64,000 nt of DNA. Source: Gekko japonicus. Its lineage: Eukaryota. Location: assembly GCF_001447785.1 (NCBI RefSeq), contig NW_015165831.1, positions 1,426,064 to 1,490,063 of the forward strand, in the 5' to 3' direction. A program made the translations under genes and the position numbers. How positions within the stretch are numbered: position 1 is the first letter of the stretch; each line of letters begins with the position of its first letter. Shown one piece after another: positions 1 to 64,000 of the stretch. Below the pieces are notes generated by a model. It searched no databases. It was not told the DNA's origin and saw only the letters and a program-made list of their open reading frames with translations.

Positions 1-1689
1 GTGATGGAAAGTGCCCTCAAGTCACAGCTGATTTATGGTAATCCGGTAGAGTTTTCAGAGGTAGTTTGCCATTGCCTGCCTCTGCCTCATAACCGTAGTA
101 TTCCTTGGAGGTTTCCAGTCCAAATACTTGCCAGGGCTGACCTGGTTTAGCTTCTGGGATAGGAGCGGATTGGGCTAGCCTGGGGTCAGGCCATTCTGTG
201 TATTGCTTCCCTCTTTTTCCTACAGCATCCTCGACCTTTGTAACCCCTTTTCTTGATTGTGGTATTGTGGCCTTAGACAATTTTTAGTTGCACAATTTCC
301 CAGTTCTTTCATCCTGATCCTACTGCATTGTTTTTGGGAGGTTTTCACGTTTTTTAATCTGCTTTGTGCCTCCCTGAGATAGGTGGGCTATAAATAAGAG
401 CAAGGAGTGTGTGTGGGTATGCATGACAGCATGGACAGGCCGCCCCTTTGCCCCCTTCTGCCATGGCTGGCTACTCCTCCCCTGACAGTCTGCCGGTCTC
501 AGAATGGCCGAGGAGGGAGGGTTCCTTCACCTCTCCCTTCCACCGGCTTGCTGAGTCTCCCTGCCCTCCTCCTTGCTGCTCCAGACTCCAGCGCATTCTT
601 CCAGTTTCATTCTCACATCTGGTCAGCTGTGCTGGTCCAGTGACACCTTTAAGACCAACATAAACTTTGTTGGTCTTAAAGGTGTAAGACAGAAACTCTG
701 TCACAGGTGGTGCTTCCCCAGCCCAATTTGAGAAAGCACTCGGCAGTCTTGTAGAGGAGAATCCAAACTTTAAAACTTTATTAATAAAGGAGGAAAAGTA
801 CAGGCACAACAAGGTTTTGAACCCGTGAGTACCCACAGCTCTCCCTAAGGTTACAATGGGAGACATAGGGTTTTATACTTCACATTACATCAGAGAAATA
901 AAACAGAATTATTGGTTCCATCAAGCATTGTCAAATTTCATCACCTATTTCCCATTGGGTTAAGACGGGGGGGGGTGGTTGTTCCCAGGCAGAGTTCTTC
1001 TTTTCCTAACAGAACGGTACACACCTAACAGAACAATACACTTTTCTTTCAGAAGCTATGAAGCTGCATGTTGTATCTATATGATATGGTTACAGAGTGC
1101 TTACTGTTCTTCATTCTAGCTAGGCTAACTGACATCAGAAACATGTGCAGTTGTAGCTGGCCAGAACGAGCAAGGTCATGGGTAGCATAACTGTGTATCA
1201 ACATTTCAGCCTTCTTCCCAGCTTGCATTCAAACAACAGTCACAAATGAACGAAAGTTAATACCTGAATACATCCATGATGTTAGAATCATCTGTATTAT
1301 GGAAGTGCTAAGTATACCTACTAAGTTAAACCTGTTAGGCAGTGGCAGAGTACAAAGTGGTTCATAAAATGTGCCTACAACAAAGGTGCCACTGGACTCT
1401 AAATTTCTCACATCTGTTCTCTTGCATTTATGTGGTAATTTGCTGCCTTCCATTTAAACTACTGGCCACCCATTCCAATAGGCATCTGGGCTCTGAGTGG
1501 CCTCTCTCCTAAGGGCTTACTCCCCACTCTTTTCCTGTAAGGAGCTTTTGAGATTTTATTCCAGTTTTGTCTGAAGAAGTGTGTTTTGTACATGAAACCT
1601 TGCGCTTTGAATAAAATTTAGTTGCTCTCCAAGGTTTCACCTAACTCAAACTTTGCTCCCCGACCTCAGCGTCCCTGCCCTTTATAAAG

Positions 1690-1953
1690 TACTTCTCCAC
1701 CCCTCTTGGCCTCGCTCCTTTATCTCCCGACTCTGGCCGTTTGGGCGTGGGGCAGCGCCCCTGCACTCCGGAGGCTCCTTTGCCCTTCCCGGCTCGGGTC
1801 TTCTCACAGTCGCGAGCTCGGCTTGGCCCACTCGACAAGGACCGGAATTGCCCGAGTAAAAACGAAGGCGAGGCCTTTTCAGAAACGGAAATGACCGACA
1901 ACTGACGGAAATTCCCGAACTCTCTCGGATTCCTCGAGCATGTGTTCCCGACG
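1690..1953 (+). promoter_or_regulatory. CpG-island promoter of ZNHIT2 with ETS-like CGGAA motifs
   Basis: CpG-rich stretch with ACCGGAATTG, AACGGAAATG and GACGGAAATT, plus a TCGCGAG motif near 1810, directly upstream of the CDS. Confidence 0.6.
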
Positions 1954-3213
1954 ATGGAAGCCGAAAGTTCGAGTCCCTCTTCCGACCCTTGCTGTGAGCT
2001 GTGCCTGGCCAAGAGGGCGCCCTACATCTGCCCGCGCTGCCACCTGCGTTTTTGCTCCGTGCCGTGCTACCAGGAACACGGCTCCTGCGCCCAGCTCTTC
2101 CAGCGCCGGGAGTTACAAATACACCTCCAGGGCCAGCGGGAGGATCCGGCCTCCCAACGCCGTCTAAAGGAGGCCCTCCTCCGCCTGCAGGAGCTACGCG
2201 AGCCCGGGGATGCGGACCTCCAGCTAGGCCTCGATCCCGGGTTGGAGCAGGTGGAGTCCGAAGCGCTGTGGGAGCAACTGAGCCCGGACCAAAGAAAGCG
2301 TTTCCAGCGGTTGCTGAACACCGGAGAGATCTCGGCCCTCTTGCCCCCTTGGAAGCCTTGGTGGACGGGGAGCGGCCGTGCTGCAGCGCTGATTCAGGAA
2401 CTGGGGGAGGCCGTCGCGGTCCCCGAGACCCTCCACGCCCCCTTGCAGCAACCGCAGCCCTCCCCGTGCACTGAAGCCTTGCAGCAGTCTCAGACTCCGG
2501 GGCCTCTGCGAGAGATCTCCGCAAGCACCCAGAGCCCTGCACAGCCGGCGGATGCCTCGACCTCCGTGCCTCCGGTGCCCGTCGTCATCCCCCCCCTGAG
2601 CAGCCTGACCCGTTCGCCCGTCTCGCCCCTGGTCCGCTTCCAGGTGCCCAACGTGCTGTACGCCTATGCCTATTCCCTGGCGCTTTACAACGGCGAGGCG
2701 GAGGAGGCCCAGCTGCTCCCGGAATTCTGCGAGACGGTTCTGGACGTCTCGGGGGCGCTGGGGGCCAAGCAGGGCTTCGGGTCCACGGCAGAGGCCCTGC
2801 AGGCGGCCCTGCAAGCCATAACTGTGGGGCGATACCCCGAATGCCTCCTGGGGAACGCCGGGGTGATGGCGGCGGTGGCCCAGATCTTAATGGGGGAATG
2901 CCAAGCCAGGCAAAAGGGGTATAGCTTGGCTGCCCTCGCCCACCTCTCCCGGCTGCTGAGCAAGGGGAGGAGGCGGGTGCCCGCCGGGGATCAATCCAGG
3001 CTGTACACAGCAAAGAAGAAGTGCGACTTCCTTTTGTCCTGGGTGAAGGATAACGAAGGGGCGTTAACCCTCCTGGCCCTGGAGGTGCAGAGAGAATACA
3101 AGGCCCATCTGGACTCCATCAAGGAGGTGGGGGCTGTCACCCAGGATCTGGAGAAGATGTGGGGGGCCAAAGTGCCTCCACCCAAAAAGACCTTGATAGA
3201 AGAATTGGACTGA
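1954..3213 (+). CDS. ZNHIT2: Zinc finger HIT domain-containing protein 2, single coding exon, 419 aa
   Basis: ATG at 1954 in strong Kozak context (ACGATGG; the ORF track starts at an upstream GTG at 1942). zf-HIT pattern CELC-x8-CPRC-x4-CSVPC-x3-H-x2-C, then LLPPWKPWW and PNVLYAYAYSLALYNG motifs. Intronless and convergent with TM7SF2, as in mammals. Confidence 0.95.
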   Translation: MEAESSSPSSDPCCELCLAKRAPYICPRCHLRFCSVPCYQEHGSCAQLFQRRELQIHLQGQREDPASQRRLKEALLRLQELREPGDADLQLGLDPGLEQVESEALWEQLSPDQRKRFQRLLNTGEISALLPPWKPWWTGSGRAAALIQELGEAVAVPETLHAPLQQPQPSPCTEALQQSQTPGPLREISASTQSPAQPADASTSVPPVPVVIPPLSSLTRSPVSPLVRFQVPNVLYAYAYSLALYNGEAEEAQLLPEFCETVLDVSGALGAKQGFGSTAEALQAALQAITVGRYPECLLGNAGVMAAVAQILMGECQARQKGYSLAALAHLSRLLSKGRRRVPAGDQSRLYTAKKKCDFLLSWVKDNEGALTLLALEVQREYKAHLDSIKEVGAVTQDLEKMWGAKVPPPKKTLIEELD

Positions 3214-3222
3214 AGGGCTAGG

Positions 3223-3433
3223 CTGGAGTCTTGGAACTGGTACACGAGCTGGCCTTGGGTGGGGAGAGGGTCCTCCCTCCTGGAGAACTGCTGGATTAGG
3301 GTCGGAGCCAGAAACAGACTCAGTGCCACTGGAGTCTTGGAACTGGTACACCAGCTGGCCTTGGGTGGGGAGGGGGTCCTCCCTCCTGGAGACCTGCTGG
3401 ATGAGGGTCGGAGCCAGAAACAGACTCAGTGCC
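3223..3433 (+). repeat. Tandem duplication, 2 x 106 bp, in the ZNHIT2 3' UTR
   Basis: CTGGAGTCTTGGAACTGGTACAC...CAGACTCAGTGCC begins at 3223 and again at 3329 with only a few substitutions. Confidence 0.95.
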
Positions 3434-4263
3434 CTGTGGATGGGACTGAATTCTGGATTAGTCGCAAGCACAGATGCCCAAGTGGAATGGATTAGCACTC
3501 CTTCTCCCAGGGAAGAGAATACCTTGAGAGAGGGCATGGCTGGGGTTTTGAGAGAGATGGGGAGCAGGGTTGTAATAAACTATCAGCTTGCTTGCCAGGC
3601 CGTTTTCTTTCTGGATTCCTTTTAACCCAATGAAGCCTCTCTGGTTGCAAGAAATTAGTAGGTGTATCAACAGCAGACTGAATGGCAGTCAGATGATGAA
3701 CTTGAGAGCGCACCTTAAAAACGGCTAAATGGCATCTGTGTTCTCCCCCCCCCCAATTATTAAAAAGGCCCCTGCTTTGAGGTGTTTCCTGTCTAAAGTG
3801 GGATGGGGGCTTTGGGTTCCTCTGGGGCATCTGACTAACCCCTGTTGGAAACACAATCCTGTCCTAGATTGACCTTTGGTCTGAGCTAGCATTTCTGCTC
3901 TCAGGTTGTTAGATATATTTTGCTGGTTGTGTAGGACAATTGGATTTTTCTAGTTTGCTATTAACTAGAAGATCAGGGTCGCCTTGGCTTTTAATTCAGC
4001 AGAGAACATACTATTGCAGAGCAATATAAAGCGTATAAAGTATAAAGCGACCAGAGTAAATTCCTTAGCCATCTGTGATAATGGGCTAGAGCAGTGATTG
4101 TTTTTGTGTGAAGAGGAGTGTTTTAAATATGTCCCTTGTTTTCATCAGTGAAATGTTGGAGAGGGTGCTCTAAGTCTGCCTCTTCACTATCTCCCTGCCA
4201 TAATGTTACTGGAAGGTCTGGGAAAAAAGAGATTCCCATATCCAATAGATGTTTAATACATTC

Positions 4264-4277
4264 TTTATTCAAATAAA
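4264..4277. terminator. Back-to-back poly(A) signals (TTTATT-CA-AATAAA) between convergent ZNHIT2 and TM7SF2
   Basis: Minus-strand AATAAA at 4264-4269 and plus-strand AATAAA at 4272-4277. A more proximal plus-strand AATAAA is at 3574-3579. Confidence 0.45.
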
Positions 4278-5637
4278 TTACTCTTCCCCCCTTTCCCCTC
4301 AAAAAACTCCCAAGGTAATAAGCCTGTTATTCCTCACCCAGCCTGGCCCTCTTCAGTAAGTAAGCAAACCCCTTTCCTCCTCCAGCTAGATCATATTTGA
4401 GTTAGTGTCAGCACTGCCAAAAGACTGTCCTGCCATGCGCCCAAACATCATGTTGCAGATCCTTGTGCCCCCCCTCCGACCGTTCAGCATTTCCTTTGGG
4501 AGCTCTGAGTTCTTCCATGTGTACAAGGTGATTCAAATAAAATGGCATACATTTTCTGCAAATAATTTTTCTGGCTACAACACCAGAAAACCTGGCAAAT
4601 CATTCTGAAAACAATTTGTTAAAATTCTCTCTTTTTCCTCATCAGGAGGACTCCAGAAGTTGCACAAGCGTCCTCCTTGCCTTCTGAGGGTAGCTAAGAA
4701 ATGTAGTATTTTAATGGCAAAAGCTCATTATTATAGCCAAAACTCTAGTTGCATTATCAAAATGGATGCTAGTTAAATCTAGTCCGCAGACATCAAGCTA
4801 ACACAAGCATTCATGATCCAGCTTTTTCAGTGATTTTCCTTTCTCACTAAGAATTTCTTGACATTTATAGTTCAAAAGCTGTTAGATGGTTTTAACTTTC
4901 CTAAATTAAATTCACAATATTTCATGTTTCGTAGCGATAGTGGTCTGTCTTCTACACAACTTGGGTGGTATCTGCTGCAGAAACTGCATCCTAGGAAGCT
5001 TTACTTTCTTTTTTGATTTAAAAAAAGTTTCCTTCTGGTTTCAGAACTTGCAAACTGATACTTTCCGAAGTCTTACAAGGCAGAGAGAGGCCGGAAGAGG
5101 ACTTGTAATGTTACCAATACTTCAGTAGAGTTCCTTTCCCTTGTCCTTGAGTTCCAGGAGCAGACCCAATGATATAAAAACTAACACATCTGCATAAACT
5201 AATTCCAGTCATAGAATGTGTTTCTTTGTAAGGTTAGAATATTTTGTGATGGGCACAGGGTCTACCCAGCCCTGTCCATGAGCCATCTATGGGTTAGATA
5301 TGTACATATTCAGGTTTGGTTTAAAAAAATGGTAATTTCCAGATGCAAGTAGTCTCACAATGTCTGACTGGGAAATGTGGATTTTTCCATGGGCGGAGTC
5401 AGCCATCTTGGCTGTGAAGGCAATGGTCTTTCATTCCGTGGAAACAATGCTCAGATATCTGGAAACAGACCGGCAGGGGTTCTATGCGGCTGCTGTGGGA
5501 CCCTGCGAAGACAGTGGCCCCTCTTTGTCTTGTGCAACCAGGCCGTTTTGGTGCGAGCTTCCCTGTAGCCACCCAGAAGGGAGGTGATGGATGTGTGTTG
5601 TCAATGTGATTAGAGGGCTAACCAGCCAAGCAGCGAC

Positions 5638-5798
5638 TCAGTAAAGGTATGGGAAGATCCGGTAAGGGACTCGGCGGCAGTACTCCTGCCAGGCCAGGCC
5701 GTACTTCCTCAGGCACTGGTGCTCGTCCCTGGCCTCCCGGTGGATCAGAAGCAAGGTAAAGTAGAGGACGTAGAAATAAGGCAGGATGTGGCTGATGC
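5638..5798 (-). CDS. TM7SF2: TM7SF2 coding exon 10 (terminal)
   Basis: [14 protein letters not shown]...[12 protein letters not shown] followed by TGA. Confidence 0.95.
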
Positions 5799-8700
5799 CT
5801 GGGAAAGAGACAGGTGACCACTGAGACAGAAAACAGGCAAACCGGTGGACCTCTACCATTGCCCCAATAGAATTGTCCCACAGAGTGGGCTACCAAATTT
5901 AATAAGGAAGGGAGATGGTTCTAAGGATGAAAATCCTAGATCTGTACAACGTTAAACTGCAACAATCCCAAAGTACATTTTATGAGCACTTAGAGGAATT
6001 TATAAAATACTCATAGGAACTATAACAACAGGTTAGATCCACAGTAAACTGGAAATTTCTGCTAACTCCTGCTTCCTGCCACAGACCCCCCCCCCCACGA
6101 CATTCCTCAGGGTCTCTTGTTCCCCAGGAGCAGCATTTTTGGGAGACTGGGGGGGGTGGGCTGGAGTGGAAAGAAGAAGGCACGAAAGTTCCATTCTGCC
6201 ACTGGGAAATGCAGTCTGGATCCAACCCAATGTTATCCAGCCCAGGACTAGGAGTCCCTCTCTCCTTTTTGTTTTTCAGGCAACAGGATTTGTGCATTCT
6301 CCTGGGGGAATAAATATATGTGGTTTGGAACAAGAGTGACAGGAAGTGGGAAGGACGCAGCAATCCATCCCAACCCATTTTATTTATGAAAGCCAGTGAG
6401 GTGTAGCGGCTACAGTGTTGGATTAGGATTTAGGAGATCCAGGTTTGAATCCATACTTTGCCACGGAAGCCTGCTGAGTGACCCTGGGCCATTCCCTCCC
6501 TCCCTCAGCTGATCCTACCTCACAGGCTTGTTGCGAGGATAAAACAGAAGAATGGTGTAAGCTGCTTTGGGTCCCCATTGCGGAGAAAGGTAGGGTATAA
6601 ATGAAGTAAGTAAATACAGGACAAAGTCCTGAGTTCAGCGGCACCTTTAAGACCAACAAAGTTTTATTCTGGCCTGGTTTTCATGTGCATACACACTTCA
6701 TTGTTTGTGGATGTGAAAGCTTATACCCAGAATAAAACTTTTTTGGGTCTTAAAGGTCCTGCTGGACTCAAACTTTATTCTGCTACTTCAGACCAACACG
6801 GTTAACCCAACTGAATCAATAAATACCTTGAGACATTTATACCCTACTTTTGGTATAATTACTAAGGGGGGGGGAACCAAAAGCAGCTTATACTATTTCT
6901 CTCCCCGCCTCCATTTTATGCTCCAAACAACAGCCCTAAGAGTTAGGTAAGAATGGGAGTGTGTGTGATTGGCCCAAGGTCACCCAGCAAGTGTCTGTGG
7001 CACAGCGGGTTTAGAACCTGGGTCTTCCAGATCCCAGCGTAACCATTACACCACACCGATGACCTTGTTTTAGCAGCTCCCTAGAGGTTTCTGATTCCCA
7101 CTTACCGCAGGGCAGGGACCAAGCAAAAGCCATGATGAGGTCCCCCAGATAGTTGGGGTGCCGCACAAGCCCCCACCAGCCTGATACCAGCAGACGCCGC
7201 CCAGTGGCTGTGGGGATGGTTTTGAGTCCTGGAACGGAGAAAAATATTGATTGTTAACATTTTCCAAACTCAGGTGGAGGAGTTCCACTTAAAATTCTGC
7301 ATGATGACGGACCCAGCCGTCTCCCCAGACACAAAAGCAGGAATCCTTCAGATATCCTGCACTACTGGAGACGTTTTGAAAAAAACCCTACATACCTGCA
7401 ATGGGGTTGCTCCAACTTGGCATTGAGGATGTTTATACATGCTAGGTCCTTTCCCCCTAAACCTTAAGATAACATATAGCCTTAAATGCTTATTTGGGAA
7501 ACGGGCCATAGCTCAGAGGTAGAGCAGGTGCTTTATTTAGAGCCTAGTTTTTTCCTTAATGGGGAGCCAGAGTGGCTTCCAACATTGTTCTCCTGGTGCC
7601 CTGCCCTGGATAGCCCAGGCAAGCCCAGTCTCAGCACATCTCAGAAGCTAAGCAGAGTATACGATTGGATAGAACGTCAAACAAATTAACCTTGAATTTA
7701 ATGAGAAGGTGAACCTTCCCAATTGTATTAGGATGTAAATTATGGACTGACAACTCTGAAAAGATGAAAAACTTAATATGATGATCTATGTAATGTTTTG
7801 AAAAACTTGGTAAAAATAAAGTTAAAAAAAAAAAAAAAAACTAAGCAGAGCCAACCCTGGCAAGTACTTGGATGGGAGACCTCCAAGGAATACCAGGGCC
7901 AGTATGCAGAGGCAGGCAATAACAAGCCACTTCTCTGAAATGTCCAAGCCCCACTAGGAGTTGCCAGAAGTCGGCCAGGATTTCCAGGCAAATGCATACA
8001 CACAAATGCAAAAAAACCCCACATCGTTTCCCCTCCTTCCATTTTATCCTCACAACANNNNNNNNNNNNNNNNNNNNNNNNNNNNNNNNNNNNNNNNNNN
8101 NNNNNNNNNNNNNNNNNNNNNNNNNNNNNNNNNNAACCTGGATCTCCTAGTCCAGCACGCTGCAGAAGGTTCCAGTTTTGAACCTGGCACCTCCATTGAA
8201 AAGGACTGCAAGTACCAGGGCCCAGAAAGGCTTGTCCTTGAGATCCTACATTTCTTTTTTGTTTCTTTTTTCTTTTTTTATTAAATATAAAAAACAGTTA
8301 AAAATAAGAAAGCAAATCCTGGTGTTTATGCAGGGCAAACAGGGAGGTGTTGATTTTATGTGCTGCTGATGCTTCTAAGAGGGGCATCCATTTTTCTTGA
8401 GAAGAAGAAGAAGAAGAAGAGATTGGATTTATACCCCGCCCTTCACTTGGAGTCTCAGAGCGGCTTACAAACTCCTCTCCCTTCCCCTCCCCACAACAGG
8501 CACCCTGTGAGGTGGGTGGGGCTGAGAGAAATCTGACACAAACTGCTCTTTTTCAAGGACAGCTGTGCCAGAGCTTGTGACTGACCCAAGGTCACATCAG
8601 CAGGTGCAAGTGGAGGAGTGGGGAATCAAACCCGGTTCTCCCAGATTAGAGTCCGCACACTTAACCACTACACCAAACTGGCTCTCAGAGATCCTACATT

Positions 8701-11700
8701 TCTCATTAGCAATCTCTGGTAAATAATGCAGATTGCATTCAAAGGTTCAGGAAAATGGCCATCCACAGCTGTCCTCCAAGCTGACTCACTACCAGTCTAA
8801 AGACAATTCCCTTGATGCAAAAGATAAGCACGTTCCTCTATTTATTACATGCAATATTTTATTTATAAAAATGCTTGAGAGACAGACAAGTCACCTATTG
8901 CAGAAGCATACTGTGTTCAGTACAGCAGATCCTGGCACACAATAAACAGAAACTAGCAGTCAGAGTTACAAACCAGCTACTTTGGGGTCAGCCGGATTCC
9001 TGCGGAAAGTGTTCTTCTGTGAGTTAGCGCTGCGGAAGACAGAATAGCCAAGGCCTGCAGCGGGAGGAGAAGGATTAAGTGTGAGCAGACAGATGACTGG
9101 GCAGAGGGAATGTGATCGTGGATGTAGAGGCTACGGTGGCCCCAAGGAACACTCATCAGTAGTAAAAAGAAATCCACATTTACCCAAAAGGGAGACAAGG
9201 TGTTTTGTTTTGTTTTTCCCACATGGGCCATCACAAAAAAGGGGGTCATCTTGTATTTGCATACAGTTTACAAGTATGTACAGTTTGGAAAATGAGCTGC
9301 AGTGGCTAAAGTGGTTAAGATGCTGAACTGCAGGCTGTGGAAGATCGGCAGTTCAAGACCCGAGTGTGCCGCATGACGGAGTGCGCTCCCATCTCTAGTT
9401 CCAGCTCATGCCAACCTAGCAGTTTGAAAGCAAGAAATTGCAAGTATATAAATAGGAAGTACTTCAGTGGGAAGGTAACACCGTTCCGTGTGCCTTGGTG
9501 TTTTGTCATGCCGGTCACATGACCATGGAAACGTCTTCGGACAGTGCTGGCTCTTCGGCTTTGAAACGGAGATGAGCACCGCAACCCTAGAGTCGGATTC
9601 GACTTAGGGCTCTTAGGGCTCTTTAGCTTGGAGAAACGACGACTGAGGGGTGACATGATTGAGGTTTATAAGATTATGCATGGGAAAGAGCAGGTAGAGA
9701 AAGAGGTACTTTTCTCCCTTTCTCACAATACAAGAACTCGTGGGCACTCCATGAAATTGCTGAGTGGTCGGGTTAGAACGGATAAAAGGAAGTACTTCTT
9801 CACCCAAAGAGTGATTAGCACTTGGAATTCACTGCCACAGGAAGGGGTGGCGGCTACAAGCATGGACGGCTTCAAAAGGGAATTAGATAAGCATATGGAG
9901 CAGAGGTCCATCAGTGGCTATTAGCCACAAGGTATAGATAGGGACTCTGGGGCAAGTGATGCTCTGTCATCTTGGTGCTTGGGGGGGTCAACAGTGGGAT
10001 GGCTTCTAATGTCCTGGCCCCACTGGTGGACCTCCTGATGGCACTGGTATTTCTGGCCACTGTGTGATACAGAGTGTTGGACTGGATGGGCCTTTGGCCT
10101 GATCCAACATTGGCATCTCTTATGTTCTTATGTTCTTCTTATGACTGGCTTTCGAGCAAGAGAACCTTTACCTTTACAGTAATAAAAAACTTTGTGTATA
10201 ATTTTTTTTAGTGGGGGAGTCATTTGAAATTCAGCATCATCTTTCTTTTGGAGCAATATGGTCCTATGCAAAGTATCTAAACATATTGAAGCCTGCATAC
10301 TTTGGCCAGGCCACAAAATGTTGCTTTTGTTTTAGTACCTGGCTCACTCCATGGAGATAGATCAAGATGGGTAGCTGTGTTAGTCTGTCTGTAGCAGGAG
10401 AAAGAGCAAGAGCCCAGTAGCACCTTAAAGATGAACAAAATATGTGGCAGGGGACGAGCTTTCGTGAGTGAACTCAGGGAAGCTCATACCCTGCCACATA
10501 TTTTGTTAGTCTTTAAGATGCTATTGGACTCTTGCTCTTTTCTACCTGGCTCGGTATCTAATGCCACTTCACACATTACAGGTTGGGTCTGGATGTAACA
10601 CATTTCAGACATGAGTGGCAGATTCTCCTTGATGGCCATGCTCTCCTGTGCCTCCTTTCCTTGCTATTGCCCCTACCCCTGCAATGGGTACTCAAAGGTA
10701 TGCTGCCTCTGAACATGGAGGTTCCACTCAGCCCACCTGCCTAATAGCCATTGACCAACCTATCTTCCAATCAATTTGAATGATTTAAAACTTACAGGAT
10801 TAGACAAAAGGGCCTTTTAATTGGGCAGCAGCCTTGTTTTCACCGTATCAAAGTCAATACACAATAGAACTGTGGAGCATATAGTTTACTGGTCAGAACT
10901 TTTTGATGGCTGCTACCAATGCTCCCTCTAAGCTGTGGAGTCTTGTGAGCAAAAATTCTACTTTGTGAGCTACTGGCATGAAAGTTGTGAGTGAGCGATT
11001 TGGCTCCTGCATAAATTAGTTTGCTCTGGAGCCATCCTTCCTGAGCTGAGACAAAAATGTGTGAGCCGGAGGCTAAAAAACTGTGAGCTAGCTCCCACTA
11101 GGGAGGGAACACTGGCTGCTACTGGCAAAGTTCCTAAAAAGAGACCTATGGGAAAGGAATTTTTTTCTACACTTGCTTGGCCGCACTCAAGCATCGTTAT
11201 TCTGGGACTCAGCCCTTTCTATTAAAGCCGTCTTCATTGTCCAACTTACCATTTAGCAGGATGATGCCTCCAGCTATAGGCAGGCTCAGCTTCTGCGGAT
11301 GAGTGACCAGGAAATAGGCCTGCAGACTGTACAGGAAGGGCACCCAAGCCAGGTCCCCGAAAGCCAGCATGAAGCCAAAACCCTCATGAACTATGTCCAT
11401 GGTGGTGAGGATGGCCTCCTTGAGAAAAGAAACAAGGTGTGTTGAGGACAATTGGAGTGGGACTTAGCACAGTGGTAAATCACTTGCTTTACATACAGAA
11501 GGCCCCAGGCTCAATCCTGGACATCTCCAGTTAACAAAAGACCTCTCCCCGGAGCTGTTGCCAATCAGAGCAGACAATGCTGATCTTGATAGATCAATGG
11601 TCTGACTTGGTAAAAGGCGGCTTCATCTATTCAAACCCCCCACCTGGAGCAATTCATCTGTGTCGTCTTGTCCTCCCTCTCCACTAAGAATGCCAGCCTC

Positions 11701-14700
11701 CAGATGAGGTTATCCCTGGAATTACAGCTCATCTCCAGACAAGAGATCAGTTCCTCTTGGAGAAAATGGATGCTTTGTAGAGTGGACTCTACAGAGTTCT
11801 ACCCCACTGAGGTCCCTGTCCTCCCCAGGCTCCATCCCCCAAATCTCCAGGAGTTTCCCAGCCTGAATCTGGCAACCTTACACCCCGTCCCCGTCCCCCT
11901 GGCAGCCCTACTCCCCCCACCCTTATTTTCATACACTCCAGTTATCCTTATTTTCTAGCACTCATGTAGACAAAAATCTGTAATAAAGTCAGCGCTGTCT
12001 CCAATCCTTGGTTGTTTTGAAACTGATAAGAGCAGAACTTAGGACTTCAAACTCTTTGTTCTCACAAAGATGGGGGGGGGGGCAGAAAGAACCACAAACG
12101 AACTCTCCCCAAACTTCCAGGCCAGCATGGATCTCTCACTGTGTTGAACCTACCTCATTCCAAAAGGCATCCACTACATAGAGCAGCTGGAAGGCATTAA
12201 CAAGAATCATGGCCAAGGAAGGATTTCCCCTCAGCTCTGTCTCCTTCACTAACATGCCCATGTTGATCAGGGCCTAAGAGACAAGAGAAAAGGGAAAAGC
12301 TGCAACCACAGGATGTCTGTGGATGTCCATTTTTCTTCCATTATATCCCACCCATCATCACCAGATTGCTATTCCTTTAACCCCATGGTCTGTACAGCAA
12401 ATTTAAGTAAAGCAACTGCTTCCTCTGCTGGCGGTTTAACAACAATGCACTTCAGCGCACTATAGTGCTGTTCAATTAACACCCACAAGTGTTAACAAGT
12501 AGGTGGCGTTTTTAATAGCTCGAAAGCAGTGGAGTGGGTTTTTTTTTTAATCCAAAAGCTACACAATTTTCAGTTTTGCACAGTAAAAACCAAGAAATGC
12601 ATACAAATGACCGACATATGTTTTTGTTCTCCACAGGCTGCCTATTGGGATTGATAGCCACCTAAGAACATAAGAGACGCCAATGTTGGATCAGGCCAAA
12701 GGCCCATCCAGTCCAACACTCTGTGTCACACAGTGGCCAAAGATACCAGGTGCCATCAGGAGGTCCACCAGTGGAGCCAGGACATTAGAAGCCCTCCCAC
12801 TGTTGACCCCCCCCAAACACCAAAATGACAGAGCATCACTTGCCCCAAAGCACCTATCTATACCTTGTGGCTAATAGCCACCGATGGACCTCTGCTCCAT
12901 ATGCTTATCTAATTCCCTTTTGAAGCCGTCCATGCTTGTAGCCGCCAAGCCATGCTTGTAGCCTCGAAGCAGGCAACTCTTGGGAGCCAGAAATCTTGTT
13001 AACATCTTTCCAAACCTCCTGGGTAGGCCCAAAGCAGCTCCACCCTTTCCTTGCTCTTCTTCCTTGCCCCGATATCAGCTAGAAAAAATTCTGTAATAAA
13101 GTCAGCTCTGTCTCCAGTCTTACTAACCTACTAACCTGCAATGCATCTCTTCTGTGAGTCTCTGCCTACATGCCAGCTTCCCCAATATAGCAGCTCTCCA
13201 GGATGGTCAGGAAGACTGGGCAGCCGGTGGTGCTTAAGTCCCCTCTCCCAACACTCCACAGTCCTGACCCACGCACATCTGGGAATTAAGTTCTGAACAT
13301 GGAACTCCCTGAGTACGCCTGGTCAAAAGTCCCCAGGGCAGCCACACGGGGCACATGAGGACATGGCAATGTGGGAACCAGCCCTTCATTATATAAACCC
13401 TCCTGCTTTCTCTTCCCACCACCTCCAGCATAGTGATACCTACCCATCCAAGGAGACCCGGGCGCAGCTCACAGAAAAACTTAAGGTCAAAGGTACCGAT
13501 GCGTGGGTTCAACTCGTGGCCTATGAAGAAGTCATAAATGGGGTTTCCTGTGGAGGGAAGAGGCAGGGGAAAACTGAGGATCAACACAACGCTTCAATAC
13601 TTTTCTGATACAGCCCTCTTGGCAGAGCTTTTTTTTCCCCCCTGGAATGAGAAAATGTGAGCCATTCTCAAAAACAAGACGGAGAACATTTCAGGCGCCC
13701 AGGAGAATCCACTGCAGCCCCCAAAGTCTCCGTGCATCAAAAACAACAGCAACCACCCAGACAGACACACGCTTCAGAAGAGAGGCTCCAATGTGAAGCT
13801 GCAGAACTAGAAATTCATTAACAAATTCAGTTCTCTTGATCTGGGGCACAACAGAGATTGGAGATGTCTTTTCCAATCAGTTCTTAAATCTTATGTCTGT
13901 AGAGCAAGAAACCCTTCAGGCAAGTCCTTCCCCACAAATTCCTTCATATATGGGCTTTATAGGGAAGTCCAAAGAGCCCCCCTCCCTTATTGGGTTTCAC
14001 GCGGACACTTTGGTCCCTTTGAAGTGACACACGAGATGCCATGGAACCTAGAGCTCACCTGAATTCCCGCCTGGAGCCAGCCCTGTCCCAGGGGCGAGGA
14101 GGGCTTTGAGGTAGAGGAGGATGCTGAGTCCAAAAGCAAGAACAGACGCAGAGAAGGCGAGCTGTAGCAAATGGTCGTATATGTAACTGAGGCGCAACCC
14201 TGCAGCCATGCCGACCCCCACCAACAACGCTGTGATCCACATGGCATGTATCCCTGCCAAGGCAAAAAAAGGGTTTAGGCAGACACAGAACTGGCTGTCC
14301 TCCTGAGGCTGTCTCAGGTATAGATATGAGCATGTGCAGCTGCCTTCCGCTGCCAGTCCGAATAGGCATGGGTGACCTTGGATAGACCAACAGTCTGACT
14401 CAGAATAAGGCAGCTTCTTCAACATGGTAAACAGAAACTATATCTGTAGCCAGGTATAATTGTGGGAGAGGGCTAGACAGTGGTTAAGAAGGGAGTTACA
14501 AGCATGAAGTGCTGAAGGGGAACTCCTTAGGTGGAAAACAGTTAGGAACACAGTGCTGGAGCACAAGGGACCTTGGTCTGTTCCAGCACTCTTCCATGAT
14601 GACATGAGGAACAGGAAAGCAATATTAACTGGACTATTCCCTGCTTGTAAGGAGAAAATATCATATGTATCCAGGGCTCTTTTTGTAGAAGAAGCCCAGC

Positions 14701-17700
14701 AGGAACTCATTAGCATAATAGGCCACACCCAACAGCAGGAACTCATTAGCATATTAGACCACACCCTGACAGCACAGCTCATTAGCACATTAGGCCGCAC
14801 CCTCATGTTACTAGAAGTGTGGTTATCCAGCCATACCCACCTTTTGCTTGTTATTCTGTTTACCTTGTTTGTTGTCAAAAACCAGGGCTTTTTTTGTGGC
14901 AGGAACTCCTTTGCATGTTAGGCCACACACCCCTAATTTAGCCAATCCTAATGAGTTCCTGCTTTTGGGTGTGGCCTATTATGCTAATGAGTTCCTGCTG
15001 GGCGTGGCCAACTTGGGAGCCAGCCGGAACTTCGTTCCTGTGCGTTCCTGCCCAAAAACAGCCCTGTATGTATTATTTTGGGGGCATTAAAGTGGTATTT
15101 GGCTCCAGGTGACACACAGGCAAACAAAGCTCATCAAATATCACACAGTCACTGGGCCCCCTTCCCAAACTCTGCCCCCAGATCTCTAGGAATTTCCTAA
15201 ACTGGAGTTGGTAGGGTTGCCAGGTCTTGGTAGGAAAATATCTGGAGACTTTGGGGGTGGAGCCAGCAGAGGGCGGGGTTTGGGGAGGGGAAGGGCCTCA
15301 GCATGTTACAATGCCATAGAGTCCACCCTTCAAGGATGCCATTTTCTCCCGGGGCGCTGATCTCTGTCAGCTGGAAAGCTGTTGTAAAAGCGGGAGATCT
15401 CCACCTGGAGGCTGGCAACCCTAGGAGTTGGCAGTGCCCCCGCCTCCAGAGGCGAGGCAGATAGCAACCAAAGAGAGGGCTCTTTCAGTAGGGGCTCTTT
15501 GCTTCTGGAATGCTCTTCTCTTTGAAGTTCACCTGGTGCCTCTGTGGCTTTCTTTTAGACACCAGGCCGAAACCTTTCTGTTCAACCAAGCTTTTAATTA
15601 AGGTGTTGCTCTTTAAAAATAATTCAATAGTTTGCTTTGAGACTGAAGTTGTTAAATTCATTTTAAGCTGCTCAAAAGCTGGGTTTTTTAAAACCTTGCA
15701 AAACATTGCTGTAGCCACTAGATATCGCTTCCCTCCAGGACTGCCCCCCCCCCCCCCCCCCCCCAACTCAGATCATGGGTTCTAGCATGACCTCCATTTT
15801 CCAGGGGTACCCACCGTTAATACGGTACGTGAGCCGGCTCTTGTCTCGAAGAACAGTCCCTTCAGTGACCTGTTAAAAAATATACAAGATGGTGAAGCAA
15901 GGAGAGCTTTATTAGCGGCTTTGTTTCAGTAGTGTGGCCTATCTTGTAGAAGAGAAATATCCCCCCCCCCCAAAAAAAACATACAGTTTGTGCAGTCCAC
16001 TTGCTAGAGGACTGATCTTAGAAACCCCAAAAAGTGCCGGGTTCAAATGTTACTTCCACCACGGCCTCCGTGTTGTAGCCTTAGAGAAGCTGTTAGCACA
16101 CCCCCACAAACCCGTGAACACGTATTCAGACTGCAGTTGGGAATTAGCTTGCATGTTTGGGCAGGGAGTGGAAAACTGGGCTCTTTTACCTAGAGAGGTG
16201 GCAGAGAATGGCAATGATACATTTTTATAAGATGGAGTCAACCCAGTAAACATTGTCATCAGATTTTGGCACACTGGAGGGAAAAAGGAAGATTTTAAAA
16301 AGGCATATATGGAGTTTTTCTAGGGACCTGGTACAACAGTTGGGGGAGGGGGAGCTTATCCAACCAAATACCAGCACATACTAAATCAAAGCACAGACCA
16401 GTGTTCCCTCTAAACTGAGTTAGTGTGAGCTAGCTCACAGTTTTTTAGCCTCCGGCTCACACATTTTTGTCTTAGCTCAGGACGGATAGCTCCAGAGCAA
16501 ACTAATTTATGCAGGAGCCAAATCGCTCACTCACAACTTGAATGCCTGTAGCTCACAAAGTAGAATTTTTGCTCACAAGACTCCACAGCTTAGCGGGAAC
16601 ATTGGCACAGACAGTACATTTCTCATCCAAATGAACAATATAACAACAACAAACTGACCAGAAGTACTCCAATTTGGAACAGGAGTTACTTTTAAGCTAA
16701 AGGTGTAAATGTGGGGGAAATGGGGAACAGGACAGAGGAGAAGTGGAATCTGTTGGCACAGAGGAGTCCAGATGTGAGGCCTAAATAGCAGAGAGGAGCA
16801 AAATGCTCACTTTCTGTGTAGCACAGTGTGGGTTAGAAAAAGGGAGATGGATCAAAATGAGGAGCAAAGATATACCTGTCTTAGTCTGCATAGGTATCAG
16901 ATGAAAAAAAGGAAGGATCCAGTGAGTTGGGAGCCTGAGTTGCAGTCCACTTTGTAGCCAGGATAAGACTCCTGGTTCAGACTCAAATTACTAGCTCTAA
17001 AGCCAGGCTAGTTATACTGGTTTTGGCCCATAGGATAAAATAGGTTCTTTTCAGGAAACAAATGACTAAAGGAATACTTGGGAGCTGGGCAATTTATCAA
17101 GAGAAAACTATAGAACTGATTAAATGGTATAATGGAAGGGCAGCAGGAAGGGAAGTTTTTGACTGAATTATAATTCAGAATTACAGGCCTGGAGGCATGA
17201 AGCCCAGTCACATGACATGTTCGGGACAATGGGAAGATTTGAACTGAAGGTTCCAGGCTGTCACAGGGCTTTTAGTGTCTGAATTGTGATAATGGTCAGT
17301 GATTGCATGACAACTTTGTCTTCTAGCCTGGTGGTGGCCAATTGCTTTCCGCCCTGTTGGCACTCCCTGATTTCTCCCCAAAAGGCTTCCTTGGAAGCAT
17401 TTGCTGCGACTGTTCCTGCAAGATCCTTCTTGAGACACAAACATGGTGACTGTTTTCCAGGGCTTTTTTTGTAGAAAAAGCCCAGCAGGAACACATTAGC
17501 ATAACAGGCCACACCCAACAGCAGAAACTCATTAGCATATTAGGCCACACCCCTGACACAATCTCTCATTGGCATGTTAGGCCACACCCCATGTTGCCAC
17601 CACCACCTTTTGCTTCTTATTCTGATTACTTTGTTTCTTTTCAAAACTCTGGGCTTTTTTTGTAGCAGGAACTTCTTTGCATGTTAGGCTTCAAGTTTCA

Positions 17701-19421
17701 TTTATTGTCTTAGTCATTGGCCATAACAGCACAAAGTAAATCAAAGCACAACAGAAATATACATCAATAACTTGCAGTAAGTCCTAGACCCCGTCTTATC
17801 TTTTTTGCCGCCAGTGCAAACAAAGCCATTCTGCTAGTAACATGTGCATCAGTATCAGAAAGCAAGAACACGGTCAAATCCTGCTCAGCAGTTCCATTAT
17901 ACAGAGGTACAATAGGATAAATAAACCTTTGCCTAAGTGATTCGTGCCATAAACATCTCAGAATGTAATGCTTGACATCATCCACTTCATCCATACCACA
18001 TAGGCATATTCTAGAAGCGGCAGGGGCACCCAGAAAGCGACCAATACAAACCATTGAAGGTATGGCATGGAACCTTAGGGCAGTAAAAGCCCTTCTCAGC
18101 TCCAAAGTAGTTAGTTTCTCAAGATATACAGTCCTACAATGGTCTCTTTTGAAGATCTTATACAAGGGGGCTGTATGGCAACTTACTACCATATGTCGAT
18201 TCAAAAGCCCATCCTTATTAAATACCCATTCCTTCAATTTAGCCCTTTGGGTTTCATTTACCAATAGGTCATCAGGGATTGAGTATTTCAATAAAATAGA
18301 GTTCAAGTAATCATCTGATCTTTTCGAGGATTTCAACAGCAAACCAAAACTTTGAACACCTAGAATATCCTGAGGTCGTTCTAAACATTTCCTCCAATAC
18401 GAGAGGATTCTTACATTTGCCCTGGCTTTCAGGGATACCATACCCAGTTCAGCCCTCATCAACGCCACAGGTGAACCTTTGGGTAAGACCAAAATCCGCC
18501 TCATAAAATAATTTTGCACTGTTTCTAGCAGGGACATGCATGTTAGGCCACACACCCCTAATGTAGCCAATCATCCTGCTGGGCGTGGCCAACTCAGGAG
18601 CCAGCCGGAACTCTGTCCCTGTGCGTTCCTGCCCCAAAATAGCCCTGCTGTTTTCTATGCTCTGTGCTTGCCTCATGAGACTTGCTCACTGTGTTGCACA
18701 TGCAATACATACATTCATTCATACATTCAGGCTAGGAATGAACGGTGTGCAGATGAAGGGGGGGCTGGCAACATATTCACTGCAAGCCAGTCTCAGTTCT
18801 CCAAGTCTGTAAACTGGGAAGGAAGATGACTAGCATCATCACAATATATTGGTTATTATATTTGGCATTAAACTTTCCTCCAATTAACGTAGAGCAAAGG
18901 GCCCTGCAAAGTAGGCTAGGTTTCAAGCAACTTGCCTCAAATACCTATGGTTGTCAGGTCTTACTGGCTTTGTGGTGGGGGACTCCCGGCTCTGAGCCTG
19001 GATCTTTTGGCACGCACGCAGTGATGATATCACCTGGAAGTGACGTCATCCCACTGGGCATGTCACACAGCGATGCTCTAGCATTTTGACAAAAACTCTA
19101 TGGTTACTGTTAAATACTGGGTTCCATGAATGAGCTTGCCCAGGGGGTAGTGGCTCAGAGGGACCTTGAAGCAAGGACCTTACATTCAAAAATTCAGAAC
19201 ATAACCCTGACCTGGATAGCCCAGGCAAGTCTGATCTTGTCAGATCTCAAAAGCTAAGCAGGGTGGACTCTGGCAAGTACTTGGATAAGAGACCTCCTTG
19301 GAATACCAGCAGTCAGGAGGACAGGGGCCAGGCTTTATTCAGCCACCTCTCTGAATATCCTCCAGGCCCCCAGTAGGGGTCAGTCACCAGAGGTCGCCAT
19401 GCACATACATTCACATGTGTG

Positions 19422-19452
<31 letters not shown>

Positions 19453-20773
19453 GAGTCATTTCCTATAGGAGCGCACAGGAGCGGAGCTCCGGCAGTAAAG
19501 AGCCCAGGGGGCGGGCACATGCAACAAGCCCCACCCCCTGCTCCCAGCAGCCCTCAGTCAGAGCAAGAAGAAGCCAGGTAAGTTGCAGAGCTCCCCCCAG
19601 CCCCCCGGTCCAAAACAGTCCAGTGGCACCTTTAAGACCAAGTTTTATTTAGGTACAAGCTCTCCCTCCTCTGCAAGGACAGATCTGCACGTTCCTCCCC
19701 CCCCCGCCCCCAATAGCTAGCAATCCAAAACAGTCCAGTGGAGCCTGAGCGGTGGGTGTTGCCTTCTGACACACTTCCAGTGATGTTAGGGGGTGTGGCA
19801 TATGCAAATAAGTTATGCTAATGAGTTCTGCTAATAAGCTCCTGCACCTCTTTTTCTACCAAATGACCCCTGCGCACAGACATGCACATATGAAAAATAC
19901 AAAAGAGACCCCCCAAGAAAATTCAAAACATGGAAGTTTCTTTATTAAAACACTTTCCTTCTGTTTCAGGGTGGCTTGCGATAACGGTTAAAACATTTTC
20001 CGCTGAAAAGCAAACATAACGTTGTCTTACCTTCCCCAGAGGGAGCATGTACAGCAGAGCCTGCAGCCCTACCCAGGCTAAGACCAGCACAAAGTCCTGG
20101 GGGTTCCATAGGGAGTGGAGCGTGGGCAGAGGCCAAGTGAAGTTCAAGAGACTGGCCTGCTCTGTCCCACACGTCAGTAGCAGGACGAAGACGGTGGCAG
20201 GCAACAGGATGAGGAGGCAGGCAGCCCCTGTGACAAAAAAGGAGGAGGGGAGGGTTAGAAAGGAGCAAGACGTAGTGCCTTGGGAAGGGAAAGTCAAGGA
20301 AATAACAGAACCCAGCTTTGTCAGCTGGGAGGCAACAGGATCAATATTCCAGACAGGGTTGCCAGCCTCCAGGTGGCAGCTGGAGATCTCCTGGGATTCC
20401 ATCTGCTCTCCAGGCGACAGAGATTAGCTCATCCTGGGAAAACAGTCGCTTTGGAAAACAGTCTCTATGGCATTCTATCCCATTGATGACCCTCCCCCCC
20501 CTCAAACCCCACCCTCTTCAGGCTCCACCCCCAAAATCTTCAGGCGTTTCCCAACCTGGAGCTGGCAACCCTAATTCCAGACAAAAAATTTTAAAAGGTA
20601 TTTTTATTCCCTAAGACAGCTACGGAGGGCTCAGAGAAACCTAGAGGACACCCGGGCTCCTTGTCTGTTTTGTCCCCCTCCCCCCCATCCTCCAACCACT
20701 CCAAAATTTCCTCCTTACCTAGAACACCCCCGAATTCCAGTTCTTTGGTGCGGGGGATCTTGTGTCGATCCAT
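5638..20773 (-). CDS. TM7SF2: Delta(14)-sterol reductase TM7SF2, 10 coding exons, 419 aa
   Basis: Exons 20719-20773, 20031-20227, 15815-15869, 14059-14253, 13444-13547, 12154-12273, 11250-11418, 8974-9054, 7106-7228, 5638-5798. All GT-AG with compatible phases, 1260 nt in total. ERG4/ERG24 motifs [71 protein letters not shown]. No Tudor domain, so not LBR. Confidence 0.96.
7106..7228 (-). CDS. TM7SF2: TM7SF2 coding exon 9
   Basis: [41 protein letters not shown](G); CAG acceptor, GTAAGT donor. Confidence 0.95.
7602..7990 (+). mobile_element. 5S rRNA-derived SINE (SINE3) interrupted by a poly(A) retro-fragment; other copies at 17-200(-), 19205-19400(+), 41455-41650(+), 43998-44185(-), 63190-63310(+)
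   Basis: 5S-like ATCTCAGAAGCTAAGCAG...AGTACTTGGATGGGAGACC..GGAATACCAGG followed by a non-5S body. Confidence 0.8.
7658..7840 (+). mobile_element. Short L1/Tx1-type 3' end with AATAAA and poly(A); TSD CTAAGCAGAG
   Basis: 10-bp direct repeats at 7648-7657 and 7841-7850. Confidence 0.75.
8058..8134. other. Assembly gap
   Basis: N run. Confidence 1.
8400..8687 (-). mobile_element. tRNA-derived SINE (MIR/Squam3-like); further copies at 44416-44688, 51904-52179, 55222-55418 and 27117-27190, older ones near 6393, 33310 and 49120
   Basis: Pol III A box (TGGTGTAGTGG) and B box (GGTTTGATTCC) head on the minus strand, (TTC)n tail, many near-identical copies. The family name is tentative. Confidence 0.8.
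8974..9054 (-). CDS. TM7SF2: TM7SF2 coding exon 8
   Basis: [27 protein letters not shown](G); CAG acceptor, weak GTTTGT donor. Confidence 0.92.
9294..10176 (+). mobile_element. Sauria SINE (9294-9604 plus 10143-10176) split by a CR1 insertion
   Basis: tRNA-like head, body GCCAACCTAGCAGTTTGAAAGCA...GAGTCGGATTCGACT; the tail GGCTTTCGAGCAAGAGAACCTTTACCTTTA resumes after the CR1. Confidence 0.88.
9605..10142 (+). mobile_element. 5'-truncated CR1 LINE 3' end
   Basis: ORF2 C-terminus [18 protein letters not shown]...[14 protein letters not shown], 3' UTR and (TTCTTATG)n tail; 4-bp GACT duplication. Confidence 0.9.
10399..10543. repeat. Long palindrome made of two inverted Penelope-like element ends (similar at 6631-6770 and 636-690)
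   Basis: Arms of about 70 bp, AGAGCAAGAGCCCAGTAGCACCTTAAAG...GAGCTTTCGTGAGT and its near reverse complement, with a tiny loop. Confidence 0.8.
10917..11114. mobile_element. hAT-type MITE family A; TSD GCTGCTAC
   Basis: TIR of the CAGTGTTCCCTC type with an 8-bp TSD. Confidence 0.88.
11250..11418 (-). CDS. TM7SF2: TM7SF2 coding exon 7
   Basis: [34 protein letters not shown]...; AAG acceptor, GTAAGT donor. Confidence 0.95.
12154..12273 (-). CDS. TM7SF2: TM7SF2 coding exon 6
   Basis: [40 protein letters not shown]; TAG acceptor, GTAGGT donor. Confidence 0.95.
12662..12960 (-). mobile_element. CR1 3' UTR fragment (same family as 9605)
   Basis: TAAGAACATAAGA tail and a body matching the reverse complement of 9850-10142. 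Confidence 0.85.
13444..13547 (-). CDS. TM7SF2: TM7SF2 coding exon 5
   Basis: [35 protein letters not shown]; CAG acceptor, GTAGGT donor. Confidence 0.95.
14059..14253 (-). CDS. TM7SF2: TM7SF2 coding exon 4
   Basis: [13 protein letters not shown]...LAPGGNS(G); CAG acceptor, GTGAGC donor. Confidence 0.93.
14672..15066. mobile_element. hAT-type MITE family B (TIR CAGGGCT); TSD TATGTATY
   Basis: CAGGGCT...AGCCCTG termini with internal CTCATTAGCATA-GGCCACACCC repeats. Confidence 0.85.
15211..15423. mobile_element. TAGGGTTGCCA-terminated MITE family; other copies near 11686, 20355, 24907, 29126, 34521, 47929 and 60510
   Basis: TAGGGTTGCCA...TGGCAACCCTA inverted termini and a shared internal sequence. 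Confidence 0.75.
15815..15869 (-). CDS. TM7SF2: TM7SF2 coding exon 3
   Basis: [18 protein letters not shown](G); CAG acceptor, GTGGGT donor. Confidence 0.92.
16399..16604. mobile_element. hAT-type MITE family A; TSD GCACAGAC
   Basis: TIR CAGTGTTCCCTCTAA...; 8-bp TSD at 16391-16398 and 16605-16612. Confidence 0.9.
17458..18647. mobile_element. hAT-type MITE family B; TSD CTGTTTTC; hosts the RTE-X-like insertion
   Basis: 8-bp repeats at 17450-17457 and 18648-18655. Confidence 0.85.
17690..18536 (-). mobile_element. 5'-truncated RTE-X-like LINE 3' end nested in a hAT MITE; TSD TGCATGTTAGGC
   Basis: Open C-terminal ORF with [17 protein letters not shown] and CCHC finger RICLC-x8-HYILRC; repeats at 17678-17689 and 18537-18548. 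Confidence 0.8.
19420..19448 (+). repeat. (CA)n microsatellite
   Basis: Read directly. Confidence 0.95.
20031..20227 (-). CDS. TM7SF2: TM7SF2 coding exon 2
   Basis: [14 protein letters not shown]...[12 protein letters not shown]; CAG acceptor, GTAAGA donor. Confidence 0.93.
20719..20773 (-). CDS. TM7SF2: TM7SF2 coding exon 1 ([18 protein letters not shown])
   Basis: CACCATGG start and donor G|GTAAGG. An acceptor CCAACAG at 20801 suggests an upstream non-coding exon. Confidence 0.88.
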
Positions 20774-21329
20774 GGTGCTCTTGTCCAGGGACCAAATCCG
20801 CTGTTGGGAGTGGGCAGTGCTGCCAGAGAGCCTCCCCCCCCCCCCGCACTTGGTTTTAAGTCCTGTGTATACTCAGGGGGGTGTTATTCACGAGCCACGT
20901 GCCTGTGGAAAGAATCCATTTAGACCAAGTTGTATTTTTCTTCTTCTTGGGTACCCCGTTAAGCTCTCTTCATGTGAATTAGTTACCCCTGGCTAAGGCC
21001 CAACTGTCCTTACAATCGTCAAGAGGATTAGAACTCCCTCCCTAAATTTAATTCTGTCTGACAGACAGTGCCTTAAATGAGGGCAGAGGGGTAATTTCAC
21101 CCAGATGCTTTTCTTCTTTTAGAAATGAATCACCAGAGGAACATGCACGGAGCCCCTTTTCTCTCTCACTGCTGAGTAAACTACAGCCAGCCAGCTGGCT
21201 GGGCCGGCCTTCCTACACAATTGGGATTATTGGCTAGTGGCTGGAATTCAAGAGCAGAGGGTCCAGCTTTCAAACCGGTGTTGAGAACTGTCTAATGTCT
21301 TTGCTTGAAATGAACCATGATAAGATTGT

Positions 21330-21786
21330 TGCTGAGCACACGCAGAGTGCTCCTACTTTAATGAAATCAAAAGAGTTTTCGGCTAAACATTAGGAAGAAC
21401 CTCCTGACATGGTTCCCCAGTGGAACAGGTTTCCTCCGGAGGTGGGGGGGGGGCCCTCTCCTTCTTTGGAGGTTTTTAAGCAGAGGCTAGATGGCCATCT
21501 GGCAGCAGTGCTGATTCTGTAAATTCAGGCAGATCATGAGAGGGAGGGCAGGAAGGGATGAGTCAGTGCTTGGCTCTCACGGCCCTTACTTACATGCCCA
21601 GTGTAATACCGATTGCCACTTTGGGGGCAGGGACATTTTTTACTCCAGGCCAAATTGGCCCTGGGATCCTGGAGTTTTTGTGTGTTTGTTTGCCTTCCTC
21701 TGGACATAGAGCAGGGGTCACTGGGAGAGGGGGGGTGGGTAGCTGAGAATTTCCTACATTGTGCAGGGGGTTGGACTAGATGACCT
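21330..21786 (+). mobile_element. CR1 3' end, second subfamily (another copy at 58060-58295, minus strand)
   Basis: AACATTAGGAAGAAC...GCAGAGGCTAGATGGCCATCTG...GGGGGTTGGACTAGATGACC. Confidence 0.75.
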
Positions 21787-21958
21787 TTTCCTTCTTATTA
21801 AACCCTATAGGTCCCAAACTCAGCAAAAGCAGGGTGTTTGTTCATGATAAATACCCCAATGCAGAATATATATTTTCAGTATCAGCAAATCCCAAGTATG
21901 TTTTCCTTCAGCGTTCACGCCCTTTGGGCACTGAGTGTAGGAGATTAATACCTGCCCC

Positions 21959-22388
21959 CAGGGGTCGTTTCGTAGAAAAAGAGCTAGGGGAGCTCATTAG
22001 CATAACTCATTAGCATATGCCACACCCCCTGACATCACCGGAAGTGTGTCATAAGGCCACACACCCCGCCCCCAATGGTCCCGGCCACCGCTGCCGGCCT
22101 TGCAGCTCCACTGCCGAGCCCCATGAGGGGCCCGGCGGTGGACCTGCAAGGCCGGCGGGAGTGCGAGGAAGCCCCGCGAAGGCCCTCCCTGGCCCCAGGC
22201 AGGCAGGGGTGGGGAGAGGCAGGGAGGAAGCAACTTACCCTCCCTCTTCTCCTGCCTCCTCCTGGCTGAATAAGGGCCGGAAGCGGGGTGGCCAGAAGCA
22301 GGAGGCGGGGCTTCATCATGTGCCCCGCCCCCCGTACCTCATCCGGGGGAACTGCGATCCCCCGCGATTCCCCGCGAAATGACCTCTG
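21959..22388. mobile_element. GC-rich hAT-type MITE family C ([17 protein letters not shown]); TSD CCTGCCCC; relative at 19448-19872
   Basis: CAGGGGTCGTTTCG ... CGAAATGACCTCTG flanked by CCTGCCCC at 21951-21958 and 22389-22396. Confidence 0.85.
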
Positions 22389-22771
22389 CCTGCCCCTAGG
22401 TCGTCTCATGAGCTGTTTAATAGAAATTCACCAGTATCCAGCCCCCCTATTTCCAATACCAGGATTCATCCTTGAAAGTTGCACTTAATATGTGAAGCTG
22501 CTGTCTACTGAGTCAAGTAATGGGGTCATCTAGCTCAGTATTCTCTGCTCTGGCTGCAGTTTTACTGGTTCCCAGGCAAAGAAAGTGTCCCCCCCCCCCC
22601 AATATCGAAGGTCCTGTAACTGAAAGTACCAGGAACTGAACAAGGGGGTACCTTCTATGTGCAAAGTATTCACACTACCACACTACAGCCTCTTCAGAGG
22701 TGCATGCCCACAGTGACTCTGATCACGTTGTCAAGTGCTCATTCTTGGATTAAGGATCCCAGCCTCTCCAC

Positions 22772-22977
22772 TTATGTTCCCTCTAAGCTGTGGAATCGTG
22801 TGAGCAAAAATTCTACTTTGTGAGGTACTGGCATTAAAGTTGTGAGCAAGCACTTTGGGTACTGCATAAATTAGTTTGCTCTGGAGCCAACCTTCCTGAG
22901 CTAGGACAAAATCGTGTGAGCCGGAGGCTAAAAAATTGTGAGCTAGCTCACACTAACTCAGCTTAGAGGGAACACTG
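22772..22977. mobile_element. hAT-type MITE family A; TSD CTCTCCAC
   Basis: Same family; 8-bp TSD at 22764-22771 and 22978-22985. Confidence 0.88.
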
Positions 22978-24282
22978 CTCTCCACACACTTTTGGTCATT
23001 TTTGCAAAAGAAGCGCCACTTTGCCTATCTGCCCTAGTGGAGAGATCATGCCAATGACTTGCCCTGATTTGATGTTTCCAGTCTTATGCACATATCAAAT
23101 AAGTCTCATAGAGAGCCAGCATGGCAAGATCAGCAAGTAAACCTAAGCTTCATAACTTCTTTGATTCACAATCCAAACTCGGTCCTGACATGATTTTCAT
23201 TCAAAGTATCACTTCCAGGTACCCCCCTCCCCCGCCAAGCAGGGTTCTGGAACGTTTATGACTTAGCATTAAAAGCACACTGGATCTGGATTTGCCTCGG
23301 CCCCCGTTTTCTGTCTTCAGCAGTGGGTAGCCAAGAGAGCCCCAGCCGGGAAAGATGGAGATGGCCACAATATCCCCTCTTGCTGTCTGACTCCAGCATC
23401 TGAAACTTGGTGGGGGGATACCCTGCCCTTTAAGTGCTGCAACTCACCCCCTCAAGCAGTCATGGGCTTACCTGTATGGACTGCAAAGGACTCAGCTATG
23501 TTCCTGGCTGGGGACCACCACAGGTCTCGCTCACCTGTTTGTCAACCAGCGTTCTGTCATTCACACCAAACCAGGGTTGCGGCAACCCCCACTCTGCCCA
23601 TCCTGTCCCTATCCGGGAGCAGCCAATCGCATCCTAGGAGAAGAATGACATCTCAGGCTGGGGGAACCTATCACGAGCCGGGGGGGGAGTGTCTCTCGCA
23701 ATGCTGCTGAATTCAGCTGCCATTCCGTTGCATTCATGATGACCTGCAAGGTTTGCAGAGGAAAGACAGAGGCGAGAGACGCCTGAAGGAGCCTGTGGGG
23801 TCGATGCTGGGTCTCAACCCTGCAACGCGCAAAGGAGCTGGACGAAAAGAGTGCATCTGAGCCTGTGTAGAATGGAGTCCAGTGGGCACTTTAAAACCTT
23901 AGACAAATTTCTTTTCAGAATAAGCTTTGTCAGCCAGAGCTCCAGATACATTAAGTGTTCAACAATTGGGGCTGATTTTATACACAGAAAGTGGGAGAGG
24001 GCATGTTAAAAAGAGAGACTGGTGTAATACGAGATCCAGTCGAAGGAGTAATTCATTCAAACAAGTGGGTGTGAAACTTGAAACTAACCACAACAAAGTA
24101 GATGGAACACACAAACCAGGCTAATTTAGAATGAGACAGGATAGTGGAGTACACTCTTCTGGCAAACTCTGCAGTTTTGTGCATGAATTCATTTATTGTT
24201 TCTTGGCTGTGCAGTGTTGGCACATAACATATTCTTGCTCTCACTCCCCCCCCCCCCCCCCCCAATTTACAATACCGCCACG

Positions 24283-24823
24283 TACTCCTTGATATAGAGG
24301 TGCAAGATCTGAGAAGACTGGCGCACAGACATTGCTCTCCCATGAGTATGGGACTTTTTTTTAGCCACATTTCCTCAGGATACCTGGCAAAACTGATTCA
24401 GCCCCATCTTCGTAGGGCTTTCATGCTAGCACGGTTCGACGTCCTTCCCTCAGCTGTTCTATCGGGAAGGTTCAAGAAAATTCCCTATAAAGATAGATTG
24501 TGCCCCTGTGGGATGGGGGAAATTGAATCCATTGGACATGTGCTATTGCACTGTAAATTACACTATGACATCCGTGTTGTTTATATTGAACCTGTGTTGC
24601 ACCCCCTTTTGGGCCAATCTGATGAGCATAAAATTAGTTCTTTATTGTCTTCGCATAATATAGAAATTCTGGAACCTGTAGCAAATTTTTTTTATGAGGT
24701 AACTAGGAGGAGAGGCTCATCTTAAGGCAATTCGGAATGTGATACCCCTCCAGCCTATCTTGAGGCTCTGCTGCATGTGTATTTGATATTTTATGCCAAT
24801 AAAGGTATTGTATTTGTATTTGT
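24283..24823 (+). mobile_element. 5'-truncated RTE-X-like LINE 3' end; TSD AATACCGCCACG
   Basis: LRRAFMLARF...RLCPC...HVLLHC, (TATTTG)n tail, repeats at 24271-24282 and 24824-24835. Confidence 0.8.
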
Positions 24824-25402
24824 AATACCGCCACGCAGCTGAAGAATTAGGCTCCTGTGCCCCCCCCCCAGGAGACATCATAAGAGGTTTCCATTGGCAG
24901 CAGAGTCTAGGGATGCCAGCCTCCAGGTGGGACATGGAGATCTCCGGGATTTATAGCTCATCTCCAGACTACAAAGATAAGTTCCCCTCGAGAAAATGGG
25001 TGCTTTGGAGGGTGGACCACACTGAGGTCCCTGTCCTCCCCCAGGCTCCACCCCCAAATCTCCAGGAGTTTCCCAGCCTTGATCTGGCAACCCTATCCCC
25101 CCCCCCCGGTGAGGAGAACCTGGCAACCCTATTGCCAGAGACTCGGGCAGATGCAATGGTACACCTTAGGTGCCACTTTATTGAAATCAAAACCTCAAGG
25201 GGCTGAACTACGGCAAGCAGGCGCACACTGCTCTGGGGCAGTTTTATCAGGCCTGCCCAGGTCTTGTAGAAGGCTGGCAACCTACAGGTGGCACTTGGAG
25301 ATCACCTTTTATTACAGCTGATCTCCTCCAAGATCAGTTCCCGTAGAGCAAATGGTCGCTTTGGAGGGGGGATTCTATGGCTGGATCGAGGCGGGTCGGC
25401 AC

Positions 25403-25608
25403 CAACGTTCCCTCTAAGCTGTGGAGTCTTGTGAGCAAAAGTTCTAGTCTGTGAGCTACCGGCATTAAAGTTGTGAGCGAGCGATTTGGCTGCTGCAGAA
25501 ATTAGTTTGCTTGGGAGCCATACTTCCTGAGCTAAGACAAAAATGTGTGAGCCAGAGGCTTAAAAACTGTGAGCTAGCTCACACTAACTCAGCTTAGAGG
25601 GAACAGTG
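25403..25608. mobile_element. hAT-type MITE family A; TSD GTCGGCAC
   Basis: Same family; 8-bp TSD at 25395-25402 and 25609-25616. Confidence 0.88.
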
Positions 25609-25805
25609 GTCGGCACTACTGTTGTTATTAGATCTAATGGCAGCTGTTGGTCCACCCACATAGGAGTCTGGGGGCACATCCTTGAAATGGCTTACCTCCT
25701 TCCTCCAGGGTCAGGGACAGAGGGTGGTGCGAGGAGAGAGGATATCACCCTGACACCCCCCTGGTGTGTGGGATTCCACAAGGAGAGATTCCCCCCTCAA
25801 GTTGA

Positions 25806-26895
25806 TTAACATTTATATGTGCCCCCTCGCTCAGCTGGTGTAGCATTTTGGGCTGAGTTGTCACCAGTATGCTGATGACACCCAGCTATATCTGTTGGTG
25901 GGCGGCCAGGTAGATACCGTCCTGTCAAATCCGGCTGATGGGCTGGATGCTGTGTGGTTGAATGGCTGAAGCAGAGTTGTCTGAGCCTGAATCCTTTGGA
26001 GGTCCTGTGGCTTGGGAGGGGCGGTCCGAGGTTGGGGTACCACCTCCTGTGTCTTGACAGCATGCTTCTAACACTGGCACCCACTGTCAAGAGTCTGGGT
26101 GTGGTTCTGGATGCCTCCCTACCTATGGAGGCCCAGATCACAAAGGTTGCCAGACTGGCGTTCTTACAACTGCACCAAGTCAGGCAACTGGCCCCTTACC
26201 TCTCCCGTTCTGACCTAGCCGCAGTGATCCATGCAATGGCCACCTCTAGGATGGATTACTACAACTCGCTGTACTTGGGGCTACCCTTGAAGAAACCTGA
26301 GGATTACGGCTTGCCCAAAATGCAGCTGTACGGGTGCTTATGGTCACTCCAACAACAGCACATATCTAGCTAGTGCTTCACCAGCTGCATGGGCTCCAAG
26401 CTGAGTACCAGATCTGCTTCAAGGTTCTGGCTTTGACCTATAAAGCTCTCCACATTCAGGGACCAGTGTAGCTGCAAGACCGCCTCTTCTGGTATATCCC
26501 CCAGAGAGCCTTGCGCTCAGTATCTACTAGCCCAAAAGACATCCAGCTATCCTAGACCAGAGCCAGGGTTTTTTTTGGCCCTGGCTCCTGCCTGGTGGAA
26601 CTCTCTACCTGGCGATATCCATGCCCTACAGGACTCGAGACAGTTCCGCAGGGCTTGTAAAACAGAGATGTGTGCCACCAGGCCTAGGGTCGAGGATAGC
26701 AACGGTTTACCATCATATCTGGTCCCGATCTCCCCACCCTGTAAGAGGAACTAATAATGACTTATGCCATCAGAATGTTTTTAAGATTTAATTTAAATCA
26801 GTTTTAGACTGGATTTTATATATGCCTGTGAAATTGTGTTTTAAAGTATGCTGTACACTGCCCTAAGCAGGGCAGTATAGAAATAAATAAATAAA
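25806..26895 (+). mobile_element. Degenerate L2 LINE 3' part
   Basis: YADDTQLY, VKSLGVVLD, TSRMDYYNSLYLGLP motifs with frameshifts; AATAAATAAATAAA tail. Confidence 0.85.
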
Positions 26896-29845
26896 ATTAT
26901 ACCCTGCTGAGTTCACCCCCCCACACCCTCCCTCCCCAGATCTCCCCGCGAGGTTCCTCTCCTCTGCACCCTCTTGGCCTTTCCCAGCCAGCTTGCCTTC
27001 CTCTCCTCCCTGGCTCTCCTGCCATCTCCCTTTTTATCTCTGGGGGTCCACCTGTGTTGGCCAAGGCCAGCACCGCCCCTCCCTTCTCTGAGCCTTGTTC
27101 CTCTCTTAACCCCCTTCCAGTTTGGAGTAGTGGTTAAGTGGGCAGACTCTAATCTGGGAGAACCAGGTTTGATTCCCCACTCCTCCACTTGTATAGGGCT
27201 AGCCATGGGGGCCCTTGCTGTCCCCCATGCCTTGGGGTTGCTTGCCAGCCTCCAGGTGGTAAGAAACCCAAGCAGCAGATACGCGCGGAAGGGAGTAAGT
27301 AATACAAAAGATACAAGAGATCAAATCGTGCATAAATAACAAAAATATATATTCAACGATCAATGAGTATAATAATCTAAACCTATATAAATAGAGTAGT
27401 TTTTCAAAAACATAGTGTAGAAATCAGAAACTCAAAAGTACACGGTCCAAATACAAAAACAGTCCTATTAATACACCTTCAGAAACAGTCCAAGTCAAAT
27501 TCCTCAAAAAGTGAATAGTCCAAATATAGACGTGAAGAGAAATTATTAGCAACTGTAGTTGGACTTGTTGAATATATTTTTCATTATTTATGCACGGTTT
27601 GATTTTTTGTGGTGGCTCATGAGGTGCTCTTCCGTGTCTTGGAGCATTTGCTGCCTTTTGCCCAGTAGATGGGGCTTTCTGTTGGCTTCTGTGCCACAGC
27701 TCCGTGCTCAGAGAGGCAATATATGTGATGAATGCTGGTTTCTTGGAGGTGAGGGAGACAGGTGGGCTATTGAGCACTGCGGATGTTCTACGTCTGAGCC
27801 ACAGCCCCTCAGTAACATAGTTTGGTCCACCCCCCTTTTTTATTGCCTGTCTATATTTAACTGCGACCATGTAGCCCAGCTGGTCTCCTTTTAAACTCTG
27901 TATCGTGATTTTAAAAATGCTATGAAATTAATACATTTAATTGTCACGCATTCTATAATATAATCACGAAGATATTCTATATTGTTGCCATTATTAAAAA
28001 GGAAACACAACACGACTGTAGAGGATGTTTTTAGTTAAAAGAGTTAATTGATTTATGAATACATTTTATAGCCTCTCTCTCCAACAAGGGCTCATGGGGC
28101 CTTTTACAGTTTTCGAAAGGATTCTTGAGAACTTGTAAAACTGCAACAGAAAGTTATACAGTTCAGCAGTCACAACCTCAATATGAGCCAAACAGAGCAA
28201 CGTAAATCAACAGCAGTTTTGCACAGTTAATATAACATTTATTTATTTCATTTCTACCTTTCTCACTGACACTTAAGGCCGACTACAACTAAAGAACAGT
28301 ATAATACATACAACCAACACAGAATTAGAGCAACCCATGCTATGAGCACAGTGTAATACAGACAATACAGTGTAATAGGACTGGAGATCGATGCAGTGGA
28401 ACATCAGATACAGCGGATGATTACAGAAATCAGAAAACAATGCAAACAAATACAGCATAATATATACAACAAAGTCTGCCTCAAGGGCCACTGACATCAA
28501 CTACAACCTTATTCGCCTTATAAAAGTGCCCTTGTCAATCATTCTGTTTTATGCATTCTGTGGAATGATAGCAGTGTGGAACCCTTCCTGATTTCATCAG
28601 ATGGGCCATTCCACCAGGTGGGAGCCATAGCAGAGAATACAGGTAGAGGATCTTCTTACCCATTTGATCTTACCCATTTGTAGGGTGGAAACGTCAAAAG
28701 GCTTTGCTCAGATGAGCAGCACTTGAGAATAACTCTGCAAACATTTAGAAACAGTCTTCCTGTCTGTTATGTTTTTACCCCACCTCTCCTCCAAAGAACT
28801 CAGGGAAGCATACTTGGTTCTCTCCTCCCTCATTTTATCATCACAACAATCCTGTGAGGTAGGTTCGGTTGAGAGATAATGACTGGCTCAAGGTCACCCA
28901 AAGGAGTTTCATGTCTGTGTGAGGGATCCGAACCCAGATCTGCCCTAATTTTGCACTGCCTTGTAAACAATAAGGTAATGGGGGAGGGTCACTTTTCAAT
29001 GAGGACCAGCCACACATAGCCAGCCAATAGAAGGCCTATGGAAATTGCACCTCCGCTGAGAATGTGACACTGCATAGGATCTCAGGAAAAATACATATTT
29101 ATACATATATTTAATTTATTTAAACTAGGGATGCCAGCCTCCAGGTGGGACCTGGGGATCCCCCAGAATTACAGCTCATCTCCAGACTACAGAGATCAGT
29201 TCTCCTGGAGAAAATGGATGCTTTGGAGGGTGGACTCTGTGGCCTTGTACCCCCACAGGGGCCCCTGTCCTCCCCAAGCTCCATCCTCAAATCTCCAGGA
29301 GTTTCCCAACCTGGATCTGGCAACCCTACCCCCCAACCATCTGCTGGTGGCTGGGCGGGGGACTTGGCAACCCTATTTAAAACAGCTATAGAGTGGTTGT
29401 CTGAGAAATAATGGCTTGGATCACACTGTAAACTTCCACAAACAAAAGGTGGGTTCGTAGTCTCCTCCCTCTATCAGCAGCCCCCCAATTCACCCCTCAT
29501 GCTAATCCCCCACCACCAGGTTTAGCATTTGGGGGGAAATTTAGGGAGAATTGGATGGGATGGGGGGAGGTGAGGAAGCCCAGTTCTGCTGATGGAAATG
29601 CCTCCCTGTTAAGAGAAGATTTACCATAGGACCCATCTCAATGTCCATAGTAGACTCAATTGCCATTCTTCAAAGCAGACAGGCTGAAAGCTAGCTTTGA
29701 AATGTATTCTGTAGCTTGTGTCTGCCCTGAGAAGGCTGTGTTAAACTAGCCTCTGAGCATGAGCAGCGTGCAAATTCAAACATTTATTTTCCCCAGCGGC
29801 CAATTCAATTGCTGCAGCTTGTGGTATGGTGAGGAGGTGCTTTTA

Positions 29846-31768
29846 CTACACATCACAGTTGTTGTGGAGAAACCAGGACAAGGAGACCCGTGTGAAAGTT
29901 GGAGTGGGAAGAACACAAGGGATCCCTGCGGCCACAGATCTTTTCGGTGCCATGCTGTTGCTCTGCAGCCAAGTCTGCAAGCTGGCAAGCCCACAGTGAC
30001 AAAACAAGGTCAGTTCCTGCAGATCCAAGGTCTGCAGCAGAACCAGTGGCTGGAATACAGATGGGGACAGGGTCATCATAGAGTTCCCACGGAGGCTGAG
30101 GGTACGCAAAGACTGCAGGCCAAGGAATACTTCCTCTGGAAGTAAGGGCAGGAGGTTCTCAGAGAGGTCCAGAGTCTGCAGAGACACCAACCCCCGGAAA
30201 AGACCCTTAGGAAAGTCCTTGAGGCTGCCGAAGCTGAGATTCAGGACCGTCAACCTCTCTAAATGATGAAAGATGCCTGCACATTTCCCTGCTTTCCAGA
30301 CGCCTGCCAGGTTGTTATGGGAAAGATCCAGTTCTCTGAGGTGTCTGGGGCCTTCTTGGATCCAGAAGCATCTTGCCAAGTGGTTGCTTGAGAGATTTAG
30401 AAAAAGCAAAGAGGGGATCTTCCCTAGCTGCTCCCAGAGCTGCCCCAGGTCACTCAGACGGTTGGAGGAGAGGTCAAGGTGTGTCAGGTTCTGGCTAAGA
30501 TGCTCAATGCCCAAGGTGTCCCTGATCCTGTTGTGCCCCAGCATCAGACGCTGCAGAGATGGGAGTTTACCGTTTGGTACTTGGGAGAGAGCATTGTCCT
30601 GTAAGTCAAGGATTTGCAAGGAATCCAGCCCCACAAGGGCATCATGTTGAACAATTCCAATGTGGTTGGACTTCAGGATGAGATACTGGAGGGGCAATGA
30701 CCTCAGACTTTTCAATGCTTTTGTGTACAACTCCCCAAGAAGGTTGTTGGATAGATCAAGAACATGCAGTTGATTCAGCTTGAGGAAGGCCCCATCATGG
30801 ATCTCGGTAATCTTATTGAACCTCAAAAACAGGATGTGGAGATCTGGGAAAGCTGAGAAGACAGAGGGGGCTAGTTCATTTAGGAAGCCATGGGACATGT
30901 CAAGGGAGAAGGTGCCACTATCATGTAGCCCAGAGAAGGTCCTGGCCGAAATGTCCTCCAGGTTATGGAAACCAAATGAGCTTCCAATCGCCACTGAGTA
31001 TTGCATCTTGAGGTTCTGGATCCGTGTGCCAGTTATGCTTGTGAAAAACTGTTCAACTTGCATTGCATCCCATGGATTGGAAGAGATGTCCAGGGTTCCC
31101 ACCGTGATGTTGTGGAAAGGGTTGGTGCAGGTGGGGTGGTAGAGCAAACGGTTAAAAGACAGGTCAAGCAAGGCAAGATGGCGCCCTTTCAGGTTTTGTA
31201 GGTCATCCCCACAAATCCTCTCAATGTTGTTGAGTTTCAGCTGAAGGAAGCTTAGCCTTCTAAGCTGTTGAAAGGCTGGATCAGGCCTCAGTCTCTGGAT
31301 GAGATTTCCAGAAAGATCCAGTCTCTTCAGGGACACCAAATCCTGGAAGTATCTTCTTTCCAAAACCTTATCATCAAAGCCATTAACATCCAAGAGTAAT
31401 ACCTCAAGCTTGGTCAGGCCTGCGAACGCAGCGGGGTGTAGCGTTACATTCATGTTGCCTCCAAGGTCCAGGAATGTGATACCAGCCACATTCTGAAAGG
31501 CCCTCTCTCCCACAAAGAGGGACCCTCCCAACTGCTTCCCAAGGGATAACATCTGCAGGGAATCCATTTGGGGCCAGGTAGAATTCAAGATGGTGGAGAA
31601 AAGGTTAAAATTCAGCAGGAGGACCTGGATGGTGGGATCAACTTTGGGAACTGTCTTGTGGCTTTGACCTTGGCAGTCGGCTACCAGTCGAAAATTTATC
31701 ATGGTATGATGGCAGCGGTCTGGGACATCTGTGGTGTAACCCAAGACAGTCAGCGATAGGATGGCCAT
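29846..31768 (-). CDS. TLR5: Soluble Toll-like receptor 5-like protein (TLR5S-like): LRR ectodomain only, 640 aa, no TM or TIR
   Basis: TLR5-type motifs LLLNFNLF, LHPAAFAGL, YFQDLVSLKRLDLSGN, CTNPFHNITVGTLDISSNPW, IGSSFGFHNLEDISARTFSGL, LDMSHGF, LSNNLLGELY. Complete LRR-CT (FCHC...C...C), then tandem stops TAG TAA and a minus-strand AATAAA at 29783-29788. A splice acceptor at 31780 indicates upstream exon(s), so the true start may lie further 5'. Confidence 0.9.
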   Translation of the reverse strand: MAILSLTVLGYTTDVPDRCHHTMINFRLVADCQGQSHKTVPKVDPTIQVLLLNFNLFSTILNSTWPQMDSLQMLSLGKQLGGSLFVGERAFQNVAGITFLDLGGNMNVTLHPAAFAGLTKLEVLLLDVNGFDDKVLERRYFQDLVSLKRLDLSGNLIQRLRPDPAFQQLRRLSFLQLKLNNIERICGDDLQNLKGRHLALLDLSFNRLLYHPTCTNPFHNITVGTLDISSNPWDAMQVEQFFTSITGTRIQNLKMQYSVAIGSSFGFHNLEDISARTFSGLHDSGTFSLDMSHGFLNELAPSVFSAFPDLHILFLRFNKITEIHDGAFLKLNQLHVLDLSNNLLGELYTKALKSLRSLPLQYLILKSNHIGIVQHDALVGLDSLQILDLQDNALSQVPNGKLPSLQRLMLGHNRIRDTLGIEHLSQNLTHLDLSSNRLSDLGQLWEQLGKIPSLLFLNLSSNHLARCFWIQEGPRHLRELDLSHNNLAGVWKAGKCAGIFHHLERLTVLNLSFGSLKDFPKGLFRGLVSLQTLDLSENLLPLLPEEVFLGLQSLRTLSLRGNSMMTLSPSVFQPLVLLQTLDLQELTLFCHCGLASLQTWLQSNSMAPKRSVAAGIPCVLPTPTFTRVSLSWFLHNNCDV

Positions 31769-32090
31769 ACAAAGGAGGACTGTAAATTAAAGAGAAGGTT
31801 ATTTATTCATTTGCCATAATTATCTATGCGTACTAGTTCTATAAATTACAATTCCCAGAGTTCCCCTGATTGCTGGCAGAGTTTAGTGTCTGGCACCCTG
31901 TGGCTCGAAGACCTTTGTTTGACTTTTATCTTTACCATTAAGTCACTAGCAGTGCCATTCTAAGGAAGTAAATCCCAATGAACAGACTTGAGTAGGATTC
32001 TGGGAAGACCTGCTAAGGGACGGCACAGTAGCAAGGCCATCTTAAGCAGAGTTACGCCCTTCTTTTCCCATCCATTTCAATGGGCGTAGC

Positions 32091-32507
32091 CAGGGCTATT
32101 TTTGGGCAGGAATGCACAGGAAGGGAGTTCCGGCTGGCTTCAGAGTTGGCCATGCCCACTACAGCCAAAGCCTCTGGATGCATGGCTACAGAGGGAAGGC
32201 CTGGAGAGCAAACCCCCCCCCCCGGTAACTCCGAGGTGGGCAAGCCAGGGGGGCCCCAGCAAGGATCGGGGAGGCATTTAAATGCCTCCCTGTGCCTCCC
32301 CTGGCCTGTCCAAGGGCTGGCTTACCCAGGCTCCCTGCAACTGCGGGACACCCAGGCAAACCAAGGGGAGGCATGGAATGTGGCCTAATATGCTAATGTG
32401 CTGTGCTGTCGGGGGTGTAGCCTAATATGCTAATGAGTTTCTGCTGTTGGGTGTGGCCTATTATGCAAATGAGTTCCTGCTGGTTTTTTTCTACAAAAAA
32501 AGCCCTG
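32091..32507. mobile_element. hAT-type MITE family B variant; TSD GGCGTAGS; just upstream of the TLR5S-like coding exon
   Basis: CAGGGCT...AGCCCTG termini; repeats at 32083-32090 and 32508-32515. Confidence 0.85.
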
Positions 32508-33858
32508 GGCGTAGGAGTGTAGCAGGATTTTAATTATGTCACCAGTTTTCTTGCCGATGATGCATGTTTTCATGTAGAAGCGAGTTCATATCAGTTTCAT
32601 CTACTGGTCAAACTGGTTGCATTAGGTTTTCTTTGATCTTGCACAGCTAATGAAAATGGTTACAGAAATACTAGATTCTGTTTAGAGCCAAACCATTCTG
32701 TTGGACTAGGATCTGGGAGACAGCATGTTTAAGTTAGAGTTGCCAGACCCCCTGGTGGAGGCAGAGGTCCTGGCCACCAGAGCCTGCCCCCCAGCTGTCG
32801 ATCAACTGGCTGGCCGGGGGACTTACTGGGAACAAAAAAAGTGTGTATGTGTGTGGGGGGGGGACTTAACCCTGAAACCTAGGAACCAGAACCTAAAAAG
32901 GTAAGTCAAACAGAACAGAGGGCCAACAATAAAAACTTAATGTTTATAATATGAAAAGATACATGTGTTTATTAGCAAAGAATTAAAAAACATATAAGGG
33001 CCCAATCACACCTCATGTAAAAATGTGTATCTTACACACAAGGGCCAATGGGCTTGGCTTACCAGGCCATGTTGTTGGCATCGCACAGGAAGTGATGTCA
33101 TCATGCCAGCAATGTCAGGGTGAGACGCTGATATTTCGGGCAAAAACTTTGGTAGAAGCTGTTTTCTACCATAGAGTTTTTGCCCAAATACCAGAGCAGC
33201 ACAGTGTCATTGCAGTGTGATGATGTCACTTCCTATGAGATGCCAGCAACGTGGCCTAGACCGTCCTCTTTCTCCTGGTAAGTCCTCCCATCCCCCGCCA
33301 TTTGCCTGGAAGGAGCCTTAGTTTGAATCCCCACTCTGCTGTGGAAGCACTGTGGATAGCCTTGCACAAACCATTCTCTTTCTCTGAGCCCAGCCTATCT
33401 CACAGGGCTGTTGTTATGAGGATAAAATGGAGATGGGGAGAACAATGTTGTAAACCTCTTGGGTTCCCATTGGGGACACAAGCAGGGTATGAATATCTAA
33501 ATGAATAAATACTTGTGGGGTACACAAATACAGAATATAGCTGATAAGGTAGAGTATTTGGCAATCTCTCCTTATTATAATTGAATAGTGGGTGCCAAAG
33601 TTCTAAAATGCGCCCCGTTAGTGTATGGGCAAAAAAATTGCCACTCAGAAGACGCTGCATCCGATGACTGGCTCCCTCAGCGAACCTGGCCTGCCATTGG
33701 CTGGGTGGCTGGGAGGGGAGGGAGCCAGTCATCGCGGCCAGTGTCGTCTTCACGGGCCGCATTCAGTCCAGCCAACGGAGCTGGTAGGGTCCGCCAGCTT
33801 CCCCCCTCCCCGCGCCCACTCCAAAACGGCAGACGGGGCCTTCAGGCCCTGTCCGCCG

Positions 33859-33984
33859 NNNNNNNNNNNNNNNNNNNNNNNNNNNNNNNNNNNNNNNNNN
33901 NNNNNNNNNNNNNNNNNNNNNNNNNNNNNNNNNNNNNNNNNNNNNNNNNNNNNNNNNNNNNNNNNNNNNNNNNNNNNNNNNNNN
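33859..33984. other. Assembly gap in GC-rich sequence
   Basis: N run. Confidence 1.
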
Positions 33985-34029
33985 CCCCCCGCACTCCAGG
34001 CCGCCGGACGGGTCCGCTCCACCGGTCCA

Positions 34030-34360
34030 CTACCCCCCTCCTTTTTCTCTCTCTCTCCTCCCAACATTCTCTCTCACACTCACTCTGTTTCCCCCCTCTC
34101 TTTCTTTCTCTGCCCTTCTTCCTTCTCAACTATCCTTCGTCCCATTCACTCTCTCTCAATCTCTGTCTTTCTACCCATCTTCCTTCCTTCCTTTCATTCT
34201 TCCTCCCTTCCTAGCTTCCTTCCTTCCTTTCTTTCCAAATTACTAACATTAACCCCACTCTGTCTCCCCCCCTTTTCTCTCTTTCCCCCCTCTCTAACTC
34301 TGTCTCTCTCTCTCTACCTCCTCTTCTCCATTCCTCCCTTCCACTCGCCCTTCCTTCCAA
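34030..34360 (+). repeat. Polypyrimidine low-complexity tract (CT/CCTT)
   Basis: Read directly. Confidence 0.9.
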
Positions 34361-35195
34361 GCAGTGACCCTTGTTAGGAAAACAGAGCTGTTGCGAAATG
34401 TTACATTCCAATCGGGGGGAAAGGCAGGATGTGTAGAAAATGCTGGTTTTTATTTCTTAAGAACACACCAAAGAGGAACTGAAACTTTCAAAACCAAAAT
34501 CAGCACTGAAGTCTGGTAACATAGGGCTGCCAAACTCCAGGTGGGACCTGGAGATCTCCCACTATTACAACTGATCTCCAGACAACAGACGTCAGGTCCC
34601 CTGGAGAAGATGGCCATTTTGGAGGGTGGACTGCACAGCATTGTATCCTGCTAGGGCCCCTCCTCTCCCCAAATCCCACCCTCCATGCCCAAAATCTCCA
34701 AGTATTTCCCAACTCACAACTAGCAGCCCTAGCTAACTGCCATCTCTAAGTGCCATTTCCATTTTTCCCAGAATGCCACATTGTTCAGTCTTAAACAATC
34801 TCCCTTATCTCCCTTATAAATAACTCACTAAAGTCCTAATATCTGTATGGAGAGTGGGCAGGTTCAGTCGGTTTTGACAGCGGAACTCCCACCTATGGTT
34901 ATTAAGAATATGTAACTGCTGTTACTACACATGTACTTAAACACAGACATAAAAGAAGCAATACAACCAATGCTCTTTAACATTTAAAATAAACTCTTTA
35001 TATATAAACAAAGCATGGAGGTTTTCATATAAATCCTCATTCACTTCTGGTTGGTTGCTATTACTTCATAGCAATGAATCTTCAGGATATTACTGAGTAC
35101 AGATATCTTCAGCATCCACAAGGATGCACAGAACAGAAAAAATACTAAGCACATAAATAATACATATATTGTAGGTCCATATGTTGTAAGCTCAC

Positions 35196-35400
35196 AGATA
35201 GTGGAACAGCATATGAGGTTTCCAGGCTGCACTAGGGATGCTGCAGCTCTTCTCAGTTGACTCCAGGATTCACCTGCAATAGTTCAAGGCAGGCCTTAAC
35301 ACAGCAAAGTCTATATAGGCCTCTCCCCAAGATGTTGCCTCTTTCTGGGCCAGGCTGAACTGCTGGCTGCTGGGAATACCCAGCCTCCTTTAGGGAAGGC
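35196..35400 (-). promoter_or_regulatory. Candidate promoter and first exon of the TLR5S-like gene
   Basis: TATATA at ~35312-35317, near-kappaB GGGAATACCC at ~35372-35381 and a GTGAGC donor at ~35195. A second exon-like segment at 34829-34892 (TAG acceptor, GTGAGT donor). No transcript evidence. Confidence 0.3.
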
Positions 35401-35738
35401 TACAAGCACTGAGCATGCTCATTAACTAAGTATAGAAGGGGGGAAAGGGAGTTAATTGCCACACCACCTATTTTTGTCACTGTGGAGTATTGTGAAGAGG
35501 AGGTGCCACTGAAGGGTCATTGCTGGCCATTAACTTTTTTTTCCTGACCAAAAAAGTACATCAGGAGGAAACCATGAAGTCAGCTGCCAGCTAGCGAGGG
35601 CTGGTCTCTAGAAAGGTGGCATGTACTTCTTTTGAAATAGAGAAGAACAAACAAATGAGTGAAGCTGCTGTTGTCGAGAGGCTGAGTAGCAGCACTTCTT
35701 AGAACGGGAACCTGGCAGGACCAATGCACTGCCATTAA

Positions 35739-35862
35739 GTAAAGGTAAAGGTTTCCCTTGCTTGAAAGTCAGTCGAATCCGACTCTAGGGTTGCGGTGCT
35801 CATCTCCGTTTCCAAGCAAAAGAGCCAGAGCTGTCCAAATACATTTCCGTGGCCATGTGGCC
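35739..35862 (-). mobile_element. Sauria SINE 3' fragment
   Basis: AAAGGTAAAGG...GAATCCGACTCTAGGGTTGCGGTGCTCATCTCCG matches the 47305 copy. Confidence 0.85.
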
Positions 35863-35958
35863 ATTACTCTGTGAATATGAGCCAGTGCTTTGCCTTGCCT
35901 CAGCCTGGACACAGAATTGTGGCATTATTGTGGCTTTGAGACCCTGTACTCATAACTT

Positions 35959-38900
35959 CTCCTGCCAACCTAGCAGTTCGAAAGCAAGAAATTGCAAGTA
36001 GATAAATAGGGACCACTTCGGTGGGAAGGTAACAGCGTTCCATGCGCCTTGGTGTTTAGTCATGCCGGCCACATGACCACGGAAACGTCTTCGGACAGCG
36101 CTGGCTCTTCGGCTTTGAAACGGAGATGATTTGTCCAGAGTGTCACCAGATGTTAGGCACTTTTATGTAGTGGCCCATCACTTGTGGCCCCTCATGGATC
36201 ACTGCCTTGTCGTGGCGAGGGGGCTTGCGCAGTTCAATGAAGCTGTGGGCTATGCCGTGAAGGGCCACCCAAGACGGACAGGCCACAGCAGAGAACTCAG
36301 ACCAAGCGTGATCCACCTGGAGAAGGAAATGGCAACCCACTCCAGTATTTTTGCCAAGAAAACCCCATGGACAGTATCAAAAGGCTAAAAGATATGACGC
36401 CGGAAGATGAGCCCCTCAGGTCGGAAGGTGTCCAATATGCTACTGAGGAAGAGCAGAGGGCAAGTACAAGTAACCCCAGAAAGAATGAAGCGGCTGGGCC
36501 AAAGCCGAAAGGACGCTCAGTTGTGGATGTGTCTGATGGTGAAAGGAAAGTCCGATGCTGCAAAGAACAATATTGCATAGGAACCTGGAATGTAAGATCT
36601 ATGAATCAAGGCAAGCTTGACGTGGTCAAAAATGAGATGGCAAGACTGAACATCGATATCTTAGGAATCAGTGAACTTAAGTGGACAGGAATGGGCGAAT
36701 TTAACTCAGAAGACCATTATATCTACTACTGTGGCCAGGAATCTCGTAGAAAAAATGGTGTGGCCTTTATAGTCAACAAGAGAGTGCAAAAGGCAGTACT
36801 GGGATACAATCTCAAAAATGACAGAATGATTTCGGTCCGATTCCAAGGCAAACCATTCAACATCACAGTAATCCAAGTCTATGCCCCAACCACTGATGCA
36901 GAAGAGGCTGAAGTGGACCGGTTCTATGAAGACCTACAACACCTCCTAGAACTAACACCAAAAAATGATGTCCTCATCATCATAGGGGACTGGAATGCTA
37001 AAGTAGGAAGTCAAAAGGTAACCGGAATAACAGACAAGTTTGGCCTTGGAAAGCAAAATGAAGCAGGGCAAAGGTTAACAGAGTTTTGTCAAGAGAACAC
37101 ACTGGTCATAGCGAACACCCTTTTCCAACAACCTAAGAGGCGACTCTACACATGGACATCACCAGATGGGCAACACCGAAATCAGATTGACTATATAATT
37201 TGCAGTCAAAGATGGAGAAGCTCTATCCAGTCAGTAAAAACAAGACCTGGAGCTGACTGTGGTTCAGATCATGAGCTACTCATTGCAAAATTCAGACTTA
37301 AACTGAAGAAAATTGGGAAAACCACGAGGCCATTCAGGTTTGACCTAGATCGCATCCCTGATGAATATACAGTAGAGGTGAAGAATAGATTCAAGGGTCT
37401 GGATTTGATAGATAGAGTGCCTGAAGAACTATGGACAGAGGTTCGTGACATCGTACAGGAGGCAGCAATCACCACCATACCAAAGAAAAAGAAATGCAAG
37501 AAAGCAAAATGGCTTTCTGATGAGGCTTTACAAATAGCAGAGGAAAGAAGGAAAGCGAAAGGCAAAGGCGAAAAGGAAAGATTTACCCAACTGAACGCAG
37601 ATTTCCAGAGAACAGCAAGGAGAGATAAGGAGGCCTTCCTGAATGAACAGTGCAAAGTAATAGAAGAAAACAATAGAATGGGAAGGACTAGAGATCTCTT
37701 CAAGAAAATTGGAGAAATCAAGGGAGCGTTCCATGCAAAGCTGGCCATGATAAAGGACAAAAACGGTAGGGACCTAACAGAAGCAGAAGAGATTAGGAAA
37801 AGATGGCAAGAATACACAGAAGAACTATACAAGAAAGACCTCAATGTCCTTGACAAACACGACGGTATAATCACTGACCTTGAGCCAGACATCCTGGAAT
37901 GTGAAGTTAAATGGGCCTTAGAAAGCATTACTAACAACAAAGCTAGTGGAGGTGATGGTATTCCAGCTGAGCTATTCAAAGTCTTAGAAGATGATGCTGT
38001 TAAAGTTCTGCACTCCATTTGCCAGCAAATTTGGAAAACGCAACAGTGGCCACAGGATTGGAAAAGATCAGTATACATTCCAATCCCAAAGAAGGGCAAT
38101 GCCAAGGAATGTTCAAACTATCGCACAATTGCACTCATATCACACGCTAGCAAGGTCATGCTCAAGATCCTACAAGCTAGGCTTCAACAGTACGTGGATA
38201 GAGAACTACCAGAAGTACAAGCTGGGTTTCGAAGAGGTAGAGGAACGAGAGATCATATTGCCAACATTCGCTGGATTATGGAGAAAGCAAGAGAGTACCA
38301 GAAAAATATCTACTTCTGCTTCATTGACTATGCTAAAGCCTTTGACTGTGTGGATCACAACAAACTATGGCAGGTCCTTAAAGAGATGGGAGTACCAGAC
38401 CACCTCACATGTCTCTTGAGAAACCTGTATAAGGGCCAAGAAGCGACAGTTAGAACCGGATACGGAACAACTGATTGGTTCAGCATAGGAAAAGGAGTAC
38501 GACAAGGATGTATACTGTCACCTTGCTTATTTAATATATATGCAGAGTACATCATGCGAAATGCTGGCCTGGATGAATCACAAGCGGGAATTAAGATTGC
38601 TGGGGAAAAGATCAACAACCTCAGATATGCAGATGATACCACTCTAATGGCTGAAAGTGAAAAGGATCTAAAGAGCCTCTTGCTCAGAGTAAAAGAGGAG
38701 AGCGCAAAAGTGGGCTTGAAGCTCAACATCAAAAAAACTAAGATCATGTCAACATCAAGAAAACTAAGATCATGGCATCCGGCCCCATCACTCCTTGGCA
38801 AATAGAAGGGGAAGTCCTGGAAGTAGTGACAGACTTCACATTCCTGGGATCCCAGATCACTGCAGACTGTGAGAGCAGCCATGAAATTAAAAGACACCTG

Positions 38901-39431
38901 CTCCTTGAGAGGAAAGCGATGGCGAACCTAAACAACATGATAAAAAGTAGAGACATTACCCTGCCAACAAAAGTCCGCATGGTCAAAGCAATGGTATTCC
39001 CAGTAGTCATGTATGGCTGCGAGAGTTGGACTATAAGGAAGGCCGAGCGCCGAATAATAGATTCTTTTGAACTATGGTGCTGGAGAAGACTCTTGAGAGT
39101 CCCTTGGACTGCAAGAAGATCAAATCAGTCAATCCTAAAAGAAATCAACTCTGACTGTTCCCTGGAAGGCCAGATAATGAAACTGAAGTTCAAATACTTT
39201 GGCCACCCAATGAGAAGGGAGCACTCACTGGAGAAGACCCTGATGCTGGGAAAGATTGAAGGTCAAAGAAGACGGGGACGGCAAAGGATGAGATGGTTAG
39301 ACAGTGTCATCGATGCAACGAACATGAAATTGAGCAAACTTCAGAGGACGGTGGAAGACTGGAAGGCCTGGCATGATCTGGTCCATGGGGTCGCGAAGAG
39401 TCGGTCTCGACTGTGCGACTGAACGACAACA
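35959..39431 (+). mobile_element. BovB (RTE-clade) LINE, near full length, with a Sauria SINE fragment at its 5' end; TSD ACTCATAACTT
   Basis: APE endonuclease (IGTWNVRSM, GDWNAKVG, SDHELL) and RT (FIDYAKAFD, GVRQGCILSP, LRYADD). BovB-type 3' end GGGGTCGCGAAGAGTCGG...GACTGAACGACAACA. 11-bp direct repeats at 35948-35958 and 39432-39442. Confidence 0.95.
36367..39422 (+). pseudogene. BovB endonuclease/reverse-transcriptase ORF, broken by one 26-bp tandem duplication
   Basis: ORFs 36367-38805 and 38772-39422 join into about 1009 aa if one copy of TCAACATCAARAAAACTAAGATCATG (38723-38748 / 38749-38774) is removed. Confidence 0.92.
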
Positions 39432-42169
39432 ACTCATAACTTGCATAATGCCAGGATAACATAACGACAAAGAGAAACTAGGGAGGGTCTTCCTCCAGCT
39501 GTTGTCCAGCTCCAAGTACAGCTCGAACAGGCAGCCACAGAATGTTCAGATCGGGGACAATGCTTATGTTCCGAACATATTTATTTACTTTATTTGTATC
39601 CTGACTTTCACCCCAACAGGGACCCAAAGCAGCTTATGTTGTTCTCCTCTCCTCCGTTTTATCCTCACAACAAAGGTGTGACAGTAGAAAACAGCAAGAG
39701 TCCAGTAGCACCGCAAAGACTAACAAAATATGTGGCCAGCCAGGGTAGCAGCTTTTGTGAGTCACTGCTCATTTCTTCAGATACAGCTAGAACAGCAGTC
39801 CAAACCTGTGAGGTAGGTTAGGCAATGCATGTTGATGCCGCCATTCCTCACAAGCCACTCCCAAGTAGAAACAGCTGTCTTTGTTACAGTTGGCCCTGAA
39901 AACTCTTTCTTTACCATTCCCTCAACCTCAAAGGGTGGCCAATTTCCCCCCCTGGAAGGGCTCCTGTGTCTTTGGCAGCTATATGACAGTCAGACATTTA
40001 ACAGTTGGGACTTTCAAAGCAACATCAAAGCCTTGGTATCAGGAGCGATTTTGGTTGCAGATGCTGGAGACCAACCCTAGAACTTTTTGCATGCAAGGTG
40101 TGATCTGACCCACACAGTGATTGCCAAATGACCAGGGGGGAAACCAGCCTGACCTGCTCCTCTGCCTTGAATAGCAATCTGATCTTCAGAAATCAGTAAG
40201 TTAAACATTTCAAGATAAGTGCAAGCACCTATTTACAGTTTACAAATCATGCTTCTGTTAAAAGCTTAGGAATAGGAGCTGGAAACAAACTGGAACATCT
40301 GTCTTCAACCAAATTATAGGCCATCCCCCCCCCACCACCACAAACCCTTCCCCGTCTCCATGCTGGTGGCCCCAGCTCCAACGATCTTTCATTACTCACC
40401 TCTTTGAGCCCCACAAAACAGGCCTCCTTGTTGAAACCTCAGCATTGTGGTACCCGTGCAAAGGAGAGAGCTCTCTCTTCTATTCAGGCTGCAACAGCCA
40501 TTGCCTCATATAAACCCCACCAGAGTGAGGTGTTCCGCTCTCTAAGGCCCTACGTCAACAGCCCAGCATTGACTCAAAAAGTGATTTGGCAACTTGTGCA
40601 AATGGGGAAATGCTAGGGAAATTCCCCTCATGGCCCTTCTAGCTTATTGCTGTTGGCATTTCTCCATCACCACCATGGTGCCAACTCACGAGCAAGACCC
40701 CTGAGGTCAACAGAGCCTTAGTTGTATTTTGGGTTAGTTATCTAACCAGATTCAGGTGCAGACAGGGATTCTGTGAGTAGAGAGGGCAGAGGTTAAGAGA
40801 CTCCGCTATGAATTAAAGCATCCCTGTTGTGAGTCTTATCTACGATGAACCCACTCAGTGGTCCTAAACTAGCCACTCTCCCTTAGTGCTGGCCCCCTAT
40901 CTGCAATATGGGGATATTGACCTACTTACAGAGTTGTTATTGGGATTACAATGTTGTTATACATGGGAAGTAGTTTGAACATTAACTGTGTAAATGTGAA
41001 GCACTGTTCTCACTGGCAGGGCATGTGTTCAGTCCCTGGCATTTCCAGCTCAAGGATTTCAAACAGGAGGTCTTGCAAAAGACCTTTCCCTGCCCTGGAC
41101 CCTGAGAGCCACTGCCAGTTAAGAGAAGTAAAAAAGCAGCTCAGTGGTCTGTTTCAGTATAAGGTAGCATCATATGTGCATTGAAGAGGAAATGTCAGAA
41201 CTCGTACTTTCCTACAGCACGGTGCACAGAGCTATGCCTCTTGAAATGACCTCTGGTCCTGCTATTAAATGCACTCATCTGTTTCCTATTCTCTTTTGTG
41301 TTTTTGTCTTTGTGACGGGTGCTGTTTCATGAGCCAGATGTGGGCCAAAGACTGCCCAGTTCCCGATTCTCCTACCTAATTTTGATTGAGGGATGGTAAC
41401 AAGTCTGACCGCTGTTTCGATTGCAAGGAAAAGGGAAAAAAATGTTTTCACTGGCTAGTCCAATCTCGTCAGATCTCAGAAGCCAAGCAGGGTCAGCCCT
41501 GGTTATTACACGGATGGGAGACCACCAAGGAAGTCCAGGGTTGCAATGCAGAGGCTGACAATGGCAAACCGTCTCTGAATGTCTCTTGCCTTGAAAACCC
41601 TACGGGGTTGCTATAAGTCAGCTGTGACTTGAAAGCACTTTGTACCACTACCAAAGAACAGGGACACATTTATTTTTTTATAAAATAATGTTTTGGATTT
41701 TGCATGGAATTTGTGGTAGACGATGGTACACACTGGTTTTCAATGTAGCACCTGAAATCTATAATTATACAGAACTGACTGGACCAACTTACACATTACA
41801 AAGTTCTTGTGTTCACCGAGGTCCTGTTGATCATATGTGCTCTGTGAGTTCTAGGGGTCGTAATTCCCAGGTGCACACGGTCCCAATTCGGACCAGCAGC
41901 ATCGGGAGAGGGGATTTAAGTCTCCTCTCTTATACAATTTCTCTGACCTAAAACAGCATGGGGGAGCCATTGTTTGTACTGTTGGGGGCTAAACTGTGTA
42001 CTGATGGCTACATTTATGTTTTGCCAGTGGGGCAAATAGCAGTTCCCTGGGGCCGTTTTAAGTGAGGAAAATTACATGGAAGGCAACTCCTCAGCATATC
42101 TGATTGACACCCAGGCAGACACATGGGACGGGGTGGGGGTGGGGCGCAAGAACTTTGTAATGCATGACT

Positions 42170-42303
42170 NNNNNNNNNNNNNNNNNNNNNNNNNNNNNNN
42201 NNNNNNNNNNNNNNNNNNNNNNNNNNNNNNNNNNNNNNNNNNNNNNNNNNNNNNNNNNNNNNNNNNNNNNNNNNNNNNNNNNNNNNNNNNNNNNNNNNNN
42301 NNN
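42170..42303. other. Assembly gap
   Basis: N run. Confidence 1.
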
Positions 42304-43347
42304 ATTTTGATGAGTGTCAAGGACCTGTGATCAAGTTGCCTGCGCCATTGCTACCCCCAGCACCCTTTATTAATTACCCAGTTGGGCTGGGGCCCCTAGA
42401 TGTGTGCACACTGCCTGCACTGTGTAAAGTCTGGAGCTGAAACAGAGGCTCTAGACAGTTGACGCACTAGATATTTGCATTGCTCAGTTTCCGGAAGGGG
42501 CCAGCCTGGTGGCCTATTGGTTTCTTAGTCTTTTTCTGGGACTTTCCCCCATTGGCCAAGCAAGCTAGCTTGCTTGCTTAAGGCAGGAATCCTGGATATA
42601 CATCCATCTCTCCCCTCGCCCTATGGGTTGTGGTGGTTCACACCAGCTCCGGAAAGGACAATTTGTTCCCACCACAAAAGGCACAGCAGTTGCTCTGCAT
42701 ATGGCATTACCCAACCACTGATCTTTCACCAGCCTTGGCCGTGGTACAAGGTGCAGAGAGAATGACAACATCACATTCAAGGGGGGGGGGACGACGACAC
42801 AAACCACACTGGCAGGGCAGCCAGTTTAGAGAGGAGAGAAATAAAGAGAAATTAAGGAAGCTGGGTACAGTGAGAGCCTGTCAAACTTCTAAATTTGGCT
42901 GATGTCCAGGGAGGGCAACCAGAAAAGGTCAACGGGGAGACCTCCATGGGTAGCATTCTCTACTGCATGATTGTTGCTGCCTATGAGGCTCCTATTTAAT
43001 TTCACAGGGCTTCCCCAAGGACCTTTCCTGATATGTTGAACCCAAATTTCTACTAGCGTAGACTGCCACCAAAGGTAATTTCTACCCACCCTTTCAGTTC
43101 TTATTTGTCAGTTTGGAATTCCAGCCTGGAAATAAACAGTTTATAACATTGTCCACAGCCCACAGCAAGAATGTTCAATGGAAGGGGCTATGGATGATTG
43201 GTAGACCCTCTCTGCTCAGCATGCAGAAGGTCCCAGGTTCAGTCCTCAGAATCTCCAGGTAAAAGGATCAGGTAGTAGGGGATGTGAAAGACCTCTACCT
43301 AAGACCCAGTTTGAGTAGACAGGCTTTTTAATGTTTTTTAAAAAAGT

Positions 43348-43643
<296 letters not shown>

Positions 43644-43759
43644 GGCAACCCAACCCAGCAGGAGGCAGCCGCAAAACAAAAACTACCCACCGGGCAACAT
43701 GTGCGCCCGCCCGTCAGAGGTCCACAGGAAAAGGTCAGGAAGTTTTGTTTTGATACACA

Positions 43760-44750
43760 GCCTCCATATTCTGTCCTCTGGAAAGAGGCTGCTGTTAGGA
43801 CAGAATATGGAGAAACATGACAGTTTTCAATTGGCAAAAGGTGTCAGACAACGATGTATTTTGTCTCCCTACATGTTCACTTTATATGCGGAACATGTCA
43901 TAAGGAAAGACGGATTAGATTTAGATGAAGGTGGAGAGAGAACTGGAGGAAAGAGCATTGACCCTTTGAGATATGCAGATAATACCACATTTCCCCAGTC
44001 AAGTCCCAGCTGACTTATGGCAACCCCCACAGGATTTTCAAGGCAAGTGACGCTCATTGGTGGTTTGCTATTGCCTGCCTCCTGTTATTCCTTGGTGGTC
44101 TCCCATCCAAGTAATGACCAAAGCTAGTGCAGCTTAGCTTCTGAGATCTGATGAGATCAGGCTAGCCTGGGCTATCCAGCTCAGGATGACATCATATCAC
44201 TAGCAGAAAATAGTAAAGATTTGAGATGAAGGTGCCAAATCTGAACAATAGGAAGGCACAAATAATGACTACTGAGGAATGATGCAACTTTAAGGTTGAC
44301 AATGTTGACAGTGGGAAAGTGTTAATGATTTTCTATTCCTTGGCTCCATCATCAACTAAAAGGAAGACCTCAACCAAGAAATGAGAAGGTGATTGAGACT
44401 GGGAAGGGCAGCCATGAAGAAGAGATTGGATTTATACCCCGCCCTTCACTACCCAAAGGAGTCTCAGAGCGACTTACAAACTCCTTTCCCTTCCCCTCCC
44501 CACAACAGACACCCTGTGAGGTAGGTGGGGCTGAGAGAGCTCTGACAGAAACTGCTCTTTCAAGAACAGCTCTGACAGAACTATGGCTTGCCCAAGGTCA
44601 TCTAGCAGGTGCAAGTGGAGGAGTGGGGAATCAAGCCCGGTTCTCCCAGATTAGAGTCCACGCACTTAACCACTAAACCAAACTGGCTAGAAAAGATTCT
44701 TAAGTATAAGGATGCTTTGCTGGTGACCAGGAGCAAGATAATTCTAATTT
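43760..44750 (+). mobile_element. Old degenerate RTE/BovB-related fragment interrupted by two SINEs
   Basis: KGVRQRCILSPYMFTLYAEHVIRK...LRYADNT remnant. Confidence 0.75.
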
Positions 44751-45027
44751 TCTAGTTCTTATGGTTGGAAATTTGCAGGCAATGCTTGCCAAAAATTCTC
44801 AGAACCCAGCGACGTGTAGAAAGGATTTCCTAAATGGTCGGAACCCTTCCTGCCATGGCTTGGTTGGCTTTCCAGCAGGAAACACAGCTTGCTATTTTGG
44901 TGTAAAGTATCCATTCCCCAACTTCTAGGTGAAGACCAGCACCACTTCTATTTTGATGTTAAAGACTGATGCTAAAGATTGATGCTAATTAAATCACTGT
45001 GATGATGGAATTCAAAAGCTAAGGTGC

Positions 45028-45508
45028 TAATCTGAAAACACTCTGAACGTAAACCTCTGGTACAAGAAAGTATGGAATCTATACTTAATGGAAAAAAACC
45101 ACAGATATCTTTAAACAAATCAAACCCAAAGGAGAACTCAATGATACTACATGTATATGGTCTCCTATCTTATCATACCTAACTACCAAAGATTCAATAC
45201 CCGCTGTAACCCCTACGTAAACCGCTCAGAGACCCTTCAGGGTTAGGAGCGGTATATAAATTGAATGTAATAAATAATAAATAATAATAAAAGGTACTCT
45301 CCGCCTTTTGTAGTGTTTATAGCACAATACACAGTTTGATATATAGTATGAACTGTACGGAGAGAATCCTCACCACAGTATAGATTAGAATGATTAAAGC
45401 ACTTTTTGTATGTATAACGAAAAATATGTTAATTATATGTACATGCCTATCTTGCATAACCCTGTTGTTAATGAGAAAATTGAATAAAACTGATTTGAAA
45501 AGAAAAAA
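45028..45508 (+). mobile_element. L1-like 3' fragment with poly(A), containing a nested L2-like tail; TSD AAAAGCTAAGGTGC
   Basis: Direct repeats at 45014-45027 and 45509-45522; AATAAA and an A-tract before the second repeat. Confidence 0.7.
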
Positions 45509-46451
45509 AAAAGCTAAGGTGCCACCACCAAGAAGGCCCATTTCTGAAGGCGGAACACATAAAGCGGTTCCTCTGCAGAAGATCTGAACTGCTTGGCAGT
45601 TTATTTAATTTATTATTTAGGTTTTTAAAGCTATGATTCAAAAATTATATTTTTGAAGGTTTCACAAGATTTTTTGTATAATTTTAACGGAACTTCTAAA
45701 AATGTAATGTGAGATACAAATGCAGATGCACTTAGCAGAGACACGGGATTAGCTGCACCTTCCAGTCAGATGCAAGCCTGGTCTTTAGTCCAGCAATTTC
45801 CTTTCCTCCCACAAAACATCATCATTATTATAAAATAGGGTTGTATGGGGTGGTGGTGGTGGTTCCACAGCGTCATAGGAGAAAAAATCGGACTTGTGCA
45901 CTTACCAGAAATTCTTTACAGGAAGTGACATAAGGTAGCTCTAGGAATTGACAGAAACTCTACGGCAAAACCATAGAGCTACCTTTGTGACTTACTATAA
46001 AGACCTTCTGGTAAGTACACAGGACCACATTAAAAAAAATTCACTGCCACTTGAAGCAGTTGCAAGCAATGGACCTGGGGGGAGGGATCCCTCGCCTCCA
46101 CTGGGGGCTTTGTACCCCTATTATAAAACCATCTGAAAAGCTGACTCACAGCAGAAGAAACAATGCAAAAAACAAACAAACAAACTGAAGCAAGGGTTTT
46201 TAACTGACACAGTTTTATTTCATCCAGTGTTCAAGATGCCTTGTTGTAGTGGAAATGAATGTGTGTGGTGTGTGCGCTGAATACTGAAGACACAGTAGGA
46301 TTAAGTCTCTTCTTTTGTCACACTTGAGTCGCCAGGTTTTGAAGTCTGGAAGCAAGATTCACAACTGCAGCAGGCTTTCAAGGCATTTCTCCCCTTCTCC
46401 TGTGCATGCCCAAGAGTATGTGCACATGTGTGATCAAATCTGGCATCCACA

Positions 46452-46712
46452 CTATCCACGCTCACAGATGACCTCGATCACACTCTGTTCCATGGGCACA
46501 GGGTCAAGACAGCGGTGGGCCGTGCTTCCTACAATCTCATCCAGCAAGAAATGCACCAGGTTCTCATCAGAAACAAAGCGCCACAGGTAAAGCTGCAGGT
46601 AGTAACAGTCCACCTGGATCTGCTGCAGGCCAAAGCGACCAAAAGTGCGCAAACGGACACACTCTAAAAACGTCTTCAGGCTGATCTTGATGATGCCAGT
46701 CAGCACAGAGAC
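46452..46712 (-). CDS. VPS51: VPS51 coding exon 10 (terminal)
   Basis: [35 protein letters not shown]...EVICERG followed by TAG. Confidence 0.96.
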
Positions 46713-49700
46713 CTGGATGGAGGACAGACAGCAGAGGTGAAATGTACATGGGGCTGCCCTCATCTCAGATCCGGAAGCTGCAGCTAGTGCAAAATGCGGC
46801 GGCCAGGCTGCTAATAGCGTACCGGATCCGTTTCAAGGTGCTGGTTCTGACCTTTGAAGCCATATATGGTCAGGGGCCTGCCTACGTGACGGACCGTCTT
46901 TCCCCACATATGCCCCAGAGAGCACTGAGGTCAGGAACACAGAATCGCCTGACTCTTCCTGGCCCAAGAGACGTCAAGTTGGCTGCCACTAGAGCCAGGG
47001 CCTTTTCAGTGGTGGCTCCACACTGGTGGAACGAGCTAACGGATAACATCAGGGCCCTGTGGGACCTTTTACAGTTCCGCAGGGCCTGCAAAATGAAGCT
47101 CTTCCACCAGGCTTTTGATTAGGGGCCGCCGCTAATGATGTTGTTAGCCGCCTTGAGCCAACCCTGTGGCAAGGCGGGATAAAAATGGAAATAAATAAAT
47201 ACAAGCAAATCTCTGAAACATCCAACATTTTCAGACTTAAAAAAAAAAAGAGTCCTATGGCACCTTAAAGACTTAGCATTATTGTGGCGGAGACTTTCAT
47301 GGACTAAAGGTAAAGGTTCCCTTGCTCGAAAGCCAGTCGAATCCGACTCTAGGGTTGCGGTGCTCATCTCCGTTTCAAAGCCGAAGAGCCAGCGCTGTCC
47401 GAAGACGTTTCCGTGGTCATGTGGCCAGCATGACTAAACACCAAGGCGCACGGAACGCTGTTACCTTCCCACCGAAGTAGTACCTATTTATCTACTTGCA
47501 ATTTCTTGCTTTCGAACTGCTAGATTGGCAGGAGCTGGAACTAGAGATGGGAGCTCACTCCATCATGCGGCACCCGGGTCTCAAACTGCTGAACTAGTGA
47601 TCTTCCACAGCCTGCAGTTCAGCGTCTTAACCACTTGAGCCACCGACTAAAGCTGGTACATAAAATGCATGAATTGTCTTCTCAGTCAACAGCTAACACA
47701 GACATACACATACATGTCTACAGAGGAAAAAATGTGAATGCTGGATTTAAAAAGACAGGATGCATAAGATACAATCCATTCAAGGTAAGCACACACAGTG
47801 ACCATTCATGACAATTGGTTAGTTGGGTGGTCCTCAACCCATCGGTTTGCATCCTAAGGTGGGTTAAAGCACCCCACCTAATGGATTCCAAACACACCCA
47901 AGAGCTCTATTTTCCACCACTTTTTGGAGCAGGGCTGTCAATTCTGGGTTGGGAAATTCCTAGAGATCTGGGGGTGGAACCTGAGGAGGGTGGTGCTTGA
48001 GGAGCGGAGGGACCTCGATGGGGATGTGATAGCAAAGAGTCAACCTCTGAAGCTCCCGTCCTCTGCAGAGGAACTGATCTCCGTCATCTGGAGACCAGCT
48101 GTAATTCCAAGAGAACTGTCTCCATCCGAAGGTGGACCAACTAGGGTTCCCAGGTCCGAATGCTGTGGCGGAGGGGGGGAGGGGACTTTCTGGGAGTGGG
48201 GGCAAAGTGCCGCAACATGCTGACGTCATGCGGAAGTGGCATCAGCATGTCAGGGACACTGCACGGCAACGCTCTTGTTTTCGTGCAAAACTCTATGGTA
48301 AGATCAGCCGCGAATCAGAGTTCTGCCCCAAAAAAGAGTGTTGCCATGCGACATCATCCACATCACTTCTGTTGGTCAGCAATGGGCAGAAGCCCAAAAA
48401 AACAGGGGATCCCCTGCTCCCAGCTGGGGAATGGCAACCCTATTTTGGAAGGATCTGTGCGTGGACAGACAATAAGGGTTCCACGCCTCTAGGAAGAGCA
48501 GTGGGATGGCAAGGCCAGGTCACTCAGCACTGGAGAAGGCTCCTCCGTAACACAGGCAGGTCCAGAGACTCTGGCTGTCACATGACTGATGCTTGCGACT
48601 TTCTGCCATACCCTTGCAGCTCATGGGGTCCCATGCTGCTGCCTGCGGTTAAACATGGGTACTGACTCTGGAAAGATTGAACACCACCGCCTTCGTCGAC
48701 TATGACAGCAAACCTAAGAAGGCCTATTCAGGATCCTAATCAAGTGTCCAGTGGTGATTTACTGTGATGGACAGAAGGCTGGCCCGCCCCTGAAGGGGAA
48801 AACAGCCACTCGCTTGAGCCTATGGGGGTGCTGCTCCAGCATCCAATCACCTTTGAGATGGAGGATGGAATACTGGAGGGAGACACAGCAGCAGTTGAGT
48901 TCTGCCTCGGGGAGAGCAGGGAGAGCGCAGGTCTGGCTCAGGAAAAGAGCAGGCAGAGTGAAGGGTAGCTCTGCTTGGTAGTGTGGCAAAATTACTTCCA
49001 GGAAAGTGTCCTTAAAACTGCACTGTATGTCTGTCGTACTCCTGCCAACTGACAATCCAATTTTTGCATCTGATGAAGTGGACTCTGACCCATGAAAACT
49101 GATGCCACAATAAACCCCCACTCTGATATGGAAGCCCACTGGGTGACCTTGGGCCAGTCACACTCTCTCTCAGTCTAACCTCTCTCACTAAGGTTGTTGG
49201 GAGGATAAAATGGAGGAGAGGAGAATGATGTAAGCTGCTTTGGCTCCCCACTGGGCATAAAGGAGGGGTACAGCTGAAGCAAATAAATCTGTCATCCTTT
49301 AAGGACACTCCAGCACCTGTTGGCTTCAGTAGGGCTGGCCCTGCTCCTTCATGCCCCTGCAGAGAAGCCCTGTCTGTGTGCATTTATGTTCCCAAATTGT
49401 ACAAACAAAGAATAAGATGAGCTCAAGGCAGATGTGCCCTGGCTGCATTCTCACCTTGTTGAACTCCACAGGGCTGAAGATATCGATGCGTTCTGAGAAC
49501 AGCTTCTGGATATTACTCAGCAGGTTGGTATCCATGGGGGCACTTAGGGGCGAGAACAGAAAGAATTAATTTATCTAATAGCCATTCACCTGGTTGCCTG
49601 GAGAGAGCAAAGGATCACCTCCAGGTGACCAAGCAGAGACACTCTTGGTAAATGTATCAGCTCCCGTGTGGGGAGGCATGTGAACAATCATATTCTCTAT

Positions 49701-52700
49701 ATTTAAATGTCTCCTCTTTTGCCATAAGGAAAAACAGAAACCTCTGGTGTCTACTCTGACACAGTGTTCTGGAATTAATTAAGATCAGGTAAAATGGCCA
49801 GAGATGAAGGCAGATCTAGGGAGGAAGACCCAATAGCTGCAGGCCCAATCGGAGCTGATGGAGGGGGACCTGCTGGCATCCCACACACACAAGGAAGGTC
49901 AGAGAATTCCCACCTGCCCCACTCACCTGGGTGTGTAGCTGGGCGCATAGCGACTCTGCTGCCGGGAGCTGCTGTACACGGAAAAGGTCCTTTTGCTGGA
50001 GTCGCTGCTCTGCGCTTTACGCACACCTTCCTCATACAGAAGCCCGACCTGAGGTAGGAGGCAAAGTTGGGGAGATGAGAGAAGGGACTCGATAAGGCAG
50101 ACTAGTATCTGGTTGCATCAGGTCTCTGGAACAAGCCCTGCCGGGTCTTGAGGCTTCCTGATCCGGAGACTGGCTGTGGCTACTCAGTGGCAAGGGCACA
50201 CACTTTGCACAAGCTCAGAGTAGAGATGTGAAGGCCTGGAAAACCCCCCAGAAAAATCCTTTTTTCAATTTTTCCAATGCAAAAATTGGAGATTTTGGGA
50301 AGAACTAGAGGGAAAAAACCCTATGAAATATTTTCTTTTTTTCAAATGAGTTAAATGCTTTTAAAGTCATGGTCTTAAATACGAGAGGCATTTTTGCACC
50401 TAGAAGGATACCGAATCTTATGGGAGGAGCATGCAGGGCTTTCATCGCTTCCCAACAGTTGTGTGCCTGCTGTCCTTTTGACCTCTCTCTCAAACTACTG
50501 GGACACATTTACCTGCAGACAGGGTTAAAAGTAGCTTATTACCCCACCTTGCAGGAGGAAGAAAAAAGACCACAGGGAGGAGGGACAGAAACTGCACCAA
50601 AGTGACAGGGGAAGGCTGAAAGTTTCACTGAGAACTGAGCTCTCTAACCAGACAGCAAAAATTAAGGCACATGTGCTAAGATAGCATAGGGTGCATCACC
50701 TTGCAGTTTTCTCTCAGCTACTGGGTATATTCTTGGTTTAGTCGTATTTGGTCTTAGTTTGTTGTGGCAAAGGTTACCATTGGCACTATGCAACCATACT
50801 CTGAGAAAGCTTACAATAATTTTGTGGCAACCTGGTTTTTTGTCTGAACAGGATATCATTCCGATCAACCCAATTTACAAAGATATGATTTTCTTCTAGT
50901 TTTTGTTTGGCTATCTATTTTCTTTTCTTTGTTGAAGACTGACTGTTTTGATGTTCTAATTGGTTTACATGTATTTGGATGGGCTAGTGCGCTGTTTTTC
51001 TTTTTTTTTTTTGAATATTTTATTTTAGTTTTTTAAGACATATACAAATCAGACATTAACTGCATTGAATATTCCATCATTTAGGAGCATCTTATCTATA
51101 GATATCTAACCATCTATCTAGTTTCTGCCATCTATTTTTGAACACAGTATCAAGTTTTCCTGCAAGTAACATGTTTACTTTATCCATTTCCTTTAGATCT
51201 ATAATTTTTATAATTAATTCTTCTCTACTTGGCATTCTGTCAGATTTCCAGCATTTGGCTACAGCTATCCTGGCATTTGCCAGGATGCCAGAAATGCTAG
51301 TGCGCTGTTTTTCTTGTATGGAGTTCATATAATAAATGAGTAATTAAAAAAAAAAAGCCATTGGGTATATTTGAAATTTTGTTTGTAACACACTAAGGCA
51401 TTTATAACTTTTAAATTCTACAAATATATCAAATACTGCAATTTTATATGCTGGTAAGATAAATGATGTGTTTAATGTTGTTCAAGCAGTAAAATTAGTT
51501 TTGGTCTGATATATTATTTTCCCCAAAATGTCTGTCTTCTCCCCCAACTCCCCCTCCATTTTTTCCTGTGGCTTCAAAACTTCTGGAAATGTTACATCTC
51601 TAGCTCAGAGGGACTTGGGAGGGTGAAACAAGTGGGACTCCTCCACAGCCCACCGCTTCCCACTGCTACCACTATATGAACAACAGAAGGACCTCCTCCT
51701 CCCAGACCAACTTGCCCACTACTTAAGGCCTTCTTGAGAGGCTGCTGGCCTCTTTCAATTGGGGCCCCTTGCTTATGAACTACCTTCTCCAGACAGATAG
51801 TCGAGATGCTAACACTGCTCCCACTTCCTATGCCAGGCTGACTTTGTTATTTTCAGCCCTGCTGTTGTAACCAGGTTTTTGGGTAGAGGTAATAAAGATA
51901 TGTAAGAAGAAGAAGAAGAGATTGGATTTATACCCCGCCTTTCACTCGGAGTCTCAGAGTGGCTTACAAACTCCTTTCCCTCCCCCTCCCCACAACAGAC
52001 ACCCTGTTGAGGTAGGTGGGGCTGAGAGAGCTCTGACACAAACTGCTCTTTTTTCAAGAACAGCTCTGACAGAACTATGGCTTGCCCAGGGTCATCCAGA
52101 AACTACAAGTGGAGGAGTGGGGAATCAAGCCCGGTTCTCCCAGATTAGAGTCCACACGCTTAACCACTACACCAAACTGTAAAAAGAGAAGGGGGATGCC
52201 AAATATTGTATATAATATTATATACAATGTGACTTAGGTGCAGAAGTTCTTAAGAACATAAGAACATAAGAGATGCCACTGTTGGATCAGGCCAAAGGCC
52301 CATCCAGTCCAACACTCTGTATCACACAGTGGCCAGAAATACCAGTGCCATCAGGAGGTCCATCAGTGGGGCCAGGACATTAGAAGCCATCCCACTGTTG
52401 ACCCCCCCAAGCACCAAGATGACAGAGCAGAGCATCACTTGCCCCAGAGTCCCTATCTTTACCTTGTGGCTAATAGCCACTGATGGACCTCTGCTCCATA
52501 TGCTTATCTAATTCCCTTTTGAAGCCGTCCATGCTTGTAGCTGCCACCACTTCCTTACATACTTACGTGTTGATTTTATGGAGCAGAGATCCACCAGTGG
52601 CTATTAGTCACAAGGTATAGATAGGAACTCCTCTCAGTCTGGGGCAGGTGATGCTCTGTATTCTTGGTGCTTGGGGGGGGGGAACAGTGGGAAGGCTTCT

Positions 52701-55700
52701 AGTGTCTTGGCCCCACTGCTGGACCTCCTGATGGCACCTGGTATTTTTGCCCACTGTGTGACAGAGTGTTGGACTGGATGGGCCATTGGCCTGATCCAAC
52801 AGTGGCTTCTCTTATTTTCTTATGTCCCCTTCCAAAGGGAACTTGCAATAAGAAAAATCATCCCTTACCAACTCAGAGACCACAGACTGCCTCTGGATGC
52901 CTGGGATGGGGGGGGGGGGGCAAAGGCACTGCTTCCAAGGTTCCATTACTTTGGACAAGTTCTCTCTTGTTTCAGGAAACCTACAAAGTGGGGAAACTCC
53001 GCAGCAAACTTCACCCTCTATCCCTGCCCCCATGGGAGGACTTTGCCCTGCCCATTCTTTCCACAAGACTTTAGCGGTTGAGGTTTGTGTGTTTTGTTTC
53101 TTTGCCATTTTATCAAATGTTATGAGTGCTTTTATTGACTGCTGTATGCTGCTTAACTCTGTTTTTTTAAAATTTCTGGTGGCTCCTGCTGCTCTTATTG
53201 GGGAAAGTGTGGGACCCCTTTTCACTGGTGGTTGCACCTAGGAATGAAGTCCCTCTTCAGCACTCCCTGGGAGTCTGGAGGGAAGAGGCCATCGATTGTG
53301 GGGCTTCTTGGCAAGGTAAGCTTGCTTCCATGGGAGTCTAAAGAAGCCTCTTGTCTCCTCAACTGCAATGCTCAGAGAATGTACACCTACGACTCCATAT
53401 CTTGGCTTCACTTTGAATGGTATTGGTATCGGATCTTTTTGGGTTGCTTGCCTGAATGACACTTCAGAGTCCTTAAAAGAGGGAAGCCGGCACATGACTA
53501 CTTAAAACAAAAATAAGTTAAAAATACATGCCACTGCCCCCCCCCAGTGAACGAAACCCAGCTCCCCCCCCCACCTGCACATCGATGGAGGTGGCATCCT
53601 CAACCACACGCTTCATGACGGCACGGACGTTGCGCGGCTCAATGGTTGTGATCCAGTCGCGGGTCTCCACGCTCTTGCGCAGCATCTGGGAGATGATCAG
53701 GCCCTGCACCTTGACGTAATGGTTCCGCAGCTTCTGGGCGGCTTCACGGGCTTCAGCACACAGGCCCGTCACTGGGGTCACGGGGGAGTGGTCCTGGGGA
53801 GGGCGAAGAAGTACAAAAAAGCCCCATCCTAAGTAATAAGAAATATGCAGGTGTGTGGCCCTTGCTTTTCTTGCAATGTCTTATACCCTGTGAGCCCCCT
53901 TCTGTATTGCGTTTAGAACTCGGTTCTGAGGAGAAGAGAATAGAAAGAGCCTTCCCTGACACATGATGATTTATGAGTTACACCCTCCCAGTTCCGTGAC
54001 AACTTATCCCACACCCTCCCCACCCCTACATTTGAAATTCTGAAAAGTGGCAAACAGATTTAGTGAATACATGGGGGAGGGGGGATACCTGCACTAGGAA
54101 TTGCTCATCAGTCAGTGTGAGGATGTAGCTGATGGTGGAGGTCTCATAGTCCAGGCAGAGGCGGGAGAGAAGCAGCAGCAGTGCAGGGGGCGTAGACCCA
54201 CCCTTGTCCCCCGCGCTCTCACAGAACTGCCGCGCCGTCTGGCAGATCGACTTGATGAAACTGACAATGAGGCCTTCGCGGACACCTTGGCTGCAGAATT
54301 CCCCCTAGGAGCACGAGGAGGTGAAGGCCAGTTGGTGAAGTGAACACAGAAAGCTTGAAAGCTGCTGGTCAGCAACTCAAGGGTAACTGAGCAAGGGCTG
54401 ATGGGGGCCACTGTCTTGCTCCCACCTGAGCTGAGTCAAGAGTCTTCAACTATCTCCACTGTGAACAGGGAAGACAGGCTCTAGCAGAATTCCTTCCTTA
54501 TTATGTGCCTGAACACACAGAACCTCTCTTACAATGAACCAGGCCAAGGTTCAAATTGTTTTCTTAAACTGGCAATGGCTCCTCAATGTCTCAAGCTGAG
54601 GTGTGTGGTGTTTTTTTAACTGGAGGTGCCCAGAATGGAACCTGGGACCTTCTGCATGCAAAGCAGAGACTCTTCCACTGAGCCACACAGCCCCGTGCCT
54701 CAATGTGCTATGTAACTCCTCCTTGCCTTGGCTCATGCAAAGGAAAAAACAGAAAAAAGCCTTAATGGGAGGCTTGCTGCAAAGCCTTTGGCTGCTGTTC
54801 ACATGGAGGAAGAAGGGTCTGAAGAGTCCTTGCGGACCTGACTCGTGACAAAGCAGATGAATCACAAAGAGAGTGTCCTAAGCAAGGAGGGACCAAGAGG
54901 ATGCATCTGCAGGCAAGTTGAGCCTTTAGACCTCCAGGTGCCTGTCTCTACCGTAAGCTGAGCTGGCAGATGTTTGGCACACCTGGCTCTCGCTAGGCAA
55001 GGAGGCAGGGGTGGTTTTCCTGAAGCAGTTAACCCCAAATCACAGAACTCCATCCTAATGGAGGTTTTCCACTGAACCTTGGCCCCTCCCATAAAAGGGG
55101 CAGCACATATCAGAGGTCGCCCTTTTCTATTTGGGAGGGTCAAAATGAAAGCTGCAGAGCACGTATTTGTACATATCTACGAATATTTTAATTTATTGTT
55201 ACCTTCTTGGGTTTCTCTGGGCCACTGCAACACTAAATACACAGTTTGGTGTAGTGGTTAAGTGCGCGGACTCTAATCTGGGAGAACTGGGTTTGATTCT
55301 CCGCTCCTCCACCTACCTCACAGGGTGTCTGTTGTGGGGAGGGGAAGGGAAAGGAGTCTGTAAGCCGCTCTGAGACTCCGAGTGAAGGGCAGGATATAAA
55401 TCCAATCTCTTCTTCTTCTATAAGAAAACACTTTTCAATTTGTTTTACCTTGAAATAAGGCTTATTGGAGAAAGTGATGTCCTTGGCAGTGAAGAGGTGG
55501 ACGTAGGTGAGCACCGACTTGATCTGGTTCAGGATGGAAGCCGAGATGGTGCTCAGGAGTTCCGCCAGGTTGGGGCTGTCCTTGCCCATGAGACGGGGGG
55601 CCGCCAGGGACTGGCGCACGTCTGTCAGGCAATCCATGTAGAAGCTCTGCAGGGCCTGGAGGTACTGGCGGATCCGCTCCTTGGCTGCGCGCACCACAAT

Positions 55701-58700
55701 CTCCGTGCCTTCGGCTGCTGCCTGAGAGGCCGGCAAGAGCCTGGCCAAGGCCTGCAGGCGCCGGTGGAAGCGGTCCAGGGCCCGCACCAGCAGTGAGTTG
55801 TCCCCCACGCCTCTCTCCAGCTGGATGCGCCGCTCCACCAGGGCAAAGTAGCGCTCCATCAGGCTGTCCACGAAGGCCACCAGCTTGTCATGGGCCATGC
55901 GGGCAATTCCTTCGGCGCCCTCCCGGCTGACAAACAGCTCCTGGTACGAGGCGATCACCAAGCACATGTTGCTGACAAAGCTGTTGCAGCCGCGGTCGGT
56001 GAACTCGAGGATGTCAGTGGCTGGACCGGAGATACTCTGGGGCTGCCCCTCCCCCAGCTCAGCCTCCAGGGCCCGAAGTTCAGCCTCTAGACGAGAGCGG
56101 GCATGAGAGAGGAATTCGTCGCATAGCTCCTCCGCCGGCTCACCCAGTTGCAGCAGAAGCTCCACGCACTCAGCTAAGTCCTTGGCACCGGAGCCCCCAT
56201 CCCTGAGGAGAAAGGACGGACTCTTAGGGCCTACCTCTGCTACAGTGGATTTAGTAGTTGCACCCTCTCCACATGGAACACTGGGAATAGCAGTTCTGTA
56301 AGGGGCTCTGACCAGACTACAGTTCCCAGGATTCCTTTGGGGAAGGTGTCCAGGTTCATGATTCCAACCATTTCCTGGCAGACGATTCCTCAAGTAGGGC
56401 ATGACGGCAGTGACCCTTCCTTGTTGCTCTCCCCAGTGACTGCCATTTAGCGGCATACTCATTTTTGAAAATGGAGGTCATCTGGGGGTCTGTCTCCTGA
56501 GTTTAAAGTCTCTTGCTTTATTTCCAGAAATAAGAATATTTGCAGAAGTTACATACTATTTTGCTGACTCTTCTGGCTCAGAGACTCTACCACTTTACCA
56601 TACCCAATAACACAGCCCTGTCCATGACTGCTGACCCCATGGGTTCCCTTGCAAGCAGGACCCAGATGCCTACTGTCCATTGTCATTGCCTACCTGAACT
56701 TCTCACGCAGCTTCTGAGCTAGGTCAGCCATGATCTTCTGGCAGTCATCCTGGATGCCTTGGAAGGAAGGCATGTGCCGGTACTGGTGGAGGATGGAGTG
56801 CGCTTTGCTGTAGTAGCGAACAGCCTGCGCGTAGGCTTCAAGCTCCACACACTTAGTCAGGCGGGCAGGCAGCTCGAAAAGGAACTGCAGCTTGCGCAGG
56901 AGTGCGTGCACACCTAGTGGGAGAAGAGAGGAGGGCGAGTCAGATCAGAGCACATCCATGGCCGGCCCATGATGAGAGTTCTCTCCTGACTTCCAGTGAC
57001 GAACAAGTTCTAATGCATAAGCTCCACTGAAATGAACAGGAAATGCACCAGACCTCTTGCGCATCCTTTCACTCCAATGGGGCTTGAGCAGGAGAATGTC
57101 CCCCAGTGAACTGTGCCACGTGGGTCTGATCTACATCTTTCCCCATCTGCCTATTCTCTGCTGCTTCTCAACGAGGCCATCGATGGCCTCCCAACCGAGA
57201 TACCGAGTCAAGTTCATGCCTGCACAGCCTCAGGAACACTGCAACAGCTGTTATGTCCTGAACAAGGTCCTTGCAAAACCCACAGGTAACAGCAACAGAA
57301 GGGGAGGGTAACAGAGTGCATGCTCCCGAGGCTGGCTCCAGATCTGTAAGCCATGCTTTACAGCAAGCCAGTGATTCTGTATGCGGCTATCAAAGACAAG
57401 GCAAAACCAAATGTCTTTCAAAACAGAGGGTACTAATAAATACATGCCTTCCTGAAATCCCCCATGTATGCCCGCTATGAGTGCCAGAATGGAAGAAAGT
57501 TAAAATAAAAATGCCCATGTGTCTAATGCATAAATTTATCCCATTTGTAGAATTTTAGTTCTTTGGTCCATCTTTAAATCCCAGCAGCTGAACAGCACCT
57601 CTGCTCATAGACATCCATTCGCGGAGTCAATAGGCTTCCCACAAGGCCCTGTACTTAGATGCCAGGACCTAGTGCTCTCCTTCCCCATCAGTGGCCACCA
57701 AAGAAACACCATTCCTACCTGACAATTTGGTGATCTGCTCATGCTGATCCTGTAAGGTGCTACTGATACTGGCGCTGAACTCAGTGATCACAGCCATGTT
57801 GGCTGCCAAGCAGTCCATCTCGTCCTCCATCTTCTTGAAGTCATTCTTCATCTTCCGGATGGTGTCTGAACAGCAGACAAAGCGGGAGGGACTCAGGCTC
57901 CCAATGAGCACATACTTCAGAGCTGAAGGGCTCCCTGTATGTGGCCATGGGCCAGCCAAACCTCTATCGGCATCTGGTCCCTGTCTTTAAAATGAGATGT
58001 TCTGTACCTGACTTTTTTCCAGAGTTGGTAGAAAGCTAAATATAGAGACAGATGTAAAGAATCATAGAATCATCGAGTTGGAAGGGACCTCCAGGGCCAT
58101 CTAGTCCAACCCCCTGCACAAGGCAGGAAACTCACCAATACCTCCCCCTCCACACGCACAGTGACCACTGTTCCACGCCCAGAAGATGACAAAAAACCTC
58201 CAGGATCCCTGGGCCAAACCGGCCTGGGGGAAAAATTGCTTCCTGACCCCAAAGTGGCAATCAGCATTTCCCTGGGCATGTAAGAAAGGGCCACAAGAAA
58301 AGGTCTTTATAAACTTTTTAATGAGCTGTTATAAAACGAGGCAATGGCCACTGGCTTACTTGACTTTAAAGGGAGATCAGAGAAATTAATGGAGGAAAAG
58401 TCTACCAATAGCTATTAGCCATGGCAGACAAACTAAACCTCCAGGCTCAGAGGCAGTGTGCCACGGACTACCAGTAGCTGAGAGACAAGCAGTGGGGTAA
58501 AGCTGTTACATTCAGGCTCTGTTTGTGGGCTTTGTTGAAGAACCAGCTTGGCCACTGATGAAAGCATGACACTGAACTAGGTGGACCTTGAGACTGACTA
58601 GGTGGACCTTGAGACTGACCCACCTGGGCTCTTTTTATGCAAATGTAGAGACTAAAAAAATGATAAATGGGGAAGAAAAACAGACAGATCTTCTTCAGGG

Positions 58701-61188
58701 CTTTTAAAGAAGTTAAGCCCTAGCAGCAGCCCACCACATCCTACCCCACCCCAGACTATACGACGGCAGGAGGGCTCAGGAGTACAAGTCCTTTCCTTAC
58801 CTGTGGCAGAAATGAACTTGTTGTAATTCTCATAGACCAGCGTCTGCATATCGCTGTCCAGGGCTCGGATCTGCTTCACCATGTCAGTCTCGCAGTCCAT
58901 CAGCTGAGCCAGGGGGCACTCCTTCCGCAGCTGGCGCACAGAACAGACGAGTAAGCAGCAGACCCCACTTGGCCCTACATCCTTTGCTCCTTAATTATGA
59001 GGTCCCCTTGTAGGTCAAGCAAATGTTTATCTCATTACAGGTTCTCAGTTTGCTTGGGGGTCCAGACCTTTGCCCAAGTCCCGGGAGAGCCCATATATAT
59101 GGAGCTGCCTTATACTGAATAAGAGCATTGATTGGACATCAAGGTCAGTATTGGCAATCCAGACTAGCAGCAGCTCTCCAGGGTCTTGGGCAGAGGTCTT
59201 TCACATCAGCTGCTGCCTGGTCCTTTTAATGGGAGATGCTGGGGATTGAACCTGGGGCCTTCTAAACACCAAGCAGATGCTTTACCACTGAGCCATGGCT
59301 TCCTCCCTGAGTGGGAGGCCCCAGGCTCAATGGAGAAAAAGAACTCAAGCAACAGACTAGAAAGATCCCTCTCTCTTTTGCCTGTGATCCTAGAGAGCTG
59401 CAGCCTCTCTAAGTAGATTGTACAGACAACTGGTGAACTCTCTCAGTACTATTTCATATGTGATTTGTCCACTGCAAGTAAAACATAATAAACTGAACAC
59501 ATGAAGCTAACTTATACTGAAGCTAACTTATACTGGTCCATCAAAGGCAATGTTGTCTAGTCAGACTAGCAGTGGCTCTCCAGAGTCTCGGGCAGAGGAG
59601 ATATTAAGGACTGAACCTGGGACCTTCTGCATGCCAAGCAGGTGCCCCACCACTGAGCCACAGCTCCCCTGACTGCTCTTACATATGCTTGCTCTGGTTT
59701 TTTTCCCTCCTGTTTGACTGTATCAATTAAAATCATACTAATTAAGAATGAAGGTAGGTTGTAGAGAAGTTTCAAAGCAACTGTATAGTGATTAACTTCT
59801 TGAAACGTTGGGAGCAAGTTCAGTTTTCTTGCAAAAAGGGGTCCCTAGCTGGCCACTTCAGAATGTGGATTCTATGGCACTATACTCCACTGAAGTCCAT
59901 CCCTTCCCCAGGCAAGCCCTCCTCAGGCTCCACCCCCCAAATCTCCAGGTATTTCCCAAACCAGAGCAGGTAAACCTAGTCCCAACATTTCTCACACAGG
60001 CAGCTATCCTCCTTCCTATTACTCCTTCCCTAACCTCCTTCCCCTAGAATACTATCTACAATCTTTCGAGGTAGGACCTGCATGTCTGTGCTGTCCCTAG
60101 CACCTTCTTGACACTAAATAACTGAATTTCTATAAAGTGAAACAAAGAAACAAACAAATAAATAAATGCTAAATGTTGAGTCTGTGAGAAAGGCAAGCTG
60201 TAAGTTAAGTACATAAATAAACAAAGTGATGGGAAATGAATAGGCTTACTAACTTTGGTACTGTGCTGGGGCTCTGGCATTTCCATCACGACTTTGGGGC
60301 CTTGTACCAAATACTGTTAGCCGCCCTGAGCCTGCTTGCAGGGAGGGTGAGGTACAAGTGTGATAAAATAAAATAAAAAATCTATCATGTTTTTATCCCA
60401 CCCTTATCCCAAGGAGCTCAGGGCAGCATACTCCACTCCTCCATTTTATCCTCTCAACAGTCGCAAGCCTGAGACTGACTACTGGCCCAAAATTATCCTT
60501 TTGAACCCAGTAGTCAACCTCCAAGTTGCATCTGGAGATTTCCCAGAATTACAAGTGATCTCTAGACTACAGGGATCCGTTCCCCTGGAGAAAACAGCTG
60601 CTTTGGTGGGTGGACATTTAACCCACTGAGGTCCCTTCCCCAAACACTGCCTTCCCCAGGCTTCACCTTCCCCAGTAGTTTACGAACCCAGAACTGGCAG
60701 CCTGGAACCCAGGTATCCACAGCCCTACTGTTCCCAACAGCTATACCATATTAACATTCTGCTCATGCTCAGAGGCACATTTCTCTTTTCAGATCATTGG
60801 GGGGGAATTTGATCACTCTAGGCATGCCCAGAGGCATCCAGCTTCAAGCACCAGAATTTTGACAGACAAGCGATGGCAAGGGCCTCCCTCTGTGGGGTCT
60901 GCAAACAGAGACCGAGTCTACAAGACCGGGGGCTTCGCTGAGGGACGGCTGCCACAGAGAGAGGATCACTGCTAAAGGGCGGAGTCCTGAAACCATCACC
61001 TTAGTGAGGAAGACTTCCGGGTCGAAGTGAGGCCCGTTGATGTCCGTGGGGCCCCCGAGGTCCCCTCTAGCCGCGCCCAAGGTCTCTCCCGAGGCTTCCG
61101 GGAGCCCGTAGTAGAGCTTCAGCATCCCGTGCGGCCGACGCTTCCCGCCCGGCGGCTCAGGGCCACGCTCGGCCGGAGAAGCCGCCAT
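46452..61188 (-). CDS. VPS51: GARP/EARP complex subunit VPS51, 10 coding exons, 781 aa
   Basis: Exons 61000-61188, 58801-58930, 57719-57865, 56694-56913, 55449-56202, 54089-54304, 53575-53793, 49927-50048, 49455-49542, 46452-46712. GT-AG with compatible phases, 2346 nt in total. Motifs [69 protein letters not shown]. Minus-strand AATAAA at 46214-46219. Confidence 0.97.
46742..47200 (+). mobile_element. L2 LINE 3' fragment next to the VPS51 exon 10 acceptor
   Basis: [21 protein letters not shown]...[16 protein letters not shown]. Confidence 0.85.
47305..47644 (-). mobile_element. Sauria SINE, near full length, TSD GACTAAAG
   Basis: Reverse complement of the 9294 family; TAAAGGTAAAGG tail; direct repeats at 47302-47309 and 47645-47652. 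Confidence 0.9.
49455..49542 (-). CDS. VPS51: VPS51 coding exon 9
   Basis: [30 protein letters not shown]; AAG acceptor, GTGAGA donor. Confidence 0.95.
49927..50048 (-). CDS. VPS51: VPS51 coding exon 8
   Basis: [40 protein letters not shown]; CAG acceptor, GTGAGT donor. Confidence 0.95.
51001..51295 (-). mobile_element. L1 3' fragment; TSD GCTAGTGCGCTGTTTTTC
   Basis: ORF2-like C-terminus [16 protein letters not shown]...[12 protein letters not shown], poly(A), 18-bp repeats at 50983-51000 and 51296-51313. Confidence 0.85.
52250..52825. mobile_element. Two CR1 3' fragments in inverted orientation (52250-52553 minus, ~52575-52825 plus)
   Basis: Both match the 9605 family and their tails point outward. 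Confidence 0.85.
53575..53793 (-). CDS. VPS51: VPS51 coding exon 7
   Basis: DHSPVTPV...[23 protein letters not shown]...IDVQ; CAG acceptor, GTGGGG donor. Confidence 0.95.
54089..54304 (-). CDS. VPS51: VPS51 coding exon 6
   Basis: [14 protein letters not shown]...[31 protein letters not shown]; TAG acceptor, GTATCC donor. Confidence 0.94.
55449..56202 (-). CDS. VPS51: VPS51 coding exon 5
   Basis: [20 protein letters not shown]...[11 protein letters not shown]; CAG acceptor, GTAAAA donor. Confidence 0.95.
56694..56913 (-). CDS. VPS51: VPS51 coding exon 4
   Basis: [16 protein letters not shown]...KLREKF; TAG acceptor, GTAGGC donor. Confidence 0.95.
57719..57865 (-). CDS. VPS51: VPS51 coding exon 3
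   Basis: [18 protein letters not shown]...EQITKLS; CAG acceptor, GTAGGA donor. Confidence 0.95.
58801..58930 (-). CDS. VPS51: VPS51 coding exon 2
   Basis: [12 protein letters not shown]...[11 protein letters not shown]; CAG acceptor, GTAAGG donor. Confidence 0.95.
61000..61188 (-). CDS. VPS51: VPS51 coding exon 1
   Basis: MAASPAERG...[10 protein letters not shown]...[15 protein letters not shown]; GTGATG donor. Confidence 0.92.
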
Positions 61189-61189
61189 C

Positions 61190-61630
61190 AGACTGGGTGG
61201 CACCCCAACCGCCTGCAATCCGCTCTGCCAACGGCAATAGTAGTAATAACAGAGGGGTGGATGAGGGGCGCAGCACCGATTGCAACTTCCGGAAACGATA
61301 AAGTTTCGTTGGGGAAAAAACACCTTTCGCTGTCAGAATTCACTTCCGGGAACAATAAAGTTTTGCTGTAACACGTTTCTTCTCTATGGAGGAGCCCATA
61401 GGCACCCCAGCTTTACTAAAACACGCCCTGGAATAATACAGGAAACACTTTTGGGAACTCACTTCCGCTAATTATATTTCTATAGCAACCATCCAGCCTC
61501 TGGCCCCAGCCTTTCACTTCCAGCGAAGCAACGCCTTGCCTCCGCATATAGTTATACAAGCAGGGAATGTATTTGCAAAGAGAAGCATTCAGCTGTGTAA
61601 GCGTTCCCCTGACACGGTCCGGCCCTGGGG
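61190..61630. promoter_or_regulatory. VPS51 CpG promoter with ETS/GABP-type motifs, possibly bidirectional with TMEM262
   Basis: ACTTCCGGAA (~61285), CACTTCCGGG (~61341) and CACTTCCGC (~61460) lie between the head-to-head genes. Confidence 0.6.
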
Positions 61631-62366
61631 TTGGCTTAAACCATCTGCCTAGGTCAGCCTCTAGGAACAAATAAACCTTTGTAGAAAGGTTTTAGCAACA
61701 CACCGTTTTTGCATCGTAAATTCTCAGTGGATTACTTGGAGAAAGGTAGAAAAATTATTTTAGAAATTATTAAAGAGTCTTGTGGCATGTTAAAGACTAA
61801 CAAATGCATTTAAGCTCTGTCACATGTGAATTTTTTGTGACAATAAATGTGCTCATTTGTAAGGTGCCACTCAACCATTTGTTATTTCGACTTCAACAGA
61901 CTCACCCAGCTACTCCCCTGGAATTTATAATCCATTCGTGTGGATTTGATGAGTGTCACTATGAGATACTACTAGAGAGTTTGCCAAATGGATTAATACT
62001 GTATTTCAACGCTACCCACTTTGATAAAGTTATACACGAAACGAGATATAATATGCATGGTTTGTTGGTGTTGATGGCATTTGAATTGCTTCCAGTAAAC
62101 TGAATATTGGAAAAAGAAATTTCTAGTCTTTGGAGACTTTTTTGGCATAATATATCATGGGCGTTTGCTTCTTCTCAACCCACCTGGAGGATGGCAAACC
62201 CACCCCTACCCTTCTAGAACCCTTGGGACATTATGACCTCATGATCCCAGAATGCAGCTTTCTCCAAGCCTTTGTAACTAAGCAAGAGCAAAAGCACGCC
62301 AGCTATTGCTTCCTGCTCCTTAGCTTTCTCATTCAAGTGACAGCTGACTACAACAGGGTACAGAGG

Positions 62367-62540
62367 ATGAGCTGGAAGGACCCATTTATAACCATCACAT
62401 TTCCCAGCAAAGTTGTCCTCACTATTGCTTCCATCCTCCTGTTCCTCATTCACACAGGCATCATCATTGGAGACCTGTATCACTTCCTTGGATCCCAGAG
62501 GGTGGATCTAATGAGTTTCCGATATACCATAACTCTGTTG
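62367..62540 (+). CDS. TMEM262: TMEM262 / CatSper auxiliary subunit eta, first coding exon (58 codons); remaining exons not found in the window
   Basis: MSWKDPFITITFPSKVVLTIASILLFLIHTGIIIGDLYHFLGSQRVDLMSFRYTITLL, then a GTAAAC donor. Resembles the mammalian TMEM262 N-terminus as I recall it (W.D....FP...LF..H.GI.I.D..F...D.MSF.YT), and sits divergent to VPS51 as in mammals. Confidence 0.82.
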
Positions 62541-62862
62541 GTAAACTTAATGCCCCTTTGCCTGAGTTGCAGAAGCTTGTGGGGGAGATATTCTCTTTGG
62601 ATTGTGGCCATAGAAATAGACAAGCCCTGGCTGGGGACAGAGACCAACCAGGGACTAGGCTAGGTGAAACCATCAGTCACCCACACAATCACTTTACAAG
62701 GACTAAACAATTAAATTAACTTCAGAATTGCATAAAAGTATCTGATGAAAAATGATTTGAGTCTCCGAAGCTTATTCTTTGAAAAACTTGTTGGTGTCTA
62801 AGGTGCTACTGAACTCAAATCTTGCTAATAAAACTTAGTATGTATCAATTCTATAGTGCTTT

Positions 62863-63166
62863 CCACAGGAAGTGGTGGCGACTACAAGCATGGATGGCTT
62901 CAAAAGGGAATTAGATAAGCATATGGAGCAGAGGCCCATCAGTGGCTATTAGCCACAAGGTATAGATAGGGGCTCTGGGGCAAGTGATGCTCTGTCTTCT
63001 TGGTGCTTGGGGGGGAGGGGTCAACAGTGGGAGGGCTTCTAATGTCCTGGCCCCACTGGTGGACCTCCTGATGGCACTGGTATTTCTGGCCACTGTGTGA
63101 CACAAAGTGTTGGACTGGATGGGCCACTGGCCTGATCCAACATTGGCGTCTCTTATTTTCTTATGT
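62863..63166 (+). mobile_element. CR1 3' fragment (same family as 9605)
   Basis: Near-identical to 9835-10130. Confidence 0.85.
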
Positions 63167-64000
63167 AACATGTATTATCTTGTAACCCTGGTTGTTCTTA
63201 GATGGGAGACTACCAAGGAAGTCCAGAGGCAGGCAATGGCAAACCATCTCTTGCCTTGAAAACCCTTCAGGGGTCACTAAGTCAGCTGTGACTTAATGGC
63301 AAAAAACAAAACTTGTGACTGTAAAGTAGGGCAGTTTTATGCACGAATTGCAGACTTGGGAGGTGCTGAAAGAGTGCCTTGTCTAAGGCTACATACCTAG
63401 TGAGTCTGTGGCAGAAACAGGTTTGAACCAGGGATGTCTTGGGCCTATGGCTCCCTCTTTTAGCCAGTGTACTAAACCAGCTTGATATAGTTTATAAGGC
63501 TCTTCAGAACCCACTGACCAAGTATGTAATGTAGAACTGGAAAACAGCCTAGCAGAGTAGAGAAGAGCTGAATTACAGTGGGTGGGGATCAGAATGAGCA
63601 ATACCTTAACAGCAACCCTAGGATATAGGGAATTGGAAAGGGTTCAAAGTGCTGGGAAGCAGACATTGCCCCCCCCCATCTGTCTACAAGAGTGTAATCA
63701 GCCCCCTGAACTCACTGTGGAGTTGGGGGGAGATAGAGGAACATGGGCACTTCTCAGGCTATTGGGAGAGGGGTGATAGCAGCTTCAGGGGATTTCTAGC
63801 GGTGAATTAGCCTGGTTGGGTGGGCTTGGGCAAGTGATGCTCTGTCTTCACACTGTTCCATAGGCCTCAACCAAATCACATCCCTGGTTGCTCGTTAATG
63901 TAGTGTGCTAGTGTTATTCCTCAAGAGAAAGATAAACTCTGGTAAGCACCCCCAAGACCAGAAGAGACATGATTCTCACTTCTCCTCTTTCCTCCCCCCC

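Follow-up and report, generated by a model that had tools for sequence, protein, structure and literature searches.

The second longest open reading frame (ORF) in a 64,000-nt stretch of the Gekko japonicus genome (the window) raises the question of whether this lizard possesses a soluble form of Toll-like receptor 5 (TLR5), and what such a protein would bind. The ORF, exceeded in length only by a LINE ORF, starts with ATG and runs uninterrupted through 640 codons on the minus strand (29846-31768). An initial annotation had read it as an intact TLR5 gene restricted to the ectodomain, a candidate secreted flagellin sensor or decoy. In the following, gene structure, protein features, phylogeny and constraint are considered in turn, before the ligand and a possible function are discussed.

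Gene structure and product

The gene consists of two coding exons on the minus strand, and the 640-codon ORF belongs to coding exon 2 (Table 1). Exon 1 was located by means of the P0001 peptide in a six-frame translation of the window, and its donor was read from the sequence. The likely start codon is at 40445, 8.6 kb upstream of the ORF, and contributes 19 extra residues. Because exon 1 supplies a start and a canonical acceptor (tttacag/) precedes the ORF's ATG at 31768 by 11 nt, this ATG is probably internal and not the true start. The joint translation of both exons is exactly P0001, the NCBI model "toll-like receptor 5 [Gekko japonicus]" (659 aa; 100% identity), and the peptide of exon 1 is conserved in other lizards. 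The gene is therefore not new: it is annotated, its family has been named TLR5L (PMC6946030), and it figures in published selection analyses, so that little is added as a discovery.

At its 3' end the ORF reads ...NNCDV, followed by TAG and then TAA; the stop lies two residues past the last cysteine, and a polyadenylation signal AATAAA follows 60 nt beyond it. Cleavage is expected about 15-25 nt past AATAAA, which predicts a 3' end near 29765. Upstream of the start codon, the putative promoter region contains a TATA-like TTTATAT (40514-40508), a C/EBP-like TTTGCACAAG (40602-40593) and a palindromic NF-kB consensus GGGGAATTTCCC (40627-40616). Since the window shows no excess of the kB consensus (19 sites versus 15.7 expected), this candidate site is a lead and no evidence.

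Table 1. Features of the TLR5L locus and its surroundings (positions refer to the window)
Feature	Position	Strand	Remarks
Putative core promoter and 5' UTR	40446..40627	-	Read from the sequence
Exon 1, coding part	40400..40445	-	ATG 40445-40443, 15 codons (MLRFQQGGLFCGAQR) and first base of Val16, then donor AG/GTGAGT
Intron 1	31780..40399	-	8,620 nt, GT...AG; contains assembly gap 33859-33984 and an opposite-strand LINE ORF
Exon 2	29846..31779	-	Rest of signal peptide, LRR-NT, about 20-22 LRRs, LRR-CT, stop TAG (29848-29846)
GSSFGFHNLED, LRR9 loop (P0001 residues 281-291)	30953..30985	-	Alignments to TLR5
LRR-CT cap, four cysteines (ORF C590, C592, C618, C638)	29855..30001	-	Protein ends two residues on
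Start of 3' UTR	29783..29845	-	Second in-frame stop TAA 29845-29843; AATAAA 29788-29783
LINE ORF, 812 aa, in intron 1	36367-38805	+	Pfam RVT_1 and Exo_endo_phos
409-aa ORF, upstream neighbour	55233..56462	-	Probably large VPS51 exon; weak evidence
ERG4/ERG24-type sterol reductase exons (TM7SF2-like), downstream neighbour	5641..20273	-	tblastn, nine exon matches, E 1e-3 to 3e-26
ZNHIT2-like ORF in GC-rich island (GC 0.594)	1942..3210	+	Pfam zf-HIT

Protein features

Twenty LxxLxLxxN-type motifs were counted in the 640-aa ORF, in agreement with the about 20 LRRs proposed at the outset. There are exactly six N-glycosylation sequons (NST62, NVT107, NIT220, NLT427, NLS458, NLS510; ORF numbering) and ten cysteines, which include the LRR-CT set. 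Sequons, LRR-CT cysteines, tandem stops and AATAAA were thus all found again as initially annotated. The alignment with human TLR5 stops at the same 'CD', just ahead of the human transmembrane (TM) segment.

The hydrophobic N-terminus noted for the ORF is present, but as the ATG is probably internal and exon 1 lies upstream, it accounts for no more than the second half of the predicted signal peptide, the front being encoded by exon 1. With exon 1 added, the N-terminus comprises a charged n-region and the hydrophobic core VLLCMAILSLTVL, as judged by hydropathy only; no second 19-residue window of the protein matches this hydrophobicity, and the protein has no hydrophobic C-terminal tail for a GPI anchor. 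Secretion of gecko TLR5L is predicted and considered likely. The AlphaFold2 model of the protein reached a pLDDT of 88.1 and a pTM of 0.85. Foldseek ranked 5gy2, 6bxa and 3v47 first to third (target TM-scores 0.78-0.86); the top structural matches are zebrafish TLR5 N-terminal fragments with flagellin bound (TLR5b-flagellin 5gy2, 3v47).

Search for transmembrane and TIR segments

The TM helix and the cytoplasmic TIR domain of a signalling Toll-like receptor are absent from the gene: a Pfam search of the protein gave LRR families only and no TIR, and the chain ends directly after LRR-CT. When two membrane TLR5 sequences were compared with the 64 kb by tblastn, only their ectodomains gave matches, and residues 633-858 were unmatched even at E<=10. 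The earlier statement that no TM or TIR remnant lies downstream consequently holds for the whole window; such sequence occurs neither in the 29.8 kb downstream nor in the 32 kb upstream of the gene. It is conceivable in principle that the gene is really a membrane receptor whose transcripts skip the stop onto a distant TM/TIR exon, or whose exon was lost in assembly. Nothing was found in favour of this reading, although the window has three assembly gaps (8058-8134, 33859-33984, 42170-42303), and we consider it highly improbable. Besides the clean flanks, the tandem stops and AATAAA directly after the ORF speak against it, as do orthologues in independent chromosome-scale assemblies, which end at the same residue. 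Moreover, the next downstream gene is a sterol reductase on the same strand; the sequence from the stop to its first matched exon (20273) is gap-free, and no TIR exon lies between the two genes.

For the sterol reductase, the query was the PF01222-bearing part (residues 641-1028) of P0017, a fusion model from Lerista; the TLR5L model of Rhinatrema, for its part, is labelled as a VPS51 isoform. For the ZNHIT2-like ORF, the top solved-structure match was 'Zinc finger HIT domain containing protein 2'. The 409-aa ORF had no Pfam or PDB match, and its nearest named ESM-Atlas clusters are the tethering-complex families Dor1, Exo84 and Vps54 (scores 0.89-0.91).

Phylogenetic position

The best characterised relatives of the protein are human TLR5 (E 7.7e-87) and zebrafish TLR5b (4.9e-55). 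Other TLRs and LRR proteins are less close, the next matches being ALS and TLR3 (1e-36 or weaker). TIR-less orthologues of about 650 aa occur in squamates, turtles, tuatara, amphibians, lungfish, bichir and sturgeons. The point at which the gecko protein terminates is kept in 31/31 aligned orthologues from sturgeon to gecko (end within 0-4 residues), whereas membrane TLR5 forms run 213-282 residues past it in the same alignment. This common stop bears out the initial reading of an intact, ectodomain-only gene of the TLR5 family with a clean stop at a domain boundary.

TLR5L is monophyletic (SH-aLRT 100), with a branching order that roughly follows the species tree; two entries that bear the name 'Toll-like receptor 5L', P0031 and P0045, share 72% and 64% identity with members of the clade. 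The gecko Heteronotia has both genes, TLR5L and membrane TLR5 (P0004 and P0067). By its position in the tree, the G. japonicus gene is almost certainly TLR5L, a soluble TLR5 paralogue.

Soluble TLR5S is best known from teleosts, but the gecko gene is not its counterpart. Orthology to TLR5S was rejected: the short forms of teleosts branch from inside their membrane TLR5 (support 100), and the AU test rejects a single origin of TLR5L and teleost TLR5S (p 2.5e-73, lnL difference 316). The gecko gene falls into a paralogue clade that is separate and older, and the tree indicates that TLR5L and TLR5S are alike by convergent truncation; an ectodomain-only TLR5 has arisen at least twice independently. 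According to the same tree, TLR5L split from membrane TLR5 at or before the base of bony vertebrates; a later origin, after the cartilaginous-fish split, gave p 0.04 in the AU test. As the clade contains proteins of bichir, sturgeon/paddlefish and lungfish, it is older than Liu et al. 2019 (PMC6946030) proposed with a 'fish versus amphibian' origin. No mammal, bird or crocodilian orthologue was among the best matches, which is compatible with loss from an otherwise conserved VPS51-TM7SF2 interval. Reptiles and amphibians carry a strongly conserved TLR5 paralogue, predicted to be secreted, for which a mammal or bird counterpart was not found.

Selective constraint

An alignment of 43 TLR5L orthologues contains about 80 invariant columns, cysteine pairs included; the LRR-CT cysteine columns are invariant or nearly so, and framework leucines and asparagines are conserved. 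For reptile TLR5L, a dN/dS value of 0.236 has been published (Liu et al. 2019, Genome Biol Evol, PMC6946030). Together with the intact frame and the common stop, this value upholds the view that the gene is selected and not decaying; a stop position shared from sturgeon to gecko admits no explanation but selection. If the gene were instead a decaying or silent duplicate, unexpressed, whose frame is open by accident or was disabled a short time ago, one would have to account for 640 open codons, for a length and stop position constant in more than 40 species over more than 400 My, and for the conserved framework residues and cysteine pairs. The low dN/dS, the canonical splice sites, the exon-1 peptide kept in other lizards and the poly(A) signal likewise argue against decay; this alternative is hardly credible. 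The comparisons indicate that TLR5L is a real, conserved gene under selection.

LRR9 loop and probable flagellin binding

In TLR5, the LRR9 loop forms a cavity for flagellin Arg89/90 (PMC5247705; cavity residues given there). The gecko segment GSSFGFHNLED aligns with GAGFGFHNIKD of human TLR5 and GSSFGHTNFKD of zebrafish TLR5b, and its initial identification as the protruding LRR9 loop, with the cavity-forming motif G-x-x-F-G-[FH]-x-N, is correct. Among the 43 orthologues G281, F286 and N288 never vary, and F284 and G285 hardly ever do; every TLR5L and membrane TLR5 row has the G-x-x-F-G-F-x-N-L-x-D loop, which the outgroups lack. The pLDDT of the loop is low in the AlphaFold2 model, in keeping with its flexibility in the absence of ligand (PMC4938411). 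Conservation is highest around residues 100-420, the equivalent of the flagellin-binding N14 fragment (entropy 0.9-1.3 versus 1.4-2.3 in the C-terminal third). Since the loop and the N-terminal two-thirds are best conserved, gecko TLR5L rather likely binds flagellin.

A competing explanation is that TLR5L, a secreted LRR protein descended from TLR5, has lost flagellin recognition and serves another microbial or host ligand, or acts only as the partner of another receptor. Its ligand was listed as unknown by Liu et al. 2019 (PMC6946030); identity to membrane TLR5 is only 36-40%, the split dates to or before the base of bony vertebrates, and more than 400 My of separate evolution leave room for a change of ligand. 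In addition, several cavity side chains are unlike those of zebrafish TLR5b (Y267V, N268A, H275F, F278L, K303F); at three of these positions (H275F, K303F, and F278 with its aliphatic residue) the gecko protein resembles human TLR5. On the other hand, the loop motif is the signature of flagellin recognition and belongs to the features outside the framework that do not vary in the 43 orthologues, conservation peaks over the flagellin-binding fragment, and the independently truncated teleost TLR5S binds flagellin (Tsukada 2005, as cited in PMC6946030). Loss of flagellin recognition appears doubtful, if worth bearing in mind.

Proposed function

The best explanation overall, which we hold to be somewhat probable, is that gecko TLR5L is a secreted flagellin-binding TLR5 ectodomain acting on membrane TLR5. 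The 659-aa precursor would comprise signal peptide, LRR-NT, about 20-22 LRRs and LRR-CT, with neither TM helix nor TIR, and the secreted product would be a horseshoe of about 70 kDa carrying N-glycans. Monomeric flagellin would be bound on the lateral face from LRR-NT to LRR10, the LRR9 loop closing round the conserved flagellin arginine as in membrane TLR5. Without TM or TIR, TLR5L cannot recruit MyD88; as it cannot signal alone, it would act on membrane TLR5. It could hand over or co-bind flagellin and thus strengthen membrane TLR5 signalling, as reported for trout TLR5S, or it could sequester flagellin.

The latter option corresponds to a decoy, a sub-case with the same gene identity, in which TLR5L binds flagellin, lowers TLR5 signalling and limits inflammation caused by gut or skin bacteria. 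The missing signalling domain combined with an intact ligand site would suit such a role, and soluble ectodomains of other TLRs act as inhibitors in mammals. Trout TLR5S, to our knowledge the sole studied analogue of TLR5L, reportedly enhanced TLR5 signalling rather than inhibiting it, and we regard a decoy as unlikely. Humoral flagellin sensor or decoy, the role put forward in the initial annotation, is a candidate function.

A frog TLR5L is up-regulated upon bacterial infection (PMC12179096). No functional study of any tetrapod TLR5L, and no expression, secretion or binding results for reptile TLR5L, were found in the literature. The chances are about even for the full picture, namely that TLR5L is a secreted flagellin binder, kept for more than 400 My, possibly predating the cartilaginous-fish split and independent of teleost TLR5S, and that it forms a humoral arm alongside membrane TLR5 in lizards. 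If this is true, soluble TLR5 is a repeatedly evolved solution. Flagellin binding and a boost or damping of membrane TLR5, if shown, would make it clearer in what way ectothermic tetrapods deal with flagellated bacteria, including the Salmonella found in many reptiles, and might hint at why TLR5L is not seen in mammals and birds.

Comparison with known systems

The closest known system is TLR5L itself, named and reported for amphibians and reptiles (Liu et al. 2019, PMC6946030) and described in amphibians, turtles and anole (PMC12179096). The gecko protein lies inside this family of proteins of about 650 aa without TM or TIR, and there is no essential difference. What is added is that the clade also holds proteins of bichir, sturgeon/paddlefish and lungfish, and that the gecko gene has a probable VPS51 exon on one side and a TM7SF2-like gene on the other. 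With membrane TLR5 (human; zebrafish TLR5b, 3v47 and 5gy2; Anolis TLR5, PMC4703953), TLR5L shares the ectodomain fold, the cysteine pairs and the LRR9 loop; it differs in sequence (36-40% identity), in the lack of TM and TIR, and in its separate locus. Teleost TLR5S (rainbow trout and others) is, like TLR5L, a TLR5 ectodomain that ends shortly past LRR-CT and keeps the LRR9 motif. Unlike TLR5L, it is nested within teleost membrane TLR5 and is not orthologous; as a secreted flagellin binder induced in infection, it is nevertheless the model for the role proposed here.

Gene structure and protein features

The gecko gene is TLR5L, a soluble TLR5 paralogue without transmembrane (TM) helix and TIR domain, which has been annotated and named before: its product is found at NCBI, as an exact match, under the name "toll-like receptor 5 [Gekko japonicus]" (P0001, 659 aa). 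By means of a script we reproduced the 640-codon ORF of the initial annotation together with its sequons, cysteines, stops and AATAAA. This ORF is the second longest of the window, the single longer one being a LINE ORF. It contains six sequons (NST62, NVT107, NIT220, NLT427, NLS458, NLS510), ten cysteines including the LRR-CT set C590/C592/C618/C638, and twenty LxxLxLxxN-type motifs; its C-terminal end reads ...FLHNNCDV and is followed by TAG and TAA stops. P0001 is 100% identical to the ORF, but 19 residues longer. A polypyrimidine tract and a tttacag acceptor precede the ATG of the ORF at a distance of 11 nt, the 3' end of exon 1 is a consensus donor (AG/GTGAGT), and peptides resembling exon 1 are present in the models of Heteronotia, Lacerta and Anolis. 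The 640 codons are open as described; the start codon, however, is probably located in the upstream exon and not at the ORF's own ATG.

Features of the window (N runs are assembly gaps or masked sequence and leave the described exons untouched)
Feature	Position	Strand	Remark
ZNHIT2-like single-exon ORF	1942-3210	plus	in GC-rich island; beyond TM7SF2-like exons
ERG4/ERG24 sterol reductase, TM7SF2-like exons	20273..5641	minus	next same-strand gene downstream of TLR5L
N run	8058-8134
Poly(A) signal AATAAA	29788-29783	minus	60 nt past stop
TLR5L exon 2	29846-31779	minus	translation of exons 1 and 2 is exactly P0001
ORF, 640 aa, ATG start	29846..31768	minus	from ORF listing of window
TLR5L intron 1, 8.6 kb	between exons 1 and 2	minus	contains assembly gap and opposite-strand LINE ORF
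N run	33859-33984		middle of three; in TLR5L intron
LINE ORF, 812 aa	36367-38805	plus	intact; antisense to TLR5L
TLR5L exon 1, coding part	40400-40445	minus	first 15 residues of P0001 at 40401-40445
Candidate promoter sites	40507-40627	minus	upstream of exon 1
N run	42170-42303
409-aa ORF	55233-56462	minus	upstream of TLR5L

With exon 1, the N-terminus consists of a charged n-region and the hydrophobic core VLLCMAILSLTVL, which a hydropathy scan over all windows identified as the most hydrophobic 19-residue stretch of the protein; the addition of this exon gives a normal predicted signal peptide. A C-terminal tail for a GPI anchor is absent from the protein. The LINE ORF in the intron encodes endonuclease (Exo_endo_phos) and reverse transcriptase domains.

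Family, domain and structure searches were queried with exon 2 or P0001. Pfam assigned only LRR families to the ORF and found no TIR domain. The closest relative of solved structure is human TLR5 (E 7.7e-87), whose alignment runs to the 'CD' preceding its TM helix; zebrafish TLR5b is second. An intact, ectodomain-only TLR5, as proposed initially, is borne out. An AlphaFold2 model built with 43 orthologues is confident (pLDDT 88, pTM 0.85) except for the signal peptide, residues 279-288, which belong to the LRR9 loop, and two further short stretches of low confidence. Its top structural matches are zebrafish TLR5 fragments crystallised with flagellin.

Upstream of exon 1, three motifs lie at most 190 bp from the start codon: TTTATAT, which is TATA-like, TTTGCACAAG, which resembles a C/EBP site, and GGGGAATTTCCC, a palindromic consensus for NF-kB. 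A layout of TATA, C/EBP and kB sites is typical of acute-phase promoters, and inducible expression would be in keeping with the putative sites. They amount to no more than a lead, because the kB motif occurs in the window at chance rate (19 sites versus 15.7 expected), that is, without enrichment.

Conservation of the truncated form

A protein database search returned relatives of about 650 aa lacking TIR from other geckos (83-88% identity), other squamates (57-69%), turtles (55%), caecilians and salamanders (50%), frogs (44-49%), and lungfish, bichir and sturgeons (44-45%), as well as a TIR-less fragment from tuatara; several of the 650-aa entries are named "Toll-like receptor 5L". Between the Gekko japonicus protein and membrane TLR5, the form of the gecko Heteronotia included, identity falls to just 36-40%. 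In an alignment of 60 sequences, the C-termini of all 31 short proteins from non-teleosts lie 0-4 residues from that of the gecko protein, and the membrane forms extend 213-282 residues further through TM helix and TIR domain. The absence of a TM or TIR remnant was confirmed by a tblastn search of the whole 64 kb with two membrane TLR5s, which found no such sequence at E<=10. Judged from these alignments, the truncation is ancient and conserved. In the TLR5L model of Sphaerodactylus townsendi (P0007), the conserved LRR11 segment is replaced at about residues 312-333 by the unrelated 22-residue stretch GTPPFCLLGQPSDSTSCTEVNQ, after which the frame is restored; this could reflect two mutually compensating frameshifts or a fault in the assembly.

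Liu et al. (2019, PMC6946030) divide the TLR5 subfamily into TLR5, TLR5S and TLR5L, report soluble forms from fishes, amphibians and reptiles, place TLR5S nearer to TLR5 than to TLR5L, and give the ligand of TLR5L as unknown. For nine reptile TLR5L sequences they determined a dN/dS of 0.236 with zero positively selected sites. Together with the conservation at protein level, this value argues, as had been supposed, that gecko TLR5L is under selection rather than decaying. TLR5L had earlier been reported in amphibians, turtles and anole (as cited in PMC12179096), and a frog TLR5L is up-regulated after bacterial infection (PMC12179096). The soft-shelled turtle PsTLR5 is an 889-aa membrane form and not TLR5L (PMC11431187), the Anolis TLR5 paper concerns the membrane receptor (PMC4703953), and the only soluble form mentioned in a desert-tortoise paper is fish TLR5S. 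A functional study of reptile TLR5L was not found in the literature.

The initial annotation had pointed to teleost TLR5S as the best-known soluble form. In a tree computed from the ectodomain columns (IQ-TREE, LG+C20), a single clade (SH-aLRT 100) unites the short non-teleost proteins, in an internal order that approximates the species tree, and the teleost short forms are nested in teleost membrane TLR5 (support 100); one short form from a catfish is placed apart with cypriniform TLR5b. Constraining all TIR-less gnathostome forms to group together cost 316 lnL units (AU p 2.5e-73). Because of this nesting and the AU test, orthology of the gecko gene to teleost TLR5S was rejected. The membrane TLR5 sequences of shark, tetrapods and teleosts make up a clade that excludes TLR5L (SH-aLRT 90); there is only a marginal signal against an origin after the split of cartilaginous fishes (AU p 0.04, not decisive).

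Further TLR5-like proteins lacking TIR are P0089 and P0092 from lampreys (about 720 aa), which group with lamprey membrane TLR5, and P0095 from the catfish Neoarius (670 aa), which groups with cypriniform TLR5b. Their positions suggest additional independent truncations of TLR5, with the reservation that the lampreys have long branches and that the gene models may contain errors.

Genomic neighbourhood

The 409-aa ORF gave no match in Pfam or in a PDB sequence search. Its nearest named ESM-Atlas clusters are the tethering-complex families Dor1, Exo84 and Vps54, which makes a large exon of VPS51 its probable identity, an assignment for which the evidence is weak. Pfam matched nothing in ten more ORFs between 43 and 63 kb. 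Together with the ZNHIT2-like ORF and the TM7SF2-like exons, the probable VPS51 exon looks like a conserved block holding TLR5L. If VPS51, TM7SF2 and ZNHIT2 lie side by side on human 11q13, as we presume, TLR5L would have disappeared from this block in mammals. Mammalian, bird and crocodilian orthologues are absent from the best protein-database matches listed, which is compatible with loss without proving it.

Putative flagellin site and proposed function

The segment GSSFGFHNLED (residues 281-291 of P0001), correctly recognized at the outset as the LRR9 loop of TLR5, aligns with GAGFGFHNIKD of the human and GSSFGHTNFKD of the zebrafish protein. All TLR5L and membrane TLR5 rows retain the motif, and the TLR13 and amphioxus outgroups lack it; G281, F286 and N288 are invariant across 43 orthologues. 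In TLR5 crystal structures, the cavity that receives flagellin Arg89/90, the binding hot spot, is built by this loop (PMC5247705), which is flexible prior to ligand binding (PMC4938411). The low pLDDT of the loop in the gecko model fits this ligand-free flexibility. Conservation of TLR5L peaks at residues 100-420, which correspond to the N-terminal fragment that binds flagellin, and is lowest in the C-terminal third.

The scientific interest of gecko TLR5L lies solely in its putative function. We propose that the protein is secreted and may bind monomeric flagellin on its lateral face; lacking a TIR domain, it could only modulate membrane TLR5. Its effect might be that of a decoy, or it might enhance signalling in analogy to trout TLR5S, which reportedly does so.
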